A stretch of DNA of 64,000 nt from a virus (lineage: Duplodnaviria; Caudoviricetes): IMG/VR virus record IMGVR_UViG_3300010348_001841; one strand, 5' to 3'. This document shows, piece by piece, positions 1 to 64,000 of the stretch (within the stretch, counting starts at the first letter, position 1; every line of letters begins with the position of its first letter). The notes beneath the pieces are model-generated. The model made no database searches. It had not been told where the DNA came from and saw only the letters and a program-made list of their open reading frames with translations. The position numbers were made by a program, and so were the translations under genes.

Positions 1-499
1 CAATTTCTATTATTATATTATTTATGTTAAAGTCAACAAAATATCTGTCAATTTGTTTCTGATGTTCAAATTGTATATTATTTTCTACCAAAAAGTCAAA
101 TGCAACCTTCTCCGGATATGTCATTTTATTTCTGTTTCCAGCGAGTCGTCTATTAGGATGTGTTTCTGGAAAATTCTTGTGTAATTGCTTGCGCCATAAA
201 GACTTTTCTTCTTTCCGTTCATCCGTCCAATATTCATCGGAAGCTATAAACGGCTTCCATCCTAATTTTACTTTATTAGAAAAACTTAGGCCGCCGGCAG
301 ATAATTTTTCTGCCAATTCTGGATTTAATTCCTTTGTTTTTCCCTTATTCCAACTCGGTGGTAATTTATCTAAATTTTTTTCTAACCAACTTGGTTTTCT
401 ATCCGGATTAAGTTTGCATAATCTCTCATGTCCTATGAGAGATAAATTACTATTTCGTTTAGCTGGATTATTACAGTATTTACATATAAAAAGCGTCAT
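1..499 (-). CDS. Zn-finger plus DUF559/Vsr-like endonuclease, truncated by window start
   Basis: Hand-translated from ATG 499: MTLFICKYC..HERLCKLNP..SWNKG..YPEK..FEHQKQIDRYFVDF..IIIEI; late-type ATAAATA motif just upstream. Confidence 0.7.
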   Translation of the reverse strand, partial: MTLFICKYCNNPAKRNSNLSLIGHERLCKLNPDRKPSWLEKNLDKLPPSWNKGKTKELNPELAEKLSAGGLSFSNKVKLGWKPFIASDEYWTDERKEEKSLWRKQLHKNFPETHPNRRLAGNRNKMTYPEKVAFDFLVENNIQFEHQKQIDRYFVDFNINNIIIEI

Positions 500-534
500 G
501 CATTATTTATACAAAACAGACGCATTAGCCCATT

Positions 535-786
535 TTACTGACCACGCTTTCTAATCTTAATCTGTTGCCTTATGACTGTAAAAATCCAGTAAAGAATCAC
601 CAAGGGAAAACATATCCACCAAGGTGTACCAATTACCCATTTTAGTACAATGCCAATAAGTGCTAACGCAGTCACACAAAAAACAAAGATAACAATAATT
701 CCGTTCACTAAATCGTCGTCCTTGCTCTTACCTGGAAAATATTTCACAAATAGGTCGCCGAGACGATTTAATAATTTTTCAATCAT
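535..786 (-). CDS. small membrane protein
   Basis: Two hydrophobic segments; ORF 535..825 with likely start MIEKLL. Confidence 0.5.
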   Translation of the reverse strand: MIEKLLNRLGDLFVKYFPGKSKDDDLVNGIIVIFVFCVTALALIGIVLKWVIGTPWWICFPLVILYWIFTVIRQQIKIRKRGQ

Positions 787-984
787 AGTACCAGCATTCC
801 CAGCCAGCAAACAAATGCCGTCCAAATCAATGCACTATACAAGGTAATGACACCATACTCTGTATCATATGGACCAACCACACCCGGCACTATAAACATG
901 CCAATAACCCATACAACAGAAATAAGAAAAACAGTAGTCATTACATTCCTAAATTCTTGCTCGTGTGTGGTTTTCCAGCCCACT

Positions 985-1640
985 GGTCACTAACGGTTCG
1001 GCCCCCGGCATCTCTTTCATATCCTAGGATATTTAGGCGGTCCATGCTGCCTTGAGTTATTTACAGTAAATCTCACAAAACCTACTGACTTCAATGAGGC
1101 AGCCAGTTTCAACCTCACTTCGACATGAGAGAGTCGAAGTCGCCCCAGCACACCTTTTACATGCGGTGCTCTACATGTGGAAATCGTGTTTCGCTCAGGC
1201 TTCTTCGCTCACCTTCACTATCGTTTCAACTCACGTGGCAGTTTGTGGTTCATACCAGGGAATTCGGATCTCACGGTCACCGTTATCGACTATACAGACA
1301 TAGTCCCGTACCAACATCATTTTATAAGTCAAGGTTAACTTATCTCCGCTTGAAGAACCTCTGTGAAATTGATGTACATCTAAATTCCACTAAGTCACCT
1401 TCTCGCTTTATAGTCGGGAGAACAGACTCGAATTCTTGCTCGCTGTTGCCAACTTGTGGTAGCAACCTGCTCAACGTTTCAGCTCACGCCCCAGGAAAGT
1501 ATGGGTCCTCATCCCTCGATAACGTCGGGACACGTCGGCCAAATTTTGTAGGACTTCGGCGACCTTACCGGAACCTTTTACATCTAGGCCCCCACGGGGC
1601 CCTTTATACCGGCTTGATGACAAGTTATAATATCCAATAA
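985..1640 (-). ncRNA. large structured ncRNA candidate (about 650 nt)
   Basis: No credible ORF, GC-richer than flanks, many hairpins, thrice-repeated GTGAG-(G/C)TTGAAAC-like motif; directly downstream of tRNA-Val. Confidence 0.55.
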
Positions 1641-1649
1641 ATTGGATTC

Positions 1650-1724
1650 TGGTGGGTTGTGAGAGCATCGAACTCCCGACCTACGCGGTGTAAACGCGCC
1701 GCTCTGCCACTGAGCTAACAACCC
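1650..1724 (-). tRNA. tRNA-Val(TAC)
   Basis: Cloverleaf, loop TTTACAC, encoded CCA. Confidence 0.9.
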
Positions 1725-1748
1725 AAATTCTTAACAACTGCGTCTATT

Positions 1749-3576
1749 TTACCCCTGTAACACCATTGCTGTCAAGTCTGGCGATAATGTACCATTCAAT
1801 AAGGTAAATTTATGTACCATGTCGCCCCTCTCTTCTATTTGCCAAGTGCATTCATTCCACGTAAAATTTGCAATGGTTCTATCACCGGTACTCTTAGTGG
1901 AATCATCAATCCAACAAACGGCACCGTTAATAATTGCCCTTCGTAAAAGAGGATAAAGGTCTTTAGTGAAATTTGTACAAATAATGTCGGATTTGTGTGG
2001 CCACATTACCTTACCTTGCCTTCGAGTTTTAACATCAGAAATTCATCTTCGGGAAAGGCACCGCGACCCTCACAGAATTCACATTCCTCATAACACTCGG
2101 TGTGACCGTTTGGATACAGCCTCGGGACCATTATTTCGCCCTTGCCCTTGCATTCACGGCATAGGTATTCTTTTTCTTCCATTATACTACGAATTCCTCT
2201 TTGACTGCAACCAACGAGCAAGTCCTAAAATTCCAATTGTAAATCAAGGTGTACTTATGAGGATATGATGGTTTGTTGTTATCTTCAAGGAACATAATTT
2301 CTGGATGTTTATTCATCACAGCATCACGGAGAACTTTAAGACTGTTCTCTGATTTCAAAGTAACAATGGTTACTTCCGTTCCTAATAGTTTTTCATTCAT
2401 GATAATCCTTAGGTGTTGTAGGTATCGAAATCTCCAGGCCGGGTGGCGCCTTCGACAGGCTAAAAGGTCTTTCACCTAGTCTTGTATACTTAAAGTAGTG
2501 TGCTCCTGCGAGACTATTTCCTACAACTGATATTTATTTCAGCCCCTTACGCTTTTTCCAATCTTCGACATCAAATGGCTTCACATCACGAAATTTATCA
2601 AATGTCGGCTCTGTCTTCGACACCTGTTTTTCCTTGTACCAGATATAGGGCCAAAGTATAAAAAGAAGAATTACGAAGAATAAGGACCCGAGGACACTCA
2701 GTCCACTATTTCTAAGCATTCTATAGGAAGTCATGTCAATCCTTTAAGATAATTTTATATTCGCCAGATTGAATCTGATCAAACATATCTCTTAGGACGC
2801 TAAGGTAGGCCGAAGGACCAGTGAAGCTCATACGAGTTTCGTTCTTTTCCGCTTCCTTGATTGCGGTATTCAGGGCAGCAAGGAGAGTGTTGCGGTAGAC
2901 TTCCATTATACTTTTACCTTTGTATCGTGAATAATAAGTTCAATTTTTTCACGAATAACAGGTACACTTAGTTCCTGCAGACGAGCCGTGGCCGTATTCA
3001 TTTTAGTCCACATTTGTGGGAAATCATTAGTATGTGTGGTCAGATAGAAGAAGTTTTTATCGCCCAGAACTGGATCTCTGGCAATCTCAGAGGTCTTCCA
3101 GTGTAGTTCCCTGGCAATAGAAGATGCGGTTTCGGCGTATTCAGTCGAAACAGTGATATGACATTCGTACAACATTATTTTGCCGTCTCGACGTTTTCTT
3201 TAATTTCAGGAATAGCAGATAGGAGACCTTTTGCAAAATCTTCAACAGATTTTACATCTGGAAATTTGATGATTGTACTATCGCCGACATGGATAAAAAT
3301 GCCCTCGTCAAAACGATCGCCATCCTTATCATAGAGATTTACGCTAAAATAAAATTCCATATTTTCTTTCTATAAGATGATCTTATATCTCGGTGATTCA
3401 ATAAATTCTCTAAATGAATTATCAAATTCATCAATAATTGTAGTATTGATAGCCATCCCTGTCCTGACCTGCTGAATATGATTCCAGTAAGATTTTTCAG
3501 CTTGGCGCCAGCGATGATACTCGGGATGTTCTCTACGATAATACTCTTCTAATTCAGGTGTTAATGTGTCAATCAT
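1749..3576 (-). other. run of small hypothetical phage CDSs (1749-2006, 2006-2182, 2182-2400, 2534-2734, 2906-3175, 3175-3360, 3370-3576)
   Basis: Abutting same-strand ORFs with overlapping stop/start codons. Confidence 0.6.
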
Positions 3577-3584
3577 TTTATTTT

Positions 3585-3669
3585 TGGTGGGCAAGAAGAG
3601 ACTCGAACTCTTACGCCTTTCGGCGCTGGAACCTAAATCCAGTGCGGCTACCAATTACGCCACTTGCCC
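3585..3669 (-). tRNA. tRNA-Leu(TAG), long variable arm
   Basis: Loop TTTAGGT, V-arm CGCC-GAAA-GGCG, CCA. Confidence 0.9.
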
Positions 3670-4116
3670 ATTTTTCCGTTGTTGCCACCACAATTTTATA
3701 GCCTGTGATGTTTTTTGTCTATGCTCCACAGACTTTGGCTTGTCCTTGTTCCCAGAACCATGTTTATTTCCGGATTTGCCCCTTGCATTCATTTTGCAAG
3801 CCTGTTCATATCCATATTTTTCAACAGTCCTCTGCCAGACCGAACTGCCGTGTCCCTGATCTAATCGATTTTCCTTTGCTGTACCCCAATATAAATGATT
3901 AGGATTGCTACATTTTTCGTTATTACAAGCATGGCATATATGTATCTTATGCCCTGTCGGGATTGTGGTATCCAACAGGTGTGCCATCAATCCTTTACAA
4001 TAAGAAGATAAACCACCCTTTTGTGGTCCGCCCCGTTCTATACAGGGTTCGTGCAACCTAAGATGGCGCTGCCTATCTTCTTTCGGTAAGGTTATATATT
4101 CTTCAATCAGATGCAT
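3655..4116 (-). CDS. HNH (Zn-binding loop) homing endonuclease
   Basis: HICHACNNEKCSNPNHLYWGTAKEN motif; NUMOD-like C-terminus; stop lies inside tRNA-Leu. Confidence 0.8.
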   Translation of the reverse strand: MHLIEEYITLPKEDRQRHLRLHEPCIERGGPQKGGLSSYCKGLMAHLLDTTIPTGHKIHICHACNNEKCSNPNHLYWGTAKENRLDQGHGSSVWQRTVEKYGYEQACKMNARGKSGNKHGSGNKDKPKSVEHRQKTSQAIKLWWQQRKNGQVA

Positions 4117-4593
4117 GCTTTATTTATGCTAAACATAAAGAAAACACAAACTTTTATGTTTACTGTTTATGCAAGTTGTCAAAAAGTGCTTCTGTCTTTT
4201 GACGTGCCTGAAAACTCACATTTACAATTTCAACGCTTCCATCTACTTCTTCAAACATAACCAAGTCATCTCTCAACCAAGGCACGGGACCTTCAAAAAA
4301 AGACTCGGGAATATGTATGAAATCTACTTCACTAAGCTTGTATAAAGCCTTTTCGTTAGGATTTTCCATTCTTTCCTCTTAGTTTATCTTCAAGATAATC
4401 AAGGTGAGTATATTCCTTTATTACCTTACCGGGACGCATTATTTCAAGCTTTACAAAACTTTCAATTGAAGCCTCGGCTGCAAATAATGTCTTCTCTTTA
4501 GCAAGAGTGTTCCAGAGAATCCATCCCTTCTGCTGAATTAGATAAGGATAATCAGCATCATCACTGATTCTAATTCTATATCTAAATTTAATT

Positions 4594-4986
4594 TTATCTT
4601 TTGAGAACATTTGTTGGCTTTCCAGTGCTTCTTGCATAACGAATAGTCGTCCAGGTGCCACTACGAATAATCTCATTATCTGATTTAGGAGCACCGATAA
4701 GAAACTCGGTGTTATCGACAATCTTTTTATCCCTGGGCAGATAGGCCTCGGGTTCCTTATGCTCGTCTCCCTTTTTGAATGCTTGTCGGTACGAAGATTT
4801 CGGAGGATATACAACAATCTTCACTGCAGGAAAAAACATTCTTACGATGTCATGGGCCTCTGCGTCGGCACCTTCGCAATCACCATGATGGAATTCTGTT
4901 GGATTTAGATCAAGCATCAGAACAACAAATTGCTCTTTCTGATGCTGACTCATTCCTTCTCTAGTTCCGGTAAATCCAATTTTCAT
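4594..4986 (-). CDS. SLOG/DprA-like nucleotide-binding protein
   Basis: IGFTGTR, HHGDCEGAD, RSGTWTTIRYA motifs. Confidence 0.65.
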   Translation of the reverse strand: MKIGFTGTREGMSQHQKEQFVVLMLDLNPTEFHHGDCEGADAEAHDIVRMFFPAVKIVVYPPKSSYRQAFKKGDEHKEPEAYLPRDKKIVDNTEFLIGAPKSDNEIIRSGTWTTIRYARSTGKPTNVLKR

Positions 4987-5650
4987 TTTTTTGTTACCGG
5001 TTCATCAACCACACAGGTGCAATAGAGTCTGAATAGAATTGCAGTCTCCTCATCCTTGAAGGAATAAGATACCATTCTATTTTCGCCGTGGTCCTTTGGA
5101 TCAAGTCTTTCTGTGTGCATATTAGGGCCATGCTGACGGAAAAATCCACGAGGAAGTTTACCAATTTCACTAAAAAGTGTAGTAACCTTATAATTGAAAC
5201 TCATATTAAACCTTGGTTGAAAATTTTAATTTGAATGTGATTGCATCGCATTCATTTTTGAATCCGTAGGTTACCTCCCTACTTTTGTCAAACATACTCA
5301 ATGCTATATTGGAAACAACTATATAGTCAATCGGCGGGGATGATTCGATAAGCCAATCAACCAATTCAACCGGAGCAATTATGTCCTCGGTGATAATAGT
5401 CACCTTAAAGGGATAATATCTCTTTATGTGTTCAAAATCCTCAGTCGTTGCTGCCGAACCGTATTTTAAACGCAAGAGCATCTTCTTCTTTCTTAAAGTA
5501 GTAGTCTAATTCAGAAGTGTCTTCGCCGTAATCCAATGGATCTTTATAACGACGCCAGCTGTTCTTCTCTAGTTTATCTAACCACAGACCAACATTAGGC
5601 GACCAGTCACGACTCCACATCATTACATGATACGGATAATCCTCAAACAA
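4983..5650 (-). other. three short paralogous ORFs (4983-5204, 5206-about 5460, 5441-5650)
   Basis: Shared C-terminal motif YxFKxExxAxxF(K/R). Confidence 0.55.
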
Positions 5651-6089
5651 GTTCTTTAAGCTCCAGATACATCTTATGATACTTCTCGATTCGTTTAATG
5701 TCCTTCTCGGTAATCCCCTTCAGTCGACGAATGTCACTGTTATGGCGCAGATCAGCAAGCTTCACACGGATACCATCCTTGTTGGCCTTGATCTTAGCCA
5801 TATATTCATCATGCGACTCGCCGGGAATTTTTGTAACCGAAGCGATGCCGGCAAGAATACGCTCACTAAAGCCCATCTCACGAAGCATAGCATAGGTAAC
5901 ATATTTGCCGCGGTCTTCGATGAGATCGTGAGCCAATGCAATGCAACACAACTCTTCGTCGTCGGACTTCAGATAGTGCATTACCTTTAGGCAATGAAGA
6001 ACATAGGGAACACCACCCTTATCAAAGATACCGTCAAATTGTGACGTTACCAAAACAAGCATTTTATTGAGTGCTTCACCGCGCTTCAT
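5643..6089 (-). CDS. HD-domain hydrolase, SpoT/Mesh1-like putative (p)ppGpp hydrolase
   Basis: DKGGVPYVLH, ALAHDLIED, VKLADLRHNSD motifs. Confidence 0.75.
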   Translation of the reverse strand: MKRGEALNKMLVLVTSQFDGIFDKGGVPYVLHCLKVMHYLKSDDEELCCIALAHDLIEDRGKYVTYAMLREMGFSERILAGIASVTKIPGESHDEYMAKIKANKDGIRVKLADLRHNSDIRRLKGITEKDIKRIEKYHKMYLELKELV

Positions 6090-6110
6090 AACTTCTCCTT
6101 TATGACACTA

Positions 6111-6602
6111 TTATGCCATAGGGCTGGCGATGGCGTCAACAAGAAGTTGCTGATTATATCGATCAATAAAGAAATCTGGTGCATAGACATCACCATAATA
6201 TCTATACCAGTTTGGTTTCTCATTCAATCTCTGAGCGATGCGATCGATGTTTACCTGTATATCTTCTTTTGTAGGCCGCCAATTCATTTGGGTTATTCGA
6301 AGCCAGACAAGGGTATAATCAATTGTCTCGAAGTCAAAAGGAGCAATATTAAACCCACGCTGATGCAATTCATTAGTAAGATCGTTAAATCGCTGTTTTA
6401 AGAAAGGAAGTTTATTATAGAAGAATGTAACATGCCCTGCATTCAATGTATATTTAGGACTAATCTTCTCAATAATTGTTTCAACGGATTGTGTCTGCAG
6501 AGATCTTTTTGCCGCAGGTGCAATCATTTTGATTTCACGCCATTCGGCAAATAAATGCTGGTCGGCTAAATCTTCAACCCGAACTAAATTGATTCTTGTC
6601 AT
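6111..6602 (-). CDS. denV: pyrimidine-dimer DNA glycosylase (endonuclease V)
   Basis: MTRINLV..LADQHLFAEWREI, GHVTFFYNKL, KPNWYRY match T4 DenV. Confidence 0.9.
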   Translation of the reverse strand: MTRINLVRVEDLADQHLFAEWREIKMIAPAAKRSLQTQSVETIIEKISPKYTLNAGHVTFFYNKLPFLKQRFNDLTNELHQRGFNIAPFDFETIDYTLVWLRITQMNWRPTKEDIQVNIDRIAQRLNEKPNWYRYYGDVYAPDFFIDRYNQQLLVDAIASPMA

Positions 6603-6611
6603 AATAAAAAG

Positions 6612-6678
6612 ATGGATCACGGGTTCGAACCGTGTTCAGCATTGTAAAGAGGCTATGTTACCAAATACACCAATCCGT
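6612..6678 (-). pseudogene. degenerate tRNA-like element (loop CTTTACA; TTA or TAC reading ambiguous)
   Basis: Good D arm and T arm CACGG-TTCGAAC-CCGTG; only about 4-bp acceptor; no CCA. Confidence 0.5.
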
Positions 6679-6679
6679 G

Positions 6680-6755
6680 TGGCGCCTGGTGCAGGATTCG
6701 AACCCGCGACGCAAGGTGTTAGGGACCCCCGCTCTAACCGCTGAGCTAACCAGGC
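6680..6755 (-). tRNA. amber-anticodon tRNA (CTA), putative suppressor
   Basis: 76-nt cloverleaf; acceptor GCCTGGT/ACCAGGC, G73, CCA; anticodon loop CCCTAAC (C33). Confidence 0.8.
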
Positions 6756-6763
6756 ATACATCT

Positions 6764-6792
6764 ATTATGCATAGATGCAATATTGATGTCAA
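6764..6792 (-). promoter_or_regulatory. sigma70 promoter for the amber tRNA
   Basis: TTGACA-17 nt-CATAAT ending 8 nt before the tRNA 5' end. Confidence 0.75.
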
Positions 6793-7109
6793 TCGGTATG
6801 CTTGTACAGATTCCACCGCCTGAAGAAGTTTTGTTCTCTTCTTTCAGTAATGGGCTTTGTGCATAATGCACTGTAACCCATCGGACCGAAATCAGGCTCA
6901 TAGAACATATAGAATTCAATACCTCTTCCATCAATAGTATCTGCAATCCGCTTTAGATCATCTTGGTCCTTGGCAGAAAGAAGAATCATACTCGAGATCC
7001 CGTTTGTATCCTGGAATTTTTTGCCGGCCTCATAGCAAGCATGTCCAATCTGGACAATTTTTTGCTCAGGTGACAAATCTTCCCTGATAAACATATAGAT
7101 ATAGCTCAT
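6789..7109 (-). CDS. peptidyl-tRNA hydrolase, Pth2-like
   Basis: YMFIREDLS..KIVQIGHA, FYEPD, SALCTKP pattern of the phage PTH2-like family. Confidence 0.7.
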   Translation of the reverse strand: MSYIYMFIREDLSPEQKIVQIGHACYEAGKKFQDTNGISSMILLSAKDQDDLKRIADTIDGRGIEFYMFYEPDFGPMGYSALCTKPITERREQNFFRRWNLYKHTD

Positions 7110-7426
7110 TGTATTTCCTTTCCGTGGACCTTAATTTCCTTAGCATACGAAAGAAGTTGTTGCTTCTCCTCTTCATCAAGCCAGGTAATCAGGGTTGAAT
7201 TCTTGATTGCCCAAAGTGCTGATTCAAGAGATCCATACGGGTATGCACCGTTCTCAAGCTTAACGGGGTTGGTGATGGGTTTGAATGATTTCTGAAGTCT
7301 GCTAATCGCACCATTCTTGCCTTGTTCTTTGACAAGGGCCCTGTAAATGCACAGAGCAGCGATATCTTCACGAGTAATTTTACGTTCGGCAGCGAGTGCC
7401 TTCCATTGTTGACGAATGTCTTTCAT
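7106..7426 (-). CDS. hypothetical protein coupled to the Pth-like gene
   Basis: Start MKDIRQQ with AGGAAG RBS; ATGA overlap with next gene. Confidence 0.7.
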   Translation of the reverse strand: MKDIRQQWKALAAERKITREDIAALCIYRALVKEQGKNGAISRLQKSFKPITNPVKLENGAYPYGSLESALWAIKNSTLITWLDEEEKQQLLSYAKEIKVHGKEIQ

Positions 7427-7430
7427 TTTG

Positions 7431-7537
7431 TTCTTCCTATAAAAAATTTGTTGATTAGAAAAATTGCGTTGCACAAGATTGAGCTAATCAATTCTTAGGA
7501 AGAATTGTAATAAACCTACATCATAGTAGTTTCTCCA
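7431..7537 (-). promoter_or_regulatory. minigene ATG-ATG-TAG plus RBS-sequestering hairpin
   Basis: GGAGA RBS, minigene 7524-7516; TTCTTCCTA (7504-7496) pairs with TAGGAAGAA (7439-7431); inner stem TTGATTAG/CTAATCAA. Confidence 0.7.
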
Positions 7538-7650
7538 TATAAGTTGTAAAACTATTTAGTCTCAAAACGAGACACACAAATAAAATAGGTAAGATGTTGA
7601 TTATAAGTCAAGATCACAGATGTACGGTTATCAGCCTATACATATACCTA

Positions 7651-7826
7651 TGTTTATGAATTGTGTAGATCCTTCCGTCTTCAACACGGACGCGCCCGAT
7701 TGGCCGAAACCAATATACACTGTTATACACAATTCATAAACACAGCTATATTTGTGAATTAGGTAGTCCTTCTTTCAGCGCGTCCGCCTATTCGTGTGCC
7801 GCACACCGTTATACCTAATTCACAAA
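7651..7826 (-). ncRNA. two tandem homologous stem-closed RNA elements
   Basis: Perfect 17-bp (7651-7667/7726-7742) and 15-bp (7751-7765/7812-7826) inverted repeats; interiors share TAACRGTGT...GAAGGA. Confidence 0.65.
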
Positions 7827-7831
7827 CACAG

Positions 7832-7900
7832 AGCGTCCAGCCGGAATCGAACACGGTCTCCTAGTTGAAGCTAGGTATGTTACCATACACCATGGAATAT
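7832..7900 (-). ncRNA. tRNA-like element with 6-nt CTTCAA loop (possible opal TCA anticodon)
   Basis: D arm, perfect CCTAG/CTAGG stem, TTCGATT loop; short acceptor; no CCA. Confidence 0.55.
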
Positions 7901-7915
7901 GTGTTTGTTACCACT

Positions 7916-7944
7916 ACTTTAGTCACCTATTAGCAACCTGTCAA
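7916..7944 (-). promoter_or_regulatory. sigma70 promoter
   Basis: TTGACA-17 nt-TAAAGT. Confidence 0.6.
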
Positions 7945-8045
7945 ATGGTTGTGGCTCCATTCTAAAGTTGTAGGGGGCTCTTCCGATGCCCCCTCACCCG
8001 TCCAAAGCCAAAGCTGTAAGTCTTAGGGTGGATCATGCAATAAGA

Positions 8046-8939
8046 CTATAGCAGCTCGAGCGCTGTTCCGCAATCTGAACAGAATTTAGCATTCGCTTTA
8101 TTCAGATGTCCACAAGTGGTACATTTTTGTTTTGTCTTAACTGTGACAGGTTGCTTAACTTCGACTTCGCCTACTTTGCCAAACAATCTCAGAACAATTA
8201 CATGAGATTGTGACTCAGAATTAAAACCATAGACGGGAACAAATTCCTGGGATACCTTTGAACCTGCTACCGTAATGCCTGCCTCATTGGCTGTTTGGGC
8301 CTGATTGATGAATACGCTATCTGCTGTCGGAGTAGCCGCATTCATAGCAATTGCATCACCTGCAATAGTAGCTGAGGCAGAAGCCACGGCACTCTGCACC
8401 ACAGCGTCACCAAGGCCGCGAGCAGCACCGAGCTTGACACCAGAAATATCCCCACTCTTACTTGCAATGGATCCTGTTGTAGAATAGTATGGCCCTGTTG
8501 TCCAAGTTTGATGCCATGTCGGCCAAGTAGTCTCTTTTACAAAAATATCTTTGTAATAATTGGTTGTGTAGGTGTACTCATGAGCACGCTTTTCGAACCA
8601 GTATTCAACACTAATGATGCCATCCTCGGCTTTTATGCCGCGTGGTCCATTCTCAATCTTCTCAGTACGCTCGATAAATTTGAAGGCATTACCCTCTTTC
8701 ATATTACCGTTACGCATGAAACGCTTGATTTCTGTTTCGGAGTTTGCATTGACAACAATATCGTCACCCAATGCATCGTCGCCGTCAATGCGCAACCTAA
8801 ATTTCACACGACGGGAATCAAGGTTCTTTACAAGAACGCTGTATTCAGATCCAAATGGGAGTTTTACAATATCGCCGTTTTCGCGAAGGATTTTTCCGTT
8901 GTGTTTGATAGCCACAACGAGCTTATTTTGATACATCAT
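8046..8939 (-). CDS. hypothetical protein with C-terminal zinc ribbon
   Basis: CTTCG...FCSDCG. Confidence 0.75.
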   Translation of the reverse strand: MMYQNKLVVAIKHNGKILRENGDIVKLPFGSEYSVLVKNLDSRRVKFRLRIDGDDALGDDIVVNANSETEIKRFMRNGNMKEGNAFKFIERTEKIENGPRGIKAEDGIISVEYWFEKRAHEYTYTTNYYKDIFVKETTWPTWHQTWTTGPYYSTTGSIASKSGDISGVKLGAARGLGDAVVQSAVASASATIAGDAIAMNAATPTADSVFINQAQTANEAGITVAGSKVSQEFVPVYGFNSESQSHVIVLRLFGKVGEVEVKQPVTVKTKQKCTTCGHLNKANAKFCSDCGTALELL

Positions 8940-9082
8940 GATTTCCTTTTACTGCACACTGACTAAGTGCATAAGTTAAAGTCAGTTGGTTGTCCGGAAT
9001 GGACTATGGTATTTACCATCTTAAGATTGTAACATTACGAAACGCGATTGTCAAGAACGGTAAATAATGTAAAGGAGTTCAC

Positions 9083-9475
9083 ATGAAGAAACTTATTCTA
9101 ATTCTTGCTATCTTTTTATCAGCTTGTGGAACTATTTCCGGGCCAGCTAACTTTGATAACAATGAATATGCACTTGTCAATCGTATATACACCCTTGCCG
9201 ATGTATATAAATTAGGATGCAATGATCCTGAAAAAACAAAAAGAAACTTTGATAAACTTGCCGAATTATCAATGGAGCTTCTAAATTACAGCTCTGATTT
9301 ACCTAACAACCTCGATACGGTAAAATTAGTCAATCCACTAAATAAGATGATTTCAGATGCTGATATAAAATTCAATCAAGAAGCCCATACAGTGACCTAC
9401 TGCAAACTAAAACTTGATAATATTAATACATCTGCAGGCATTGTGAAAGAAGCAATTGCAAAAAGGAGAAGATAA
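9083..9475 (+). CDS. lipoprotein
   Basis: Signal peptide with LSAC lipobox; AGGAG RBS. Confidence 0.75.
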   Translation: MKKLILILAIFLSACGTISGPANFDNNEYALVNRIYTLADVYKLGCNDPEKTKRNFDKLAELSMELLNYSSDLPNNLDTVKLVNPLNKMISDADIKFNQEAHTVTYCKLKLDNINTSAGIVKEAIAKRRR

Positions 9476-9741
9476 TGGATTTTAAGCACGATCTTGCCGA
9501 ATTACTCGGTTCCAACAATGCAATAGCACAAAAAATTGCACAACAGGTCAAGAATATTAACGATGCACTCGAGGCAAATGCTATTTCTGCGACTGAGGCA
9601 GAGGATTTACTGAAAGATATAGAAGTTGAAAAACAATTACTTGTTCTTGCCGACGATTTGAAAGCAAAGATACTTGTTCAAAAAGTTATTGACGGTTTGG
9701 TAAGCATCATTACTAACTTTTCATCATTCATTAAGCCATAA
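9475..9741 (+). CDS. hypothetical protein
   Basis: TAATG coupling to the lipoprotein gene. Confidence 0.7.
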   Translation: MDFKHDLAELLGSNNAIAQKIAQQVKNINDALEANAISATEAEDLLKDIEVEKQLLVLADDLKAKILVQKVIDGLVSIITNFSSFIKP

Positions 9742-9743
9742 AA

Positions 9744-9763
9744 ATGGGGACCGAGGTCCCCAT
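9744..9763. terminator. hairpin terminator between convergent genes
   Basis: ATGGGGAC-CGAG-GTCCCCAT. Confidence 0.7.
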
Positions 9764-9829
9764 GGTTGTTTGGATTATAAGGTATTTCCTACCCCATTCG
9801 CGGCCGTTTTTTAGGCGGCTAGAGCGAGA

Positions 9830-10171
9830 CTACGATGGCCGGTAATGTCGAATTGCATCAGCATATGTTTTATTTTTATAGTGTTCTTTAAGAGCTTCAT
9901 CCATTGATTTATCTCCCTTTAATCGATTACTGTACCAATTTAGCGGTTGAAGATTAGAGGGATCATCTGTACCCGCTGAAGAAACAGGAACAATATGATC
10001 AACTTCCCAGCCATGATTATGGTTGTGATTTCCATATTGTCTATAGTCCATAATTCTTCCGAATGGATCAATTTTAATTGAAGATGTCACCTTTCCTTCG
10101 ACTATGATACTTTCACTTAATAATCCATTTGCATTGCCGGACGACAACCAAACTTCTTTATAATTAAACAT
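9830..10171 (-). CDS. HNH endonuclease
   Basis: GWEVDHIVPVSSAGTDDPSNLQPLNWYSNRLKGD. Confidence 0.85.
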   Translation of the reverse strand: MFNYKEVWLSSGNANGLLSESIIVEGKVTSSIKIDPFGRIMDYRQYGNHNHNHGWEVDHIVPVSSAGTDDPSNLQPLNWYSNRLKGDKSMDEALKEHYKNKTYADAIRHYRPS

Positions 10172-10392
10172 TTTACTTTCCTTTAAAAATCAATAAAAAT
10201 CCACTCAATTTATTGAGTGTCAAGGCGCATAAACTCGTACACGGGAGCCCTAGCCTTTGGAGATTCCCCTGGCAACTAGCTATGCTCACTGATACCATAT
10301 CAATGTACTGTATTTATGATTTTTGTGGTTAGGCAGCAATTACCAATAAATACTATATGCCTGATAAATAGCATAAACTTAAAGGAAATAAC

Positions 10393-10890
10393 ATGATTGG
10401 ATTTATTTACGTTTGGAAAGATAAATTAAGAAACATGTATTATGTGGGATCTCATATCGGAACACCCGATGATGGATATATATCATCTTCTCGTTGGTTA
10501 AATTTTGAATATCAATATCGTCCTCAGGATTTTAGGCGCAGAATTATAAAAGAAGTCGATATAGAAAACTTAAAAATAGAAGAATATCAATTTATCTGTA
10601 TGATTAAACCACACGAATTTGGCAAGAAATACTATAACTTAAAAATTGGTGCACCGAAAGGTACAACACCTTGGAACAAAGGAACACAAGGTATTTTCTC
10701 CGAAGAGCATCGCAAGAAAATATCTCAAAGTAAGATAGGTCACGCGGCGTGGAATAAAGGAACACCAAATCCGTTAGGTGCCAAGAATGGCAGGAAGGGT
10801 GCTAAAAAACTTTCAGAAACTGCTAAGGGAAGAAAACGATTCTATAAAGAAGATGGTTCATGGACCTGGCAATATCCGGAAAACAAATAA
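10393..10890 (+). CDS. GIY-YIG homing endonuclease (Seg-like) with NUMOD repeats
   Basis: GFIYVW..YYVGSH..DDGYISSS; WNKG repeats; GATAAATA upstream. Confidence 0.8.
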   Translation: MIGFIYVWKDKLRNMYYVGSHIGTPDDGYISSSRWLNFEYQYRPQDFRRRIIKEVDIENLKIEEYQFICMIKPHEFGKKYYNLKIGAPKGTTPWNKGTQGIFSEEHRKKISQSKIGHAAWNKGTPNPLGAKNGRKGAKKLSETAKGRKRFYKEDGSWTWQYPENK

Positions 10891-10893
10891 GAA

Positions 10894-10909
10894 GGGGCCC
10901 GAAGGCCCC
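10894..10909. terminator. hairpin terminator ending tmRNA and Seg-like transcripts
   Basis: GGGGCC-CGAA-GGCCCC. Confidence 0.7.
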
Positions 10910-10910
10910 C

Positions 10911-11250
10911 TGATTATTGGGTAAGAAGGTAATCAACCCCCGGTGGTTTACGCGGCTAGCGCAACCTCACCATAGAATGCATCATTTGCATTTAGTTTGT
11001 TTTCGTGAGTTACGGTCATTGCCACCGTGTCGCGTCCCTCATCTCAGCAACCCAATCGAAACCTGGTCGGCCCCATCAGAAGTAGACATCCTGCGTTTTA
11101 GGGGTAATACAAGAATTGTGACTTCGACGTTTGCAACCGCCAAGGCATCAAATTGTATGCAGGTAGAACCATTCTTATCTACTTTTGGTGGAGCCGGCGG
11201 GAATCGAACCCGCGTCTTGAACCCATCAATTTAGTCCGAATTACGACAAT
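10911..11250 (-). ncRNA. ssrA: circularly permuted two-piece tmRNA; tag ANDAFYGEVALAA
   Basis: Acceptor piece (T arm, GGCTCCACCA, ends 11186) precedes coding piece starting GGGGCCGA at 11074; G3:U70; tag ORF 10989-10948. Confidence 0.9.
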
Positions 11251-11265
11251 AAAAACATTGTACGG

Positions 11266-11784
11266 TTATTTACCGCCCTTGTCAATAATGGGTGCATCCC
11301 TGCGAGGCATCTCTTCAAAACATATTGTTCCTATCTTTATATGGAACTTTAGTTTTTCGTATCCACGCTGAATGTACACATCAACATAACCATTTATCAC
11401 TTCTTCTCCGGGATTTAGAAGTTGGTCACCCACTCTGATACCAGCCTTATAGGCCGGATATTGTTCTGGCGCCCTATATACCGCATTTACCGGACCATAA
11501 TATAAAACACCTATTCCCCGATATGTCGAAGCTTTATCTTTACAGGGAATAATCTCTTCAGAGATCTCCGATGGCATTGTTAATCCAATTTCGGATTTTG
11601 GTACAGTTATGGTGTCACGAGATACCTTAGGGTCAGATAATAACTGTACCTCTACTGTATTTTCTTCTAAATTACTAACTGTTTCTCTTTTATGTAGAAC
11701 TGGTGGTAGAAATAAATAGAGAAACAGGAACAGATGAAGCAGAAAGCTTGCAACTATTCCTGTTAATTTTTCTTTGCGCGGCAT
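11266..11784 (-). CDS. membrane-anchored protein with PDZ-like domain
   Basis: N-terminal TM helix; YRGIGV and PAYKAGIRVGD. Confidence 0.6.
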   Translation of the reverse strand: MPRKEKLTGIVASFLLHLFLFLYLFLPPVLHKRETVSNLEENTVEVQLLSDPKVSRDTITVPKSEIGLTMPSEISEEIIPCKDKASTYRGIGVLYYGPVNAVYRAPEQYPAYKAGIRVGDQLLNPGEEVINGYVDVYIQRGYEKLKFHIKIGTICFEEMPRRDAPIIDKGGK

Positions 11785-11794
11785 CAGCTATTTA

Positions 11795-12472
11795 TTACCA
11801 GAGTAGGTCAAAGTAACCACGCATAACCTTTGATACGGTTGAAGTTTTATCACTATTGTGATCTTTAACGGTATCGTCTTGGAAGCGATATGTTCTAATC
11901 TTATCGCCTCTCATTCCCGAACCAACCTGTTGCTTACGCTCAGCCGATAATGATTGATTTTTTTCTCGTCTGTCATTTTGTTGAAGAAGTTGAATCATTG
12001 TCGATTTTGCTTCCTCAAGACTTGTTTGGCGTGAACGATTTTGTGAAGTAGTTACAAGGCCTGTTTCTATATGAATGACTCTACAAGAATTTTGATGTTT
12101 ATTCCTGTGTTGGCCACCAGCGCCTGTGCCACTAAACCATTCTATACGAAAATCTTTATCAGTATAATCTCTCTTCTGTATAGATGGATCAATTACCGCA
12201 ACGGTAACTGTACTTGTATGGACTCTTCCACGTTTTTCAGTAGGTGGAATTCGCTGAATTCTATGCCCACCTGCTTCATTTTGTAACTGTGTTAAATTTT
12301 CCCCGACTATTTCGATATGCAATTCGCCGGGCATGTCTCTAATCACACGATTGAGTCATCCTACGCGATCAAAATGTCGTTGATATGCTTGTGCAAGATC
12401 TTTCACGAAGAGCTTGCTATCTTCTCCGCCCTCAGCGGATCTAATTTCAACTATCCTGCGTTGAGTTGTCAT
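11795..12472 (-). CDS. prfA: RF1-like peptide chain release factor lacking domain 1, with in-frame UGA at codon 39
   Basis: [21 protein letters not shown] (PxT), KIRTY; upstream in-frame segment [31 protein letters not shown] with GAGGA RBS. Confidence 0.85.
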
Positions 12473-13130
12473 TTTTATTTTTCCTCTGTTGTGCTAATCG
12501 TCTCGCCTCAGACCAAGTCTTCCCTTTAGAAGCTTCGGATTTGGCTTTCTTTTGTTCCTCGGTCCATTTTCTGCCGGGTTTTCCTTTATTTGGAGATGGT
12601 TTTCCTTTATTTGGATGTTCTTTGCCTTTCCAATAACCTTCCTTTCCCAGCATATGTCCAATCTTGCCTACATTTTTACCAATCATAGCAGTAGATCTCT
12701 TTGCAATAGTTTCGGCCGATTGTTTTATTCCTTTTTTTGCAATAGAAATTTTCTCTATAATTTCTTCAGAATAGATATTTGTTTTTCCTTTGTTCCAGGG
12801 CACCTGAACTCCAGTTTTACCCTTATTCCACGGTGTTTGACCTATGTGTCCGGAAGCCCCGTCTCCACCATCTGTTCTATTATGAAGTATACCAGTACCC
12901 AGGTCCTTACGACCATACCACCTAATCATCCTTCTTTCTAAAGCAAATGCACCAATTTCTGTAAGATTTGTTTCAAGAAAAACTACATTTGATTTATCTT
13001 TAGGCACAGGAACATTATTGTGGTACTCATATGCCCTTCCTTTTTTGCCCTTCCCGATATAATAGGGAGTTCCTGCATCAGCAGTCGGTGAATTTGTGTT
13101 TCGAACATATGCATAAACATAATACATCAA
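12447..13130 (-). CDS. GIY-YIG-like homing endonuclease with NUMOD3 repeats
   Basis: [27 protein letters not shown] repeats; 3' end overlaps RF start. Confidence 0.8.
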
Positions 13131-13158
13131 TTATTTATTGATAATTCAACAACTCTCT

Positions 13159-13896
13159 TCATTTATTAACGAAATTATCTACTGTTAGAACTACAGGAGA
13201 TTCAAGATCTTCCGGCGTTGCTGATCTTCTATTTATTGTACCTGGTGGTGCAATAAAAGATGCAATAAGAAATTTTTCCATAATTTCATGCACAATTATA
13301 TACGCCTCAACATCCCCGTGTAATTTCCAAAGATTATATGTCCAAAACTCCGGAGTACAGAAATAAGATATCAATGATGGAGGTCCAAAACCTATACAAG
13401 CATCTACCATTTCTGTGTCAATTACTAGTATATTTTCGATTTCAAAATTTGTCCCTACAATTTTCGAACATTCTTTAAATAAAATTGCTTTTGAAACTTT
13501 ATTAATTGTGGTATCAAGAACCTTCTTATCAAAGGTATATACGCCTATTGTAGATGCAGTGATACCATGATTACCCAATATCACATGTTCCTTCAAATTC
13601 AATTTTTTTAATTTAGAAAATGAATATTTTTGATGCGTCGGTAATCTTTCTTTCCAGGCCGAATGCATAGTTGATTCCGATGGGTCTAATGCAAGGAACA
13701 CTGAATCAGCAAACAGCTCATCGGTGTTCGACGAACCATGATTACACATTTCACACGAATTTACTGTATATAAGGAGATACCTTTTCTACTAAAATCCAT
13801 TCTTTGTTGTTTAGCCAACATAACCTTCGGCGGTACATGATCTTTTGTAACCTTACAGATCTGGCCGCAGTAAATACATGTTCCCATGTAGGCCAT
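13159..13896 (-). CDS. HNH-like nuclease
   Basis: CIYCG..TKDHVPP..CEMCN. Confidence 0.6.
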   Translation of the reverse strand: MAYMGTCIYCGQICKVTKDHVPPKVMLAKQQRMDFSRKGISLYTVNSCEMCNHGSSNTDELFADSVFLALDPSESTMHSAWKERLPTHQKYSFSKLKKLNLKEHVILGNHGITASTIGVYTFDKKVLDTTINKVSKAILFKECSKIVGTNFEIENILVIDTEMVDACIGFGPPSLISYFCTPEFWTYNLWKLHGDVEAYIIVHEIMEKFLIASFIAPPGTINRRSATPEDLESPVVLTVDNFVNK

Positions 13897-13913
13897 TCTC
13901 TTCTCCATAAAAT

Positions 13914-13992
13914 TGGCGGTCCGTACGGGATTCGAACCCGTGGTCTCCTGCGTGACAGGCAGGCGCATTAAGCCAAGCTATGCTAACGAACC
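13914..13992 (-). tRNA. tRNA-Asp(GTC)
   Basis: Loop CTGTCAC, G73, CCA. Confidence 0.9.
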
Positions 13993-14002
13993 AAATATAA
14001 AT

Positions 14003-14337
14003 GATTATTCTATAGCCGGGATTCTGTGCCCTTTCGGGTGACAATCATTTGACTACGGCTTATTTACCGTCCTCCCCAGGTTTCAATCTGGATCCTTGGT
14101 GCACCAACCCGTTTCCTCGGCGAGCAGCGTAAGGAAACTGTTTGGCTTGCTGCGGTATCGTTGTGGTAAAGGCGTGTCAGAACTCTAATAGTGCAGGGCA
14201 CTTTCATGCCTGGGACCATATAATCCTTTTCCTTACCGGCGTTCTATTAAAGATAACACTCCCACAGAGCGATGATTCCTGCTCTTTGCAGTCCCGAACT
14301 TCCTCTATACTTTCGTACAGCGATTGTCCGAATAATC
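14003..14337 (-). ncRNA. rnpB: RNase P RNA
   Basis: P1 GATTATTC/GAATAATC; P2 GACAATC/GATTGTC; GAGGAAGTTCGGG and ACAGAATCCCGGCTATA P4 motifs; GCAAG in the CR-IV region. Confidence 0.85.
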
Positions 14338-14343
14338 AAAAAC

Positions 14344-14540
14344 ACGTTGCCCGGTCGGTGACCAAACCGACCTCGCTTAATTCTTATCTAAAATTTAGAT
14401 GAATTTTCAGAATTACATCCGAGCTGCGAACTTAGCTTTAGGATCACTGAAATAGACTCCCACCACCCTAGGGAATTACGTGGCATCTAAAGGGTACAGA
14501 TAACACCGCGCTACCGGAGCATAATTTAGTCTGGCAACGT
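14344..14540 (-). ncRNA. unidentified structured RNA upstream of rnpB
   Basis: Terminal stem ACGTTGCC/GGCAACGT with internal hairpins. Confidence 0.5.
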
Positions 14541-14551
14541 ATTAGGCTATT

Positions 14552-14821
14552 TTACTTGCACGCCTTTAGTTTTGCAACCAATTCTGTCTCGTAACCGAGA
14601 TGAAGTTGACGATCTGCCAGCAATGCTTTGGCTTTTTCGTGAATATCTTGATCTTCTGTCAATTTATCAAAATTAAAATCAGGCTTGCTTGGGTATTCTT
14701 CCTTACAGGGAACAGGTACAGGGATTTCAACTCTCTGTGTTTCAATTTTTACAACAGGTACGGTGGCTCCGCAGCCTGCAAGAAGAAACATCGGCAGGAT
14801 AAGCAAATTACTTACGCGCAT
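14552..14821 (-). CDS. o-spanin-like lipoprotein
   Basis: LAGC lipobox, Pro-rich, overlaps the upstream TM/coiled-coil gene. Confidence 0.7.
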   Translation of the reverse strand: MRVSNLLILPMFLLAGCGATVPVVKIETQRVEIPVPVPCKEEYPSKPDFNFDKLTEDQDIHEKAKALLADRQLHLGYETELVAKLKACK

Positions 14822-15215
14822 TTCTTATCTCCTCATTGATTAATGCATTGGCAGCATCGCATTTATTCAAATTCTGCGGAGCTTTCCTATTCATAAGGTC
14901 CTCTGCCTTCTTCTTATAAGTCTCTGCGACTGCCTGTGCCTTCTTTACTTCTTCGGCATTCTTGGCTACTCGCTCATCTCCCTCTTTCTTTAACTTCTCA
15001 ATGGCATCATTCTGAACCTTGATCTCACCTTGTAATTGCTTGAGATTTGCCTGAGATGTCTCAAGCAACGTCTGTACCGCTGCCTTCTCGGCCTCAAGTG
15101 TTTTATTGCTTGATTTTAGCAAGGAAATGCGAAAACTTTGCCCGGCCAATGCAAGGGCAAGTATTGCCATGGCGACCAGCGCCTTATTCTTCAGTAAAAA
15201 TTCGAGTATGAACAT
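14808..15215 (-). CDS. i-spanin-like protein
   Basis: N-terminal TM plus long coiled coil; start MFILEF; GATAAATA late motif upstream. Confidence 0.7.
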   Translation of the reverse strand: MFILEFLLKNKALVAMAILALALAGQSFRISLLKSSNKTLEAEKAAVQTLLETSQANLKQLQGEIKVQNDAIEKLKKEGDERVAKNAEEVKKAQAVAETYKKKAEDLMNRKAPQNLNKCDAANALINEEIRNARK

Positions 15216-15276
15216 AATAGTATTTATCCGAAGTATAAATGAGAAAGCCCATTGCCAATTACGACAATGGGCATAT

Positions 15277-15352
15277 TGGCAAGGGAAGTCGGAGTCGAAC
15301 CGACACCTGACAGATTCAAAGTCTGGCGCTCTACCAATTAAGCTACTCCCCA
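15277..15352 (-). tRNA. tRNA-Gln(TTG)
   Basis: Loop CTTTGAA, CCA. Confidence 0.9.
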
Positions 15353-15363
15353 ATTGTAAAATC

Positions 15364-15456
15364 AGAATTCATTTAACAAACCCTGCCGGTATTACCGGGG
15401 TGGGGTTCGATTGGAGTTGAACCAATTTTAACCGAAGTTATTGCTGTATGAATTCT
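15364..15456 (-). ncRNA. CAGCAA-stem RNA copy 1 (T arm plus acceptor-like stem)
   Basis: AGAATTCAT/ATGAATTCT stem, ACAGCAA, ATTGG-TTCAACT-CCAAT. Confidence 0.75.
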
Positions 15457-15622
15457 TTAGAAAAATATTGAAGTTAGATTAGTCTTTATTCTACTGATTG
15501 ACAGATATCGTATGTAGAATAGGCCACACCTCAAAACTTTTATTGTGTATGTCGACACCTATTCTGTTTTGGTCCTAACCAGCCCTGAGAGACATAGTTA
15601 CCTATGTTCCTAACTTCAAATT

Positions 15623-15699
15623 TGGTACCCGTGATCGGATTCGAACCGATACTGTACAGGGTTTAAGTCTGCTGCCTCTACCTATTGCGCTACACGGGC
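15623..15699 (-). tRNA. tRNA-Leu(TAA), short variable region
   Basis: Loop CTTAAAC, A73, CCA. Confidence 0.85.
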
Positions 15700-15879
15700 T
15701 CATTCTTGTTCATCTCGGCGATCGCTCTTTTCAACCTGATGGATGTAATCCGCCAATGTGCGAATTTCTTTTTTCTCTTCTTTCTTTTTTCCGAAGATTC
15801 TATCCCAACCATCTCGGTAGAGATCGTTATTGGTTTTTGATTTGAGCTCATCACCTGTAATTTCGTTTCTACTTGTCAT
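15700..15879 (-). CDS. small hypothetical protein (59 aa)
   Basis: Hand-translated MTSRNEITGDELKSKTNNDLYRDGWDRIFGKK... Confidence 0.6.
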   Translation of the reverse strand: MTSRNEITGDELKSKTNNDLYRDGWDRIFGKKKEEKKEIRTLADYIHQVEKSDRRDEQE

Positions 15880-16093
15880 AATATAATAAAAAGATGTAAA
15901 ATTAGCTTTCGTACACCGCTACAGCCGCCTTTCCGTGTACTCCCCCGGGACAATACTGTTTATCTGCTCGATATGCCTCCGAGCATTTACATGAGCTAAT
16001 TAGCCGGGCTAAGGTTTTCTCGTCTCGAAGAATAGTTGCTGCTGGGTAGCTAATCCAATGCCCTATGCTTCTTACGACCCTAAACATCAAATT

Positions 16094-16185
16094 TGGAGGT
16101 CGGGGGTGGATTCGAACCACCGCTGTATACCGAGTAGTGTGCTTGCTTTGCAGGCAAGTGCATTCGACCGCTTTGCTACCCGACC
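16094..16185 (-). tRNA. tRNA-Cys(GCA) with unusually long variable region
   Basis: Loop CTGCAAA, U73, about 20-nt V region. Confidence 0.8.
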
Positions 16186-16271
16186 ATTATTCTCAATAAT
16201 TCGATAATGTAGCAGGCCCTTTGATTCACAGTCTCGGACATACCACCAGTCATCTTGACTAGCTTCTCGAA

Positions 16272-16676
16272 TTATTTAGTTGTTACAACTTCTACACCAA
16301 GCTCAGATGCTAATTTTTCTAACATTTTTTGCTTAGATTCCTTATCTTTTAATTCCTTCTTAAACTTTCTCTGTAAAGCAGCTTCTTCCTTCTTACGCTT
16401 TTCGTCAGCAAGCCTTGCCTCTTCTGCCGCAAGTAACTTCTTATAATCAGAAACTGTCTTTGCAATAAATTCTTTCTGATTTACAACCTGTTCGATTACC
16501 TTGAAGGTTCCGTGATGTTGCTCAGCTCTAAGTAACAATTCATATTCTTCGTCGGTTACTTCTTCCCACTCAGTAATACTATTTGCCACTAGAACATCGC
16601 CATAATTATCACCATAACTATCATAATAAGCGTATGGCACCTTTCTTATTGAGATAATTGCAATCTTGTGTGACAT
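16272..16676 (-). CDS. hypothetical coiled-coil protein
   Basis: AAGGA RBS, charged helical C-terminus. Confidence 0.65.
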   Translation of the reverse strand: MSHKIAIISIRKVPYAYYDSYGDNYGDVLVANSITEWEEVTDEEYELLLRAEQHHGTFKVIEQVVNQKEFIAKTVSDYKKLLAAEEARLADEKRKKEEAALQRKFKKELKDKESKQKMLEKLASELGVEVVTTK

Positions 16677-16762
16677 AATATTCCTTAGTGAATTCTCGAA
16701 AGCTCCCTTATCTGGGTTATCGTCGTTTTTGCTTCTTCTCGCAGTCAGCTTTATAAGAAACT

Positions 16763-16848
16763 TGGTGGGGCAGGATGGATTCGAACCAACTTAGCCGGAG
16801 GCGACAGATTTACAGTCTGCTGAGGATCTCCAACTCCCCTGCTACCCC
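16763..16848 (-). tRNA. tRNA-Tyr(GTA)
   Basis: Loop CTGTAAA, V-arm, CCA. Confidence 0.85.
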
Positions 16849-16903
16849 ATAATAGTCGGCAGAACGTTGCCAGCGTGGAGAGATATACAGTCAACTCCAA
16901 TCT

Positions 16904-16981
16904 TGGTAGGGCTGGAGGGACTCGAACCCTCTCCTGGCAGATTAAAAGTCTGCTGTGCTAACCATTGAACACTACAACCCC
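16904..16981 (-). tRNA. tRNA-Lys(TTT)
   Basis: Loop CTTTTAA, CCA. Confidence 0.9.
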
Positions 16982-16985
16982 ATTA

Positions 16986-17815
16986 TTACTTTTTCGCATT
17001 GTCTCTATCAAGTAGCAGAGTATTCAAATCTTTGATGCCACCGGCCTGGGTACCGTGGATCCAATGATGCAGATTAGGTCTTAGATAGAATGCAAGTTTT
17101 CTATATAAATCACTGTCGCCTTCATTCCCTTGAACTTTTTCCTGCATCTTCTCAGCTAGTGTCAGAGAGACTTCAAGATGATATTTGATTTGTTCGAGAT
17201 AATTTTTATATTCTTCAGAAGCGTCCATATTTTCTCTTCATTTCTAGATGCATCTTGATTGCTGCACCGCTTGGAAATTTATCACCTTTTAGAAATTCTA
17301 CACCATTGAGTGTGAATGGACTAATAACCTCATCACCGTTCCAGTAATTTCTTACAGTCTTGATAAATCCCATTTCCTCAATATTATTTCTAAACTCAGC
17401 AAACTTAGGATGATCCTCTGAATGTGTACTCGAGATAATGTCTGTTCCTTTTAGTACCTTCACTAACTCATCTTCGGTGAGTTCTTTCTTATTGACATAC
17501 ATACTCCATGTCTTTGTTATGGAGATTGAACACAGATATTTGTCATCTAATTCAAAATTGTAACTTATTACTTTCATTTTCGAGATACCTAATGAAAAGA
17601 GGTGTGACTAAATCATTTAAGTCCGTTAGTTCTATTTCCTGTACCATTGCATTTTCATTAACTATTTCAAATTCATTTTCCAGAATTCTTCTTTTATTAA
17701 TTATAATACCCGTATCAGGATTATGCACAAAATCATGGTCGCCTGAGCCGTCGCCTATATTTGTGCGATAGGCTTTCCAACCTCTCAACTTTGCAATTAG
17801 TATCAAATCATTCAT
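16986..17815 (-). other. three overlapping hypothetical CDSs (16986-17228, 17215-17577, 17552-17815)
   Basis: ORF track; overlapping same-strand ORFs. Confidence 0.6.
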
Positions 17816-17820
17816 ATAGG

Positions 17821-17915
17821 TGGCGGAGATTATGCGATTCGAACGCATGCGGCGTCTCTACGACACCGGCCTCTTCTTAGCAGGAAGGCACAATACCTGA
17901 CTCTGTCAAATCTCC
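17821..17915 (-). tRNA. tRNA-Ser(GCT)
   Basis: Loop CTGCTAA, long V-arm, G73, CCA. Confidence 0.9.
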
Positions 17916-18186
17916 AAATGTGTAATCCCAGGAAGGATTCGAACCTTAAGTGTATCAGACTCCGAGTCTTACCATGTACCTACTCAGTCTTCATTACCCT
18001 TTCTCTGATACATACTCGGGATTATTACTAGCTTCTCGGCGACTCGCATGGGACAAATCATTGTAGCATGGCCACAATCTCTTGTAAAGGCCACCCCGGC
18101 AGGAGTCGAACCTGCTTTACCACGCACCGAATCGAACGGAGTCTCCGGCTTGCGCGCGAGGCCGGGGGAACCAACCCACGAGGTGA

Positions 18187-18423
18187 TTATTTTACGAAAT
18201 GAGGATAACCTTCCTTAGCCTTCCAGGATAGATGAATCCATCCCTTAGGGACATAATGGCTGATACCTTGGGCATCAAAAATTCTATGTCCACCCGAGCT
18301 AACTGATAGCCACAGGGGCTGATCAATGGTTACTGAATTATTATCGAAATCATATTTGCGAAACTCCTCGCTTGAGATGTCCACAAATTTATTATCTGAT
18401 TCATTTTTGAATACTACCGACAT
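18187..18423 (-). CDS. hypothetical protein
   Basis: AGGAG RBS, 78 aa. Confidence 0.65.
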   Translation of the reverse strand: MSVVFKNESDNKFVDISSEEFRKYDFDNNSVTIDQPLWLSVSSGGHRIFDAQGISHYVPKGWIHLSWKAKEGYPHFVK

Positions 18424-18501
18424 ACAAACTCCTAATAAGTTATACTCAAAATGTTCTGGAGTGCAGAAACAGAGCAGGATTAGATTTGTATTTATCGTTT
18501 A

Positions 18502-18577
18502 TGGCAACCCCTGTCCGACTCGAACGGACACCCCCCTGACTCAGAATCAAGTGCTCTACCAATTAAGCTAAGAGGCA
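18502..18577 (-). tRNA. tRNA-Gln(CTG)
   Basis: Loop TTCTGAG, CCA. Confidence 0.85.
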
Positions 18578-18792
18578 ATTGTTGGTGTCGACCACGGGTT
18601 CTCCTGTCGACTCTACACACCCTCTTGTGACTGGTTGTGCAGTATATGGCGCTCACCGCCGGCTTCACACCGTACTCCAAGTTTGGTAATATTACCTCCG
18701 AACCTACACATCTCGTGCTGAGTGAGCATAAAAGAATCCCGCATTCCTCCGACTCTCAGCCGTAGCCTTCCTCGGACTCTCAACGGGATAAC

Positions 18793-18867
18793 TGGTACAC
18801 CTACGGGGAATCGAACCCCGCTTTACGCCGTGAAAGGGCGCCGTCCTAACCGATAGACGATAGGTGC
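18793..18867 (-). tRNA. tRNA-Glu(TTC)
   Basis: Loop CTTTCAC, CCA. Confidence 0.9.
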
Positions 18868-18873
18868 ATTGTA

Positions 18874-18945
18874 TGGCAAGGGCGGTAGGAATCGGACCCA
18901 TTCCAACAAGGTTCAAAGCCTCGTGTCGCTCCAAGCGTCACCCCA
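18874..18945 (-). tRNA. tRNA-Gln(TTG), divergent
   Basis: Loop CTTTGAA, reduced D arm, T loop TCCGATT, CCA. Confidence 0.65.
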
Positions 18946-19246
18946 ATTGTAAAAGAGACAGTAACACGATCGGGCTTCTGGGTGCCGATACCAGTTGCTT
19001 TCGCAACAGACCGAAAAGGTCTCGTTGTATGTCTATAAATTAATTACAATTATGGGTGGTATCAATAATTTTCCACCCATACGTATCAGATATTTGTTGA
19101 AATTCAACCTTACACTTTACCACGTTGAAACAACGTGGGCAAAATTTACTATGATAGTCTTGTTGGCCGATATAATTATACATTGGCAAGGATTCTAAAT
19201 TTCCAATCCTTGTTTTCCATTCTATTAATTCCATAATTGTCCTAGA

Positions 19247-19322
19247 TGGTATCCCTATCGGGATTCGAACCCGACTTTCCACCTTGAGAGGGTAGCGTCC
19301 TTTGCCACTAGACGATAGGGAT
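19247..19322 (-). tRNA. tRNA-Glu(CTC)
   Basis: Loop CTCTCAA, CCA. Confidence 0.9.
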
Positions 19323-19460
19323 ATAGACAGTATCAAAAGTAATGCCGGTGCTCGAGTGCCGATTCGTTAAGCCTAAGGGAGAAGACCGTAAAAGCCCTTA
19401 ATCCACCTTCTTACTGCGACGGTCTATCGTTTGATACCGATATTACTTATAACAATTTGA

Positions 19461-19533
19461 TGGACCCGCGTAGAGGAATCGAACCTCTGCAATCTGGTTT
19501 CGTAGACCGGACGCCAAATCCATTGGACGCGAG
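19461..19533 (-). tRNA. tRNA-Arg(ACG)
   Basis: Loop CTACGAA, CCA; reduced D arm. Confidence 0.8.
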
Positions 19534-19534
19534 A

Positions 19535-19717
19535 TTAATAGTAACGCTCGAAGAGACTTACCTGACGCTTCTGATGGTATTCTCGTTCAAGACGGTCAAC
19601 ATCTTCAACCGACTGTGGATTACCCGCAGCAATATATGCCTCGAGGTTATCGTGATATGTAGGAGATGTAAAAATTTCTTTCAATAATTCAAAAATATTA
19701 GGAATGTTCATGTTCAT
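19535..19717 (-). CDS. small DUF3563-like protein
   Basis: LEAYIAAGNPQSVEDVDRLERE motif; GAGG RBS. Confidence 0.55.
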   Translation of the reverse strand: MNMNIPNIFELLKEIFTSPTYHDNLEAYIAAGNPQSVEDVDRLEREYHQKRQVSLFERYY

Positions 19718-19782
19718 ATTTGCCTCTTAGTGTTTACACTAATATTTATACTGCATTGCAGCAAAATTGTCAAATATGTTAT

Positions 19783-19856
19783 TGGTAGTCGGTGCGAGAA
19801 TCGAACTCACGAATGCGGCGTATGAAACCACTGTTATACCACTTAACTAACCGACC
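19783..19856 (-). tRNA. tRNA-Met/Ile2(CAT)
   Basis: Loop TTCATAC, CCA. Confidence 0.85.
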
Positions 19857-19863
19857 ATAAAAT

Positions 19864-19956
19864 TGGCGGACCTCGATGGATTTGAACCATAACCCCGGCC
19901 GGGATCAAATATGTTTCACAGTGATTTGCGTGTTCGCCCATACACTTCGAAGGTCC
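19864..19956 (-). ncRNA. non-canonical tRNA, Ser-like body with 13-nt anticodon loop
   Basis: Long acceptor, 4-bp T stem, V-arm, G73-CCA; loop CACTGTGAAACAT. Confidence 0.6.
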
Positions 19957-19962
19957 ATGTTT

Positions 19963-20038
19963 TGGTGCCGCCTCCTGGGATCGAACCAGGTTCCTATGCT
20001 CTTCAGGCATCTGTGAGGACCACCTTCACCAAAGCGGC
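19963..20038 (-). tRNA. tRNA-Phe(GAA)
   Basis: Loop CTGAAGA, CCA. Confidence 0.85.
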
Positions 20039-20048
20039 TTAATATATC

Positions 20049-20112
20049 GGAATGCTTTTTTTGCGTTTTCAAATTACAAGTTTGATGCTTTTTATTTTGC
20101 TGAACGCATTCC
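20049..20112 (-). ncRNA. CAGCAA-stem RNA copy 2 (isolated Thr TGT anticodon stem-loop)
   Basis: GGAATGC/GCATTCC stem, TTCAGCAA, TCAAA-CTTGTAA-TTTGA. Confidence 0.75.
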
Positions 20113-20175
20113 TTAAAAATTGGCGTGTCTCGACGATAATTTTCGTCCGAGGCTGTAGACAGCAAGACACATAAC

Positions 20176-20249
20176 TGGTGCGGGCTAGGGGAATCGAACC
20201 CCTGACTACTGGTTGGCAACCAATAATTATACCATTTAACTAAGCACGC
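20176..20249 (-). tRNA. tRNA-Gly(GCC)
   Basis: Loop TTGCCAA, CCA. Confidence 0.85.
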
Positions 20250-20255
20250 ATTATA

Positions 20256-20348
20256 TGGCGGGGAAAGGGTCGTGTCGATCGCCTACCTGTTCTTCACAAG
20301 TACATCTGTTTTCAAGACAGTGACGGAGGCCGCTCCGCATCATTCCCC
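20256..20348 (-). tRNA. tRNA-Ser(TGA) with 8/4-like fold
   Basis: Loop CTTGAAA; 8-bp acceptor, 6-bp D stem, 7-bp V-arm, G73. Confidence 0.75.
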
Positions 20349-20411
20349 ATAATAGATTTGACGGACTGCTTTGCCATTTTCGTAGCAGCCAACGATGGCG
20401 TCATCAAATTT

Positions 20412-20489
20412 TGGTACCCGGATAGAGAATCGAACTCTACACTTGCCTACTTGTAAGGAAGGTGGCTTCACCAGCTGCACTCTCCGGGC
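20412..20489 (-). tRNA. tRNA-Val(TAC)
   Basis: Loop CTTACAA, CCA. Confidence 0.75.
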
Positions 20490-20499
20490 ATATTCGTTT

Positions 20500-20573
20500 A
20501 CGCTATACAGGATTCGAACCTGCGACCTCCACCGTTGCGGGGTGGTGTTCTGGGCCTCTGAACTAATAGGCGT
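20500..20573 (-). pseudogene. tRNA-like gene, GCA anticodon with C33, bulged acceptor, no CCA
   Basis: CCACC-CCGCAAC-GGTGG; GCAGG-TTCGAAT-CCTGT. Confidence 0.6.
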
Positions 20574-20614
20574 CTCTGTATAAAACCAATGTATACAACA
20601 TTGATAATAGTGAA

Positions 20615-20690
20615 TGGTGCCGCGTGATGGATTCGAACCACCCACGCCAGGTTCTTCAGACCTGCGCTCTACCACCTGAGCTAACGCGGC
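20615..20690 (-). tRNA. tRNA-Phe(GAA)
   Basis: Loop CTGAAGA, CCA. Confidence 0.9.
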
Positions 20691-20994
20691 ATATTAGTGC
20701 TATCTTTGATAATCCTGATGGATAGCGGCACCAATGGATGCCAGACATCTAGTCCACAGCCCGGCGATTACATTTTGGTGGACACGCCGTGGAGTCGAAC
20801 CACGTAAACCTATTATCTGGTATCATCCCGAGCACGGCCCATAAATCAAAAGTTTATACAATACGCCACCTGGCCCCTTCCGGGTTTGGACTTACACCTT
20901 GCTTCCAGGCTATTTATCGGCAGAATTTGAACCATTAACCTGAGCGAATGTATAAACTACAGCATCACGAGTGTCTTTCGTGACTCTGCGCTGT

Positions 20995-21072
20995 TGGTAC
21001 CCACGGACGGATTCGAACCGACACTGTACAGGTTTTGAATCTGCTGCCTCCTACCTATTGCGCTACGTGGGC
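20995..21072 (-). tRNA. tRNA-Leu(CAA), short variable region
   Basis: Loop TTCAAAA, CCA. Confidence 0.85.
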
Positions 21073-21073
21073 A

Positions 21074-21517
21074 TTATTTCTTAACTGCAATCATGATAAC
21101 AACACATCCAGATTCGTTATCTTCTAACGTCATTGAATGAATTTTTTCATGATTGAACTCATACATGTTGAATAATTCAACTTCGGCGGTCTCATCTTCT
21201 GCTGTAATCACCGAACGACCCGAGGGCAACACAACAGGAATAACGTATGTTTTTGGCTCAAAAACCGTCGGATCTAGCAGGTCAACATGTGGCTCTGCGC
21301 CCCGACACACACTAAAATAGACATAGTCTAATTTATTCACTGCTACGCCTACAGCCATTGAGACATTAAATAACATCTCAACATCGGCACCATCAATGCG
21401 CCTAATCTGAAATTTAGCAGGGGTGTTTGTTTTGTAATTCTCAAACTTGATTGTATCCGCATTAGCTACAATCTCTTTCGGAATAAAAACTTTGCCGTGA
21501 TTGATAATTTTATTCAT
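21074..21517 (-). CDS. cupin/2OG-Fe(II) oxygenase-like protein
   Basis: PHVD...IHSM metal-ligand pattern in a beta-rich protein. Confidence 0.5.
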   Translation of the reverse strand: MNKIINHGKVFIPKEIVANADTIKFENYKTNTPAKFQIRRIDGADVEMLFNVSMAVGVAVNKLDYVYFSVCRGAEPHVDLLDPTVFEPKTYVIPVVLPSGRSVITAEDETAEVELFNMYEFNHEKIHSMTLEDNESGCVVIMIAVKK

Positions 21518-21568
21518 AATATTTGGAGCCGGCATGTGGATTCACACATGGATCACCCGGCATTGATC

Positions 21569-21645
21569 TGGACGCTAGGGTGGGAATCGAACCCACTCTT
21601 TTTACTGTTTTGCAGACAGCTACCTTCCCAATCGGCCACCTAGCG
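21569..21645 (-). tRNA. tRNA-Cys(GCA)
   Basis: Loop CTGCAAA, U73, CCA. Confidence 0.85.
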
Positions 21646-22032
21646 GTTCTGTTTATAGAGGTAACGACAAATTTTCGCATGCTCCCGTCTTCTTTCATAC
21701 GGACCCACATACACCTTTATCGGCTTCCTTGCCCCGGCGGGGTGGGATGAAACCGGCTTAGTTACATATAGAATTCGTTGCAACGGTATCTATTTTGAAG
21801 TGAGACACTTTTGGATTGACCTGTTGTATCAGCCTACGCTGCGTCGCTCTCAAAATTATAACGTGACGATCGTTGCGGGTCAACCGCGACCTCGGAGACC
21901 AACATTGTTAAGAGGTTTCTTCCGCGCTCTATTCTGAGCTAAACGATCTAAAATTGAATGAAGCACATCGTACAACGTGCGCCCTTCTGAGGTCTTAAAC
22001 AGCGTCCCGTACACGCCGATATGCTTCAAACT

Positions 22033-22106
22033 TGGGGTGAAACCGGGAATCGAACCCTGGCCTACTGTTTCACAGACAGTCTTGCTACCACTACACTAGA
22101 ATCACC
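22033..22106 (-). tRNA. tRNA-His(GTG)
   Basis: Loop CTGTGAA; G-1:C73. Confidence 0.9.
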
Positions 22107-22241
22107 ATAGAATCAAAATTCAGAGTAACCTTATAGGAACACCAATAACCGTAGAACGGCGCCTACATCTTCTTGCAGATGCTCTCAAGGAGCCACAAAC
22201 TCAAGATGTTTTTGTTAAACTAAAAGTATCTGAAATATAAC

Positions 22242-22357
22242 AGGTTCGCATTTATATCCTACCATTAGACGACAGTGGTGACCAACTCCACCGCTGGGAT
22301 TCGAACCCAGATCTTCTTTTTTACAGAAAGAATAATTTTGGCTGCTGAAACGAACCT
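22242..22357 (-). ncRNA. CAGCAA-stem RNA copy 3 (complete circularly permuted tRNA-Tyr-like domain)
   Basis: AGGTTCG/CGAACCT stem; order is anticodon arm (CTGTAAA), T arm, looped acceptor, D arm. Confidence 0.8.
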
Positions 22358-22374
22358 AAAGGTCAAATAAAATC

Positions 22375-22476
22375 GGGATGGGTGACAAAAGCCGGGACTC
22401 GAACCCTATCGTCACACCCCCAGCGGGCCGGCTCGCAGAAGTTTTGGTTGCGAATTTAGATTGCTGCAATCATCCC
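22375..22476 (-). ncRNA. CAGCAA-stem RNA copy 4
   Basis: GGGATG/CATCCC stem, TTGCAGCAA, GGG-TTCGAGT-CCC T loop. Confidence 0.7.
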
Positions 22477-22485
22477 TTAGAAAAT

Positions 22486-22923
22486 TTATGTCAGGATCAA
22501 CGAAGTTGTCCTACTTAACTCTTCAATCAATTCGTCGACCGAATAAAAAACTCCAGTTGCAAATTGATACATTACATCCCACCGATCCGGATCATCAAGT
22601 AAAATATATCCGGGTTTACCTGTTCCAATCACGTATCCAAGTTCAAGGTGAGCTGACTTACCTGCTGGAAGAGCCAGTACTGCTATCTCATTCCTATCAA
22701 GGTGATGTTTATCAAATTCATAAACATGTTTTGCAGCATAACCCTGCAAGCCCTGTTTATAGTTATTTCCCTTTGCAATCTCATATTTTTGCCAATAATC
22801 GTCTGCTTCGGGTCCTGCAGCATACCAGTCATCAAACACCTCATGGCCGGCTGCTCTTAACTTTGACGCAATGGTTCCAATTTGCGGATTACGCAAAGAA
22901 CCGATAAGATAAATTTTTGACAT
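22486..22923 (-). CDS. nucleoside 2-deoxyribosyltransferase-like protein
   Basis: KIYLIGSLRN, FDKHHLD, GKSAHLELGY; own TTGACA-type promoter at about 22941-22969. Confidence 0.65.
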   Translation of the reverse strand: MSKIYLIGSLRNPQIGTIASKLRAAGHEVFDDWYAAGPEADDYWQKYEIAKGNNYKQGLQGYAAKHVYEFDKHHLDRNEIAVLALPAGKSAHLELGYVIGTGKPGYILLDDPDRWDVMYQFATGVFYSVDELIEELSRTTSLILT

Positions 22924-22975
22924 CTTTTCTCCTTTTAAAGAGCATAGCACACGAAATGCCTGATGTCAAATTGTC

Positions 22976-23053
22976 TGGTACCCAAGGAGGGATTCGAACC
23001 CACACTGTACGGTTTCTAAGACCGGTGCCTCCTACCTATTGCGCTACTTGGGC
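22976..23053 (-). tRNA. tRNA-Leu(TAG), short variable region
   Basis: Loop CTTAGAA, CCA. Confidence 0.85.
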
Positions 23054-23129
23054 ATTATATTTTCGAAGTAGGTACCCGTCTGCCAACCCACTGTGGATCC
23101 AGCAGAACACCCACGTATACTTCAAATTA

Positions 23130-23204
23130 TGGCGGGCCATCAAGGATTCGAACCCTGACCGACAGTTTTGGAGACTGGTATGCTGCCAATTACACTAATG
23201 ACCC
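23130..23204 (-). tRNA. tRNA-Trp(CCA)
   Basis: Loop CTCCAAA, G73, CCA. Confidence 0.9.
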
Positions 23205-23279
23205 ATATAGTATTGGGCTTCCCACCCAAGTTGTCTGTTGCCTAGGGCATTATTCAGGTTTACAGATAATCTATCATTT

Positions 23280-23355
23280 TGGCTCCACGACTAGGATTCG
23301 AACCTAGCTCATTCGGTTAACAGCCGAGGGTACTCACCAAGAATACTATCGTGGA
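23280..23355 (-). tRNA. tRNA-Asn(GTT)
   Basis: Loop CTGTTAA, G73, CCA. Confidence 0.9.
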
Positions 23356-23362
23356 ATAATCT

Positions 23363-23974
23363 TTATAAAATATTCAAATCTCTCAAATCTTTATGCATAA
23401 GGACAGTCAATTGTTTCTCTTTAGGAAACTGTGACCATTTTGCACTATCTTTTTCGGTTTTATAACCTTTTATCTCTACATATTCATTTGTCTCTGGAAG
23501 ATAAAAATCTGGAGTATATCTTCTTATTTTATTCTCAAACTCATAAACAAATGATTCAGTATTTCTTTTCCAAAGTGTACCTAGTCTATCAAGGTAACGC
23601 ACATACGCCACTTCCCATGATCCGTGCAAATCTACACCATTGTAATCTATATGCATGCGCCTTGCCAACGATGTATGCCATTCATTATTGACAACCTTTT
23701 TGGCTATTGTGTCTTTTCTTTTTTGTTTTGTTTCTAGAGATTCTTTTTTATTCTTTATCTTGGCAGCATTTGACATTTTGCTTTTGGATTCAACTGTGGC
23801 TGTTTGACAGCGAATATCACCGGAAAGTCCAGTATTCCAGGCCCTCTGTCCTTTGCGATTTCCAGTTGCCCATTCGGATGGGTCTTTTCTTGTAGGATTT
23901 AGTTTACAGAAAACTTCGTGTGCCCTATGAGACTTTATACTTACGCACACCTTGTTACAATATTTGCAATGCAT
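23363..23974 (-). CDS. Zn-finger plus PD-(D/E)XK freestanding endonuclease
   Basis: CKYC..HEVFC; GSWE, YTPDFY..YVEIKG. Confidence 0.8.
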   Translation of the reverse strand: MHCKYCNKVCVSIKSHRAHEVFCKLNPTRKDPSEWATGNRKGQRAWNTGLSGDIRCQTATVESKSKMSNAAKIKNKKESLETKQKRKDTIAKKVVNNEWHTSLARRMHIDYNGVDLHGSWEVAYVRYLDRLGTLWKRNTESFVYEFENKIRRYTPDFYLPETNEYVEIKGYKTEKDSAKWSQFPKEKQLTVLMHKDLRDLNIL

Positions 23975-24195
23975 CTTCTATTTATCAAACTAAGTCCAGT
24001 CCATGCACCAAGCTCGGGTTTCGCGGAATAGAATATTTCGGAGTAGCAGCGGGGTAGTCCCAAATGACAATCCACATACTCCTGCTCATAACCAATGTGG
24101 CCACATTGGTACATGCATTTAGATTGATGCATATAGGAATCGAACCTAGTCCCACAGCCCTAGTCGAGCTTAGCCTCCAAGGAATACATCAAATT

Positions 24196-24271
24196 TGGTG
24201 TCCAGAGTAGGACTCAAACCTATAACCGCTCGCCTATCAAGCAAGTGCTCTATCAATTGAGCTATCCGAGC
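24196..24271 (-). tRNA. tRNA-Ile(GAT), divergent
   Basis: Loop TTGATAG; mismatched acceptor; CCA. Confidence 0.7.
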
Positions 24272-24272
24272 A

Positions 24273-24584
24273 TTATATCTTGCCCTTAAGGGCATTTACG
24301 GTCTCTTCTTCGGGAATATCGCTATAGCGCGGAATCTCCGGATCATATCGACCGTTTAACCATCTATAAATGGTACTTTGATAAAGCTGAGAATTCATAG
24401 CCTCTTTCTCAAGCTTAATATATGATGGCAAACTAAGGGTACACTGCACATCCATGCGTCTTTTACCCTTATTGGATTCAAATAAATGGAAATAAATCTG
24501 TCCCGGTATCTTCTCAAACTTAATATCGATTGAGAGAGATTTTACCAGACGCCAATCATCTTTCCAAAAATTGTACCAGGCCAT
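24273..24584 (-). CDS. hypothetical protein
   Basis: AGGA RBS, 103 aa. Confidence 0.6.
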   Translation of the reverse strand: MAWYNFWKDDWRLVKSLSIDIKFEKIPGQIYFHLFESNKGKRRMDVQCTLSLPSYIKLEKEAMNSQLYQSTIYRWLNGRYDPEIPRYSDIPEEETVNALKGKI

Positions 24585-24674
24585 AATATATCCTAAGTAG
24601 GAAATGGATGGGAATCACCAGCCCCACATCTACCGAAAGGTTGTTTTTGATCACTAAACTACCACTATACTTTC

Positions 24675-24749
24675 TGGAGCGGATAGCGGGAATCGAACCC
24701 GCGCCATCAGTTTGGAAGACTGTTATGCTACCACTAACACCACACCCGC
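24675..24749 (-). tRNA. tRNA-Gly(TCC)
   Basis: Loop CTTCCAA, U73, CCA. Confidence 0.9.
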
Positions 24750-24878
24750 ATAATTGCTGCCGGGTCATTTCTAACGCGATGCACCGACACCCGCGACTTA
24801 CGGGTGGGTGTACATGTACAAGGTCGGCCCACCTATCTTATGTTCTCACCTGGCACCTTTCGATGCCAGGATTTTTCT

Positions 24879-25907
24879 TTAGGCCGGCACGCCGACCCAA
24901 ATCATCAGGCCCATGCCCTTGGTCAACTTACGATTGATCGACGTGGATTGCACGTAGATTTCGTAATTGGCATGATTGCCCGGGGCAAGCTTAACATCGC
25001 CGGTGTGCGGAAGACCGAGCAGATCTCGCGCATTGAAGCCGCTGTAAACTGCACCAGTTGTCTTCTCACGGATGGCAATTTGCTTATAGCCTTGAACAGT
25101 CTCAGTCTTCTTCAGTTCGTAAAAAGCACAGCCCTTAACAAAGGTAACGCCTTGCGCTTCAACGAAATCACGAATCTGCGAACCATCCCATTGATCATCC
25201 ACTTCGTAAACATCAACCTGTTTGGAGATGTCAACAAGTTCAGACTTCACTTCCTTAAGTGTCACAGAACTCAGATCAGCATAGAACTTATCTGTGCTGT
25301 TGATGCCTGCTGCCTTTGCAGCATAGAAACCTCTGAATGCACTCTTAGTCAACGTAGTCGACTGAATCATTCCGCGCTCGCTCTGCTCCCATTCTTGGAT
25401 GTTGCCCTCTGGAATACCATAGCGAACAAGTTGTTGCTTATATCCTGCAGGAACACGAAACACAAACGTCCAACGATCGGTCATTTGCAGTTTCTTGATC
25501 AGTTTAGCGATATCATTACCGCTATACTTTCTGCTGGCGTTTTCGCCACCGTCTGTGGTAGTAAAGACCACAAAAGATACACCGGGATCATCGGCATCAG
25601 GAACGGCCTGCAGTTGTTCAACAAGTTCACCGACCGCATCAAAAAGTGGAGTACCGCGACCACGTGCGCTATAACTGGATTCGCCAATCGGCTTCAATGC
25701 CGAGACAGACGAGTTACTAACAACAGTGCGCACCTTATCGGTGTCACCGTATCCAAGTTCAACAACCGACACAATGGTATCGATGCCATGATTGGATGCT
25801 TCTTCTTTAATCGAAGAAATATTGTCATTGTAATCAACGGCAGCATGGCGTGCAATATGTGCCATAGAGCCCGAATGATCTCGTGCAAAACCGATGTAAT
25901 TCTTCAT
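24879..25907 (-). CDS. von Willebrand factor A (MIDAS) domain protein
   Basis: DHSGSM, GTPLFDAV, TTDGGENAS. Confidence 0.8.
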   Translation of the reverse strand: MKNYIGFARDHSGSMAHIARHAAVDYNDNISSIKEEASNHGIDTIVSVVELGYGDTDKVRTVVSNSSVSALKPIGESSYSARGRGTPLFDAVGELVEQLQAVPDADDPGVSFVVFTTTDGGENASRKYSGNDIAKLIKKLQMTDRWTFVFRVPAGYKQQLVRYGIPEGNIQEWEQSERGMIQSTTLTKSAFRGFYAAKAAGINSTDKFYADLSSVTLKEVKSELVDISKQVDVYEVDDQWDGSQIRDFVEAQGVTFVKGCAFYELKKTETVQGYKQIAIREKTTGAVYSGFNARDLLGLPHTGDVKLAPGNHANYEIYVQSTSINRKLTKGMGLMIWVGVPA

Positions 25908-25970
25908 GTATGCCTTTCTGTGTGGTTAGGTTGTCCGTATACTTTATAAGCATACCTATAACCTGTCAAA

Positions 25971-26090
25971 TGGTGCCGCCCCCGGGAATCGAACGCCGGT
26001 CCTACTCCTTGTCATGGATGGAATAGATTGCTGAACGTATCCTTATCAGGATCACCTTTTTAGTTGTGCTACCATTACACTAAGGCGACA
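25971..26090 (-). ncRNA. CAGCAA-stem RNA copy 5: tRNA with the motif hairpin inserted between D and anticodon arms
   Basis: TGTCGCC/GGCGGCA acceptor plus CCA, D arm, insert GATCCT-GATA-AGGATACGTTCAGCAA, loop ATGACAA, T loop. Confidence 0.75.
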
Positions 26091-26199
26091 TTATTGTGGA
26101 GCACCCGGCTAATATAGAATAGTGATTAGGACGGAGGCATAGAATTGGGCGTTCCAGAGGAAATATAACGATAGCGATCTCTGTCCGGAACATTAAAAA

Positions 26200-26275
26200 T
26201 GGTAGGCTGCCAGGGAGTCGAACCCTGCTGGTACCGGGTAAGAGCCGGTTACATCTGCCGCTCTGTCAACAGCCC
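26200..26275 (-). tRNA. tRNA-Lys(CTT)
   Basis: Loop CTCTTAC, CCA. Confidence 0.85.
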
Positions 26276-26284
26276 ATTAATTGG

Positions 26285-26358
26285 TGGTATCCTGTACGGG
26301 AGTCAAACCCGCCTAAACTGGGTGAAAGCCAGGTGGCCTCTCGGAAGCCTAACAGGAT
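26285..26358 (-). tRNA. tRNA-Glu(TTC), divergent
   Basis: Loop CTTTCAC, atypical D loop, CCA. Confidence 0.75.
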
Positions 26359-26366
26359 ATAGAATT

Positions 26367-26440
26367 TGGTTGTCCCACAAGGTATCGATCCTTGGTCTCT
26401 CGATTATCAGTCGAGTGCTCTACCATTGAGCTATGGGACA
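26367..26440 (-). tRNA. tRNA-Ile(GAT)
   Basis: Loop CTGATAA, CCA. Confidence 0.9.
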
Positions 26441-26444
26441 AATA

Positions 26445-27026
26445 TTATCTTTTATAACATTTATCAAAATGCCATCTCTTCATTACATTATTTCCACCAA
26501 TTATTCCGCAAACAGGACATGTTATGGTCGAATGCACGATATTTTCTCTTTTCTTTCTATTTGGATACTTACGACCCTTTGTGCTTTTTCTTTCAGACTT
26601 TTTTACACCTGTTGAAATATTCTTCTTATGCTCTTCAGATTTGGGTATGCCCGGTGCTCCAGATCCCGGGGATGATATTCCTTTATTCCAGCCGCCTGTT
26701 GATGCCTTGATGCCTTTATTCCAACTTGGTCGACCAGGTGATGCACCATCTAAACCATTTTCTATATCTAGATTGGCCCATTTGTCAGATTTTACAATAT
26801 CAAAGAATTCAGAAATAAATGTCGCAGCTTCTATAAGATTTTCCATATTTAGAAACTGCTCGGCCCATATAGTTTCGATTTCTCTGCCGTGCTTCTTTAT
26901 ATGTTTTACCCAATACTTTCCAGAACCCAAATATTTATAAGGATCTTTTCGTGTTGTTTTTCCGAAATACAGAAGGCCGGTCTGTTTATGTTTCTTTATA
27001 TAAAGATATGTAGGAATAAATATCAT
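26445..27026 (-). CDS. GIY-YIG-like homing endonuclease
   Basis: YLYIKKH..GLLYFGKT..YLGSG; ENGLDG; C-terminal CPVC..RWHFDKC. Confidence 0.8.
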   Translation of the reverse strand: MIFIPTYLYIKKHKQTGLLYFGKTTRKDPYKYLGSGKYWVKHIKKHGREIETIWAEQFLNMENLIEAATFISEFFDIVKSDKWANLDIENGLDGASPGRPSWNKGIKASTGGWNKGISSPGSGAPGIPKSEEHKKNISTGVKKSERKSTKGRKYPNRKKRENIVHSTITCPVCGIIGGNNVMKRWHFDKCYKR

Positions 27027-27073
27027 ACTGTATTTATCTTTTACCAACTGAGCTAAAATCCCGGCATGCGTTA

Positions 27074-27340
27074 TTAATGCTGCACGGATCCTTTGAAATC
27101 AGTGAATTTGTATCTTATTACAACTACCAGACAAGCAATGTTGAGTGCGTAGTTAAAGAGCAATGGCCAATCTTTCTTTGGAAAAATATAGGCAGCGGTT
27201 AGCAATTCACCCACTAACCACATTGCGAGAAATAAATTTGAAATGCCCCTGGAATGCTTTTGTTTATACGATTGCCAGGCTAAAGGAATAGCACACAATG
27301 CAAGTAAAACACTTCCAATCCAACCAATAATGCTTATCAT
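27074..27340 (-). CDS. PQ-loop/SemiSWEET-like membrane protein
   Basis: Three TM helices; IGWIGSVLLALCAIP..GIS..WPLLFNY. Confidence 0.7.
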   Translation of the reverse strand: MISIIGWIGSVLLALCAIPLAWQSYKQKHSRGISNLFLAMWLVGELLTAAYIFPKKDWPLLFNYALNIACLVVVIRYKFTDFKGSVQH

Positions 27341-27610
27341 AATGAAAAGTATAATGATAGCTGATCTTAAACTATCCTGCGACCAAGCAAGGTATTCGGG
27401 CTATACATCTCGGGTCTTCAAAACCGTGTTCTATTTAGTGGACTGCCATCCACAGGCCCTATCAGTAATATAGTACGACGCTGGCAGGCCATCGTAATAC
27501 ATCATATCATTAATCGGAAAGTTAGGTTCGGGTTTCATCACTTACCGTCGTGTTATGCTTTCGCAGAGCGATCCGGGATAGTACCGACTTTATAATTACT
27601 CTAACTAATA

Positions 27611-27689
27611 TGGTCTGGGATGCAAGATTCGAACTTGCGACCTCTCACTTCCAAGGCGAGCCGTCTGACCTGACTGACAATAATCCCAG
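27611..27689 (-). tRNA. tRNA-Pro(TGG)
   Basis: Loop CTTGGAA, C1:G72, A73. Confidence 0.85.
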
Positions 27690-27695
27690 AATGTT

Positions 27696-27774
27696 TGGTC
27701 TCCGATGAGGGATTCGAACTCTCATTGTGTCACACCCCAAATGTGCTGCCATAACCTGGTTAGGCGAATCGGAG
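27696..27774 (-). tRNA. tRNA-Pro(TGG)
   Basis: Loop TTTGGGG, CCA. Confidence 0.85.
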
Positions 27775-27834
27775 AAATTATTAGAAGCGTAGGGAGCGTC
27801 ATGAGCCGATTATACATTCTTCTAAACTAAAAAA

Positions 27835-27910
27835 TGGTGCTCCCACAGGGAATCGAACCCCAATCTACGGACTACAAAACCGTCATAATCAGCCATTATA
27901 CTATAGGAGC
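27835..27910 (-). tRNA. tRNA-Thr(TGT)
   Basis: Loop TTTGTAG, CCA. Confidence 0.85.
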
Positions 27911-27920
27911 AAAACTAAAC

Positions 27921-27976
27921 AGAATACGCATTTGCTTTCATTTACCGTGAAATTTTATATTTGCAGTAGGTATTCT
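27921..27976 (-). ncRNA. CAGCAA-stem RNA copy 6 (CTGCAA variant, anticodon-like hairpin)
   Basis: AGAATAC/GTATTCT stem; TTTCA-CGGTAAA-TGAAA. Confidence 0.7.
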
Positions 27977-27983
27977 TTAAAAC

Positions 27984-28059
27984 TGGCGCCGTAGAAGGGA
28001 ATCGAACCCTCTTGAATCCGCTAGACAGGCGGTTGCACTCTCCAAAATGCGACTACGGC
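27984..28059 (-). tRNA. tRNA-Asp(GTC)
   Basis: Loop CTGTCTA (U37), G73, CCA. Confidence 0.8.
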
Positions 28060-28459
28060 ATGTAAATTTGAGAGCCCAGCTATCCTTGCGGCCTCGCTGG
28101 ATTGTCTCGATAAGGCAAGTCTTAGACCATACTTCACGGTAAATCTGAGTCTGCTGAGCAGCGCCGCTACTTGGGACTCGAACCTTTCGTCTATCTCAAA
28201 ACTTGTAATGAGCATAAGGCGTGCGTTTCCTGTTGGTCAGTTATTCCCCTCCTGGGACCAATCCGCGCCTGGGATCGGGGGGCCAGATGTTGTCTGCACA
28301 GAAACGCCTACATCATACGTTGCACCGTAGTGCTCAGTAGTTTTCGACAACCCACGCCTTATGCTCACTAAAATTTGGTGGAGATATTGGGCCTACGTAG
28401 TTACCCAACCCACCCGGGTTTCCCACGGATGGTGCTTTCACGATGCATAACCCCTAAAA

Positions 28460-28534
28460 TGGTGGACCGTAAGGGACTCGAACCCTTATTACCGAGTTGC
28501 AAGCCCGGTGTAATTCCCCCTATACTAACAGCCC
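28460..28534 (-). tRNA. tRNA-Ala(TGC)
   Basis: Loop CTTGCAA, G3:U70. Confidence 0.9.
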
Positions 28535-28542
28535 ATAAAAAT

Positions 28543-28629
28543 TGGCAGGCCCTGGTGGGATCGAACCACCGAAACCAGACTGGTACCTGTTTTGGAGACA
28601 GGCGGGTTTGTCCGCTTCCCTAAAGACCT
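28543..28629 (-). tRNA. CCA-anticodon (Trp) tRNA on a Tyr-like long-V-arm body
   Basis: Loop CTCCAAA, D region GGGAAGCGGACAAACCC, V-arm, G73. Confidence 0.75.
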
Positions 28630-28634
28630 ATAAA

Positions 28635-28721
28635 TGGTGGACCCTGATAGATTTGAACTATCGAAACCTGTGGTGCCGGATGTACATGCCCGGTGGGTTT
28701 GCCCGCTTCCCTAAGGGATCC
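28635..28721 (-). tRNA. Tyr-like tRNA with 8-nt anticodon loop
   Basis: Loop CATGTACA; paralog of 28543-28629; A73, CCA. Confidence 0.6.
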
Positions 28722-28730
28722 ATTGAAACT

Positions 28731-28814
28731 TGGTGGAGCGTTCAGGTAACGATCCTGACTGGCCTTGACGACAGTTTTACAGACTGCCCCACCTCCTTAG
28801 TGGTCTACCGCTCC
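28731..28814 (-). tRNA. tRNA-Tyr(GTA)
   Basis: Loop CTGTAAA, V-arm, CCA. Confidence 0.85.
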
Positions 28815-29357
28815 TAATTCTATAACATAGCCGGATTTATCTATAATAGATAAATTTTGTAATTTTTCCTTATCCCATAATTCTATAACAATATTGGGAT
28901 AATCCTGCAAAAATAGATCAAACTTTTTTCTATTATTTTCCCTAAAATATCCCTTTACTTCTATCAATTTTTCTAATATACCGTCTTTATAGATAAAAAA
29001 ATCTGGATAATAATATCTACCATCTGACAATTTGTATCCCTTTTCGGAATATTTCCAAATTATACTGATGGAATCTAAGTATCTTGCAACCCCTGTCTCC
29101 CACCGAGAATCCATCCTAACATCTTTATAGAAACTTTGTCTGTCACCTCGATGAGTTGCATTTTTATTTCCCATCTTGGCCTTTGCTATTTTCTTTATTG
29201 TTTCCTCAGTATGACGCCTGCCGGAAAACATTCCCTTCTTACCTGTAGTCCACGGTACATATTGTGTACGTGCTGGGTTGGCTTGACAATGCATTTGATG
29301 CATTGAGATTGAACCTCTATTGATGGTTTCTTTATCGCAAAATAAGCATTTATACAT
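28797..29357 (-). CDS. Zn-finger plus PD-(D/E)XK freestanding endonuclease
   Basis: CLFC..HQMHC; DSRWE, YYPDFF..LIEVKG; stop lies inside tRNA-Tyr. Confidence 0.8.
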   Translation of the reverse strand: MYKCLFCDKETINRGSISMHQMHCQANPARTQYVPWTTGKKGMFSGRRHTEETIKKIAKAKMGNKNATHRGDRQSFYKDVRMDSRWETGVARYLDSISIIWKYSEKGYKLSDGRYYYPDFFIYKDGILEKLIEVKGYFRENNRKKFDLFLQDYPNIVIELWDKEKLQNLSIIDKSGYVIELGAVDH

Positions 29358-29940
29358 ATTGTATTTATGTAAAACAGACTGTAAGCAGAGACAGAACACA
29401 ATAAAAATGATACTGATGCAACTTACCACCTTTCAGTGGTCACGGCAAGTCTCTAGGACTACTCCTCTTTGGCCGGTTGCCATCGATGAAAACATCGTTA
29501 CTGTCTCTATCGGCAACGTTTTCGTCCTCTACATATTTGTAGTCAACGCACGGTCTCATATTTTACAGATTCTGCTGGCATATGAGCGACTTAGCCTTTT
29601 ATACGGCTACCATGTGCATTCCGGACCTCTCGATGCCCGGACCCCAACATACCGGGTGATATATCTGCCAAGATAGGAGCCCGGGTGTATTCAGTATCGA
29701 AACTTTGTAAGCACTTCATACGAAATGCCTATCGTAAAGTACACAACAGATCATCTAGCGGTAGTAAGCGCCTAGAGTGGATATGTACTTTACGATCGGG
29801 TTTTTACCACCTGCGTTCTCTCCACAGGCTTCTCATCCCCCGACACGCCCTCATTATTAGCCGGATGTTTTTATACAGTGCCCAGCAGGATCGCGTTTCC
29901 CACACACTGCCCGTGATACGCCTTAGCTTAACGCGGAGAA

Positions 29941-30032
29941 CAAAAAACCGCCTTGGTTTCCTTTGGCGGCTTCCTTTTATAAACTTTCTGGATACTTTTT
30001 ATTTGTGTCCAGACTCCTTATAGAAGGAAGCC
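29941..30032 (-). terminator. intrinsic terminator with overlapping antiterminator (attenuator)
   Basis: GCCGCC..GGCGGT-TTTTT; competing 14/15-bp stem 30032-30018 with 29982-29968. Confidence 0.75.
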
Positions 30033-30157
30033 ATCGTAATCGGATCTTGTTCAGGATTATTCGATGTACTAAACCCGACCCAATAACCGGCGCAGAGGCG
30101 CTCAGCGGCTAAGGCCACCTTATGCATCGCGATCGATTTTGTTGAGTTAGTAAACAT
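29999..30157 (-). CDS. 52-aa leader peptide containing all 20 amino acids
   Basis: MFTNSTKSIAMHKVALAAERLCAGYWVGFSTSNNPEQDPITMASFYKESGHK*; stop in the antiterminator loop. Confidence 0.7.
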   Translation of the reverse strand: MFTNSTKSIAMHKVALAAERLCAGYWVGFSTSNNPEQDPITMASFYKESGHK

Positions 30158-30208
30158 TTATAAACTTTCCAATTATACGAAACTATGCCGACCCCATGTC
30201 GACAAAGT

Positions 30209-30491
30209 TATTTATCATCTTGACAATTTCTTGCCTGTTTTGAAGCACTTTAGCACATGCTCTAGTGATTCGTCAAGTTACACCAGTTATCTTCTAAGAA
30301 ACGAATATATCGTGCATCAAAGATATTTATCATCTGCGATTCTACACATACTTTATATAGGTGTCAAATCAACCATTCTTTGTACCGTTTTGCGCCTGGT
30401 ACCACAGCAGGATAGCAGTTTGTAACCTCCTGTTACACCTTGCTTATACATATCGTAGACCAACTGTAGCACTATTTTAGATAGGTGTCAA
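30209..30491 (-). promoter_or_regulatory. promoter cluster driving the tRNA island
   Basis: TTGACA-17-TACAGT (30491-30463), TTGACA-17-TAGAAT (30367-30339), TTGACG-18-TAAAGT (30276-30247); GATAAATA at 30331-30324 and 30216-30209. Confidence 0.75.
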
Positions 30492-30733
30492 CCGTCTTCT
30501 CTGTCGTTGAATTTACCGTGTCTATTTGGACTTCACCATAAAATAATACTTAGATTGGTGTAGCGATTATGTCTCCTTTAAACCTACTACCTCGAACTCG
30601 TATATAGTAGCGAGCACCATAAGTAATATTAGAGTAGCGATAGAGGACGCCTACCTTCTGGTAAGACCCTGCCTACTTCATATCTTTTTATCTGGCAGCT
30701 ACCGTATTACTATATTTAACAAAAAAGAAGATG

Positions 30734-31399
30734 TCAAGCCGAAGTTATTTTAAGAACCTGCTCTCCGTATTCTTTTGGTAAATTTGATATAACTTTATCC
30801 AAGACACCAATTTCTTTACATCTTTTTAAAGAAGACATAAGATGCCCCTGAAGATTCTGAGCATCAGCAACCGACATAGATTCTGGATTGGTGTTATATG
30901 CTTTCAATAGAAATTCTACCGAATAACTAACTAATTGATGTTCATTTACATCTGTTGTAGAAAACGATCCGTCGGCAAGTTCTTTTTTTATCGACGACCA
31001 CATATATATTTCCCTGACTCTATCAGATGCAACAGATTTCATTGATGATTTTTTAAAGTAACATTCTTCTAAATTTATTATTGCCTCTTCTTTTTCAAAT
31101 TCATCGGTAGAATTTTCAATTATTTTTTTATATCTTTTAATAGCTACCTCATTTCTTCGATAATCAAAAGACAATAAGGATAATTGCTCGAGCATGGTTG
31201 TCTGCTCTCTTATTGCTTGCCAGTATTTTGCGGCATTAGTCGGAAAATTTATATCATTTAGGACAGATATTCTAGCTTCGGTTTCGGTTCTAAATATTTG
31301 TCTATTTTTATATGCAGATGTTAATTCATCTGCAATGTCTAACAAATTATCTTCATTACTGAGTAAAGATGGTAAAATTTCTAATGGCAATTTTTTCAT
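30734..31399 (-). CDS. hypothetical tail-fibre-associated protein
   Basis: Coupled to the upstream Kelch-like gene; helical. Confidence 0.65.
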   Translation of the reverse strand: MKKLPLEILPSLLSNEDNLLDIADELTSAYKNRQIFRTETEARISVLNDINFPTNAAKYWQAIREQTTMLEQLSLLSFDYRRNEVAIKRYKKIIENSTDEFEKEEAIINLEECYFKKSSMKSVASDRVREIYMWSSIKKELADGSFSTTDVNEHQLVSYSVEFLLKAYNTNPESMSVADAQNLQGHLMSSLKRCKEIGVLDKVISNLPKEYGEQVLKITSA

Positions 31400-32424
31400 T
31401 ATTGATATTTTTCACACGTATTTAATGGATTTGTGAGATTGCTTCTGCCCCCAGAAACAACTGCCGATGTTGCCGAACCTGCCATTGCATTCTCACTTCT
31501 TTCTATATTCATGCTATTTATGGTTGTCCACGTAGTTCCGTTAAAAGTTAAGGCGCCAGAGGTTCTCGCTGGAGCAATACCCCCGGCTATTATTGCCACT
31601 GTAGAAGAGCCAGCACTAGCTCCACCGGAAGTTGCTACAGGTAAAGCGGTCGCTGCGGCCCATGTTGTATTATTAAAAATCTGAGTTGTGGTAACTAAAG
31701 ACCCGGTATTGCCGCCTGCAGATATACCCGAGGGTATTCCACCGCTTGCCTGTAAATTTGCACGAGCACTGCTCATAATAGGACCCGAAAGCCATCCGGA
31801 AATATATCGATCACAGGTATCAATAATTGTACCCGAAGTATTTCTTCCTCCAAAGACAGCAAATGTTGTACCTGAATTTACACAGGCACCGTGAGTATAT
31901 CTTGTAGTGGTTGGATTTGTAGCAATATTTGTCCATGTGGAACCACCAAAAGTCTCTGATGTATTTGTACCATTAGGGGACGTATTGTTATATCCACCCA
32001 TTATTATAACTGATGATGTTGTCGGGCCGCCGCCAGCAGCTGATACTCTTGCAGTAGCCATATTACCAGAAGAGGTCCAACTTGTTCCATTGAATATCTC
32101 TGTGGATGTTAGTGGAGAGGTTGGATTGCCACCGCTTACCATAGCCGAGGAACTACTTGCACCTCCGGATATATGATTAGCTCTGGCAGTAACCAAATTG
32201 CCACCTGTAACCCAAACCGGGCCAGTTACTTTGGTCGTATTTCTGAAGGTACCCATACTAATTTGGCCGGAGGTAGCAATGGGACCGTAACCGCCATCTG
32301 ATGTTCCAGAGGGCACATTTGCCCCTCCACGATAGTATGAACTTAAAGATACCGGGGCTGCTGGCCCGCCAAATTCCGTTTGAATTCCTGATTTTAGACC
32401 AACGTTTGTAATAGGTACTGTCAT
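31399..32424 (-). CDS. Kelch-like beta-propeller virion protein
   Basis: Repeats of GG..TEIFNGTSW..GNMATAR. Confidence 0.75.
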   Translation of the reverse strand: MTVPITNVGLKSGIQTEFGGPAAPVSLSSYYRGGANVPSGTSDGGYGPIATSGQISMGTFRNTTKVTGPVWVTGGNLVTARANHISGGASSSSAMVSGGNPTSPLTSTEIFNGTSWTSSGNMATARVSAAGGGPTTSSVIIMGGYNNTSPNGTNTSETFGGSTWTNIATNPTTTRYTHGACVNSGTTFAVFGGRNTSGTIIDTCDRYISGWLSGPIMSSARANLQASGGIPSGISAGGNTGSLVTTTQIFNNTTWAAATALPVATSGGASAGSSTVAIIAGGIAPARTSGALTFNGTTWTTINSMNIERSENAMAGSATSAVVSGGRSNLTNPLNTCEKYQ

Positions 32425-35400
32425 TAATTGCCCTTCAACAATAATATTTCAGACTTTAAATAAGAAATTTCGTCTTTAAGTTCCTTGATTGCTTCCACAA
32501 GCAAACCAACCATATTGCCATAGGCAACGCCTTTCATTCCCGAATCAGACTCTGTTACTACCTCCGGTAATACCTTTTCAACTTCCTGCGCAATGACACC
32601 TGCATGACGGTTTTGATTTGCAGAATCTTTTCTTGTAAATGTTACACCTCTTATTGAGGAAACTTTATCAAGGGCATTAGTAATTACTTCAATGTTATCC
32701 TTTACTCTTATATCCGAGAATGCAGTAATATCTCCGGTGGCAACAATGGTTCCTGCAGTTGTGTTTGATGTTCCTACACCAAGAGCATTCATCTGATAAT
32801 TATTACCGGTATTCAACGAATTTGCTGTTGTCGCAGTAGTTGCGGTTGTCGCAGATGTTGCACTGGTTGCTGTTGCTGCATTTCCCGTGACATTTATTGA
32901 CCATGTACCCGATGCACCAGTACCTGTTAGTGTTGGGGCAAAAGAATTATAGTTTGCACTGTCAAGAGGTGTATTTCCTGCAAAACTTGGACGATGCTCA
33001 AACCACCAACGACTGCCGTTATCATTATATACACGAGATTGAAGTGCTAGGTCCGAGCGATTCAACGAAATTGAGTACGGGCCATTGCTGTTTGTTGTCA
33101 ACAACAATGGCAAAACACCACCGGAATTGATTGTAACCGTATTGGCCGCGCTAACAGTTCCGCCGAGGGAGATTGAACCATTACTTGCTCCTAATGCAAG
33201 AGGTCTAGCGGTAGTTGTTTCTGCAGCATCTGTTACATCAATTGCTACACCCGATCCTGCTGGCTGAGATGCAATTCTCAGTCTGTCACCTGTTGTGGAA
33301 AGAGCACGGAAGACATAGTTGCCAGGTGAAACACCGCCACCGGAGTAAACACCTCCGCTTAGAGTCGAAATTCCGGTAACACCAAGAGTGCTGTTTATCT
33401 GCAAGGCACCGGTCATTGTATCACCGGCTTTCAGCACGTTGTTTGTAGCTGTAGTTGCTGTGGCAGCATTACCCGAAATAGAAATGTTGTATGTACCTGT
33501 CAACCTTGCAACAGGAACAGTACCTGTACCTAATGTCGATGCATCAAGATTTGTTACAGGGATAGAAATATTTGCTGTTCCATCGAAGCTTGTTGCTGTA
33601 CCTGTTGCACCACCGGAAATCGCAATTGTTCTTGCGGTCTGCAATGCTGTTGCAGTTGTTGCATTTCCGCTAATTGCACCAGAAAAGCCTGTGGCAGTAA
33701 GAATACCAGTTGACGGGTTGAATGTAAGTTTTGTCGAAGAAACTTTTAGTGGATTATTTCCAGATGTAGCATCAACCCACGCTAGATATTTTGTTGCATT
33801 AGTGGTTGTATCATCGGTTATCGCTGTATTTGTTGCGTTAGTAGCCGATGTTGCTGTAGTAGCGGTTGATGCATTTCCTGTTAGACTACCGACAAACGTT
33901 GTAGAAGTTACAGAGGTCAATCCTGCAAGTGTTGTAGAAGTTCCACCGAGTGCAATGTTAGTTGTACCAATTGTGACAGAACTATTGTTCAATGCAGCAT
34001 TAGGAATTCCTGTGAAATTTGTACCGGTCAATGTAGGTGTATTAGACCAAGATGGTGAGCTTGCTCCTCCCACCAACACCTGAGATGTTGTACCAGCTGC
34101 CAAAAACGTTGTCGTGTTCGAAGCAGATTGATATGGTAATGATCCTGTTGCGCCACCGGCAATATTTGTTGCGGTAGTGGCCGTCGGAACCGATCCTGTT
34201 ACAGAAACTGTAATATTGCCAGTTGATCCAGATAAACCAATATTTGAACCTGCTGTTAGACTTGTTACACCGGTATTCGTAATTGTCACATTTCCTGTTG
34301 CTGACGAAACAGAAATGCCCGAACCCGCAACATTACTTAGAACTCCTGTATTAGAAACAACAAGACCAGTAATATCGATGCCCGACCCGGCAGTATATGA
34401 AGCTGAGCCAGAAATTTGGGTAAATGCAATCAGAGATGTTCCTACTGTTATAGGATTAGGTGTTGTCACTGCCCACTGTGTATTTGCAAGCGTGCCATTT
34501 ACAATGAATGTGTAATCTCCAGACCTTAGCTCCGATGCCGGAGAACCATCCATATCTGCACTTCTGGTCAATATCCAAGGTGTAGAAACAGAACCTAAAT
34601 CGGTAACGACATAGATACCATTTTCTACTTGGTTTGACTGATCTTTGACAAGAACTCTATCATTCAATGAAAGACTTGCATAACCGCCTACTGTACCAAG
34701 AGCGCCGTTTGCGTTAGCAGTCAACGTTGCACCGACACCCGATGCACCATTATTATATGTTGAGGCTGGTAAGGCTGCTGTGGTAGATGTAACACAGGAT
34801 GCATGAACATTTAGGCCCATTGCAACCAAGTCTACGTATTGCTTTGTTGCCGCACCGAGTGCTGCTACTGGATCGGCGTTCAGGATCAGATATCCTGTCA
34901 TTGTATCGCCGGCAACATCTACTGGAGTGAAACCAAGTGCAGTTGTAATATCTGTTGGTGTGACCGATGACGTTGCAGTTACCAGGCCTTTACCGTTTAC
35001 TGTTACTTTTCTAAATGCATTTGTTTGCGGCGATGCATTTACTGTTGCAAGTGTTAGTGTATCAGTTACATCTGCTGATCCATCAAAGAGCACCGACCAA
35101 GTGGCATCACCTGTTGCAGTAATGTTTCTTGCTGTTGTCAACGATGCTGCTGATCCGGTGAATGTACCTACAAAGGTTGTGGCAGAAACAGATGATAATC
35201 CCGATAGTGATGTAAGAGTTCCACCTAATGCTATAGTAGAAGAACCAATAGTAATTGAATTATTTACAAGTCCGGAATTTGGAATACCTGTAAAATTTGT
35301 TCCTGTTAGAGTTGGTGCATTAGACCACGAAGGCGAACTTGCACCGCCGATTAGGACTTGAGATGTAGATCCGGCACCAAGAAACGATGTTGTTGATGTT

Positions 35401-35888
35401 GCTGACTGGTAAGGTATTGCACCAGTTGAACCGCCGAGAATATTTGCTGCACTTCCGCCACCAGAAATAGAAATATTCGAAATGCTTGTAATTCTTCCCT
35501 TATCATCTACTGTAATAATAGGGACTTGAGATGCACTACCATATGTGCCCGGTGTGGCATTCACAGTTGCCAGAGTAACAGGAATGTTGCCGGAAGAGGC
35601 TACGCCTGTAGCATCACCAGAAAGAGATAGCGGAACACTAAATGTATAGGTATTTACACCAGGTGTGATAGTAATATTTTGTCCAGCAATAAATGCTGTA
35701 CTTAGATATGCTGAAATGTCAGCATTCAAGAATGAATTTTGCCATTCTTGGATTGTCGCATTATATCTTAGATATTGTCCTGTCTGTGGTGCGACAATAC
35801 TAACATCTGCGAGATCAGAAAGTCTCAATGACGATGGGCCGCCGCCCATATTACCCAATTGTACATTACCTGTTAGTTTGATAGGCAT
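32424..35888 (-). CDS. tail fibre with C-terminal intramolecular chaperone (S74-type)
   Basis: T/G/S-rich repeats; FSDIRVKDNI..GVIAQEVEKVLPE..YGNMVGLLVEAIKEL. Confidence 0.85.
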   Translation of the reverse strand: MPIKLTGNVQLGNMGGGPSSLRLSDLADVSIVAPQTGQYLRYNATIQEWQNSFLNADISAYLSTAFIAGQNITITPGVNTYTFSVPLSLSGDATGVASSGNIPVTLATVNATPGTYGSASQVPIITVDDKGRITSISNISISGGGSAANILGGSTGAIPYQSATSTTSFLGAGSTSQVLIGGASSPSWSNAPTLTGTNFTGIPNSGLVNNSITIGSSTIALGGTLTSLSGLSSVSATTFVGTFTGSAASLTTARNITATGDATWSVLFDGSADVTDTLTLATVNASPQTNAFRKVTVNGKGLVTATSSVTPTDITTALGFTPVDVAGDTMTGYLILNADPVAALGAATKQYVDLVAMGLNVHASCVTSTTAALPASTYNNGASGVGATLTANANGALGTVGGYASLSLNDRVLVKDQSNQVENGIYVVTDLGSVSTPWILTRSADMDGSPASELRSGDYTFIVNGTLANTQWAVTTPNPITVGTSLIAFTQISGSASYTAGSGIDITGLVVSNTGVLSNVAGSGISVSSATGNVTITNTGVTSLTAGSNIGLSGSTGNITVSVTGSVPTATTATNIAGGATGSLPYQSASNTTTFLAAGTTSQVLVGGASSPSWSNTPTLTGTNFTGIPNAALNNSSVTIGTTNIALGGTSTTLAGLTSVTSTTFVGSLTGNASTATTATSATNATNTAITDDTTTNATKYLAWVDATSGNNPLKVSSTKLTFNPSTGILTATGFSGAISGNATTATALQTARTIAISGGATGTATSFDGTANISIPVTNLDASTLGTGTVPVARLTGTYNISISGNAATATTATNNVLKAGDTMTGALQINSTLGVTGISTLSGGVYSGGGVSPGNYVFRALSTTGDRLRIASQPAGSGVAIDVTDAAETTTARPLALGASNGSISLGGTVSAANTVTINSGGVLPLLLTTNSNGPYSISLNRSDLALQSRVYNDNGSRWWFEHRPSFAGNTPLDSANYNSFAPTLTGTGASGTWSINVTGNAATATSATSATTATTATTANSLNTGNNYQMNALGVGTSNTTAGTIVATGDITAFSDIRVKDNIEVITNALDKVSSIRGVTFTRKDSANQNRHAGVIAQEVEKVLPEVVTESDSGMKGVAYGNMVGLLVEAIKELKDEISYLKSEILLLKGN

Positions 35889-35968
35889 TATGATTTCCTA
35901 CATAAGCCGATATGAGTTATCGGTGTTTCTATTATTTATCACCGATAACTCAATGTAGCAATGTCTAA

Positions 35969-37411
35969 TCAGGATGTTGGGAATGCACCAGCCGGAACTG
36001 TAAAGTTTGCTGTATAACGGGCGTAACCTTTAGTAATTCGAATTTCGTCCATAAATCCAATAAAATCCACCGGGCCAGATGCCGGTAAGGTTCTTGATGG
36101 TCCGTAATAGTTGCCCATTGAATATGGAACTGCAATAGCAGCCCTGGTATTCGTATTGGTTGTTGTCGCTGTTTGTGTACCGTTGAGGAACATTCTAAAG
36201 GTGTTTCCACTTCTTGTTACCGCAATATGCTGCCATGTTCCTGCTGTAATTGAACCACCGGACATAATAATACCGGCACCGGGATCGGGGCCCCACAGGA
36301 ATTCAAGGCCACCGGCATTTGTTCTTAAGATAAATCCGACCAATGAAAGGGAAGATTGGTCCCATTGGGCTATCAATGAACGAACACCCGAAGTCTGCCC
36401 AGAAGTAAAATTGAACCACCCCTCAATTGTGAAATCACCTGTTAGAATGTTTCCTACTGTTGGAATTGGCGAATACACAGCACTGGTTTGTGTGGAAAGT
36501 GTTGTAAGCCACGAGCCAGTTGATGGGAAACTCAATGATCCCGAACCATACTTTACGGTACCCGTGCTAATCTGCATGCTGCCAGCAGTTACATAGTCGG
36601 ATTTCTTAGAATAATCAATAACACCTGCATTTGTATTTGTAAGAAGAATTGCAGTATTCGTAATATTTGTCAAAGGAGATGTAGAAGGTGTAAATGACGC
36701 GGTATATACAGCAGTACCATTTACTAATCTAAAATTAGAAATGTTACCGAATGCAAAACTTGCCGATGGAGATGCTCTATAACCCATTGCCGCACCATTT
36801 TGCGCAAATGCTACACCCGAAAATGTGGCAGAAGAGCTAATTAGATTTCCATTTAGGAATGCCCTTGTTGTACCTGATTGTCTCGAAACTGCTACGTGGT
36901 ACCACGTACCTGTGTTTACAGTTTGACCGGTAAAGGATGCTGTTGATCCACCTACCGCACCAATTTGAATCCCTGTAGGCGTTGCACCAAACCACATTGA
37001 TGTGCTACCAGGTGCTGTCAATGATGCATCAGATTGCCAAATAGGGAAAAAAGTGTTCGAAAACTGATTTACATAAATCCATGCTTCAACAGTAAAATCT
37101 GTTGATGCACCGATGGCATACGATGAAAAAGAAGGCATTGTTATGCAATCTAGGTTGCTTGTAGAATTGCCGCCGTTGAAGGCCATGGATGCCCAGCCGC
37201 TTGTTGTGTACGGAGCAAATGTACCAATTGTCGGTGCTCCGGTTCTCGTAATACTTCCCGAACCACCGGCAGTGAAAGTAAACGTATTGTTCTGTGATGC
37301 ATTTGCAGTACCGTTGCCATTGAGCAATGTAACCACATTGCTCCAATATGGATCAACGGATGGTACTGCACCAGTATAACCGGATCCCAATGTAGATTTT
37401 ACTGCGAACAT
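35969..37411 (-). CDS. tandem LamG/concanavalin A-like lectin protein
   Basis: Two DFT(V/I)E.W..W.H.AV.R modules; DEIRITKG.ARY. Confidence 0.85.
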   Translation of the reverse strand: MFAVKSTLGSGYTGAVPSVDPYWSNVVTLLNGNGTANASQNNTFTFTAGGSGSITRTGAPTIGTFAPYTTSGWASMAFNGGNSTSNLDCITMPSFSSYAIGASTDFTVEAWIYVNQFSNTFFPIWQSDASLTAPGSTSMWFGATPTGIQIGAVGGSTASFTGQTVNTGTWYHVAVSRQSGTTRAFLNGNLISSSATFSGVAFAQNGAAMGYRASPSASFAFGNISNFRLVNGTAVYTASFTPSTSPLTNITNTAILLTNTNAGVIDYSKKSDYVTAGSMQISTGTVKYGSGSLSFPSTGSWLTTLSTQTSAVYSPIPTVGNILTGDFTIEGWFNFTSGQTSGVRSLIAQWDQSSLSLVGFILRTNAGGLEFLWGPDPGAGIIMSGGSITAGTWQHIAVTRSGNTFRMFLNGTQTATTTNTNTRAAIAVPYSMGNYYGPSRTLPASGPVDFIGFMDEIRITKGYARYTANFTVPAGAFPTS

Positions 37412-37420
37412 GTATTATCC

Positions 37421-38959
37421 TTAGAAATTCAATCCTGCAACAAAACCATACCAAGTGGTTCCATTATCTTTTGTAACTAGTGTAATGATATCTGCCTTGC
37501 CGTTTGCAGATGTCAATGTTGGAGCAGATCCGCCGGCCCATTTTACAGAAGCTGGCCATGTAACATTGAATGAACCTGTATACGCTAGGAAAAGTGTCAT
37601 GCTGTAAACACGGCCCGATGCTGGTACATTGGTAAACGACAATGTTGTAATGCTTGCGCCCATCGAAACAGTAAAGTTATTACCCAATGCGCAGTTGATA
37701 GAGGTAGATGCTGCTGCTGTAACTGCGGAATTCAATTCTGTGTAACGAGCACCAAAATCAACGCTTGTACCAGTTGCTGTTGTGATTGTTCCATCATTAG
37801 CAACACGCAATCTTTCTGTAACAGAACCAGTTACACCGGTCTGTAGCGCAATGTAGCCACCGACACCTACTGTGGTTGCAAAACCACCTGAAATAACAAC
37901 ATTTCCGCCGTTGCCTGATGTAGAACCGTTCTGTGAGTTACCGCCGCGAATTGTTACTGTACCACCATCGACTGAGTTTGTAGCTGTGTCGCCACCACGA
38001 ATATTGATTGCACCACCAACCCCCGCTCCAGATGCATCAGCGTGAATTGTAACTGTACCGGCTGTTGCACCAGGAGCACCAGGAGTTCCGCCACTTAATG
38101 TCAAGGCACCGCCGTTACCTGCCACAGACGAGGACCCACCAGTGACCGTCACCGAACCTGCTGCGGAAGCTGTATTACTTGTACCGCCGGAAATAAACAA
38201 TGCACCGGGTGTGCCGTTGGCAGGATTACCGGAACGAATTGTTAGACCGCCTGTACCATTGGTGCCGCCATCGGCACCTGCAAGAATACCTGCAAGATTT
38301 ACCTTATTTGTTCCGTCAAAAGTGAACGACGACGATCCTGCAAATGTACCCGATGAATTATACTGAATCTGAGTATCGGAACCACCAGGGGTACCACCTG
38401 TACTAATTGCCACACCGTTAATTGTTGGTGTTTGTTTGAAGTCTAAAACTCGTGTTGAGCGCGATACCGTAAACACCTGATTTTGTGTTGCACCGTTATC
38501 TGCTACAGCAGTAAATTCAAAATTGGTTCCCGAATTTGCGCCCGATTCTGCTACATTGTTTGCCTGAAGCAACCAACGATCGCTGCCCGCCGTTTGTAGC
38601 TTAATGGAACGATATGTGGCTGCCGAATTAGTTACAACCAATCCCTGATTGGTCAAGGTGCTTGTTGAAGTAATTGCACCAGTCGATTTATTTACTGTAA
38701 GAAATGCATTACCACCAAAAGTACCCGAATCGTTGTATTGGATCTGAGTATCAGATCCACCGGGTGTTCCTGCACCGATTGTGCTCCAGGAGACCACAGA
38801 GCCGTTTGTTGTTAGAACCTTTCCAGAATTTCCGGATTGTGTTGGCATCAATGCATTGATTGCATTTGGTGCTGTTGTCTGTCCGGTACCACCTTGCGAA
38901 ATTGGAAGTGGTCCGCCGTTTGATTGAACTAGAATATTGCCTGCAAATTGAACACCCAT
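37421..38959 (-). CDS. tail fibre/virion structural protein
   Basis: PGGSDTQIQYN repeats, Gly-rich, C-terminal VTWPASVKWAGGSAPTLT. Confidence 0.75.
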   Translation of the reverse strand: MGVQFAGNILVQSNGGPLPISQGGTGQTTAPNAINALMPTQSGNSGKVLTTNGSVVSWSTIGAGTPGGSDTQIQYNDSGTFGGNAFLTVNKSTGAITSTSTLTNQGLVVTNSAATYRSIKLQTAGSDRWLLQANNVAESGANSGTNFEFTAVADNGATQNQVFTVSRSTRVLDFKQTPTINGVAISTGGTPGGSDTQIQYNSSGTFAGSSSFTFDGTNKVNLAGILAGADGGTNGTGGLTIRSGNPANGTPGALFISGGTSNTASAAGSVTVTGGSSSVAGNGGALTLSGGTPGAPGATAGTVTIHADASGAGVGGAINIRGGDTATNSVDGGTVTIRGGNSQNGSTSGNGGNVVISGGFATTVGVGGYIALQTGVTGSVTERLRVANDGTITTATGTSVDFGARYTELNSAVTAAASTSINCALGNNFTVSMGASITTLSFTNVPASGRVYSMTLFLAYTGSFNVTWPASVKWAGGSAPTLTSANGKADIITLVTKDNGTTWYGFVAGLNF

Positions 38960-39010
38960 TTTGTATCTCCAGCTGGTTTTTATTATTTATCTGTTATCAC
39001 GCATTAGATA

Positions 39011-39406
39011 TTAGATCACATTATATACATGGTTGGTTTGAACTACCACATCGGCAGTCGTGGTCTGATTTCCATTTCCTGTATCAGTAACGGTACATCT
39101 GAATGTTCCGTTATACTGATTTGATGTGCCAAGAACTGTAGGCGCGGCAGCAGTTCTTGTGAATGTCGTTGAAGCACTCGATGGTGAATTGATTGTGGCG
39201 TTTGTTCCAGATACAAATGTCCATGCATATGTAAAGGAGCCAACCCCGCCTGTAACGGAACAGGTACAAGATGAAGTTGCTACTGCCACCAGTCCACCCG
39301 AAACACTTGTAGTATTTGTACCAGTGACGGGATTAGGAGAATCGCTTGCCGAGAATGCCAGGGTGGCATTGGGCACCATAAGAAATGTCTGCAATATACC
39401 TGTCAT
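39011..39406 (-). CDS. small virion protein, Ig-like
   Basis: VTGGVGSFTYAW..FRCTVTD. Confidence 0.6.
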   Translation of the reverse strand: MTGILQTFLMVPNATLAFSASDSPNPVTGTNTTSVSGGLVAVATSSCTCSVTGGVGSFTYAWTFVSGTNATINSPSSASTTFTRTAAAPTVLGTSNQYNGTFRCTVTDTGNGNQTTTADVVVQTNHVYNVI

Positions 39407-42400
39407 GTCAATCCTGCTCCGCTGATTACGAATTCATTGCTGGCAATACACAACACGGTACACAAACCTCTTTGTGCTAGTGTTCTATTTCCTGTACTTG
39501 CTGTTCCAGCAAATCTCAGTGTCACGCCGGATGCCTGTGTAATTGTTATATTTCCAGATGTATTGTTATAGATGGTTACTGCATCACCGATTGAGAATAC
39601 GCTTTGTGGGACTGTCACTCCAGAGGTAGCTGGTATGTGCTTACCCACATCAGATGCTGCAAGGTTTCCGCTTGTCGTCGATGATGCTGGTATTCTTTTC
39701 CATCCCAGTTCGAGGTTATTAGAATCGAGTATCTGCTTACCATCGGTCAATCTCAAGGCCTGTGCAAGAGAACCGCCGGCGGCCTTTGTGTAGAAAATCA
39801 TATCGCCGGCTTCGTTTCCCACCGAACCCGAAGTTGTTTGGCAATAGATTCTTGCCATCTGAACTTCACTGCTACTGTTGTTCCAGTTGGCAAAATTCAA
39901 TGCACCACCGTTTGTGCCCGTTGGGCCACCACGGAATACAACTTGCAAACCCTGACCACTGGTAGTCGACATACCGGTAAAACCACTGGTATCGTATCGG
40001 CCATATGGTGCGCCGCCTCCGGCCCAATAATCGCCGCCACCTTGGACAACTAATTGATCTGCTGCCGGTGCTTTTACTATTTGCCAACGGTGGCTATTAG
40101 CGACATCGGTAAATTGGATACCAGATGCATACCCATTTGCTGCTGCACCCACCCAGGCAATACCTGTCGATGTTTCGTATGTGTTCCAGGTGCCACGGGC
40201 CAACTGAACATCAAGTTTCTGTGCAGGTGTCTTACCAATTCCGAGTTGACCCGAAGAATCAAGTGTCACATGTGTAGTCGATCCGTTACCGGATAGCTCC
40301 AATGTGCTACCCACGACGCGTAGCTTGGCGCTGACACCTGTATCAGAATATCCAATGAGTGTTGCAGCAGAAGATTGAGATACTATTGCAGCATTCTGAT
40401 TTGTACCAACGCGCACAATGAACGGGACACTACCCAACGAAGGGGCGCCGGCACCGACCAATAATTGACCGGCGCTATCCAATTCCATATATTGGGTTAG
40501 TGTTGCACTGCCATTAGCGGTACCCGATGGACCATTGAACCAGCGGTGGCGTCCACTAATCTGCGAATACAATGTTGGTGCATCACCGGTGGTCAAATAA
40601 TTGAATGTATTCGTACCGCCTTCATATACACCGAATCCCAGGTTCGATGATCCGTTAGCCTGTGTCCAGAGGCTCACAAATGGACCGGTCTGTAGTGCAT
40701 ATGCGCCGGCGCGCCAATTTGCATTAGGCGTAACACCAATACCCACCATACCTGATGCAGCCTTAGTAAACTGAGTCGATGATCCCAAATAAACATTACT
40801 GTTCGATGCACCCAGAGTTAACGGTCTTGCTGTTGTTGTTTCGCCCGAATCAGTGACATCCATGCTAACACCAGATCCGGCCCCTAATGACGCGATGCGT
40901 AATCTATCACCGGTCGTACTCAGGGCACGCAGAACATAATTACCGGGTGCAATTCCGCCACCGATATTAGTTACGCCATTAAGCGTTGCTGTACCTGTTG
41001 CGCCTAATGTGCTATTAACCTGCAGGGCGCCGGTCATTGTATCGCCAGCTTTCAGTACATATGTTGAATTTACAAGTCCTGTGATATCACTTGCGACAAC
41101 TGCGGTTGTGCCCGAAACTCTGCCGTAAGAATCCCTAGTAAGTTTTAGAAATGTACCTGTTCCAGAATCAGTAACTGTTGCGAGATCAATATCATCAACA
41201 TTCACTACGATACGAGAACTGGATGCTGTGCCAACATTGAAAGTATTACCAGTCAGTGATAGACCAGCACCTGCTGTATAAGCACCTGCTGCTGAGAACT
41301 GCACGAATGTAATGGGATCAGTGCCCACTGTAACTACTGTTGCAGTTTCTGTCCAACCTGTATCGGACTGTGTTGATCCTGTGGTAACGAAAACCGCAGC
41401 ACCGTTGATTTCATCTATCGGTGTAACAGAATCAAAATCGGTTGCCCGTGTCCAGGAGCCCGACGCCGCAACATAGATACCATTTTGTGAAGTTGTATTT
41501 TGATTCTTTACAAGAACACGATTACCGGCAGTTACAGAAACACCATCGATTGTCTGAAGTCCCGAGAGAGTAATATTTGCTGTTGTGGCAACGAGAACAG
41601 GAGTTTTCCATGTTAAACCAGCGACTGCATTATCAACATATTGCTTTGTCGCAAAATTACTTGCTACGGTAGGATCGGCACCCACCACAGGATTATTGAA
41701 TGTCCAATTTCCTGTAATGGTTTCGTTAGAACCGACACGCGCTAGAATAGTACCGTCGGTAATTTGAGTTTCTGCAATCTGGATACTTGTGTTCGATGCT
41801 GCTGTGACAAGACCTTTGGCATTCACAGTAAATGTCGGTACCGACGATGCCGATCCCCATGATCCTACATTGCTGTTCACTGATGCGAGAGTAAGTCCTG
41901 CCGAAACATTTGTCGAACCATCAAAAGTAACTGTCCAATCGGCATCGCCGGTTGCAGTAATTGAACGACCGGTTGTGAGTGACGCTGCAGAACCAGTGGT
42001 ATTCTGATTTAAGGTTGGGAAATCACCGGCTACAGCGGCAACCATAGAAGTGCCATTGCCGCGTAGAATACCTGTTACCGTTGTTGATAATGTAATTGCT
42101 GGTGTAGAGGTTGATGTTGCTACCGAACCTGCAAAACCATTGTTTGTTACAACCGAAACACTTGTGACCGAACCTGCACCTGTAGTTGAAAAATATAAAT
42201 TACCTGCGCCGTCTGAAGTGAGAATTTCCCCGGAGGACCCTGTTGAGTTAGGAAAAGATAATGGACCCAATGATGGGGGCGTCCAGGAACCTGTGTCCCT
42301 AATCTTTAGTGCATTTGTTGCCGAATCAATCCATAGATCACCGTTCTGTACGGTGTATGAACCTGTGGGATCCGAACTACCCTGATATAGAGTAGTTCCG

Positions 42401-42459
42401 TTTTTGCCTATTGTGAAATAGGGAACCGATGTTCCCTTTGCATTTAGTGTCACTGCCAT
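39403..42459 (-). CDS. tail fibre protein
   Basis: ATKQYVD, IDGV..RVLVKNQ..NGIY module; shares a segment with 32424-35888. Confidence 0.8.
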   Translation of the reverse strand: MAVTLNAKGTSVPYFTIGKNGTTLYQGSSDPTGSYTVQNGDLWIDSATNALKIRDTGSWTPPSLGPLSFPNSTGSSGEILTSDGAGNLYFSTTGAGSVTSVSVVTNNGFAGSVATSTSTPAITLSTTVTGILRGNGTSMVAAVAGDFPTLNQNTTGSAASLTTGRSITATGDADWTVTFDGSTNVSAGLTLASVNSNVGSWGSASSVPTFTVNAKGLVTAASNTSIQIAETQITDGTILARVGSNETITGNWTFNNPVVGADPTVASNFATKQYVDNAVAGLTWKTPVLVATTANITLSGLQTIDGVSVTAGNRVLVKNQNTTSQNGIYVAASGSWTRATDFDSVTPIDEINGAAVFVTTGSTQSDTGWTETATVVTVGTDPITFVQFSAAGAYTAGAGLSLTGNTFNVGTASSSRIVVNVDDIDLATVTDSGTGTFLKLTRDSYGRVSGTTAVVASDITGLVNSTYVLKAGDTMTGALQVNSTLGATGTATLNGVTNIGGGIAPGNYVLRALSTTGDRLRIASLGAGSGVSMDVTDSGETTTARPLTLGASNSNVYLGSSTQFTKAASGMVGIGVTPNANWRAGAYALQTGPFVSLWTQANGSSNLGFGVYEGGTNTFNYLTTGDAPTLYSQISGRHRWFNGPSGTANGSATLTQYMELDSAGQLLVGAGAPSLGSVPFIVRVGTNQNAAIVSQSSAATLIGYSDTGVSAKLRVVGSTLELSGNGSTTHVTLDSSGQLGIGKTPAQKLDVQLARGTWNTYETSTGIAWVGAAANGYASGIQFTDVANSHRWQIVKAPAADQLVVQGGGDYWAGGGAPYGRYDTSGFTGMSTTSGQGLQVVFRGGPTGTNGGALNFANWNNSSSEVQMARIYCQTTSGSVGNEAGDMIFYTKAAGGSLAQALRLTDGKQILDSNNLELGWKRIPASSTTSGNLAASDVGKHIPATSGVTVPQSVFSIGDAVTIYNNTSGNITITQASGVTLRFAGTASTGNRTLAQRGLCTVLCIASNEFVISGAGLT

Positions 42460-42519
42460 ATTGTCTCCTGTTCAGACTTTCGTCTGTCTAGGCATAAGCC
42501 TAGTCATTGAGATTTTTAA

Positions 42520-43061
42520 TTACGAAATCTTGTAAATAAACAAATCCTTGTATATTCCGCTTGTATCATATACATATACACCATTCTTATAGATATATGT
42601 AAATCCATATTGCCAACCACCATACTCAAATGTAATAACATCACCCTGAGATAGTGTGATTGGCATAATTACTGTTTCATTTGCGTTGGTATCGGTAGTA
42701 ACTATATCACTATTTTCGTTGATGTATAATCCAGAACCTAATGCTGTTCCGCCGCCGTCAGAGCGTCCCATACCAAATTTCACATTACCCAGACCATTTA
42801 CTCCACCAATTAGAAAATCTGTTGCCATTGTAGGACTATAGGGATTTGGATCAAATGCCAGATAATGAAGACCCACTGACAGCAAAGAATAATCATTGTG
42901 CCACCGGTATAATCTGCCGTATCTGCTGGATTCCTAAAGGGACTATCACCGGGAAATGTACTACCGGGCGATGTAAGGTCGAAGACCAATGGACCAGCAG
43001 GTGTCGAGATCACAGACATTGTCACACCACGAATATTTGCACCACGAATATTTGCTACCAT
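42520..43061 (-). pseudogene. probably one frameshifted gene, paralog of 43069-43773
   Basis: N-terminal half MVANIRG.. and C-terminal half ..GDVITF..YIYKNGV in different frames, overlapping near 42890-42910. Confidence 0.5.
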
Positions 43062-43068
43062 GATTTCC

Positions 43069-43773
43069 TTATACTGAAATTCCGACCACATAGCCGGCGG
43101 TGGCAAATGGGAATGAAATAATTGGATCTAGAGGATTCTGAGGAACCCCGTTTTTGTAGAAATAGATAGTATTGCCGTCAACACCACCGTCGATGGTAAC
43201 AATGCCAATCACATCTCCGGCTGTAAAAGAAGATGCATTAAAAGTTCCGCCAATGAGGCCGTCATTCTGGTAATATGCAACATATGATAGATATGCATTC
43301 CCATCATAGGTATCGGGGTTAAAGCCATAAAGATTATCTGGCCCCATATAATCCGGTGATCCTGCCGAAAATGTCCCTACCATCGTTATGGCAGCAATCT
43401 GCCCTATAGTAATTTCTACTACCGAACCATTGGCTGTAAATGTGGTACCTGAACTCGATAATGCCGATGCTGATGCTGTTCCATCAAATGTTACAGTTTT
43501 ATTGCTATTCGTTAAGGTAGCATATGTCGAAACCCATGATCCGGGAAGCTGATCATTTGGCGGATTCGGATATGTTTCTCCACCGGGTGTTCCTGTTAAC
43601 CATGTTATTCCGCTATCTATTCCCACTATGCTTGGAAAATCTGCTTGATAATCCGTAAAATAGGCCATTGTACCGGAATTTCCATTTATGGATGTCTGGT
43701 ATGGGGACGGGGGCAAGGCTGTTGTACTAAAAGTTACACCTTGAAGTTGAATACCCTTCATTGTTGCTACCAT
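43069..43773 (-). CDS. SPRY-like domain virion-associated protein
   Basis: GDVIGI..IYFYKNGVPQ. Confidence 0.55.
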   Translation of the reverse strand: MVATMKGIQLQGVTFSTTALPPSPYQTSINGNSGTMAYFTDYQADFPSIVGIDSGITWLTGTPGGETYPNPPNDQLPGSWVSTYATLTNSNKTVTFDGTASASALSSSGTTFTANGSVVEITIGQIAAITMVGTFSAGSPDYMGPDNLYGFNPDTYDGNAYLSYVAYYQNDGLIGGTFNASSFTAGDVIGIVTIDGGVDGNTIYFYKNGVPQNPLDPIISFPFATAGYVVGISV

Positions 43774-43799
43774 TTTATGATCCTCCTATAATCCTATAT

Positions 43800-44402
43800 T
43801 TATCTAAAACAGTTATCAGTGTTGGTGCTAAGATCGATATCCTTATGATTTTCTTTTAGTCCTAATATGTAATTTTTTGAATTCTGAATTGCTCGACCAG
43901 TATCAATCCAGCGGGCCGCACCATTTTCTGAAGGATACCATATGTACTGAATTCCCGGGTAATAATAATGACTATTGAATGCTAACCTTGTATAACACAT
44001 TCGTTCATGCCAATAACACCCCATTGGCCAATCCAAGGATTTTGCCATTTCTGTATTGCAGATTACTGCATGATGTAAAAGAAAAGGAAAATCAAACGCC
44101 CGATCTTTTGAAAATTCATAGCCCCTAAGGAGCATCGGGCCTGACATTTCATCGCCATATGAAATTGAAATATTTTTCTCATTCATGGTGTCTGTCATAT
44201 GCTCACACCGTTCGAGAAAATTTACAGGCAATGTATCGTTTCCACCATCTAAGAAACAAAAATATTTCTTTTTCACATTCAGCATCGCGTGAACTTTGGC
44301 GGCATACAAGGCTGCGGCGGTCGGTTTTGAATATGGATAAACAGAAAGATTAGGAATACCTTCTATATTATTTCCGAGTGATATGAACTCTATATCAAGC
44401 AT
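43800..44402 (-). CDS. hypothetical protein, possible glycosyltransferase-like fold
   Basis: YFCFLDGGND; weak. Confidence 0.4.
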   Translation of the reverse strand: MLDIEFISLGNNIEGIPNLSVYPYSKPTAAALYAAKVHAMLNVKKKYFCFLDGGNDTLPVNFLERCEHMTDTMNEKNISISYGDEMSGPMLLRGYEFSKDRAFDFPFLLHHAVICNTEMAKSLDWPMGCYWHERMCYTRLAFNSHYYYPGIQYIWYPSENGAARWIDTGRAIQNSKNYILGLKENHKDIDLSTNTDNCFR

Positions 44403-44444
44403 TGTCTATTTATTGATAAATAGTGCATTACGACAGGAAAATAT

Positions 44445-45695
44445 ATGCCACGCATTAGTCTATGGAATCCAGTCAAGGGAACCGATTATAATTTCGTCGA
44501 TCGCACTATTGGAGAAAATTTCCGTATTGCAGGTGACGGTATTCTTGTACACATGTACGAGGGTCCGACTACGGATGCCAAAGGTAATACTGATACAGAT
44601 GTTACAACTATTCAAGATGTATTATTCCTGGAGAACATCAATAGAAAATACAACCCGGATGTTATTGAACTTCGCGGACACTATACACCGCAGGATGTAA
44701 ATTATGATCTTTCGCAGTTTGGTATTTTTCTAAGCTCCGATGTTATTCGTATTCAGTTTCATTACAACGATATGGTAGATGCGCTAGGTAGAAAACTTAT
44801 TCCCGGTGATGTGCTAGAATTTCCTAACATGCGCGATGTTCCGTTGAATAGCGAGGTTGGCATCAATAGATACTATGTTGTCCAGGATGCCCTATACGCG
44901 GCCGGCGGCTACGGGCAAAAATGGTTCCCACATATCTGGCTGGTTCGTGCAAAAATGATTTCTGCAAGCCCAGAATACACTGAGATTATCAATCAGGCTG
45001 CTACAGGGCAGACTGCAGGCGGTGTCGGTCAGGGTATTGGTGTTATGCCAGAAGGTTTTACCGAAACATCAGATAAAAATGGCAATCCCGGAAACGGTTG
45101 CAATCCACAGATTATGAATGCATTAGACCTATTCTGTAAGATCACAAAAATCACAGACGAAGTTATTGTTGAGGCAGAGAAAAATGTTTTCTTTGATCCA
45201 AAGTTCTTCGAAAGTGCAAATCTTTACATTTACTTGGATCCAGAGACAGGTTACCCAATTATCGGCAGCAACTATTTCAGCGGCGACGGTGCACCACCTA
45301 ACCTCTCTACAGATAATGAAAAGAATCTAGTGCCTAGCGGACCACTTGTGGGTGCCGGGGTTCAGTTTCCACCCGGTATGCTTGATGGACAATATTATCT
45401 GCGTATCGATTATTACCCAGAGCGTCTATTTCAAAAGCAGGGCAATTGCTACAAACTTATTGAGGTAAATGTTTTGAAGAATTGGACCGCATACAACCGC
45501 GTGCTAGATACATTCATTGATAACAACAGAGATACAGTCCTATCCGACGGCACTGTTGTTCCTGAAAAACAAGCTGTCTCTCAAGTTGTGAAACAGAAAG
45601 TTGATCTTTATGCAGAGCGTAAGGTACAAGTTACTGCGGCAGAAGCTGCACGATCTGCAGTGGCCGACGAACGCGCAAAAAAGAAACCTAACTAA
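44445..45695 (+). CDS. neck/head-closure protein (gp14-like)
   Basis: IQDVLFLEN..YDLSQFGIFL..GDVLEFP; GATAAATA upstream; gene context. Confidence 0.65.
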   Translation: MPRISLWNPVKGTDYNFVDRTIGENFRIAGDGILVHMYEGPTTDAKGNTDTDVTTIQDVLFLENINRKYNPDVIELRGHYTPQDVNYDLSQFGIFLSSDVIRIQFHYNDMVDALGRKLIPGDVLEFPNMRDVPLNSEVGINRYYVVQDALYAAGGYGQKWFPHIWLVRAKMISASPEYTEIINQAATGQTAGGVGQGIGVMPEGFTETSDKNGNPGNGCNPQIMNALDLFCKITKITDEVIVEAEKNVFFDPKFFESANLYIYLDPETGYPIIGSNYFSGDGAPPNLSTDNEKNLVPSGPLVGAGVQFPPGMLDGQYYLRIDYYPERLFQKQGNCYKLIEVNVLKNWTAYNRVLDTFIDNNRDTVLSDGTVVPEKQAVSQVVKQKVDLYAERKVQVTAAEAARSAVADERAKKKPN

Positions 45696-45703
45696 GGATA
45701 TAA

Positions 45704-46213
45704 ATGGTTATCTATAAACACACATGCATTATAACCGGAAAGTGTTATATTGGAAAAACTATAAAAACCATGGGGGAAAGATGGGCAGAACATTGTACAG
45801 ATGCTAAATATCATCCTCGTAGAAAATTTTTTGCCGCATTACATAAGTATGGTAAAGAAAATTGGATTCATGAAATTTTATTCGAATGTGATAATGAGGA
45901 ATTATTAGCAGACAAAGAAATTGAATATATAGATTTTTTTGACTCTGTGAAGAATGGTTACAATACACTCAGCGAACGAACACGAACATATACACATCGA
46001 GAAGATTCTATACAGAAAATGAAAATTTCACAAACATTACGGCATGCAATGAAACGATTAGCAGGTACCGAGGGTGGATGGAAAAGAAAAGACGGTGGCG
46101 CCATGCTTGGCAAACCTCATCCACGAAAAGGAAAAGAAAATAAAAAATGGGATACCAAAGGGACCCGAGGATGGCGATTAGAAGACGGTAAAAGAGTCTG
46201 GTTCAACAAATAA
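45704..46213 (+). CDS. GIY-YIG homing endonuclease
   Basis: VIYKHT..GKCYIGKT..R..EH..KYG..NGYN. Confidence 0.85.
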   Translation: MVIYKHTCIITGKCYIGKTIKTMGERWAEHCTDAKYHPRRKFFAALHKYGKENWIHEILFECDNEELLADKEIEYIDFFDSVKNGYNTLSERTRTYTHREDSIQKMKISQTLRHAMKRLAGTEGGWKRKDGGAMLGKPHPRKGKENKKWDTKGTRGWRLEDGKRVWFNK

Positions 46214-46224
46214 GGAGGAGAGGA

Positions 46225-47642
46225 ATGGATTTTTTTACGATTCACAACTAAGAAGATATCTTCTACAATTCATGAGAATTTTCTCTGACATAAAAATCAG
46301 AAACGGTCCAGATGCTAATGGATTGTATACCATCACAACCGTACCAATTTTATACGGTGATCCATCGTCTATGGTTGCTCAACTTATAAAGGGTGTTAGT
46401 GAAAATACAATGCTTCCTGCACCTATGTTCAGTGCGTGGATAAAAAATATCAAAATGGTGCCAGAAAGAAGGCAAGATACACAATTTGTCGGACAGGTGT
46501 CTACCATAGAAAGAACATACGATCCCCAAACACAAACTTATGGATCGGGCCCCGGCATTCGGTATGATGTTGAGAGATACATGCCTGTGCCATACGATAT
46601 TACATTTCAATTGGATGTTTGGACAACAAATACAACAAACAAGTTGCAAATTTTTGAACAAATTGGTGTTATTTTCAATCCCTCCATACAACTTCAACAG
46701 AATGCAAACCTGTTAGATTGGACTGCTATATTTGAAGTGTTTATGGAAAACTTTACCTGGACAAACAGAAGTATACCACAGGGTAGTGAAATTGAAAGAG
46801 ATGTAATGAGTTTTGAGTTCAAAGTACAGGCATGGATTAATCCACCAGCTAAAGTTAAGAAGAGTGGCCTCATTGCAGAAATTGTTACAAACGTTTTTGA
46901 GACTTCCGATATACCCGGCTTGGAGGCGGCACTGAGTAACGGTGATTATGATCCATTTAGGACATGCTTTAATGGTGTGCCAACGCAAATTATTACCACC
47001 GAGGGTAATTATAAAATTAATGTTTCGTCGGGGTTATTGGGTGACGAAATTACATTGCTACATGCTGGTGGTGAAGTTGATCCACCACTATATTGGCAAA
47101 ATCTTATCGATATCTATGGACAAATTACGCCTAATATTACTAAGATGAGGCTGAAGCTTGATCCTAATATTGAAGTAGATACCCTAGATATCATAGGCAA
47201 TATTGAATTAGATCCGTTAAGACCTAATGTGTTGTTATTCACCCCAGATATCGATACATTGCCGGCAAATACTATTTTACCTATCTCTGAAATTATTGAT
47301 CCCAAGGAAGTTTCGCCGGGAAATGGTCTACCACCTGCTGCATCAGGACAACGTTATCTCCTAACATCTAGCGATAGTACAGGAGAAGAACCTGCAATAC
47401 CACCGGGTGTATCTACAAGTCCTTGGGGCAATTCAATTGTAGCATATCCCAATGATATTATTGAATTTAATGGAATTACCTGGGTAGTAATTTTTGATTC
47501 ACGAAATTCCCCCGGACTAAATTATGTTGTAAATAATGCAAATGGCATTCAATATACGTTCGACGGTACACACTGGACCTATACGTATTTTGGTACATAC
47601 AGCCCGGGTTACTGGCGCATTGATAACATAATAAAACCATAA
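46225..47642 (+). CDS. tail terminator/sheath stabiliser (gp15-like); needs a -1 shift at a T7 run to use the ATG at 46225
   Basis: PVPYDITFQLDVW..QIFEQI..FNP motif; strong AGGAGG RBS before out-of-frame ATG. Confidence 0.75.
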
Positions 47643-48094
47643 TGGAAAATTCATTACTCTCTGACAAAACTGGTGTAGGAACCATTTTTGTTTCTGTCGA
47701 CACCGGCAGAGTTCTTCTAAATCTTAGAGCACCACATAAAACACATTCAATGTGTTGGTCGCTCTGGGGCGGCATGATGGAAGAGGGCGAGCAGCCCAAA
47801 GATGCACTGTTACGTGAACTTACAGAAGAAATGGGTTTTGTACCGGATATAGAAAAAATTTACCCGTTTGATGTTTATCAGAGTAAAGATAAACATTTCA
47901 AATATTATAGTTTTGTCTGTGTAGTCGGGGAAGAATTTGTCCCTATACTAAATCAGGAAAGTTGTGGGTATTGCTGGATAGACCTTGGGCAATGGCCAAA
48001 ACCAATGCACCAAGGTGCTAAAATTAGCTTTTGCAATTCAAAAGCAATTGATAAAATTAAACTAATTCTCAATCAGCACATCAAAGATGCCTGA
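47642..48094 (+). CDS. Nudix hydrolase
   Basis: GGMMEEGEQPKDALLRELTEEMG Nudix box. Confidence 0.9.
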   Translation: MENSLLSDKTGVGTIFVSVDTGRVLLNLRAPHKTHSMCWSLWGGMMEEGEQPKDALLRELTEEMGFVPDIEKIYPFDVYQSKDKHFKYYSFVCVVGEEFVPILNQESCGYCWIDLGQWPKPMHQGAKISFCNSKAIDKIKLILNQHIKDA

Positions 48095-48701
48095 CTTCGT
48101 AAACAATCTCGAAGTCCGGGCAATCGTAGAACATCTGTGGTGTTAAGTTTTTGTTCTCTTTAATCATTCGCTCAAAATTGGCGAAATTTGTCTCATAATC
48201 GGGCTCTGCCATTAGTGCTGTTCGTACAAGTTCAACACAGCTGAGAGCCTTATCGCTTGTTAGATCAAACAGAGAATCGTAAGGTTTTCCTAGTTCTGTC
48301 CTAGCCTTGTCCATTACCGCAGTCCAGTGTTCGGCTGACATATTCTTAGGTTTTAACAAAACGACACCATGAACCATGAATACTAAATCAAAGGGCGAAT
48401 AATGAACACCAGCACCGGTTGCTTCTACTAACCTAAAATCGTCGTCTGAATGTACATCATTTTCAAGGTTCATTAGAGCATGGGCCCAGTATGACCATTT
48501 TCCAGAAACTATCCAACTTGCTAAACCTACAAAGAAGGTAGATAAATGATTTTTTCTGTGCGTCAAAATAACATAATAGTTAGGTGTAAGATATTCTCTA
48601 ACCTTTGTTAATTCGGTCTCTGTGAGGCCATCACTATAGCCCCAATGAATTTTTCCGATTGTAATAACAACCCAATTTGCAAAAGATTTCCATAATGACA
48701 C
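48081..48701 (-). CDS. permuted papain-like (YiiX/YaeF) enzyme
   Basis: WAHA..VEATGAGV..LGKPYD..SCVELV. Confidence 0.75.
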   Translation of the reverse strand: MSLWKSFANWVVITIGKIHWGYSDGLTETELTKVREYLTPNYYVILTHRKNHLSTFFVGLASWIVSGKWSYWAHALMNLENDVHSDDDFRLVEATGAGVHYSPFDLVFMVHGVVLLKPKNMSAEHWTAVMDKARTELGKPYDSLFDLTSDKALSCVELVRTALMAEPDYETNFANFERMIKENKNLTPQMFYDCPDFEIVYEVRHL

Positions 48702-48705
48702 AAAA

Positions 48706-49218
48706 TTATTCTCCGTAAATTGCAGGCCAACCAGCATAGGAATTATACGATGCAGGATCCTGACTTGCTGACATTTCTTGCCTCTTCTGTTCTGCTACTC
48801 CGAATAAAATTGCATCTGAAGTAGCCGCTGCCATAAAAACCTGCATTGCCAGGGTTTGTGTCATTACCACAAATGCACCCGACATTGTTTTCCAATTGAG
48901 ATTCTGTGGCAAATTGGCTCCCATCATTACCAGGGCGATTTGTTGAATCCGTGATGTTGTGTCAGAATGAAACCAATAATCAGTTCCATTCACATTTATT
49001 TTATATCCGCCATCAAGTTTACGGCGATCTCTCTCATTCTTTATCTCTTCCCATTTTATAAATCGTGTTTCTTCAAGAATTAGAGTATCTAGGTCTTGTT
49101 GAGAGGGTAACTGACCACCAGATATAACGTCTATATTTTCATAAATAGATCCATTGCCCGGAGCACTGAATGCAATTTCTGGGTAATATTTTGATAATAC
49201 ATCAACATATGTAATCAT
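48706..49218 (-). CDS. DUF4376-like tail fibre assembly protein
   Basis: IKNERDRR..WFHSD..WKTMSGAFV. Confidence 0.7.
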   Translation of the reverse strand: MITYVDVLSKYYPEIAFSAPGNGSIYENIDVISGGQLPSQQDLDTLILEETRFIKWEEIKNERDRRKLDGGYKINVNGTDYWFHSDTTSRIQQIALVMMGANLPQNLNWKTMSGAFVVMTQTLAMQVFMAAATSDAILFGVAEQKRQEMSASQDPASYNSYAGWPAIYGE

Positions 49219-49973
49219 AACAGGATCTCCTGAATAACATAGGTTCCGGAATTAGTTGTCGATCCGAAGGCCTGGCCGGTGACGCCTTGGCAGTAGAAGA
49301 CCGTGACTGCTGAATTAGGTCCAGCCCTAAAAGAATATGTTCTGGTTGTTGTTGATCCACTTGGAGCGGTTACTACCATACAGTAATTGTTACCATCACC
49401 TGTATCTGTTGTGAATCCTAGCATCTGTGATCCAATATTTGTTGTTCCTGAAAATATTGCACCCGAAGTAAACACATTGCTTGCAGAGTTCACGGTAAAA
49501 AATGAACTTACGGTAATAACAATTGTGCTATCAGCAGAAATAGGTGTAAACGATTGAGACCACAATTGAACACCTTCTGTACTTAATGGTGTTGTGTTGT
49601 CAAAGGGTATCTGCAGATTCGAAGATGTTGACGAAATAGTACCGACGACAGTCTGCAGAACTTTTCCTGTTGCTAACCATGCTGTACCATTATAGTATTC
49701 AAGGGCCGATAGGGTAGAATTGAATCGTGTCATGCCGGCGGCTGGCGAACCAGGGCGCTGCGCGGTAGTTCCAATGGGAAGTGTAAGTGATGCAGTGCCG
49801 GGTGCTATAAGATTATCGGCAAGCCCAACGGTTAATGATGGCAACGAACCTGTCACTGATGTTTGATTTGCGACACCAGAAACGGCATTAATGCCAGTTG
49901 TGGCTGTGAGGACAAGTACACCATTTACATCAGGTGTATCAAGAAAAGATAATGAACCAAGGACTTCTGCCAT
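49215..49973 (-). CDS. virion fibre protein
   Basis: PIGTTAQRP..GMTRFNST..EYYNGTAW module. Confidence 0.7.
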   Translation of the reverse strand: MAEVLGSLSFLDTPDVNGVLVLTATTGINAVSGVANQTSVTGSLPSLTVGLADNLIAPGTASLTLPIGTTAQRPGSPAAGMTRFNSTLSALEYYNGTAWLATGKVLQTVVGTISSTSSNLQIPFDNTTPLSTEGVQLWSQSFTPISADSTIVITVSSFFTVNSASNVFTSGAIFSGTTNIGSQMLGFTTDTGDGNNYCMVVTAPSGSTTTRTYSFRAGPNSAVTVFYCQGVTGQAFGSTTNSGTYVIQEILL

Positions 49974-49974
49974 A

Positions 49975-50688
49975 TTATTGTACCGGCCTTATATTTGAGT
50001 TTGCTATGGTGCTTGCATAATTGTATGTCAATGCTGTTCCTGCACCAGTATTTAGTAATGTATTTCCGTTGCCACTTACATCAGCACAAGAAACAACTGT
50101 TGAACCTTGTGCTAATTCATCAAATTCATATGATGCTAGAAGCCCATACGTGATTCCGTGACGGGCACCAAATGCAAGATATATAGATTGAATTTCTGGC
50201 TGTGTCAGTGCTCTTCCATAGTATCCATACCAATCTACCTGATATGCGGTTGTTTCATTTGTGGTTCCAGTAGGTGGATAACCATTTATATATACCTGTG
50301 TGAATGCATTTTCATTTACGGGTGCAACTACTGATGTCGCCAATAATGTATCATTTCTATATATCCTGCTTGTTGTTCCATCAAAGGTATATGTAACAAG
50401 AATCCATGTATTATCATAAGCGCCCATTGTGGCAGGACTATTCACGATAACAGAACCACCATACGTCCAAATAGATAAAATGTTTGCTCCGCGGGCGCCT
50501 ATCTGAAGCCCGACAGTCGGTGTGCCCGTCTCCGGAACACCATCATAGAGTCCGACGAAACTATAGGTATTTCCACTTGACCATACCGCATTTATCCATA
50601 CCGATATTGAATACGGAAGACCTGCAGACCTGAAATTTGTTCCGGTGCAATATAAATGACGATTTGATGCATTACACTGTATTGCCAT
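49975..50688 (-). CDS. LamG-like lectin protein
   Basis: SISVWI..VTYTFDGTT..YGRALTQPEI. Confidence 0.75.
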   Translation of the reverse strand: MAIQCNASNRHLYCTGTNFRSAGLPYSISVWINAVWSSGNTYSFVGLYDGVPETGTPTVGLQIGARGANILSIWTYGGSVIVNSPATMGAYDNTWILVTYTFDGTTSRIYRNDTLLATSVVAPVNENAFTQVYINGYPPTGTTNETTAYQVDWYGYYGRALTQPEIQSIYLAFGARHGITYGLLASYEFDELAQGSTVVSCADVSGNGNTLLNTGAGTALTYNYASTIANSNIRPVQ

Positions 50689-51863
50689 TATGAAAATTCC
50701 ACTGTTAATTCAACCATTAAGAAATTGGCCGCCAAGTTTGTGCCGGTAACACCAGAAACTCTTCTTGTAAGTTCAAATTGATATGTATTACCGGCAGTTA
50801 ATCCAGCTGATGCCAATGTACTCGATGTCTGATAATATTGAAAATTAGCATTTGTAGGTATCGAGATGTTTGCCAATTCGGTGGCAGCCGACCATGCACC
50901 TACTGCTGCATTATTGGGTATTAATCTTGAATATATACGCGGCTGAACTACTGATGCAACGCCAGGCGCTGTTTGCGCTCTGCCTCGAATTTTATAGGTA
51001 ACCGTGGTTGCACCTGTAGGAATTGAAACCATAAAACCAACACCTTGTTCGACTGTGTTACTAAACAAACGAACATTCAGCGATGCATATGTAGGATCTG
51101 TCGCTACAGGTGCAATGGCATTTATTGCGAAATCCGAATTTGTCGGTGTGTCTAACGAATTTGCAAAATAAGTGAAGCGCGAACCAATTGTAATATTTGT
51201 TGTACCCGACCCTGCATCAACTACACCAACTGCTTGACCGGAAAAGTTTAGTTTTGTTGCTGCGGCCGAAATTGTTACACCATCTTTAGCGGTAATAACC
51301 GATGATGGGGTTGATCCACCAGCGACAATCGACTGCCCATTAGCAATAACGACAACCTTTAATGTCCTGGTATTACCAGTGACTGTAATTCTTACTGTGT
51401 TTGCATCTGTGGTTACGACATTATTTGCGGTCACAATTGCATTCGTGTTCGTATCCCACAGTGTCACTACGACATTTGTGGTACCTAAATTATGTACGAA
51501 ATCAGCCCTGTATGAACTACCGGAAATTAATGTCCAGGCAGTTCCGCCGCCGCTCGGAGAAACACCAATGTTACCGGCAGCATTTGCACCCATAACATTT
51601 GTGTTTACCCAATTTGTTCCATTATATGCAACAACCTGGGAAGCGGTCGGCGATGTTAGTACAACCGGTAGAAAATTTACCCATGTTGATTGATAAAATT
51701 CAATCTGTGCGGTTGTAGAATTATATCTTAGAAGTCCGGTAACAGGTGAACCCGGTCTCTGCCCGGTCGAGCCGGTAGGTAATACTAAACCACCTGTTCC
51801 CCCTATTGTTAAAGAGGATGTGGTGATTGGCGTAATTGTTTCAAGGCTGGTATCAAAATCCAT
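50688..51863 (-). CDS. virion fibre protein (MDFD family)
   Basis: N-terminus paralogous to 51955 and 54602; HNLGT motif. Confidence 0.7.
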   Translation of the reverse strand: MDFDTSLETITPITTSSLTIGGTGGLVLPTGSTGQRPGSPVTGLLRYNSTTAQIEFYQSTWVNFLPVVLTSPTASQVVAYNGTNWVNTNVMGANAAGNIGVSPSGGGTAWTLISGSSYRADFVHNLGTTNVVVTLWDTNTNAIVTANNVVTTDANTVRITVTGNTRTLKVVVIANGQSIVAGGSTPSSVITAKDGVTISAAATKLNFSGQAVGVVDAGSGTTNITIGSRFTYFANSLDTPTNSDFAINAIAPVATDPTYASLNVRLFSNTVEQGVGFMVSIPTGATTVTYKIRGRAQTAPGVASVVQPRIYSRLIPNNAAVGAWSAATELANISIPTNANFQYYQTSSTLASAGLTAGNTYQFELTRRVSGVTGTNLAANFLMVELTVEFS

Positions 51864-51915
51864 TAGATAACCTTCTGCTAATTACACTATTTATCACATT
51901 CCATATATAAAGAGA

Positions 51916-51939
51916 AAAGCCCGGAATTTTCCGGGCTTT
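51916..51939. terminator. intrinsic terminator
   Basis: AAAGCCCGGAA-TT-TTCCGGGCTTT. Confidence 0.75.
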
Positions 51940-51954
51940 ATTGGTAATTAGATA

Positions 51955-54507
51955 TTAGTTGGTTACCTGAGTCAAATAGCAGGTTGCAACCCAGCGATAG
52001 GTTTGTGCATTGTTACCTGTAACACGAACCCTTAATGATCCATTTGTTGTATCATTACCAACTACAGGATCATTGCCTGCAACAATACTACCGATACGTG
52101 CGACAGTAGTTTTGGATGTTCCAGAAATTGTTGTAGTTCCTGCTGTTGCATCTTTGTAGATCAATCCTTGGAAAATCCACGAACCAAGACTGCCGGTTGC
52201 GTCAGTTCTACGAGCAACAATCTTTAATGTGAATGTCCAGGCAGAGTTATTAGGAAGAACGAGCCTTTGTGTTGCACCAGTACCATCAAGGAACAATTCA
52301 GTCTGTGTGTTATTGGTTGTGGTATTTCGAAGAACACCAATGACCTCTTGTGCATCACCGGCAGTGGCGGTATTACCGTTTGCAATTGCCTTTGTGCCGA
52401 AAATATTTGCACTGGTGCCTTGACCTAAACCAATTGCGTTCGTGCCGCTGGCTGCTGATCCATTTCCGATAGCCACAGCGTTTGTACCTGTAGCCGATGG
52501 GGTAGTTGGTGTAGATGGATTTTCTCTATATAATGAAAGTCCACCATTAGTTAATGTTACCCATGTTGGTGCTGCGGCACCATTAGATTGTAGATATTGC
52601 CCGGAAGTTCCAGCAGCAGTGATAGCCATTGCTGTACCTGAACTGTATACCACACCTCCATTTACCGCTGTTAAACTAGCATTTGTTCCACCATTTGCAA
52701 GTGCAAGTGTACCTGCGACAGTCACTGCACCTGTTGTTGCGGTGTTTGGTGTTAAACCTGTGGTTCCAAAAGAAATGCTTGTTACACCGGCATTTGCAAC
52801 AGTAATTGAGCCAGAACCGTTGGTAATAGTAATACCTGAACCTTGTGTAAGGGTAGTTCTTGTAAATCCAGTTCCATTACCAATATCAATCTGACCGTTT
52901 GTTGGTGTACTTGTTAGTCCAGTTCCACCGTTTGCTACAGCAAGTGTTCCAGCAAGTGTGATTGCACCCGAAGTTGCGGCTGCTGGGGTAAGACCGGTAG
53001 TTCCGCCTGCAAAAGTAGTAACTGCTACAGATGAAAGTGCTGTCGGTGCATATGATGTACCTGCGGTCGAGTATAAGAATTGTCCGGCCGATGGTGCTGT
53101 TGTTGTGCCCGAACCGCCCAGTGTTGCAGAAACAGGACTTGTAAGTGAAAATTGATTGCCTGTGAGTGTTAGGCCAGTTCCTGCTGTATAGGATCCCGAA
53201 CCTGAGAATTGTGCCCAAACAATGTTTGTTGAACCAATAGTTATAGGTGCGGCAGTTGTTTGTGTCCAACCTGTATCAGCATTTGCTGTACCTTGATCGA
53301 CATAAACAGATGCACCAACTAATTCTGTGCCGGTGTCAGCATCACTGGAACGAACAGGGGCGCCCGAGGCTTGAACAATATAGATACCGTTTTCAGTCGG
53401 TGTTGTCTGATTCTTAATAAGAATTCTATCGCCTGTTGCAAGTGTCACGCCGTCGATTGTCTGGCCATTTGCAAATGCTGTAGCAAGAGTTCCGTTGGTA
53501 GTAGTTGCTGCACGAACAGCCTGTTTCCAAGATAGGCCTGCGATAGCCGCATCCACATAATTTTTTGTGGCCGCATCAGTGCCTGCCGATGGTGTATTAG
53601 AAATTGTAACACTGGCAAATGTAGGCGATGAGGATGTTGCAATATTCTGTGGCAAAGATAATGTTACCGCGCCTGTTGATGCTGAAACGTTTACTTGGTT
53701 TGCAGTACCTGTCAACGATGTTACGCCGGTGTTAGTAATTGTGACTGCGCCGGTTGCACCAGATACCGAAATACCTGTGCCTGCTACATTGCTTGTTACA
53801 CCTGTATTATTAATCTGAAATGTGCCAGAACCTGTAGTAGTCGAAATACCAGTGCCCGAGGTAACTGTGAAAGGTACATATGTGCCACCAGTCTGACCGA
53901 CAAGTAATTGACCAGCCGTAGGCGCGGTAGTTGTTCCTGTGCCGCCCGATGTGGCACCTAATGTACCTGCTAATGTTATTGCACCCGTTGTCGCCGTGGA
54001 AGGCGTCAGTCCCGATAATGAAGTCTGAAATGATGTTACAGAAACACCTGATAATGTTCCCCACGAAGGTGCTGAACCTGTTGTGGCAATAAGGACTTGA
54101 CCGGTAGTTCCTGCGGCAGTCGATCCTACTGCACTTGTACTGTTACCATACAGAACTCCATTTTGTGTTAGTGTTGTTGCACCTGTACCACCGTTTGCTA
54201 CAGCAAGCGTTCCTGTTAATGTTAGAGTACCACTTGTTGTAATTGGACCACCACTAAATGTTAGTCCTGTAGTACCACCAGACGCATTCACAGAAGTTAC
54301 AGATCCACCAAAATTAGACCAGGCAGACCCATTATAATACTCCATTTGTGTGGCGGTTGTATTCCAACGCATAGCACCGGCGGCAAGGCCCGATACCGGC
54401 TGCTGGCCTGTAGTGCCTGATGGTAACTCAAGGGCACCTGTACCACCAATTGTAAGTATATTCGTACTGTCCGGTGTTATCGTTTCCGTGGTAAAATCAA
54501 AATCCAT
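51955..54507 (-). CDS. virion fibre protein with YadA-like head repeats
   Basis: T/G-rich; NAVAIG repeats; C-terminal RVTG..RWVA. Confidence 0.75.
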   Translation of the reverse strand: MDFDFTTETITPDSTNILTIGGTGALELPSGTTGQQPVSGLAAGAMRWNTTATQMEYYNGSAWSNFGGSVTSVNASGGTTGLTFSGGPITTSGTLTLTGTLAVANGGTGATTLTQNGVLYGNSTSAVGSTAAGTTGQVLIATTGSAPSWGTLSGVSVTSFQTSLSGLTPSTATTGAITLAGTLGATSGGTGTTTAPTAGQLLVGQTGGTYVPFTVTSGTGISTTTGSGTFQINNTGVTSNVAGTGISVSGATGAVTITNTGVTSLTGTANQVNVSASTGAVTLSLPQNIATSSSPTFASVTISNTPSAGTDAATKNYVDAAIAGLSWKQAVRAATTTNGTLATAFANGQTIDGVTLATGDRILIKNQTTPTENGIYIVQASGAPVRSSDADTGTELVGASVYVDQGTANADTGWTQTTAAPITIGSTNIVWAQFSGSGSYTAGTGLTLTGNQFSLTSPVSATLGGSGTTTAPSAGQFLYSTAGTSYAPTALSSVAVTTFAGGTTGLTPAAATSGAITLAGTLAVANGGTGLTSTPTNGQIDIGNGTGFTRTTLTQGSGITITNGSGSITVANAGVTSISFGTTGLTPNTATTGAVTVAGTLALANGGTNASLTAVNGGVVYSSGTAMAITAAGTSGQYLQSNGAAAPTWVTLTNGGLSLYRENPSTPTTPSATGTNAVAIGNGSAASGTNAIGLGQGTSANIFGTKAIANGNTATAGDAQEVIGVLRNTTTNNTQTELFLDGTGATQRLVLPNNSAWTFTLKIVARRTDATGSLGSWIFQGLIYKDATAGTTTISGTSKTTVARIGSIVAGNDPVVGNDTTNGSLRVRVTGNNAQTYRWVATCYLTQVTN

Positions 54508-54561
54508 AATTTATTGTCCTCTATGCAAAATTCTTATTTCTATTATTTATGCACATTAATA

Positions 54562-54587
54562 AAAATACCCGGCTTGCCGGGTATTTT
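54562..54587. terminator. intrinsic terminator
   Basis: AAAATACCCGG-CTTG-CCGGGTATTTT. Confidence 0.75.
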
Positions 54588-54601
54588 CAGTGTAGTTATA
54601 A

Positions 54602-57265
54602 TTAGTTAGTTACTTCTGTTGTCTGTACTGTTGCAACCCAACGAATTGTTTTAGCATTTTCGCCAGTTACACGAACACGGAATGCACCAGTTGCGGTATC
54701 AACTGATACTGCGGCATCCCATGCTGCATTTGTTTCTCCAAGAACTGTCTTTGAAGGTGTTCCCACAAAAGTAACAGATCCTGCAGTTGCATCCTTCTTT
54801 ACAACACCAACAAAGCGATAACCTGCGCCACCGCCAGTTGCATCTGTACGACGACCTGCAACAAGAATATCAAAGGTAAACAATGCGTTATCTGGAACAA
54901 CAATTTGCTCTGACGTACCATTAATAAACAATTCAGTTAGGACGTTTGTAGTTGTTGTATTTCTTACAACATAAACACCGTGCTGGGCAGAACCAGGAGT
55001 TGTGCTGAATTGGCCATTTGCATATGCCTTCATTCCGGTAATTCTTGCATCTGTTCCATTGCCTACTGCAAAACCATCAGTAGCTGATGCTTGTGATGCA
55101 CTGCCAATTGCTACGGCATTATTGCCGGTTGCGACAGGTGTGGTTGGTGTAACTGCATTTTCGGTATATAGCTGAAGTGCGCCCGACAGGTCATTGAACA
55201 CCAAGCCACGGAATGTTGGTTGTGCTGCTCCACCAGATGCAGGACCTGCAAATACTAGATTAGCAGATTGTGTATTTAAGGTAATTGTGGCAGCTACAGA
55301 ACCAGTTGTAGTTGTGGTAGGTGTTACTGTGTAGATTGGTGTTGTTGAATTGTCATTCAACGAGAATCCAGTTACACCAGTGTTCGCAATTGTTAGAACG
55401 TTTGCACCTGGTGTTACAGAAATGCCAGCACCGGCCGAAACTGTCTTGTATTCAAGTCCTGTAGCACCTGTATTGACTGCTAAGAATTGGTTAGCTGTTC
55501 CGATGGATGTTAGTCCTGTACCACCATTTGTTGTTGCAAGAGTTCCGGCAAGTGTTACCGCACCTGTTGTGGCAGTGTTTGGTGTCAATCCTGTTGTGCC
55601 TGCGTTGAAACTTGTAACTACTTCGGTGTTATCGATATCAATTGTGATTGATCCAGCACCATTTGTTACTGTAATACCTGTGCCGCCAGTGACTGTTCCA
55701 GCAACTGGAGGGTTTCCTGTAGAACCAATAAGAATCTGACCGTTTGTTAGCGCACCGGTTGATGTTACAAGACCACCTGTACCAGCATATAGAGCACCAT
55801 TAGGTGTTAGAGTATCAACAGTCAACGATGTTGTTACTTCAACCGAACCTGGAGCAATAAATGTCGATGGAACACTTAATGTTACTGCGCCTGTCGAAGC
55901 TGAGACAGAAACTTGATTAGCTGTGCCAGTTAATGAGGTTACGCCTGTATTCGAAATAGTAATCGAGCCGGCACCATTGGCTACAGAAATACCAGTTCCT
56001 GTGCTTAGAGTTGCTAGTGTGTAATCAACACCGTTACCAATTAGAATCTGTCCATTTGTTGGTGTAGATGTTGTGCCTGTACCACCATTTGTTGGAGAAA
56101 CAGGTGTAGTTAGGGAAAACTGATTACCAGTTAGTGTAAGTCCGTTTCCTGCTGTATATGCACCTGCACCTGCAAATTGCACGAATTGCAATGGGTCTGT
56201 GCCTAATGTCTGCACATCGTCAATCTGTACCCATGCTGTATCAGCATTTGCTGTACCCTGCTCAACGAATACGGCAGCGCCGTTAATTTCGTTAATCGGT
56301 GTTGTTGAATCCATGTCTGTGGATCTTGTTGGGGCACCAGAAACATTAACAGTATAGATACCATTTTCTGATTGAGTTGTTTGGTTCTTAATAAGGATAC
56401 GCATGCCGGTTACTAATGTAACACCGTCAATGACATCTCCATTTTCAAACGATGTGGCAAGAGTTCCAGGGCCAGTTGTGGCAGCGACCACAGACTGTTT
56501 CCATGAAAGTCCATTTGCAAGAGCATCGGCATAATCTTTGTTAACTGCATCGCTGCCATTAACAGGAGCAGCAAGACCAGTTACAGTGTTTGTGCCACCC
56601 ATATTTAGGTCACCGGTCATTGTATCGCCGGCTACGTTTACGTAGACGCTGTCAACAAGTGAAGTGATATCCGATTGAACTACTGCCGTATTTCCTGTTA
56701 CACGACCAAAACCATCTAATGTAACCTTAACAAAATTACCTGTATTTGCTTGCGTGACCGATGCAAGATCGATAGTTGGATCTGCTGCAATACCATCACC
56801 GTTTGTTACTGAAATATTTCCAGATGTGCCCTGAATTGTTCTTGAAGCCCATGTATTTGTGCCTGTAGCCACAAGAACACCAGTTGTGTTGAAAGTGCCT
56901 AATGCTTGTAGACCGGCATCAAGCGTAAAGGTGAAAGTGCCCGCAGATGTGATTGGGGAACCAGTGACTGTTAGGCTTGATGAATTCGAAACTGCTGCAA
57001 CAGATGTAACAGTGCTTGAAGATGTGGAAAGTGGTGACCATAGTGTACCGTTCCAGTATTCCAACAATGTTGTTTCTGTGTTATAGCGGAACATACCTGT
57101 ATCAGGTGTGCCTGGTTGTTCAGCAGTAGTTCCCTTAGGTACGGTAATAGCACCATTACCGATGACAGTTAAGACACCTGCTGTGCCACCCAATGGTGGT
57201 AAGGTTGTTACATCAAGGGTTTGAAGTCCACCAAAAATCGCACCCGTATCAAAATTGAAATCCAT
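54602..57265 (-). CDS. virion fibre protein, paralog of 51955-54507
   Basis: Same N- and C-terminal modules. Confidence 0.75.
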   Translation of the reverse strand: MDFNFDTGAIFGGLQTLDVTTLPPLGGTAGVLTVIGNGAITVPKGTTAEQPGTPDTGMFRYNTETTLLEYWNGTLWSPLSTSSSTVTSVAAVSNSSSLTVTGSPITSAGTFTFTLDAGLQALGTFNTTGVLVATGTNTWASRTIQGTSGNISVTNGDGIAADPTIDLASVTQANTGNFVKVTLDGFGRVTGNTAVVQSDITSLVDSVYVNVAGDTMTGDLNMGGTNTVTGLAAPVNGSDAVNKDYADALANGLSWKQSVVAATTGPGTLATSFENGDVIDGVTLVTGMRILIKNQTTQSENGIYTVNVSGAPTRSTDMDSTTPINEINGAAVFVEQGTANADTAWVQIDDVQTLGTDPLQFVQFAGAGAYTAGNGLTLTGNQFSLTTPVSPTNGGTGTTSTPTNGQILIGNGVDYTLATLSTGTGISVANGAGSITISNTGVTSLTGTANQVSVSASTGAVTLSVPSTFIAPGSVEVTTSLTVDTLTPNGALYAGTGGLVTSTGALTNGQILIGSTGNPPVAGTVTGGTGITVTNGAGSITIDIDNTEVVTSFNAGTTGLTPNTATTGAVTLAGTLATTNGGTGLTSIGTANQFLAVNTGATGLEYKTVSAGAGISVTPGANVLTIANTGVTGFSLNDNSTTPIYTVTPTTTTTGSVAATITLNTQSANLVFAGPASGGAAQPTFRGLVFNDLSGALQLYTENAVTPTTPVATGNNAVAIGSASQASATDGFAVGNGTDARITGMKAYANGQFSTTPGSAQHGVYVVRNTTTTNVLTELFINGTSEQIVVPDNALFTFDILVAGRRTDATGGGAGYRFVGVVKKDATAGSVTFVGTPSKTVLGETNAAWDAAVSVDTATGAFRVRVTGENAKTIRWVATVQTTEVTN

Positions 57266-57279
57266 TTATAATTGTTCCT

Positions 57280-58461
57280 TTAGTTTGTGACTTCGACTGT
57301 CTCGACCAATGCGACCCATCGTATAATTTTGCCATTTTCGCCCGTCACAGAAATTTTTAGCGAACCATTTATGGCATCTGCAGATATATTTATATCCCAA
57401 CTTGGATTAGATTCAGCTAACACCGTCTTTTGAATCGATCCCTGAATTCCTGTAGTAGAAACACCAGATCCACGATAGATCACGCCTGCTGCTGTATACC
57501 CTGCATGACCGTCACCTAGATCTGTTCTGTGTGCTGTGACTGTGATCTTGAAAGTCCAGGTTGAATTATCCGGTAATACTACTCTAACCGAACCGCCCGT
57601 ACCATCAACAAAAAGTTCTTGTGGGGCATTATTAATTGTTGTGCCCCTAACCATATAACGACCTACTTGTGCATCGCCGTTATTCGAAAATCTGCCACTT
57701 GCTTGTACAACTCCGCCTGGAATTCTAGCCAGAGATTGAAGACCGATGGCTAAAGAATTATTTGCCCCCGTCTGAGTTTCTGCGCCAGAACCAATGGCAA
57801 CAGAATCAAGGGCTTGTGCTACGGGTGCGGTAAAACCATTAACCTTTTCACTATAAAGATTAGGTTTTGTTGCAATTACATTCCAACTTGAACCGTTATA
57901 TCTATAGATTGCATTCCCATTTGTGACTGCCTGGTCAATATAGATAGCGCCTAGTGATGCTACGCCAACCGGTGCCCCAGTACCTTCTTGCATACTAGGC
58001 GCGCCGCCGGCGTTAATTACTTGTAGTTGATTTGTAACATTTCCAAGGCCGGCTTGTGCAGGCGTAATAGAAATTGGTGCATTTGTTGCTGAGGTTATCT
58101 GGCCTTTAGAATTTACAGTGAAAGCGCCGACAATTGATGAGGAACCGTATGTTCCTGCAATTACCCCAGTTGGAGAAATAGTTGTTGTTACAGGAGATAA
58201 ACCGCTGCCTGTAACATCGCCTATAAGTGTTATCGATCCTGCTGATGGATTCTGCCAAGATAAAATTCCGGCGCCATTTGTTGTCAGCACTTGGCCAGAA
58301 GTTCCAGATGTTATTGGATAACTATTTCCTGTAATTACTACAGGATTACCGCCGTTGCTTATTGGAAAATTATTTGTATTTAGTGGACCACCGAGTGAGG
58401 GCGAGGTATCATCTACGACAAGAGTATTATGTGCTAATAACGAACTGACTTTGATAACCAT
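57280..58461 (-). CDS. virion fibre protein, shares C-terminal domain with the two preceding genes
   Basis: ELFVDG..PDNSTWTF..RWVALVETVEVTN. Confidence 0.75.
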   Translation of the reverse strand: MVIKVSSLLAHNTLVVDDTSPSLGGPLNTNNFPISNGGNPVVITGNSYPITSGTSGQVLTTNGAGILSWQNPSAGSITLIGDVTGSGLSPVTTTISPTGVIAGTYGSSSIVGAFTVNSKGQITSATNAPISITPAQAGLGNVTNQLQVINAGGAPSMQEGTGAPVGVASLGAIYIDQAVTNGNAIYRYNGSSWNVIATKPNLYSEKVNGFTAPVAQALDSVAIGSGAETQTGANNSLAIGLQSLARIPGGVVQASGRFSNNGDAQVGRYMVRGTTINNAPQELFVDGTGGSVRVVLPDNSTWTFKITVTAHRTDLGDGHAGYTAAGVIYRGSGVSTTGIQGSIQKTVLAESNPSWDINISADAINGSLKISVTGENGKIIRWVALVETVEVTN

Positions 58462-58528
58462 AATGAATTCCCGTTACCCCGGTGTTTTCATTATTTATCA
58501 CATTTTCAATAATTTATAACCAAGGAGT

Positions 58529-59407
58529 TTATACCAATGGAACACCTCTCCAGGCCCCATTTATGTAGATATATAATGTGGACTCCGAGGTGTCAACGTA
58601 CATCGGTACCATACCGGGTATGGAATCGGGAGTACCAGATGGTGCGCCACCGGTAGATGCTGGTATATATATAAATCCGGCAGTCGAGGAATTTGTTATT
58701 GTCTGACTACCTACTGCCACACTTCCGTTTGCTGAAGTTAGAAATAAATTGGTATCGCCATCAACTGTAAGTGTTTGCCCAATCTCTGAAGAAATAAGAC
58801 CGGGGACCGCTGTTCCTAGAGTTAGTGTTGACGTAATAGAATCATAGACAAAATTTGCACTCGATGTAACAGTTCCGGGCGATGTATCACCAAACACAAC
58901 TTGTGTAGGGCTCACTGGCAACGGACCCGAACCACCACCTCCCATAATTCTCCATGTTGATGGTGCAACACATTCATATATAACTGTCGGCCCCACTACT
59001 CGCTGACCTGGTTGAATTGTAGGATATGCTGCATTCAGCTGTGGAACTGTCAGGGCATCATTTGCGGTAAAGTCAAGAGTAAATGGATAATATTCAAGAA
59101 CATTTAGTGCAGAAGCACCGATATACATTCCAACATCCGGGGTCACTAGGCCTGACGGCCATGCAGCATTATTGATGAGTAGGACACCACCCGACGATAC
59201 TGCAAGTTCAAGATTTCCGCCTGTGCCGGGAATAACATTTAGATCAATACCGGTAGGTGTAGTTATATTTCCTGCTGCAAGAGGGTCGTCACCGATATTC
59301 AATTGTCTTGAAACATTTGCTTGTCCGATAATACTAAAGTCCACAAATAAAGTGGGATCTGTAGCAGTATATCTAATTACACCATCTTGAACTTTTACTT
59401 TTTGCAT
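58529..59407 (-). CDS. virion structural protein
   Basis: GATAAATA upstream; C-terminal GFIYIP..LYIYINGAW. Confidence 0.6.
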   Translation of the reverse strand: MQKVKVQDGVIRYTATDPTLFVDFSIIGQANVSRQLNIGDDPLAAGNITTPTGIDLNVIPGTGGNLELAVSSGGVLLINNAAWPSGLVTPDVGMYIGASALNVLEYYPFTLDFTANDALTVPQLNAAYPTIQPGQRVVGPTVIYECVAPSTWRIMGGGGSGPLPVSPTQVVFGDTSPGTVTSSANFVYDSITSTLTLGTAVPGLISSEIGQTLTVDGDTNLFLTSANGSVAVGSQTITNSSTAGFIYIPASTGGAPSGTPDSIPGMVPMYVDTSESTLYIYINGAWRGVPLV

Positions 59408-59502
59408 AGAAGTACCTACCGTTTTCTATATTTATCAGAATTTTATAAAGTGCGATAGGCAATAAAATTCTAATAAATATGTAATAGAACTTCAGACTTA
59501 TT

Positions 59503-60159
59503 ATGAACTACAAAAAATTATATGAACAGATAATCAACGTTGCTAGAGAAAGATCTCTATTACCCGGTATATATTTTGAAACTCATCATATAGTTCCTAA
59601 GTCACTAGGTGGTAGTGATTCTGCATCTAACCTGGTAAAACTTACCGCTAAAGAACACTTTGTTGCACATCACCTTCTATGGAAAATTTATAGAAATAAA
59701 GAAATGACTCATGCATTTATGTTGATGTGTAACACTAAAAGAGGCGGTGAAAAGTTCAAAATCAATGCAAAAGAATATCAGCTACTAAAAGAAGACAATC
59801 GTAAGTTTAGAAGTGAATTTATGAATGGCAGACCTGGTAATAATTTAGGTAAGACATTGCCACAGGAATGGCGCGATAATATTTCTAAGGGGCAAAAAGG
59901 CAAACCTAAGAAAAAAGGAAATCCTTCTCCGTTCAAAGGAAAAACACACACAATTGAAACTAAAAGAAAGATTAGTGAAAAACGTAAAGGTATAGCAACT
60001 AGAACTGGTATTCCTTTTTCAGAAGAAACTAAGAAGATGATGTCTGAGAATAGAAAAGGTAAAACAAAACAACCCTGGTCGGAAGAACGAAAAGCTGCCA
60101 GATCAGAAATGATGCGAGAGTTACATAAGAAACGTAAACAAGAAAAAAGCCCCGAATAA
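59503..60159 (+). CDS. HNH homing endonuclease (Mob-like) with NUMOD3 repeats
   Basis: ETHHIVPKSLGGSDSASNLVKLTAKEHFVAHHLL. Confidence 0.9.
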   Translation: MNYKKLYEQIINVARERSLLPGIYFETHHIVPKSLGGSDSASNLVKLTAKEHFVAHHLLWKIYRNKEMTHAFMLMCNTKRGGEKFKINAKEYQLLKEDNRKFRSEFMNGRPGNNLGKTLPQEWRDNISKGQKGKPKKKGNPSPFKGKTHTIETKRKISEKRKGIATRTGIPFSEETKKMMSENRKGKTKQPWSEERKAARSEMMRELHKKRKQEKSPE

Positions 60160-60170
60160 CGGGGCTTTTT
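60144..60170. terminator. bidirectional terminator
   Basis: AAAAAGCCCCG-AATAA-CGGGGCTTTTT. Confidence 0.85.
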
Positions 60171-60200
60171 AGTTTGTACCTTATAGTACCAATCTTTCGA

Positions 60201-61373
60201 TCAGTAAAATTTCAAGGTGGTCGAGTCGATACCAACCTTCGACAAGTAATCCGCTGCGTTACCGAACGAATTAGCTGTGTTGGTTAGCTCTAGATAGCCG
60301 TAACGTGTCATGAACGAAACGACTGGCTCGAATGTTTGTGGATCCATAACAGGACCAACGCTCATCAATGGGATGTATGGGCAGTAGTAAGCTGCGGCGT
60401 CAGTTTCTGTAGGTCCCTTGTATCCGATAAGAACTGGATCTGCATCGCTTGCGTATTGGTTAACATAAACACGCATTGTGCTGTTCAATGTACCAACAAA
60501 CTTTGTGTTTGTAGGTGCTTCGAATGTACCTTCTGTTGTACGTGCGAACGAAGATGTTGTTGCAGACTGAAGAATTGTCAACGCTGTTGGCGAAACAACT
60601 GCCCAGTTAGCAGCACCACGACGTGTACGTGCAGCGATAAGGTTAGCTTGCTGGTTGATCATAACTGCTAGAGCAGCCATTTCGTCACCAACGTATGTAG
60701 CTGTACCAGAAACCGCAGCTTGGTTGAATGTTGTCGGAGCAACAGGAACCAACGAACCAAGCTTGAATAGCATTTCTTGGTCGATTTCAACTGTAATTTC
60801 TTGTGCAAGAGCTTGCATGATTTCTGCTTCGATGTCGATACCGTGGATTGCGTTAGCATCTTGAGCAGCTTCGAAAGTCCAGCGAGCTGACAACTTACGT
60901 GTCTTAGCTTCAACTGTTTCCTTCAAAATTTGGATGCTCAACTTGTTACCTGGAACGCCTTCCATACGTGCTGTTGATGCTGCACCTGGGTCAGCAACAA
61001 CTTCGTTACCCGAATATGCCTTAGCAATTTCGAATGGACCAAGTGCTTCTGTACCAGCTGTTACACCAGCGGCTGTGTTAGCGTAGCGAACACGTAGAGT
61101 GTGGATCTGTCCTACTGGACCTGTAATAGGCTGAACACCCATGATTTCGTTAGCGATAACTGTAGGCATAACACGACGGATTAGGGGTAGCATTACCTTG
61201 TTTAGAACTGCAATGTTACCAGCTTGTGTTGCACCTGCTGTTGCCGATTCAGCCAAGTAACGACGTGTATTTTCAAATACAACGTCCATCGACTGACGAC
61301 GTGTGCCTGATAGGCCTTCTAGAAGGGCTTCTTTTGTTGCGCCCCAGTTTGATTCAAATAGCTTAGTTGCCAT
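60201..61373 (-). CDS. gp23: major capsid protein, T4 gp23-like
   Basis: RRVMPTVIANEIMGVQP, VEAKTRKLSARWT, YYCPYIPL, FMTRYG. Confidence 0.95.
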   Translation of the reverse strand: MATKLFESNWGATKEALLEGLSGTRRQSMDVVFENTRRYLAESATAGATQAGNIAVLNKVMLPLIRRVMPTVIANEIMGVQPITGPVGQIHTLRVRYANTAAGVTAGTEALGPFEIAKAYSGNEVVADPGAASTARMEGVPGNKLSIQILKETVEAKTRKLSARWTFEAAQDANAIHGIDIEAEIMQALAQEITVEIDQEMLFKLGSLVPVAPTTFNQAAVSGTATYVGDEMAALAVMINQQANLIAARTRRGAANWAVVSPTALTILQSATTSSFARTTEGTFEAPTNTKFVGTLNSTMRVYVNQYASDADPVLIGYKGPTETDAAAYYCPYIPLMSVGPVMDPQTFEPVVSFMTRYGYLELTNTANSFGNAADYLSKVGIDSTTLKFY

Positions 61374-61389
61374 TATAATTTCTCCTAAA

Positions 61390-62505
61390 TTACTTTCTGC
61401 CGGCTAGGGCTAAAATTCTTGCGAGATCCAACGATTCTTCTGTATCGCTGGGTTGAGCGACCTCCGCTCTGTTACCTGTTTTTGCAGACAATGTAGCTTC
61501 GTTCAACTGAGCCTTTGCAGGTGCAGGTTTACGGTCTGTAGCTTCATTTAGAACGCTTGGTAGATACTTGTTGTATGCACCTTGCAGATTCTTTGTCTGA
61601 ACTGATTCAAGTAATTCTTTCATAACCCCCTGCTTGTCCTTCGACAATGGTGCAAGAAGTTCATTCATAACCTTTTGTCTTTCGAGAAGGTCTTGGGATG
61701 TCTTGATTTTTGCATCCATTGATTCAACGATTCTCTGGCTCTTCTGGACTGTTTCCTTTAGGGCCTTCATTTCTTGATCCTTGGACTCAAGCATCTTCTG
61801 CATCTTCTTGATTTCTGTACCTTCATTTAGGTACGAAGTCATGAATTCAGCTGCAACGCTTTCAAAAATCTTACGACCAAAATCGTTTTCACGGGCGATA
61901 CGAATATCTTCCTTGAACTGTGTGATTTCGGAACGCAGAGTCTTCTCAATGTTAGACTCGATAATCTTAGCGGCGCGCTTTACAAATTGTGCCTTTGTTT
62001 CTTGTAGCTTTGCCTTTCCTTCTGCAACCATCTTAACCTTCTGCTCAACAAGAGACTTCTTGTCTGCGCGGAATTCGCGGATTTCTTCCGCTAGCTGCTT
62101 CAATAGGAAATTCTCAAGCTTAGAGAAGTTTTCCTTCATAGCCTTCTTCTCGGCATGGAATTCTTTCATCTCTTTTGCTACTGCTTCTGTAATGAACTTG
62201 TTTAGAAGTCCTGTGTGTTCAGTTAGCTTGCTCTTGTAGGCAATGCGTTCTGCGACAAGTTGTCTCTTGTCTTCGGCGAATTCTTCGAGTTCAGCGCGGA
62301 CTTTTTCTGTTAGAAAACGGTCCATTGATTCTACTAAGGTGCCTTTATCGTGTTCGAATTTACGTGCAAATTCCTCGCGGAGTGTTGCAGCTACTTCTTC
62401 ACGTGCTTCAGCAATCTTAGCTTCCCAAAGACCAACAATCTGGCCCCTAGTCTCTTCGGACAGTCCAATGCTTTCACTCAAGATCTCATCAATTTTCTTT
62501 GCCAT
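61390..62505 (-). CDS. prohead scaffold protein, gp22-like
   Basis: Long coiled coil between protease and capsid genes. Confidence 0.8.
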   Translation of the reverse strand: MAKKIDEILSESIGLSEETRGQIVGLWEAKIAEAREEVAATLREEFARKFEHDKGTLVESMDRFLTEKVRAELEEFAEDKRQLVAERIAYKSKLTEHTGLLNKFITEAVAKEMKEFHAEKKAMKENFSKLENFLLKQLAEEIREFRADKKSLVEQKVKMVAEGKAKLQETKAQFVKRAAKIIESNIEKTLRSEITQFKEDIRIARENDFGRKIFESVAAEFMTSYLNEGTEIKKMQKMLESKDQEMKALKETVQKSQRIVESMDAKIKTSQDLLERQKVMNELLAPLSKDKQGVMKELLESVQTKNLQGAYNKYLPSVLNEATDRKPAPAKAQLNEATLSAKTGNRAEVAQPSDTEESLDLARILALAGRK

Positions 62506-62517
62506 CTTGAGTTCTCC

Positions 62518-63162
62518 TTAAATTTTCAACTCGTTGATCAACTTCTGAACGTCTTTAAACAACTGTTTCTGGGCTGAAGCTTCGTACAGGGCACTTTTTG
62601 CAGTATCCATGACTCGGGCTCCACCCTTCATGTTGTATAGACTTTCATAGATTGTCCTAGGAAACGCATTAGGAGCACTTGGTTGCGCAACAATGTCAAC
62701 AGTCACGATTTCAAACTCTGAAACACGACCGCCGTCATCAACGTTTCCAGAACCACGGGATGAAACACCCAACTTTGCGCCCGACATCAACATTGTCTTT
62801 ACAATGCTACCCATCGGAGTTGGAATAATTTTCAACTTACCGTATCCGTCTGCACCTTCCATCCACATTTCTGTGATGAGGTGGCTAACGCGGTCAAGAT
62901 TGATAGAAAGCTCTTCCGGGTGGTCAAGCTCTCCCATAACACTCTGTCCCGCTGCTAATTTTTCAGTAATGGAATTTACAGCCCTAGCAATTTCACGAAC
63001 TGGATAAACACGTTGGTTCTGGTTTCTTACGTCACCCTGAATAAAGATCCCCTTCATGCAGAGATCTTTACCACCTGTCATCTTGTTATCTTCTTCGAAG
63101 AGCGTTGCATGAGCTCTGTCGAATGCGACAAATTCGTAAAGTTTATTTGACATGGCTATCAT
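62518..63162 (-). CDS. gp21: prohead protease, gp21-like
   Basis: GIFIQGD.RNQNQRVYP, GELDHP, GVSSRGSG, DIVAQPSAPNA. Confidence 0.95.
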   Translation of the reverse strand: MIAMSNKLYEFVAFDRAHATLFEEDNKMTGGKDLCMKGIFIQGDVRNQNQRVYPVREIARAVNSITEKLAAGQSVMGELDHPEELSINLDRVSHLITEMWMEGADGYGKLKIIPTPMGSIVKTMLMSGAKLGVSSRGSGNVDDGGRVSEFEIVTVDIVAQPSAPNAFPRTIYESLYNMKGGARVMDTAKSALYEASAQKQLFKDVQKLINELKI

Positions 63163-63170
63163 TTAAATCC

Positions 63171-64000
63171 TTACGCTGGCTTCTTGGTAAGTGGTGACTT
63201 TGTGAAGCCCTCACCGGATGCCTTGCCGCCTGTCCACTTTGCAGTAGTATCGGCCTTAACACCAGATGTCTTTGGCTTTACATTTACGTTGTCAGTAGGA
63301 GTGTCGTCCTTAGCTGAATCACCGTTGTACTTTCCATACTCACCGCCGGTTGCCTTGCTTCCCAATAGATTGTCTGGCTTTCCACCGTAGTCCTTCTTAG
63401 AAGGAGCTCTTGTGAATACTGACTTATCTTGTTCTGCACCAAGTGGAGTATCCTTACCAGTACCAACTAGACCTGCCTTACCCTTCTGACCGGTATCGCC
63501 TGTCTTGTTCAAGAACTTAGTTTCTTCATCCATCTTAGCCTTCTTGTCCATTTCTCCCTTCTTCTTCTCAGGAGCCTTGTCAAGCTTGCCGTCTTTCTTC
63601 TTCTCGTGCATTACTGCTACAACTTCACCGACAACTTGTTCGGTTCCGTCCATTGCAGGACCAGCTTCGGCGTCCATGCCGTCATCGCCAAAATCAGCAG
63701 CTAGATCAGCATGCTGTGGCTCTTGCATTTCTTCGCCCATTAGTGCATCAAATTCTGCACGAAGTTCAGCTAGTTGAGCTTCGAGGTCGTCGATGCGTTC
63801 TTCTGTACCTTCTTCACCAGAAGCAACTTCGTCGCCTACTTCATCTTCTGCTTCAGCGTCGTCGTCTTCGGCTTCGCCGTCGGCTTCTTCATCTGAGGCA
63901 ATTTCTTCTTTGTCTGTTGCGATTTCGTCTGTGAAATCTTTATTTGGTTCTCCGCCAACTTCGTCGGATTCGTCGATCTTTTCATCATCAGTCTCGTCGA
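63171..64000 (-). CDS. acidic prohead core protein, 5' end outside window
   Basis: Frame open to the window end, very D/E-rich; upstream of gp21. Confidence 0.7.
   Translation of the reverse strand, partial: DETDDEKIDESDEVGGEPNKDFTDEIATDKEEIASDEEADGEAEDDDAEAEDEVGDEVASGEEGTEERIDDLEAQLAELRAEFDALMGEEMQEPQHADLAADFGDDGMDAEAGPAMDGTEQVVGEVVAVMHEKKKDGKLDKAPEKKKGEMDKKAKMDEETKFLNKTGDTGQKGKAGLVGTGKDTPLGAEQDKSVFTRAPSKKDYGGKPDNLLGSKATGGEYGKYNGDSAKDDTPTDNVNVKPKTSGVKADTTAKWTGGKASGEGFTKSPLTKKPA

What the first reader, a model, noticed from the sequence alone, without database searches (positions are those of the whole stretch)
15364..27976. Six-copy ncRNA family: covarying stem plus CAGCAA motif displaying interchangeable tRNA parts
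Seen: copies at 15364-15456, 20049-20112, 22242-22357, 22375-22476, 25971-26090 and 27921-27976. Each has exactly 10 nt followed by CAGCAA (variants CAGCAG and CTGCAA). The first 6-9 nt pair with a complementary strand followed by GA/GT, and stem sequences differ while pairing is kept. Cargo differs: T arm plus acceptor-like stem, a lone Thr anticodon hairpin, a GTA-like hairpin, or a whole tRNA. Established: bacterial Y RNAs (YrlA) join a Ro60-binding stem to a tRNA-like domain. Inference: a protein-binding handle with swappable tRNA baits, serving as anticodon-nuclease decoys or adaptors for an RNA repair/decay protein. No clear Ro60/TROVE gene is in this window.
Basis: partly seen in the sequence, partly recalled or inferred. 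Interest (0 to 1): 0.87.

Follow-up and report, generated by a model that had tools for sequence, protein, structure and literature searches.

The report
Phage small RNAs with CAGCAA handle
Six small RNA genes hidden among a large phage's tRNA genes share one conserved "handle" and carry imitation tRNA parts. They most likely partner a Ro60-like ring protein encoded elsewhere in such phages, and I found no paper describing this RNA family.

Summary
All six elements exist at the stated coordinates, on the minus strand like the 41 tRNA genes around them. Each has a 7-bp closing stem, 3 nt, then CAGCAA (variants CTGCAA, CAGCAG), a variable cargo, and the complementary strand followed by G(A/U).

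A covariance model built here finds 5-8 copies per genome in related phage contigs, always on the tRNA strand. Across 53 copies, 371 of 371 stem positions pair, and 6 of 7 pairs show compensatory changes.

Cargo is either a hairpin shaped like an anticodon loop, or a T arm plus a loop-closed acceptor stem, with or without a D arm. One copy is a normal tRNA-shaped gene with the handle closed by a loop.

There is no YrlA match. Short copies match Rfam's Dictyostelium Class I RNA end to end but below threshold (24-38 bits against 41.5).

Relatives encode a DUF2828/vWA protein that folds like Ro60, with two handle RNAs just upstream. In other phages the model hits 29 of 80 DUF2828 loci and 0 of 100 control loci.

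The gene is not in this window; by synteny it lies about 13 kb past the left edge. Binding, expression and function are untested.

This scan has noted the same family on other DNA many times.

The parts
15362..15459 (-). Copy 1, long form. Handle AGAAUUC/GAAUUCU, AUA, CAGCAA (15441-15446). Then a UUCG-tetraloop hairpin, a T arm (AUUGG-UUCAACU-CCAAU), a loop-closed acceptor-like stem, the 3' handle strand and GA. It ends 11 nt before tRNA-Gln(UUG).
   Evidence: Sequence. Fold z = -3.7. R1 34.6 bits, E 2.9e-5. Ortholog L003 12881-12964.
20047..20115 (-). Copy 2, short form (66 nt). Handle GGAAUGC/GCAUUCC, GUU, CAGCAA, an A-rich linker, the hairpin UCAAA-CUUGUAA-UUUGA (loop like the anticodon loop of tRNA-Thr UGU), the 3' strand and GA. 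It ends 10 nt before tRNA-Phe.
   Evidence: Sequence. R1 62.4 bits. The same hairpin recurs in 9 copies from other phages.
22373..22479 (-). Copy 3, long form. Handle GGGAUG(A)/CAUCCC, UUG, CAGCAA, a hairpin with an 11-nt loop, then an acceptor-like stem enclosing a T hairpin (GGG-UUCGAGU-CCC), the 3' strand and GA.
   Evidence: Sequence. R1 22.1 bits, E 0.015. Orthologs L002 12817-12926 and L001 5281-5390.
22240..22358 (-). Copy 4, long form with permuted-tRNA order. Handle AGGUUCG/CGAACCU, UUU, CAGCAG, the hairpin UUCUUU-CUGUAAA-AAAGAA (Tyr GUA-like loop), a T arm (CUGGG-UUCGAAU-CCCAG), an acceptor stem closed by a loop, a D arm (..UAAUGGUAG..), the 3' strand and GU.
   Evidence: Sequence. 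RNAfold gives a 9-bp closing stem. R1 does not find it. The L001 ortholog has CAGCAA.
25971..26089 (-). Copy 5, a tRNA-shaped gene with acceptor stem, D arm, T arm and an encoded CCA end. In place of a normal anticodon arm it has the handle as a closed hairpin (26037-26056, loop GAUA), then GUU, CAGCAA (26028-26033) and a 7-bp hairpin with an 11-nt loop.
   Evidence: Sequence. Weak tRNA match of 23.8 bits; the L004 ortholog scores 29.4 bits. Conserved in L001 and L003-L006, with covarying acceptor and handle stems.
27919..27979 (-). Copy 6, short form (58 nt). Handle AGAAUAC/GUAUUCU, CUA, CUGCAA, an A/U linker, the hairpin UUUCA-CGGUAAA-UGAAA (Tyr GUA-like loop with G at position 33), the 3' strand and GU. 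It lies 7 nt after tRNA-Asp and 8 nt before tRNA-Thr.
   Evidence: Sequence. R1 69.4 bits. RF01414 29.8 bits over the full model. Orthologs sit before tRNA-Thr in L002, L003, L004 and L006.
15247..15272 (-). Terminator-like hairpin (11 pairs, U-rich tail) just after tRNA-Gln(UUG). It probably marks the end of the transcription unit that holds copy 1.
   Evidence: Consensus scan only.

Best explanation
The six elements are genes for small non-coding RNAs, transcribed with the phage's tRNA array and probably cut out by the enzymes that process the neighbouring tRNAs.

Each RNA has two parts:
- A constant handle: a 7-bp helix beginning A-G and closed at its inner end by C-G, then 3 nt, a single-stranded C-N-GCAA, and 3'-CUG(U/A).
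- A variable cargo that imitates tRNA parts: an anticodon-type stem-loop, or a T arm with a loop-closed acceptor stem, sometimes with a D arm.

The handle is most likely the docking site for a Ro60-like ring protein (DUF2828 + DUF7788/vWA). Colinear relatives encode this protein about 13 kb beyond the window's left edge. The particle would then work like a Ro60-Y RNA particle, with the tRNA-like cargo presenting the ring to, or holding it on, proteins that handle tRNA.

Shown here: the family, its structure, its placement, its linkage to the gene, and the protein's Ro60-like fold.
Inferred: binding, processing and biological role.
For: 1. The family is real.
- R1 finds 5-8 copies per related genome, all on the tRNA strand.
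- In 53 copies from diverse phages the stem pairs in 371 of 371 cells.
- 6 of 7 pairs change on both sides, giving 97 doubly changed cells against 22.8 in shuffles.
- Slid controls pair in 37-47% of cells.

2. The copies sit in tRNA-sized slots, 7-11 nt from neighbouring tRNAs. No consistent promoter lies upstream of them.

3. Relatives G001, G002 (complete, 364 kb) and G003 encode a 474-477 aa protein with DUF2828 and DUF7788 domains and a conserved DxSxS MIDAS motif.

4. Its AlphaFold model (pLDDT 89, pTM 0.88) matches Ro60 first: the 12 Ro60/TROVE entries listed at the top, including Xenopus, human, Deinococcus and Thermus phage phiLo. E-values are 3e-9 to 7e-6, TM-scores up to 0.64, over the full length. 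Everything below matches the vWA domain only.

5. In G002 two handle RNAs lie 370-600 nt upstream of this gene. G001 and G003 show the same arrangement.

6. Independent linkage test: R1 gives 46 hits in 29 of 80 DUF2828 loci from diverse viral contigs. All are on the gene's strand and about 27 lie within 400 nt of the gene. The same model gives 0 hits in 100 control loci totalling 904 kb.

7. E. coli phage JH2 has three copies just downstream of the gene.

8. Precedent: Y RNA genes lie beside Ro60 genes in bacteria and phages, and YrlA joins a Ro-binding stem to a tRNA-like domain (PMC4201824; PMC12135203).
Against: - The window itself has no DUF2828 or TROVE gene. I could not retrieve the window's own genome.
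- In this clade most copies lie roughly 20-45 kb from the gene, so linkage here rests on 1-2 copies per genome.
- R1 hit only 36% of DUF2828 loci, and none within 5 kb of the gene in Citrobacter phage Ci1.
- The handle has none of the sequence features of known Ro60-binding helices, and RF02553 does not match it.
Confidence: 0.6

Rival explanations
1. The RNAs are stand-alone decoys for host tRNA-cutting defence nucleases or tRNA-modifying enzymes. The cargo hairpin imitates the anticodon stem-loop of the targeted tRNA, and the handle only stabilises the RNA. No Ro60-like protein is needed.
For: Among the cargo hairpins of about 60 copies, 7-nt loops of the form C/A-U-NNN-A-A dominate:
- CUUGUAA (Thr UGU) in 9
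- CUUUUAA (Lys UUU) in 7
- CUUCUAA (Arg UCU) in 2
- Tyr GUA-, Asn GUU- and Asp GUC-like loops in others

The 'anticodon' differs between orthologous copies. Before tRNA-Thr it is GUA in four genomes and UUU in L006. In copy-5 orthologs it is five different triplets. From my own knowledge, several of these tRNAs are targets of known anticodon nucleases (PrrC, colicin E5, colicin D).
Against: - A decoy role does not explain the near-invariant C-N-GCAA, the conserved G-C and U-A stem pairs, or the tight same-strand linkage to the DUF2828 gene.
- A/U-rich loops are expected in these A/U-rich RNAs.
- Some copies have 9-11-nt loops or no stable hairpin.
- Long forms carry T and acceptor arms rather than anticodon arms.
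- This reading is compatible with the best explanation, as the role of the cargo.
Confidence: 0.12
2. The elements act in cis as punctuation for the tRNA transcript: processing or stability signals for RNase E, RNase III or RNase P. They have no function as free RNAs.
For: - They sit 7-11 nt from tRNA ends and are flanked by A/U-rich stretches (UUUCUAA upstream, GUUUUA downstream).
- The phage carries its own RNase P RNA-like gene.
Against: - Most tRNA junctions in the array have no such element.
- The elements also occur beside the DUF2828 gene away from tRNAs, and inside a tRNA-shaped gene as a closed hairpin.
- Conserved single-stranded CAGCAA and elaborate tRNA-like cargo are not needed for punctuation.
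Confidence: 0.08
3. They are true members or homologs of the Class I RNA family of dictyostelid amoebae and work with an RRM-type protein as in Dictyostelium, not with a Ro60-like protein.
For: - All ten short copies in L002-L004, plus copy 6, match RF01414 over the whole model at 23.8-38.1 bits. For copy 6 alone E is 2e-4 against all 4227 families.
- They share the family's published hallmarks: AAG start, 6-bp covarying stem, a motif ending ACAGCAA next to the 5' strand, a variable middle, a CUGU end and a length of 42-65 nt (PMC7919456).
Against: - All scores are below Rfam's cut-off of 41.5.
- The spacer is 1 nt shorter and only the CAGCAA core is shared.
- The JH2 copies do not reach E <= 1 against RF01414, so part of the score comes from A/U richness and size.
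- No RRM protein was found in the window.
- No route of descent between phages and amoebae is known.
Confidence: 0.05
4. The long forms are circularly permuted tRNA genes. Their transcripts would be circularised through the handle and reopened in the acceptor loop to give working tRNAs.
For: - Module order in copy 4, L002 12689, L005 10647 and L006 12422 is T arm, acceptor 3' strand, short loop, acceptor 5' strand, D arm, with or without an anticodon arm.
- Copy 5 has the same modules in normal order, with the handle ends joined as CCUG-NN-AAGG.
Against: - Short forms have no tRNA body at all.
- The acceptor loops are 3-5 nt, with no discriminator or CCA.
- The handle would remain as a bulky insert in the tRNA core.
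- There is no bulge-helix-bulge motif.
- The position of the opening differs between copies: after the D arm in one, in the variable region in another.
Confidence: 0.04

Closest known systems
Bacterial and phage Y RNAs of the YrlA type with Ro60/Rsr (Rfam RF02553; Chen et al. 2014, PMC4201824; Thermus phage phiLo Ro60 with Yrl1/Yrl2, PMC12135203)
   Same: - Small RNAs closed by a stem between the 5' and 3' ends.
- The long forms carry a tRNA-like domain in the same order (T arm, loop-closed acceptor, D arm).
- The RNA genes lie next to, and on the strand of, a gene for a ring protein with the Ro60 fold.
- They occur in phages with tRNA clusters.
   Different: - The protein belongs to DUF2828/DUF7788, not Pfam TROVE; no TROVE match was found in relatives.
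- The handle sequence is different (C-N-GCAA next to a plain 7-bp helix, with no bulged helix or CGAA motif), and RF02553 does not match.
- Most copies carry only a small anticodon-like hairpin.
- There are several copies per genome, mostly scattered in the tRNA array rather than beside the gene.
- One form has the handle closed and the tRNA ends open.
Class I RNAs of dictyostelid social amoebae (Rfam RF01414; Kjellin et al. 2021, PMC7919456)
   Same: - AAG at the start and CUG(U) at the end.
- A 6-7-bp terminal stem conserved in structure but not in sequence.
- A conserved single-stranded motif ending in CAGCAA right after the 5' strand.
- A variable A/U-rich middle.
- Length of 55-66 nt for the short forms.
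- Many gene copies per genome.
- End-to-end matches to the Rfam model.
   Different: - Scores stay below the gathering cut-off (23.8-38.1 against 41.5 bits).
- The spacer is one base shorter.
- There is no DUSE promoter; the RNAs sit within phage tRNA operons.
- The long forms carry tRNA modules.
- The known direct binder in Dictyostelium is an RRM protein (Rnp1A).
Small stable RNAs in the T4 tRNA cluster (species 1 and 2; recalled from my own knowledge, not checked here)
   Same: Non-tRNA stable RNAs encoded among phage tRNA genes and released by tRNA-processing enzymes, with function unknown.
   Different: No sequence or structure comparison was made here. I know of no CAGCAA handle in them.
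Permuted tRNA genes of Cyanidioschyzon merolae (recalled from my own knowledge; cited in PMC4090602)
   Same: The 3' half of the tRNA precedes the 5' half in the gene, and the transcript ends pair with each other.
   Different: There is no bulge-helix-bulge splice motif, and the acceptor is closed by a tiny loop without a discriminator. The same handle also occurs on RNAs with no tRNA body.

Membership tests
YrlA / bacterial Y RNA (RF02553) | Match to the Rfam covariance model | tested here: not met
   No RF02553 match on any copy at E <= 5-10 in the window or in L002-L004. The only weak YrlA hits fall on ordinary tRNAs.
YrlA / bacterial Y RNA (RF02553) | tRNA-like domain: T arm, loop-closed acceptor stem, D arm | tested here: met
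   Complete in copy 4; copies 1 and 3 have a T arm plus acceptor-like stem. Not present in short copies 2 and 6.
YrlA / bacterial Y RNA (RF02553) | Gene adjacent to a Ro60 (TROVE) gene | tested here: not met
   No TROVE match in relatives G001-G005, and no such gene in the window. Instead a DUF2828 protein with a Ro60-like fold has handle RNAs beside it in relatives.
YrlA / bacterial Y RNA (RF02553) | Bound by Ro60 through a conserved helix in the terminal stem | not testable with these tools
   No RNA-protein binding tool or data were available.
Dictyostelium Class I RNA (RF01414) | Score at or above Rfam's gathering cut-off (41.5 bits) | tested here: not met
   Copy 6 scores 29.8 bits. Ten relatives' copies score 23.8-38.1 bits. 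All cover model positions 1-56. Long forms give no match.
Dictyostelium Class I RNA (RF01414) | Short terminal stem conserved in structure, not sequence | tested here: met
   371 of 371 cells pair, and 6 of 7 pairs show compensatory changes.
Dictyostelium Class I RNA (RF01414) | Conserved ~11-nt motif (CCUUACAGCAA) next to the 5' stem strand | tested here: inconclusive
   The CAGCAA core and its position are shared. The preceding bases vary (CUA, GUU, UUC and others) and the spacer is 1 nt shorter.
Dictyostelium Class I RNA (RF01414) | Conserved ends AAG ... CUGU and length 42-65 nt | tested here: met
   The short forms read UAA-AG...CU-GU/GA and are 55-66 nt. The long forms are 95-120 nt.
Dictyostelium Class I RNA (RF01414) | DUSE promoter about 60 nt upstream, in a dictyostelid genome | tested here: not met
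   The elements lie 7-11 nt from tRNAs in a tailed phage: major head protein, tail sheath and tail fibre genes are present.
tRNA (RF00005) | Score at or above 29 bits with a full cloverleaf | tested here: inconclusive
   Copy 5 scores 23.8 bits and its L004 ortholog 29.4 bits. ARAGORN does not call copy 5. The other copies give no tRNA match.
Permuted tRNA genes (C. merolae type) | Bulge-helix-bulge motif at the paired transcript ends, and a processable acceptor with a discriminator | tested here: not met
   The ends form a plain 7-bp helix. The acceptor loops are 3-5 nt with no discriminator or CCA.
Ro60-like protein (DUF2828/DUF7788) as partner, in relatives | HEAT-repeat ring plus vWA domain with a MIDAS motif, as in Ro60 | tested here: met
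   The model has pLDDT 89. The 12 Ro60/TROVE structures listed at the top match over the full length (E 3e-9 to 7e-6). DxSxS is invariant in 70 sequences.

The most novel reading that the evidence does not exclude
The phage handle RNAs and the Class I RNAs of Dictyostelium are one RNA class. Either they share descent or they converged on the same kind of partner. Class I RNAs, thought unique to social amoebae and still unexplained, would then be Y-RNA-like partners of a Ro60-like protein. A concrete lead: one of the four proteins pulled down with Class I RNA DdR-21 is DDB_G0281243, of unknown function (bioRxiv 10.1101/2020.04.05.026054). Nobody seems to have asked whether it, or any dictyostelid protein, has the DUF2828/Ro60 fold.
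Probability: 0.1. Interest if true: 0.9.

Novelty: new variant of a known kind. Interest (0 to 1): 0.7.

Why it matters
If the reading holds, many tailed phages carry an unrecognised branch of the Ro60-Y RNA system. DUF2828 genes occur in 710 cultured-phage records, including Felix O1-like coliphages and Listeria, Staphylococcus, Campylobacter and mycobacterial phages.

The partner RNAs have a simple, recognisable handle and interchangeable tRNA-like cargo. That gives three things:
- a function to test for a very common "hypothetical" phage protein;
- an explanation for unannotated gaps in phage tRNA clusters;
- a small RNA scaffold whose cargo varies between copies and between genomes.

It may also show how phages deal with host attacks on tRNA. 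The resemblance to Dictyostelium Class I RNAs offers a testable idea for RNAs whose molecular role is still unknown.

Tried and rejected
- Whole genome: none is held for this window. Exact-match scans for the window's own contig found nothing in viral or metagenome collections.
- Close relatives in the cultured-phage collection: none by megablast.
- TROVE (PF05731): absent from five relatives' records.
- YrlA: no match.
- A loose stem-plus-motif scan was uninformative. 7-bp stems within 260 nt of CAGCAA are common by chance.
- A 22-nt pattern scan of viral contigs returned mostly random hits. Only L085 held true copies.
- R1 found nothing within 5 kb of the DUF2828 gene in Citrobacter phage Ci1.
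- RF01414 does not reach E <= 1 on the phage JH2 copies.
- Pfam on 30 ORFs in and beside the tRNA array found no RRM, Ro60 or other clear RNA-binding partner.
- A phmmer search of PDB sequences with the DUF2828 protein gave nothing useful. Only the fold comparison showed Ro60.
- A mobile-element (MITE) reading was rejected. The inverted ends differ between copies while keeping their pairing, and the copies sit at syntenic positions.
- A self-cleaving ribozyme reading was considered from motif memory only. I found no match to any Rfam ribozyme.

Full report
CONTEXT

The window comes from a large tailed phage. It encodes a major head protein, a tail sheath and long tail fibres. It also holds an unusually large set of translation-related genes on the minus strand: 41 tRNA-like genes, a permuted tmRNA, a release-factor-domain ORF and an RNase P RNA-like gene. 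No whole genome is held for the window. The cultured-phage collection has no close relative.

OBSERVATION

- a U-rich run ending in UAA;
- a 7-nt strand beginning (A/G)G and usually ending in C;
- 3 nt;
- CAGCAA (CTGCAA in copy 6, CAGCAG in copy 4);
- an A/U-rich linker and a variable cargo;
- the exact complement of the 7-nt strand;
- then GA or GU.

The stem sequences differ between copies: AGAAUUC, GGAAUGC, GGGAUG, AGGUUCG, AGAAUAC.

Copy 5 is the same module in inverted topology. It is a tRNA-shaped gene with acceptor stem, D arm, T arm and an encoded CCA end. Its handle is a hairpin closed by a GAUA loop, followed by GUU-CAGCAA and a hairpin.

IS IT MORE THAN CHANCE?

A loose search was useless, because 7-bp complements near CAGCAA are common by chance. 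A strict descriptor gave about 20 perfect hits in the window and in six related contigs. The contigs were fetched through a conserved 342-aa ORF inside the array. Every hit lay on the tRNA strand and none on the other strand.

I built a covariance model, R1, from 17 short copies. In the window it finds copies 6, 2, 1 and 3. In the whole records of related phages it finds 5-8 copies each. One of these records is a complete 364-kb genome, and another belongs to a second lineage.

Copy 4 escapes the model, but its L001 ortholog carries the canonical CAGCAA. Copy 5 has orthologs upstream of the same ORF in five relatives. Their junction reads CCUG-NN-AAGG, and both the acceptor and handle stems covary.

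Across 53 model hits from diverse phages:
- the stem pairs in 371 of 371 cells;
- 6 of 7 pairs show changes on both sides;
- 97 cells are doubly changed, against 22.8 in shuffles;
- slid controls pair in 37-47% of cells.

Pairing was part of how the copies were found, so the percentage paired is partly circular. The strand bias, the synteny and the empty control (below) are not.

ANATOMY

Short forms (55-70 nt) carry one small hairpin. In about 60 copies its loop is most often 7 nt of the form C/A-U-NNN-A-A:
- CUUGUAA in 9;
- CUUUUAA in 7;
- CUUCUAA in 2;
- CUGUAAA, CUGUUAA, CUGUCAA and variants in others.

These are the shapes of the anticodon loops of tRNA-Thr(UGU), Lys(UUU), Arg(UCU), Tyr, Asn and Asp. 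The middle triplet can differ between orthologs. Before tRNA-Thr it is GUA in four genomes and UUU in L006. In copy-5 orthologs there are five different triplets.

Long forms insert a canonical T arm (GGUUCRANUCC), an acceptor-like stem closed by a short loop, and sometimes a D arm and an anticodon arm. These lie between the hairpin and the 3' handle strand. This is the module order of a tRNA opened away from its acceptor end, as in YrlA.

The elements sit 7-11 nt from neighbouring tRNAs. A strong terminator follows tRNA-Gln just after copy 1. No consistent promoter precedes the elements. I therefore infer that they are co-transcribed and co-processed with the tRNAs.

COMPARISON WITH KNOWN RNA FAMILIES

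At gathering thresholds Rfam sees only tRNAs and the tmRNA. With E-value thresholds no copy matches YrlA. Copy 6 matches Dicty_Class_I_RNA (RF01414) over the whole model at 29.8 bits. On that stretch alone E is 2e-4 against all 4227 families. All ten short copies in L002-L004 match the same family at 23.8-38.1 bits, against a cut-off of 41.5.

The paper that defines Class I RNAs lists these hallmarks: an AAG start, a CUGU end, a short covarying stem, an 11-nt motif ending ACAGCAA beside the 5' strand, a variable middle and a length of 42-65 nt. It reports none outside Dictyostelia (PMC7919456). The phage short forms share all of these except the exact motif and its spacing.

The resemblance is weaker in other lineages. 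The three copies in coliphage JH2 do not reach E <= 1. Part of the score therefore reflects size and A/U content.

THE PROTEIN LINK

Notes from earlier agents of this scan pointed to a DUF2828 "Ro60-like" protein. I tested this myself.
- TROVE is absent from five relatives.
- G001, G002 and G003 each encode a 474-477 aa protein with DUF2828 and DUF7788 domains.
- The family is very large: 6152 cluster representatives at E <= 0.001. Its DxSxS MIDAS motif is invariant.
- Its model (pLDDT 89.2, pTM 0.88) matches Ro60 first: the 12 Ro60/TROVE entries listed at the top, over the full length. E-values are 3e-9 to 7e-6 and TM-scores reach 0.64. All lower hits match the vWA domain only.
- In G002 two handle RNAs, one with a permuted tRNA-like cargo, lie 370-600 nt upstream of the gene. 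G001 and G003 have R1 hits in the same place.

For an independent test I fetched 80 loci encoding relatives of this protein (48-83% identity) from diverse viral contigs. R1 gave 46 hits in 29 of them. All are on the gene's strand, and about 27 lie within 400 nt of the gene. The same search gave 0 hits in 100 control viral loci totalling 904 kb. Each control locus had been selected for containing a 22-nt piece of the motif.

Cultured phages with the gene number 710 records, some annotated "Ro-like RNA binding protein". In E. coli phage JH2 three handle RNAs follow the gene and are interleaved with tRNAs.

The window itself has no such gene. By synteny with G001, window position 1 corresponds to about 100.7 kb in G001. 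The G001 gene lies at about 87-88 kb, roughly 13 kb beyond the window's left edge.

MECHANISM

Best reading, at about 0.6: these are Y-RNA-like partner RNAs. The handle docks the Ro60-like ring, and the tRNA-like cargo engages proteins that recognise tRNA. The precedents are Ro60-Y RNA-PNPase particles and the phage phiLo Ro60 with its adjacent Yrl RNAs (PMC4201824; PMC12135203).

What the particle does is inference. Possibilities include tRNA quality control for the phage's own large tRNA set, or capture or diversion of host tRNA-cutting or tRNA-modifying enzymes. The anticodon-loop-like hairpins make the decoy idea attractive but do not prove it.

Four rivals are weighed in their own sections: stand-alone decoys, cis-acting punctuation, true Class I homologs with an RRM partner, and permuted tRNA genes.

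NOVELTY

My literature searches found no description of a CAGCAA-handle RNA family, of DUF2828 function, or of Class I-like RNAs in viruses. Phage Ro60 with Y-like RNAs is known, but for canonical TROVE proteins and with different RNA motifs. I therefore rate this a new variant of a known kind. The same family has been noted many times by this scan on other DNA. Those notes gave me the DUF2828 lead, which I then checked independently here.

LIMITS

- There are no expression or binding data.
- The window's own genome could not be retrieved.
- R1 is tuned to this clade, so hit rates elsewhere are lower bounds.
- Loop identities rest on simple folding of short A/U-rich sequences.

Noticed in passing
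window 13997-14339 (-): RNase P RNA (bacterial class A)-like gene. It scores 64.5 bits (cut-off 100), E 1.8e-19, and covers the full model. The P4 core strands (GAGGAAguUCgGG and ACAGAAuCCcGGCUA) are kept. The region is conserved in relative G001 at about 111.0-111.3 kb. A quick literature search found no paper on a phage-encoded RNase P RNA.
   Followed up: partly
window 10888-11299 (-): Permuted (two-piece type) tmRNA gene with tag peptide ANDAFYGEVALAA.
   Followed up: no
window 6609-6755 (-), 11795-12346 (-), 6789-7109 (-): Two adjacent suppressor-type tRNAs (anticodons UUA and CUA), an ORF with RF-1/PCRF release-factor domains, and a weak PTH2-like peptidyl-tRNA hydrolase ORF. Together they suggest stop-codon reassignment or manipulation of translation termination, although the structural genes are open under code 11.
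   Followed up: no
window 28635-28721 (-): ARAGORN calls a tRNA with a four-base anticodon (UGUA) in an enlarged loop. It is a possible quadruplet-decoding or frameshift-suppressor tRNA, or a degenerate gene.
   Followed up: no
window 19332-19439 (-) and 20260-20348 (-): Two more unannotated structured RNAs in the array. One is a near-threshold match to the Rhizobiales sRNA Atu_At1 (55 bits, cut-off 60). The other is a tRNA-Sec-like match (36.4 bits, cut-off 47).
   Followed up: no
window 24879-25907 (-) and 25941-25969 (-): A 342-aa ORF with no Pfam match is conserved inside the tRNA array of all relatives (46-87% identity). It is always preceded by the copy-5-type tRNA-shaped RNA and by an invariant TTGACA promoter-like box right after that RNA's CCA end.
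   Followed up: partly
L155 450-552 and 558-676 (G002, about 50.7-50.9 kb): Two tandem handle RNAs upstream of the DUF2828 gene of the complete 364-kb relative. The second has a degenerate motif (CCGCAU) and a full permuted tRNA-like cargo. A small ORF lies between them and the gene.
   Followed up: partly
window 3655-4116 (-), 9830-10171 (-), 28797-29429 (-): Three HNH or NUMOD3-type homing-endonuclease-like ORFs lie in and around the tRNA/tmRNA region. This fits the gene-content differences seen between relatives.
   Followed up: no
bioRxiv 10.1101/2020.04.05.026054 (not a sequence feature): The preprint version of the Class I RNA paper names the four proteins pulled down with Class I RNA DdR-21: GuaB, NdkC, CIBP/Rnp1A and DDB_G0281243 of unknown function. 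The last is worth testing for a DUF2828/Ro60-like fold.
   Followed up: no

What the first reader, a model, noticed from the sequence alone, without database searches (positions are those of the whole stretch)
22242..26090. Two RNAs that are circular permutations of the same tRNA-plus-handle topology
Seen: 22357-22242 reads handle 5' strand, anticodon arm (TTCTTT-CTGTAAA-AAAGAA, Tyr), T arm, acceptor closed by a loop (CGGTGG/CCACTG), D arm, handle 3' strand. 26090-25971 has normal tRNA order with a free acceptor and CCA, and the same handle, closed by a GATA loop, inserted between the D and anticodon arms. Both place the handle at the D-arm/anticodon-arm junction. Unlike typical YrlA, the anticodon arm is retained. 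Inference: an evolutionary intermediate between tRNA and Y-like RNA, or a precursor that is ligated and reopened like permuted tRNAs. The second RNA could be aminoacylated.
Basis: partly seen in the sequence, partly recalled or inferred. Interest (0 to 1): 0.82.

Follow-up and report, generated by a model that had tools for sequence, protein, structure and literature searches.

The report
Circularly permuted phage tRNA-like Y RNAs
Two conserved small RNAs in a giant phage's tRNA cluster are the same tRNA-shaped molecule wired in two different orders, and they are most likely partner RNAs ("Y RNAs") of a phage Ro60-like protein whose counterpart in an E. coli phage is reported, in a preprint, to counter a bacterial defence.

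Summary
E1 (22364-22241, minus strand) has five covarying helices in 67 homologs. In order they are a terminal helix ("handle"), an anticodon-like arm, a T arm, a loop-closed acceptor and a D arm. E2 (26089-25971) has normal tRNA order with an encoded ACCA. The same handle, as a hairpin followed by CAGCAA, sits between its D arm and anticodon-like arm.

Profile blocks built from E1 align to all 15 tested E2 homologs in swapped order, so the two are homologous circular permutations.

They are not decoding tRNAs. The anticodon-like loop keeps the canonical frame, but its triplet takes 19 values in E1 and differs between E2 homologs.

A 99%-identical contig of the same phage and all four complete relatives encode a DUF2828 protein. 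Its predicted fold matches Ro60. Sister RNAs with the same handle sit directly upstream of that gene. E1- or E2-type RNAs also lie beside DUF2828 genes in Felixounavirus Bas63, a mycobacteriophage and Citrobacter phage Ci1.

Best reading (0.7): Y-RNA-like partners of a phage Ro60-like protein, a new variant of the YrlA kind. No protein-RNA binding was tested.

New here: a leader/acceptor-loop pseudoknot in E1, and a variant with CCA plus spacer between the acceptor strands.

First readers of overlapping windows of this genome had already noted the family.

The parts
22361..22364 (-). E1 leader GACC, candidate pseudoknot partner of the acceptor-closing loop
   Evidence: GACC lies 3-4 nt 5' of the handle in 67 of 76 homologs, although no search pattern required it. 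Variants co-change with the loop: UACC with GGUA (3 of 3) and GACU with AGUC (1).
22351..22358 (-). E1 handle, 5' strand (U-AGGUUCG)
   Evidence: Pairs with 22241-22248. 6 of 8 pairs show double changes in 67 sequences, and 97.2% of cells pair.
22342..22347 (-). E1 CAGCAG, the family motif CNGCAR placed 10 nt after the handle start
   Evidence: C-A-G-C-A is invariant in alignment A5. The same motif and spacing occur in E2, E0, E3, E4 and E5, and in the Bas63 and Kingsolomon RNAs.
22314..22332 (-). E1 anticodon-like arm (5-6 bp stem, 7-nt loop CUGUAAA)
   Evidence: 5 of 5 pairs covary. Loop positions: 32 is C in 53/67, 33 is U in 64/67, 37 is A in 66/67, 38 is A in 62/67. The middle triplet takes 19 values.
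22294..22310 (-). E1 T arm (CUGGG UUCGAAU CCCAG)
   Evidence: 3 of 5 pairs covary and 99.7% of cells pair. The loop sequence was fixed by my search pattern.
22273..22293 (-). E1 acceptor stem CGGUGG/CCACUG closed by loop AGUUGGUCA (GGUC at 22283-22280)
   Evidence: 6 of 6 pairs covary. The loop core GGUC is conserved and complementary to the leader.
22256..22270 (-). E1 D arm (GUCU AAUGGUA GGAU), preceded by U8 at 22272
   Evidence: 2 of 4 pairs covary. U8 is present in 66/67, A14 in 67/67, G19 in 67/67. Positions 15 and 48 co-vary: A-U 43, G-G 14, G-C 3.
22241..22248 (-). E1 handle, 3' strand (CGAACCU-G), followed by a UU(A/U)U tail
   Evidence: The CUGUU tail is conserved in A5.
26083..26089 (-). 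E2 acceptor, 5' strand (GUCGCCU); U at 26090 could pair with A73
   Evidence: 5 of 7 acceptor pairs covary in A3.
26066..26080 (-). E2 D arm (GUGU AAUGGUA GCAC)
   Evidence: 2 of 4 pairs covary. The D loop is identical to E1's.
26038..26053 (-). E2 handle as a hairpin: G-AUCCU GAUA AGGAU-A
   Evidence: Compensatory variants appear in independently found homologs. The sixth pair reads A:U, G:C, U:A or C:G, and G.A in most sequences.
26028..26033 (-). E2 CAGCAA motif, 10 nt after the start of AGGAU
26002..26026 (-). E2 second hairpin (anticodon-like arm): CUAUUCC / 11-nt loop / GGAGUAG
   Evidence: Homologs have an 8-bp bulged stem and a 7-9-nt loop ending in AA. After excising the insert in silico, ARAGORN calls a tRNA in 15 of 16 homologs, with at least 10 different nominal anticodons.
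25982..25999 (-). E2 T arm with a bulged C (CCGG-c-G UUCGAUU C-CCGG)
   Evidence: 3 of 4 counted pairs covary.
25971..25981 (-). E2 acceptor 3' strand GGGCGGC, discriminator A, encoded CCA
   Evidence: 30 of 32 ordinary tRNAs in the window also encode CCA.
25941..25969 (-). Promoter-like site TTGACA-17-TAAAGT, starting one base after E2's CCA
   Evidence: TTGACA is conserved in relatives.
22372..22478 (-). E0: another family member directly upstream of E1 (handle GGGAUG/CAUCCC, GCAGCAA, T-like hairpin)
   Evidence: The tail of a preceding handle (AUCCUGUUAU) lies upstream of E1 in many relatives. Its fold has not been tested by covariation.
20049..20112 (-). E3: minimal family member (handle GGAAUGC/GCAUUCC, UUCAGCAA, one 5-bp hairpin with a 7-nt loop)
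15364..15456 (-). E4: family member with a T arm and a closed acceptor-like stem but no D arm
   Evidence: fold z-score -3.7.
27921..27976 (-). E5: minimal family member (handle AGAAUAC/GUAUUCU, CUGCAA, one hairpin)

Best explanation
E1 and E2 are two members of a phage-encoded family of Y-RNA-like tRNA mimics.

All members share one module: a short helix (the handle), then two to five bases, then the single-stranded motif CAGCAA, facing an A-rich strand. I infer that this module is the docking site for the phage's Ro60-like protein (Pfam DUF2828 plus DUF7788/vWA).

The rest of each RNA is tRNA-derived. In E1 and E2 it is a complete tRNA body that keeps the nucleotides needed for the L-shape. 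It can therefore engage proteins that recognise tRNA.

- E1 has the YrlA arrangement. The ends lie in the handle and the acceptor is closed by a loop. That loop also pairs with four bases just 5' of the handle.
- E2 is the same molecule re-cut. The handle is closed by a loop, and the acceptor is open with an encoded CCA. RNase P and 3' trimming should therefore process it like the neighbouring tRNAs.

Neither RNA decodes.

Shown computationally here:
- the folds
- the permutation
- the Ro60-like fold of the protein
- the recurring gene-RNA linkage

Inferred:
- the protein-RNA binding
- the partner recruited by the tRNA-like body
- a role in counter-defence or RNA surveillance during infection
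For: Folds: covariation supports every helix of E1, and the acceptor, D and T arms and handle hairpin of E2.

Permutation: E1 block A (handle 5' strand through acceptor 3' strand) aligns to E2 positions about 50-114, starting at profile position 1-8. Block B (acceptor 5' strand through the A-rich linker) aligns to positions about 5-46. This holds for 15 of 15 E2 sequences. The 32 ordinary tRNAs match only from profile position 26 onward in block A, or up to position 25 in block B.

tRNA core: U8, A14 and G19 are conserved, and positions 15 and 48 co-vary.

Not decoding: 19 triplets occur in E1, and at least 10 nominal anticodons in E2.

Protein:
- DUF2828 is present in 4 of 4 complete relatives.
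- It is also on a Logan contig 99.1-99.8% identical to the window, about 14 kb before the window start and on the same strand.
- For the AF2 model (pLDDT 71), the 12 best Foldseek matches in PDB are all Ro60/TROVE, aligned over their full length, with E down to 2e-7.
- Mycobacteriophage homologs are annotated 'Ro-like RNA binding protein'.

Linkage:
- Two family RNAs end 10 nt before the DUF2828 start codon on that contig. The same arrangement is seen in G001, G004 and G005.
- An E1-type RNA lies 1 kb downstream of the gene in Felixounavirus AYO145A and Bas63 (66.6 bits).
- One lies about 100 nt downstream in mycobacteriophage Kingsolomon (50.2 bits).
- An E2-type RNA lies 0.6 kb downstream in Citrobacter phage Ci1 (59.7 bits).

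Literature:
- Bas63 gp130 (bas63_0130) is Ro60-like and counters the ppl defence. The authors guessed that some neighbouring 'tRNAs' are Y RNAs (PMC11482910).
- Thermus phage phiLo Ro60 binds two adjacent Y-like RNAs (PMC12135203).
- YrlA is a permuted tRNA mimic (PMC4201824; bioRxiv 10.1101/312249).
Against: - No binding experiment or expression data exist for these RNAs.
- E1 and E2 lie about 36-40 kb from the DUF2828 gene in this phage. The link rests on the shared motif and on adjacency in other phages.
- The Ro60-like assignment rests on a moderate-confidence model (TM about 0.5).
- The YrlA motif GNCGAA(N)G is absent, and Rfam's YrlA model does not match E1 or E2.
- Listeria and Vibrio phage DUF2828 loci gave no match to the E1 model.
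- G005 has the protein but no strong E1 ortholog.
Confidence: 0.7

Rival explanations
1. They are unusual pre-tRNAs that mature into decoding tRNAs. On this reading E1 is a permuted tRNA gene that is circularised, by the phage's own RtcB ligase for instance, and then reopened at the acceptor. E2 is a tRNA with a new kind of intron at position 26/27.
For: - With the handle removed in silico, both give cloverleaves that ARAGORN accepts.
- E2 has an encoded CCA, as do 30 of 32 neighbouring tRNAs.
- Homolog L034 has CCA plus a spacer between the acceptor strands.
- All four complete relatives encode RtcB.
Against: - The anticodon triplet is unconstrained among close homologs.
- E2 loops of 8-11 nt occur.
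- The closing loop of E1 is conserved and pairs with the leader, which is not expected of a discarded spacer.
- The handle motif is shared with members that lack tRNA arms.
- The window already has ordinary tRNAs for Tyr and Val.
- No bulge-helix-bulge splice motif was seen by eye; no formal scan was run.
Confidence: 0.05
2. They are free-standing tRNA decoys or sponges that act without the Ro60-like protein. For example, they could soak up host anticodon nucleases, tRNA-modifying enzymes or other tRNA-targeting defences. On this reading the handle only stabilises the RNA.
For: - The tRNA core and the anticodon-loop frame are preserved.
- The RNAs sit in a 41-tRNA array of a phage that clearly invests in its tRNA supply.
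- Variation in the anticodon triplet could reflect tracking of different targets.
Against: - The handle plus CAGCAA motif is conserved from mycobacteriophages to E. coli phages. It is repeatedly found next to DUF2828 genes.
- That conservation is hard to explain by stability alone.
- Minimal members E3 and E5 have no tRNA body to act as a decoy.
Confidence: 0.15
3. They are cis-acting parts of the long tRNA transcript, such as processing or spacing signals, or they are decaying tRNA duplicates with no function of their own.
For: They lie between tRNAs on the same strand. Tandem tRNA duplicates with 6-nt spacers do occur here, for example tRNA-Pro at 27611-27774.
Against: Compensatory changes appear in every helix, across more than 60 divergent contigs. 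The RNAs are conserved in phages of unrelated hosts. Decay would not preserve this.
Confidence: 0.05

Closest known systems
YrlA (Rfam RF02553), the tRNA-like Y RNA bound by bacterial Ro60/Rsr (Chen et al. 2014, PMC4201824; structure in bioRxiv 10.1101/312249)
   Same: - E1 has the same order: terminal stem, T arm, loop-closed acceptor, D arm.
- It has the same conserved elbow and core nucleotides.
- Sister RNAs lie next to a Ro60-type gene.
- The phage also encodes RtcB, just as rsr-yrlA neighbours rtcBA in Salmonella.
   Different: - The protein is DUF2828, which Pfam's TROVE model does not recognise.
- The motif is CAGCAA rather than GNCGAA(N)G.
- The Rfam model does not match E1 or E2.
- E1 carries a full anticodon-like arm and a leader-loop pseudoknot.
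- E2 has the un-permuted order with a free CCA end.
- There are several copies per genome, with different inner parts.
Mycobacterium smegmatis YrlA, which RNase P opens and which then receives CCA (described in PMC4201824 and bioRxiv 10.1101/312249)
   Same: It is a Y RNA whose acceptor is open and ends in CCA, as E2's would be.
   Different: There the open form arises by cleaving a closed RNA into two pieces. E2 is encoded in one piece, with the handle closed.
Thermus phage phiLo Ro60 with Yrl1 and Yrl2 (PMC12135203), and Bas63 gp130 (PhageMaP preprint, PMC11482910)
   Same: - These are phage Ro60-type proteins with adjacent small RNAs.
- phiLo Ro60 is the best structural match to the DUF2828 model.
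- bas63_0130 is a DUF2828 ortholog, and an E1-type RNA lies 1 kb downstream of it.
   Different: - The phiLo RNAs are described as stem-bulge-stem with a CGAA motif, not as tRNA-like.
- For Bas63, the partner RNAs were only guessed at.
Circularly permuted tRNA genes of Cyanidioschyzon merolae and some archaea
   Same: The 3' half is encoded before the 5' half. The acceptor is initially closed, and the ends pair in a helix next to the anticodon region.
   Different: Those genes mature into decoding tRNAs with fixed anticodons, through a splicing endonuclease and a ligase. Here the anticodon is not conserved, and the helix carries a conserved motif.
T4 stable RNAs species 1 and 2 (rnaC, rnaD) in the T4 tRNA cluster
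   Same: They are small stable RNAs of unknown role encoded among phage tRNAs, and rnaD ends in CCA.
   Different: Neither the E1 nor the E2 model matches them.

Membership tests
YrlA (Rfam RF02553) | Reaches the family's covariance-model gathering score (69 bits) | tested here: not met
   - No YrlA match at E<=10 in the two window stretches.
- E1 orthologs in G001, G004 and G006 are not matched at E<=1.
- Only the DUF2828-adjacent RNAs of G004 and G006 match, at model positions 23-87 with 40-42 bits.
YrlA (Rfam RF02553) | Order: terminal stem, T arm, loop-closed acceptor-like stem, D arm, terminal stem | tested here: met
   Met for E1, with covariation. Not met for E2, which has tRNA order.
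YrlA (Rfam RF02553) | GNCGAA(N0-1)G motif near the 5' end, the proposed Rsr contact | tested here: not met
   The motif is absent from E1 and E2. The conserved motif is CNGCAR, 10 nt after the handle start.
YrlA (Rfam RF02553) | Encoded within about 4 kb of a Ro60 ortholog, on the same strand | tested here: inconclusive
   - E1 and E2 are on the same strand as the DUF2828 gene but about 36-40 kb away.
- Sister RNAs end 10 nt before that gene.
- E1- or E2-type RNAs lie 0.1-1 kb from it in Kingsolomon, Ci1, AYO145A and Bas63.
- The protein is not a Pfam TROVE match.
YrlA (Rfam RF02553) | tRNA tertiary-core nucleotides (U8, A14, G18/G19, T-loop, 15-48 pair) | tested here: met
   The T loop was fixed by my search pattern, so it is not independent evidence.
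Y RNA in the functional sense | Bound by a Ro60-type protein | not testable with these tools
   Only gene linkage and the shared motif are available.
tRNA (Rfam RF00005) | Reaches the gathering score (29 bits) or is called by ARAGORN | tested here: not met
   E2 scores 23.8 bits with a 55-nt insertion, and E1 gives no match. ARAGORN calls neither native sequence.
tRNA (decoding) | Anticodon conserved among orthologs | tested here: not met
   19 triplets in 67 E1 sequences. Val, Met, Arg, Gly, Ile, Asp and Asn are the nominal calls among E2 homologs.
Permuted tRNA genes (C. merolae type) | The 3' half lies upstream of the 5' half, and the product is a mature tRNA of fixed identity | tested here: not met
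   The order is met for E1. Fixed identity is not met. Maturation cannot be tested here.
Ro60 / TROVE proteins (for the partner protein) | HEAT-repeat ring plus vWA domain fold | tested here: met
   The top 12 Foldseek matches in PDB are all Ro60. Pfam finds DUF2828 plus DUF7788, and a weak VWA_2 match. The Pfam TROVE model itself does not match.

The most novel reading that the evidence does not exclude
E2 is a Y RNA that is also a working acceptor. It would be processed by RNase P, carry CCA, and be charged or bound by an aminoacyl-tRNA synthetase or EF-Tu. It would thereby tether the Ro60-like protein to the translation or tRNA-charging machinery.

A related possibility is that E1 and E2 forms interconvert in the cell, through the phage RtcB ligase and RNase P.

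In either case the pair would be a living record of how Y RNAs arose from tandem tRNAs.
Probability: 0.12. Interest if true: 0.88.

Novelty: new variant of a known kind. Interest (0 to 1): 0.7.

Why it matters
Y RNAs are thought to descend from tRNAs, perhaps from tandem tRNA transcripts. Intermediates have been lacking. This finding supplies three in one family:
- a closed, permuted form that still has its anticodon-like arm
- a homolog that keeps CCA and a spacer between the acceptor strands
- the same molecule in native tRNA order with a free CCA end

It also gives concrete candidate RNA partners for a widespread phage protein family. DUF2828 homologs matched 710 phage records. One member of that family, in a tractable E. 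coli phage, is reported to counter a defence system. The question of what these Ro60-like proteins bind and do therefore becomes directly testable.

It also flags probable annotation errors. These RNAs are currently labelled as pseudo-tRNAs, or are covered by small hypothetical ORFs.

Tried and rejected
- The window's own genome is not held.
- The Pfam TROVE model found nothing in three relatives.
- Rfam at E<=10 gave only chance-level matches (isrK, mascRNA, snoZ118) and a sub-threshold tRNA match for E2.
- Single-sequence folding energies are unremarkable, with z-scores of -0.5 to -1.4. The case rests on covariation.
- An exact 52-nt E1 pattern found nothing. An acceptor/D-arm pattern for E2 found only 4 contigs.
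- blastn against named phages found only shared tRNAs.
- T4 rnaC and rnaD are not matched by either model. A short similarity between rnaD and E3 (UAAGGAAU-GCGUU) was not pursued.
- The Listeria and Vibrio phage DUF2828 loci gave no E1-model match.
- TTGACC upstream of E1 was considered as a -35 box and rejected. The conserved bases are GACC rather than TTG, no -10 box follows, and GACC co-varies with the loop.
- No RNA holder is listed among public runs. Only sludge DNA metagenomes hold the stretch.
- No CCA-adding enzyme gene is present in the relatives.
- The review PMC10870794 is not held.
- Complex prediction was not used, because it takes no RNA.

Full report
**Context.** The window comes from a large phage found in activated-sludge metagenomes. 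Positions 1650-28814 of the minus strand hold 41 ARAGORN calls: 40 tRNA genes and a permuted tmRNA. Homing endonucleases and small ORFs are interspersed among them. The two elements of the finding lie in gaps of this array.

**The observation.**
- E1 runs: handle 5' strand, CAGCAG, a 5-6-bp hairpin with loop CUGUAAA, T arm, a 6-bp acceptor closed by AGUUGGUCA, U8-C9, D arm, an A-rich linker, handle 3' strand.
- E2 runs: a 7-bp acceptor, D arm with the same loop AAUGGUA, an A-rich linker, hairpin AUCCU-GAUA-AGGAU, ACGUU-CAGCAA, a second hairpin, a T arm with one bulged C, then the acceptor 3' strand, A and CCA.
- Rfam's tRNA model scores E2 at 23.8 bits, below its threshold, with a 55-nt insertion. 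It does not see E1.

**Homologs and covariation.**
- A neighbouring gene and DNA patterns recovered relatives from IMG/VR.
- For E1, 67 sequences from separate contigs align cleanly. On the structure I wrote, 93.3% of cells pair, against 39-49% when partners are slid. 23 of 34 pairs have double changes, and no shuffle reaches the observed values. All five helices covary.
- For E2, 20 sequences give 90.2% pairing against 37-48% slid, with covariation in the acceptor, D and T arms.
- The E2 hairpin was fixed by the pattern that found that set. I therefore searched loci that had been fetched on an E1 pattern with an E2 covariance model. The 16 strong hits (14 inspected) show AACCU/AGGUU, ACUCU/AGAGU and AGCCU/AGGUU. 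A sixth pair reads A:U, G:C, U:A or C:G.
- Both RNAs are therefore real, conserved and structured.

**Circular permutation.**
- I split the E1 alignment at the acceptor loop into two profile HMMs.
- In 15 of 15 E2 sequences, the block 'handle 5' strand to acceptor 3' strand' aligns to the 3' two-thirds of E2, starting at the hairpin's 3' strand (profile position 1-8).
- The block 'acceptor 5' strand to A-rich linker' aligns to the 5' third.
- The window's ordinary tRNAs match only the arm portions.
- The shared parts thus include the handle strand, CAGCAA and the linkers, not just generic tRNA arms. The two RNAs are homologous and differ by where the chain is cut.

**tRNA likeness, and why they do not decode.**
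- Joining E1's two halves without the handle gives a 73-nt cloverleaf that ARAGORN accepts. The native sequence is not called.
- Excising about 40 nt from E2 does the same in 15 of 16 homologs.
- In E1, U8, A14 and G19 are nearly invariant. Positions 15 and 48 co-vary: A-U 43, G-G 14, G-C 3.
- The hairpin before the T arm has the canonical anticodon-loop frame: C32 in 53/67, U33 in 64/67, A37 in 66/67, A38 in 62/67. Its middle triplet takes 19 values.
- E2 homologs carry nominal anticodons for seven or more amino acids.
- By position alone this hairpin could be called YrlA's 'V' arm, with the handle standing in for the anticodon stem. Its form, and the 4-nt linker ending at position 48, fit an anticodon arm better. 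I leave this point open.

**New structural details.**
- Four bases (GACC) lie 3-4 nt 5' of the E1 handle. They are complementary to GGUC in the acceptor-closing loop.
- No search pattern required the leader, yet 67 of 76 sequences have GACC with GGUC. All three GGUA loops have UACC, the one AGUC loop has GACU, and two are G.U variants. This suggests a pseudoknot that ties the acceptor tip to the outer end of the handle.
- One homolog (L034) has, in place of the loop, the acceptor 3' strand, then A-CCA, a 6-nt spacer, and the acceptor 5' strand. That is what a junction between two tandem tRNAs looks like. It fits the dimeric-tRNA origin proposed for YrlA (bioRxiv 10.1101/312249).

**The family.**
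- The motif is RGRNU, 5 nt, CNGCAR, with a covarying partner strand. It marks at least six minus-strand elements in the window: E5, E2, E0, E1, E3 and E4.
- Their inner parts range from a single hairpin to a full tRNA body.
- The handle module is therefore the common denominator.

**The partner protein.**
- Pfam TROVE is absent from relatives.
I confirmed that all four complete relatives (360-385 kb) and one partial relative encode it.
- A Logan contig 99.1-99.8% identical to the window carries it about 14 kb before the window start, on the same strand.
- The AF2 model (pLDDT 71) has Ro60/TROVE structures as its 12 best PDB matches, headed by Thermus phage phiLo Ro60.
- tblastn finds homologs in 710 phage records. 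These include mycobacteriophage genes annotated 'Ro-like RNA binding protein'.

**Gene-RNA linkage.**
- The E1 model finds two family RNAs ending 10 nt before the DUF2828 start codon on the near-identical contig. It finds equivalents in G001, G004 and G005.
- It also finds E1-type RNAs 1 kb downstream of the gene in Felixounavirus AYO145A and Bas63 (66.6 bits), and about 100 nt downstream in mycobacteriophage Kingsolomon (50.2 bits). All carry CAGCAA at the same distance from the handle start.
- The E2 model finds an E2-type RNA 0.6 kb downstream of the gene in Citrobacter phage Ci1, where it is annotated as a pseudo-tRNA.
- bas63_0130 is the 'gp130' of the PhageMaP preprint. There it is described as Ro60-like and as a counter to the ppl defence, and the authors guess that some adjacent tRNA genes are Y RNAs (PMC11482910).
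- All complete relatives also encode RtcB, echoing the rsr-yrlA-rtcBA neighbourhood of Salmonella.

**Comparison with what is known.**
- YrlA is the closest family. E1 shares its topology and tRNA core.
- E1 and E2 nevertheless fail Rfam's YrlA model, lack its GNCGAA motif, and pair with a protein that TROVE models miss.
- I found no description of a Y-type RNA in native tRNA order with an encoded CCA and an internal handle. I also found none of the leader-loop pseudoknot, or of a multi-copy modular family of this kind.
- I therefore rate this a new variant of a known kind.

**Limits.** Nothing here shows expression, RNA ends, binding or charging. No RNA run holds the stretch.

Noticed in passing
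window 6609-6755 (-) and 28635-28721 (-): ARAGORN calls adjacent tRNAs with anticodons UUA and CUA, which read the stop codons UAA and UAG. It also calls a tRNA with a four-base anticodon, UGUA. This hints at stop-codon suppression or recoding.
   Followed up: no
window 10888-11299 (-): A circularly permuted (two-piece) tmRNA gene with tag ANDAFYGEVALAA. The same phage therefore carries another permuted tRNA mimic.
   Followed up: no
window 22372-22478, 20049-20112, 15364-15456, 27921-27976 (all -): Four further members of the handle/CAGCAA family (E0, E3, E4, E5) with reduced or different inner parts. E0 sits in tandem directly upstream of E1, in this phage and in many relatives.
   Followed up: partly
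window 25941-25969 (-): A strong sigma-70-like promoter begins one base after E2's CCA and drives the conserved 342-aa gene of unknown function (phrog_26613). E2 and this gene are linked in 5 of 7 relatives.
   Followed up: partly
L174 2752-2895 (MZ501086.1 82770-82913): In Bas63, the E1-type RNA is not annotated. Two small hypothetical ORFs on the opposite strand (bas63_0137, bas63_0138) cover it and are probably spurious.
   Followed up: partly
L169 4509-4632 (OR515478.1 77202-77325): The E2-type RNA of Citrobacter phage Ci1 is annotated 'tRNA-Pseudo-AAC'. Its 3' end reads AUCA rather than ACCA.
   Followed up: partly
L125 3605-3703, L094 898-996, L066 8036-8134 and others: A conserved tRNA-like class of about 99 nt in related phages. 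It has an anticodon-type loop UUUAUAU and a long extra arm containing GCAACAGAUAAUUGG. It is not present in the window.
   Followed up: no
L155, L161, L165 (about 50 nt around the pattern match): RNAs with the same anticodon-like arm, T arm and D arm as E1, but a different terminal helix (GAACGA/UCGUUC) and no CAGCAA. This may be a sister family with another partner.
   Followed up: no
L151 2054-2172 (T4 rnaD): T4 species 2 RNA contains UAAGGAAUUGCGUU, close to E3's UAAGGAAUGCGUU, and ends in CCA. No model match was found, so this may be chance.
   Followed up: partly
L168 7600-8409: On the near-identical contig, an Endonuclease_NS (non-specific nuclease) gene directly follows the DUF2828 gene.
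   Followed up: no
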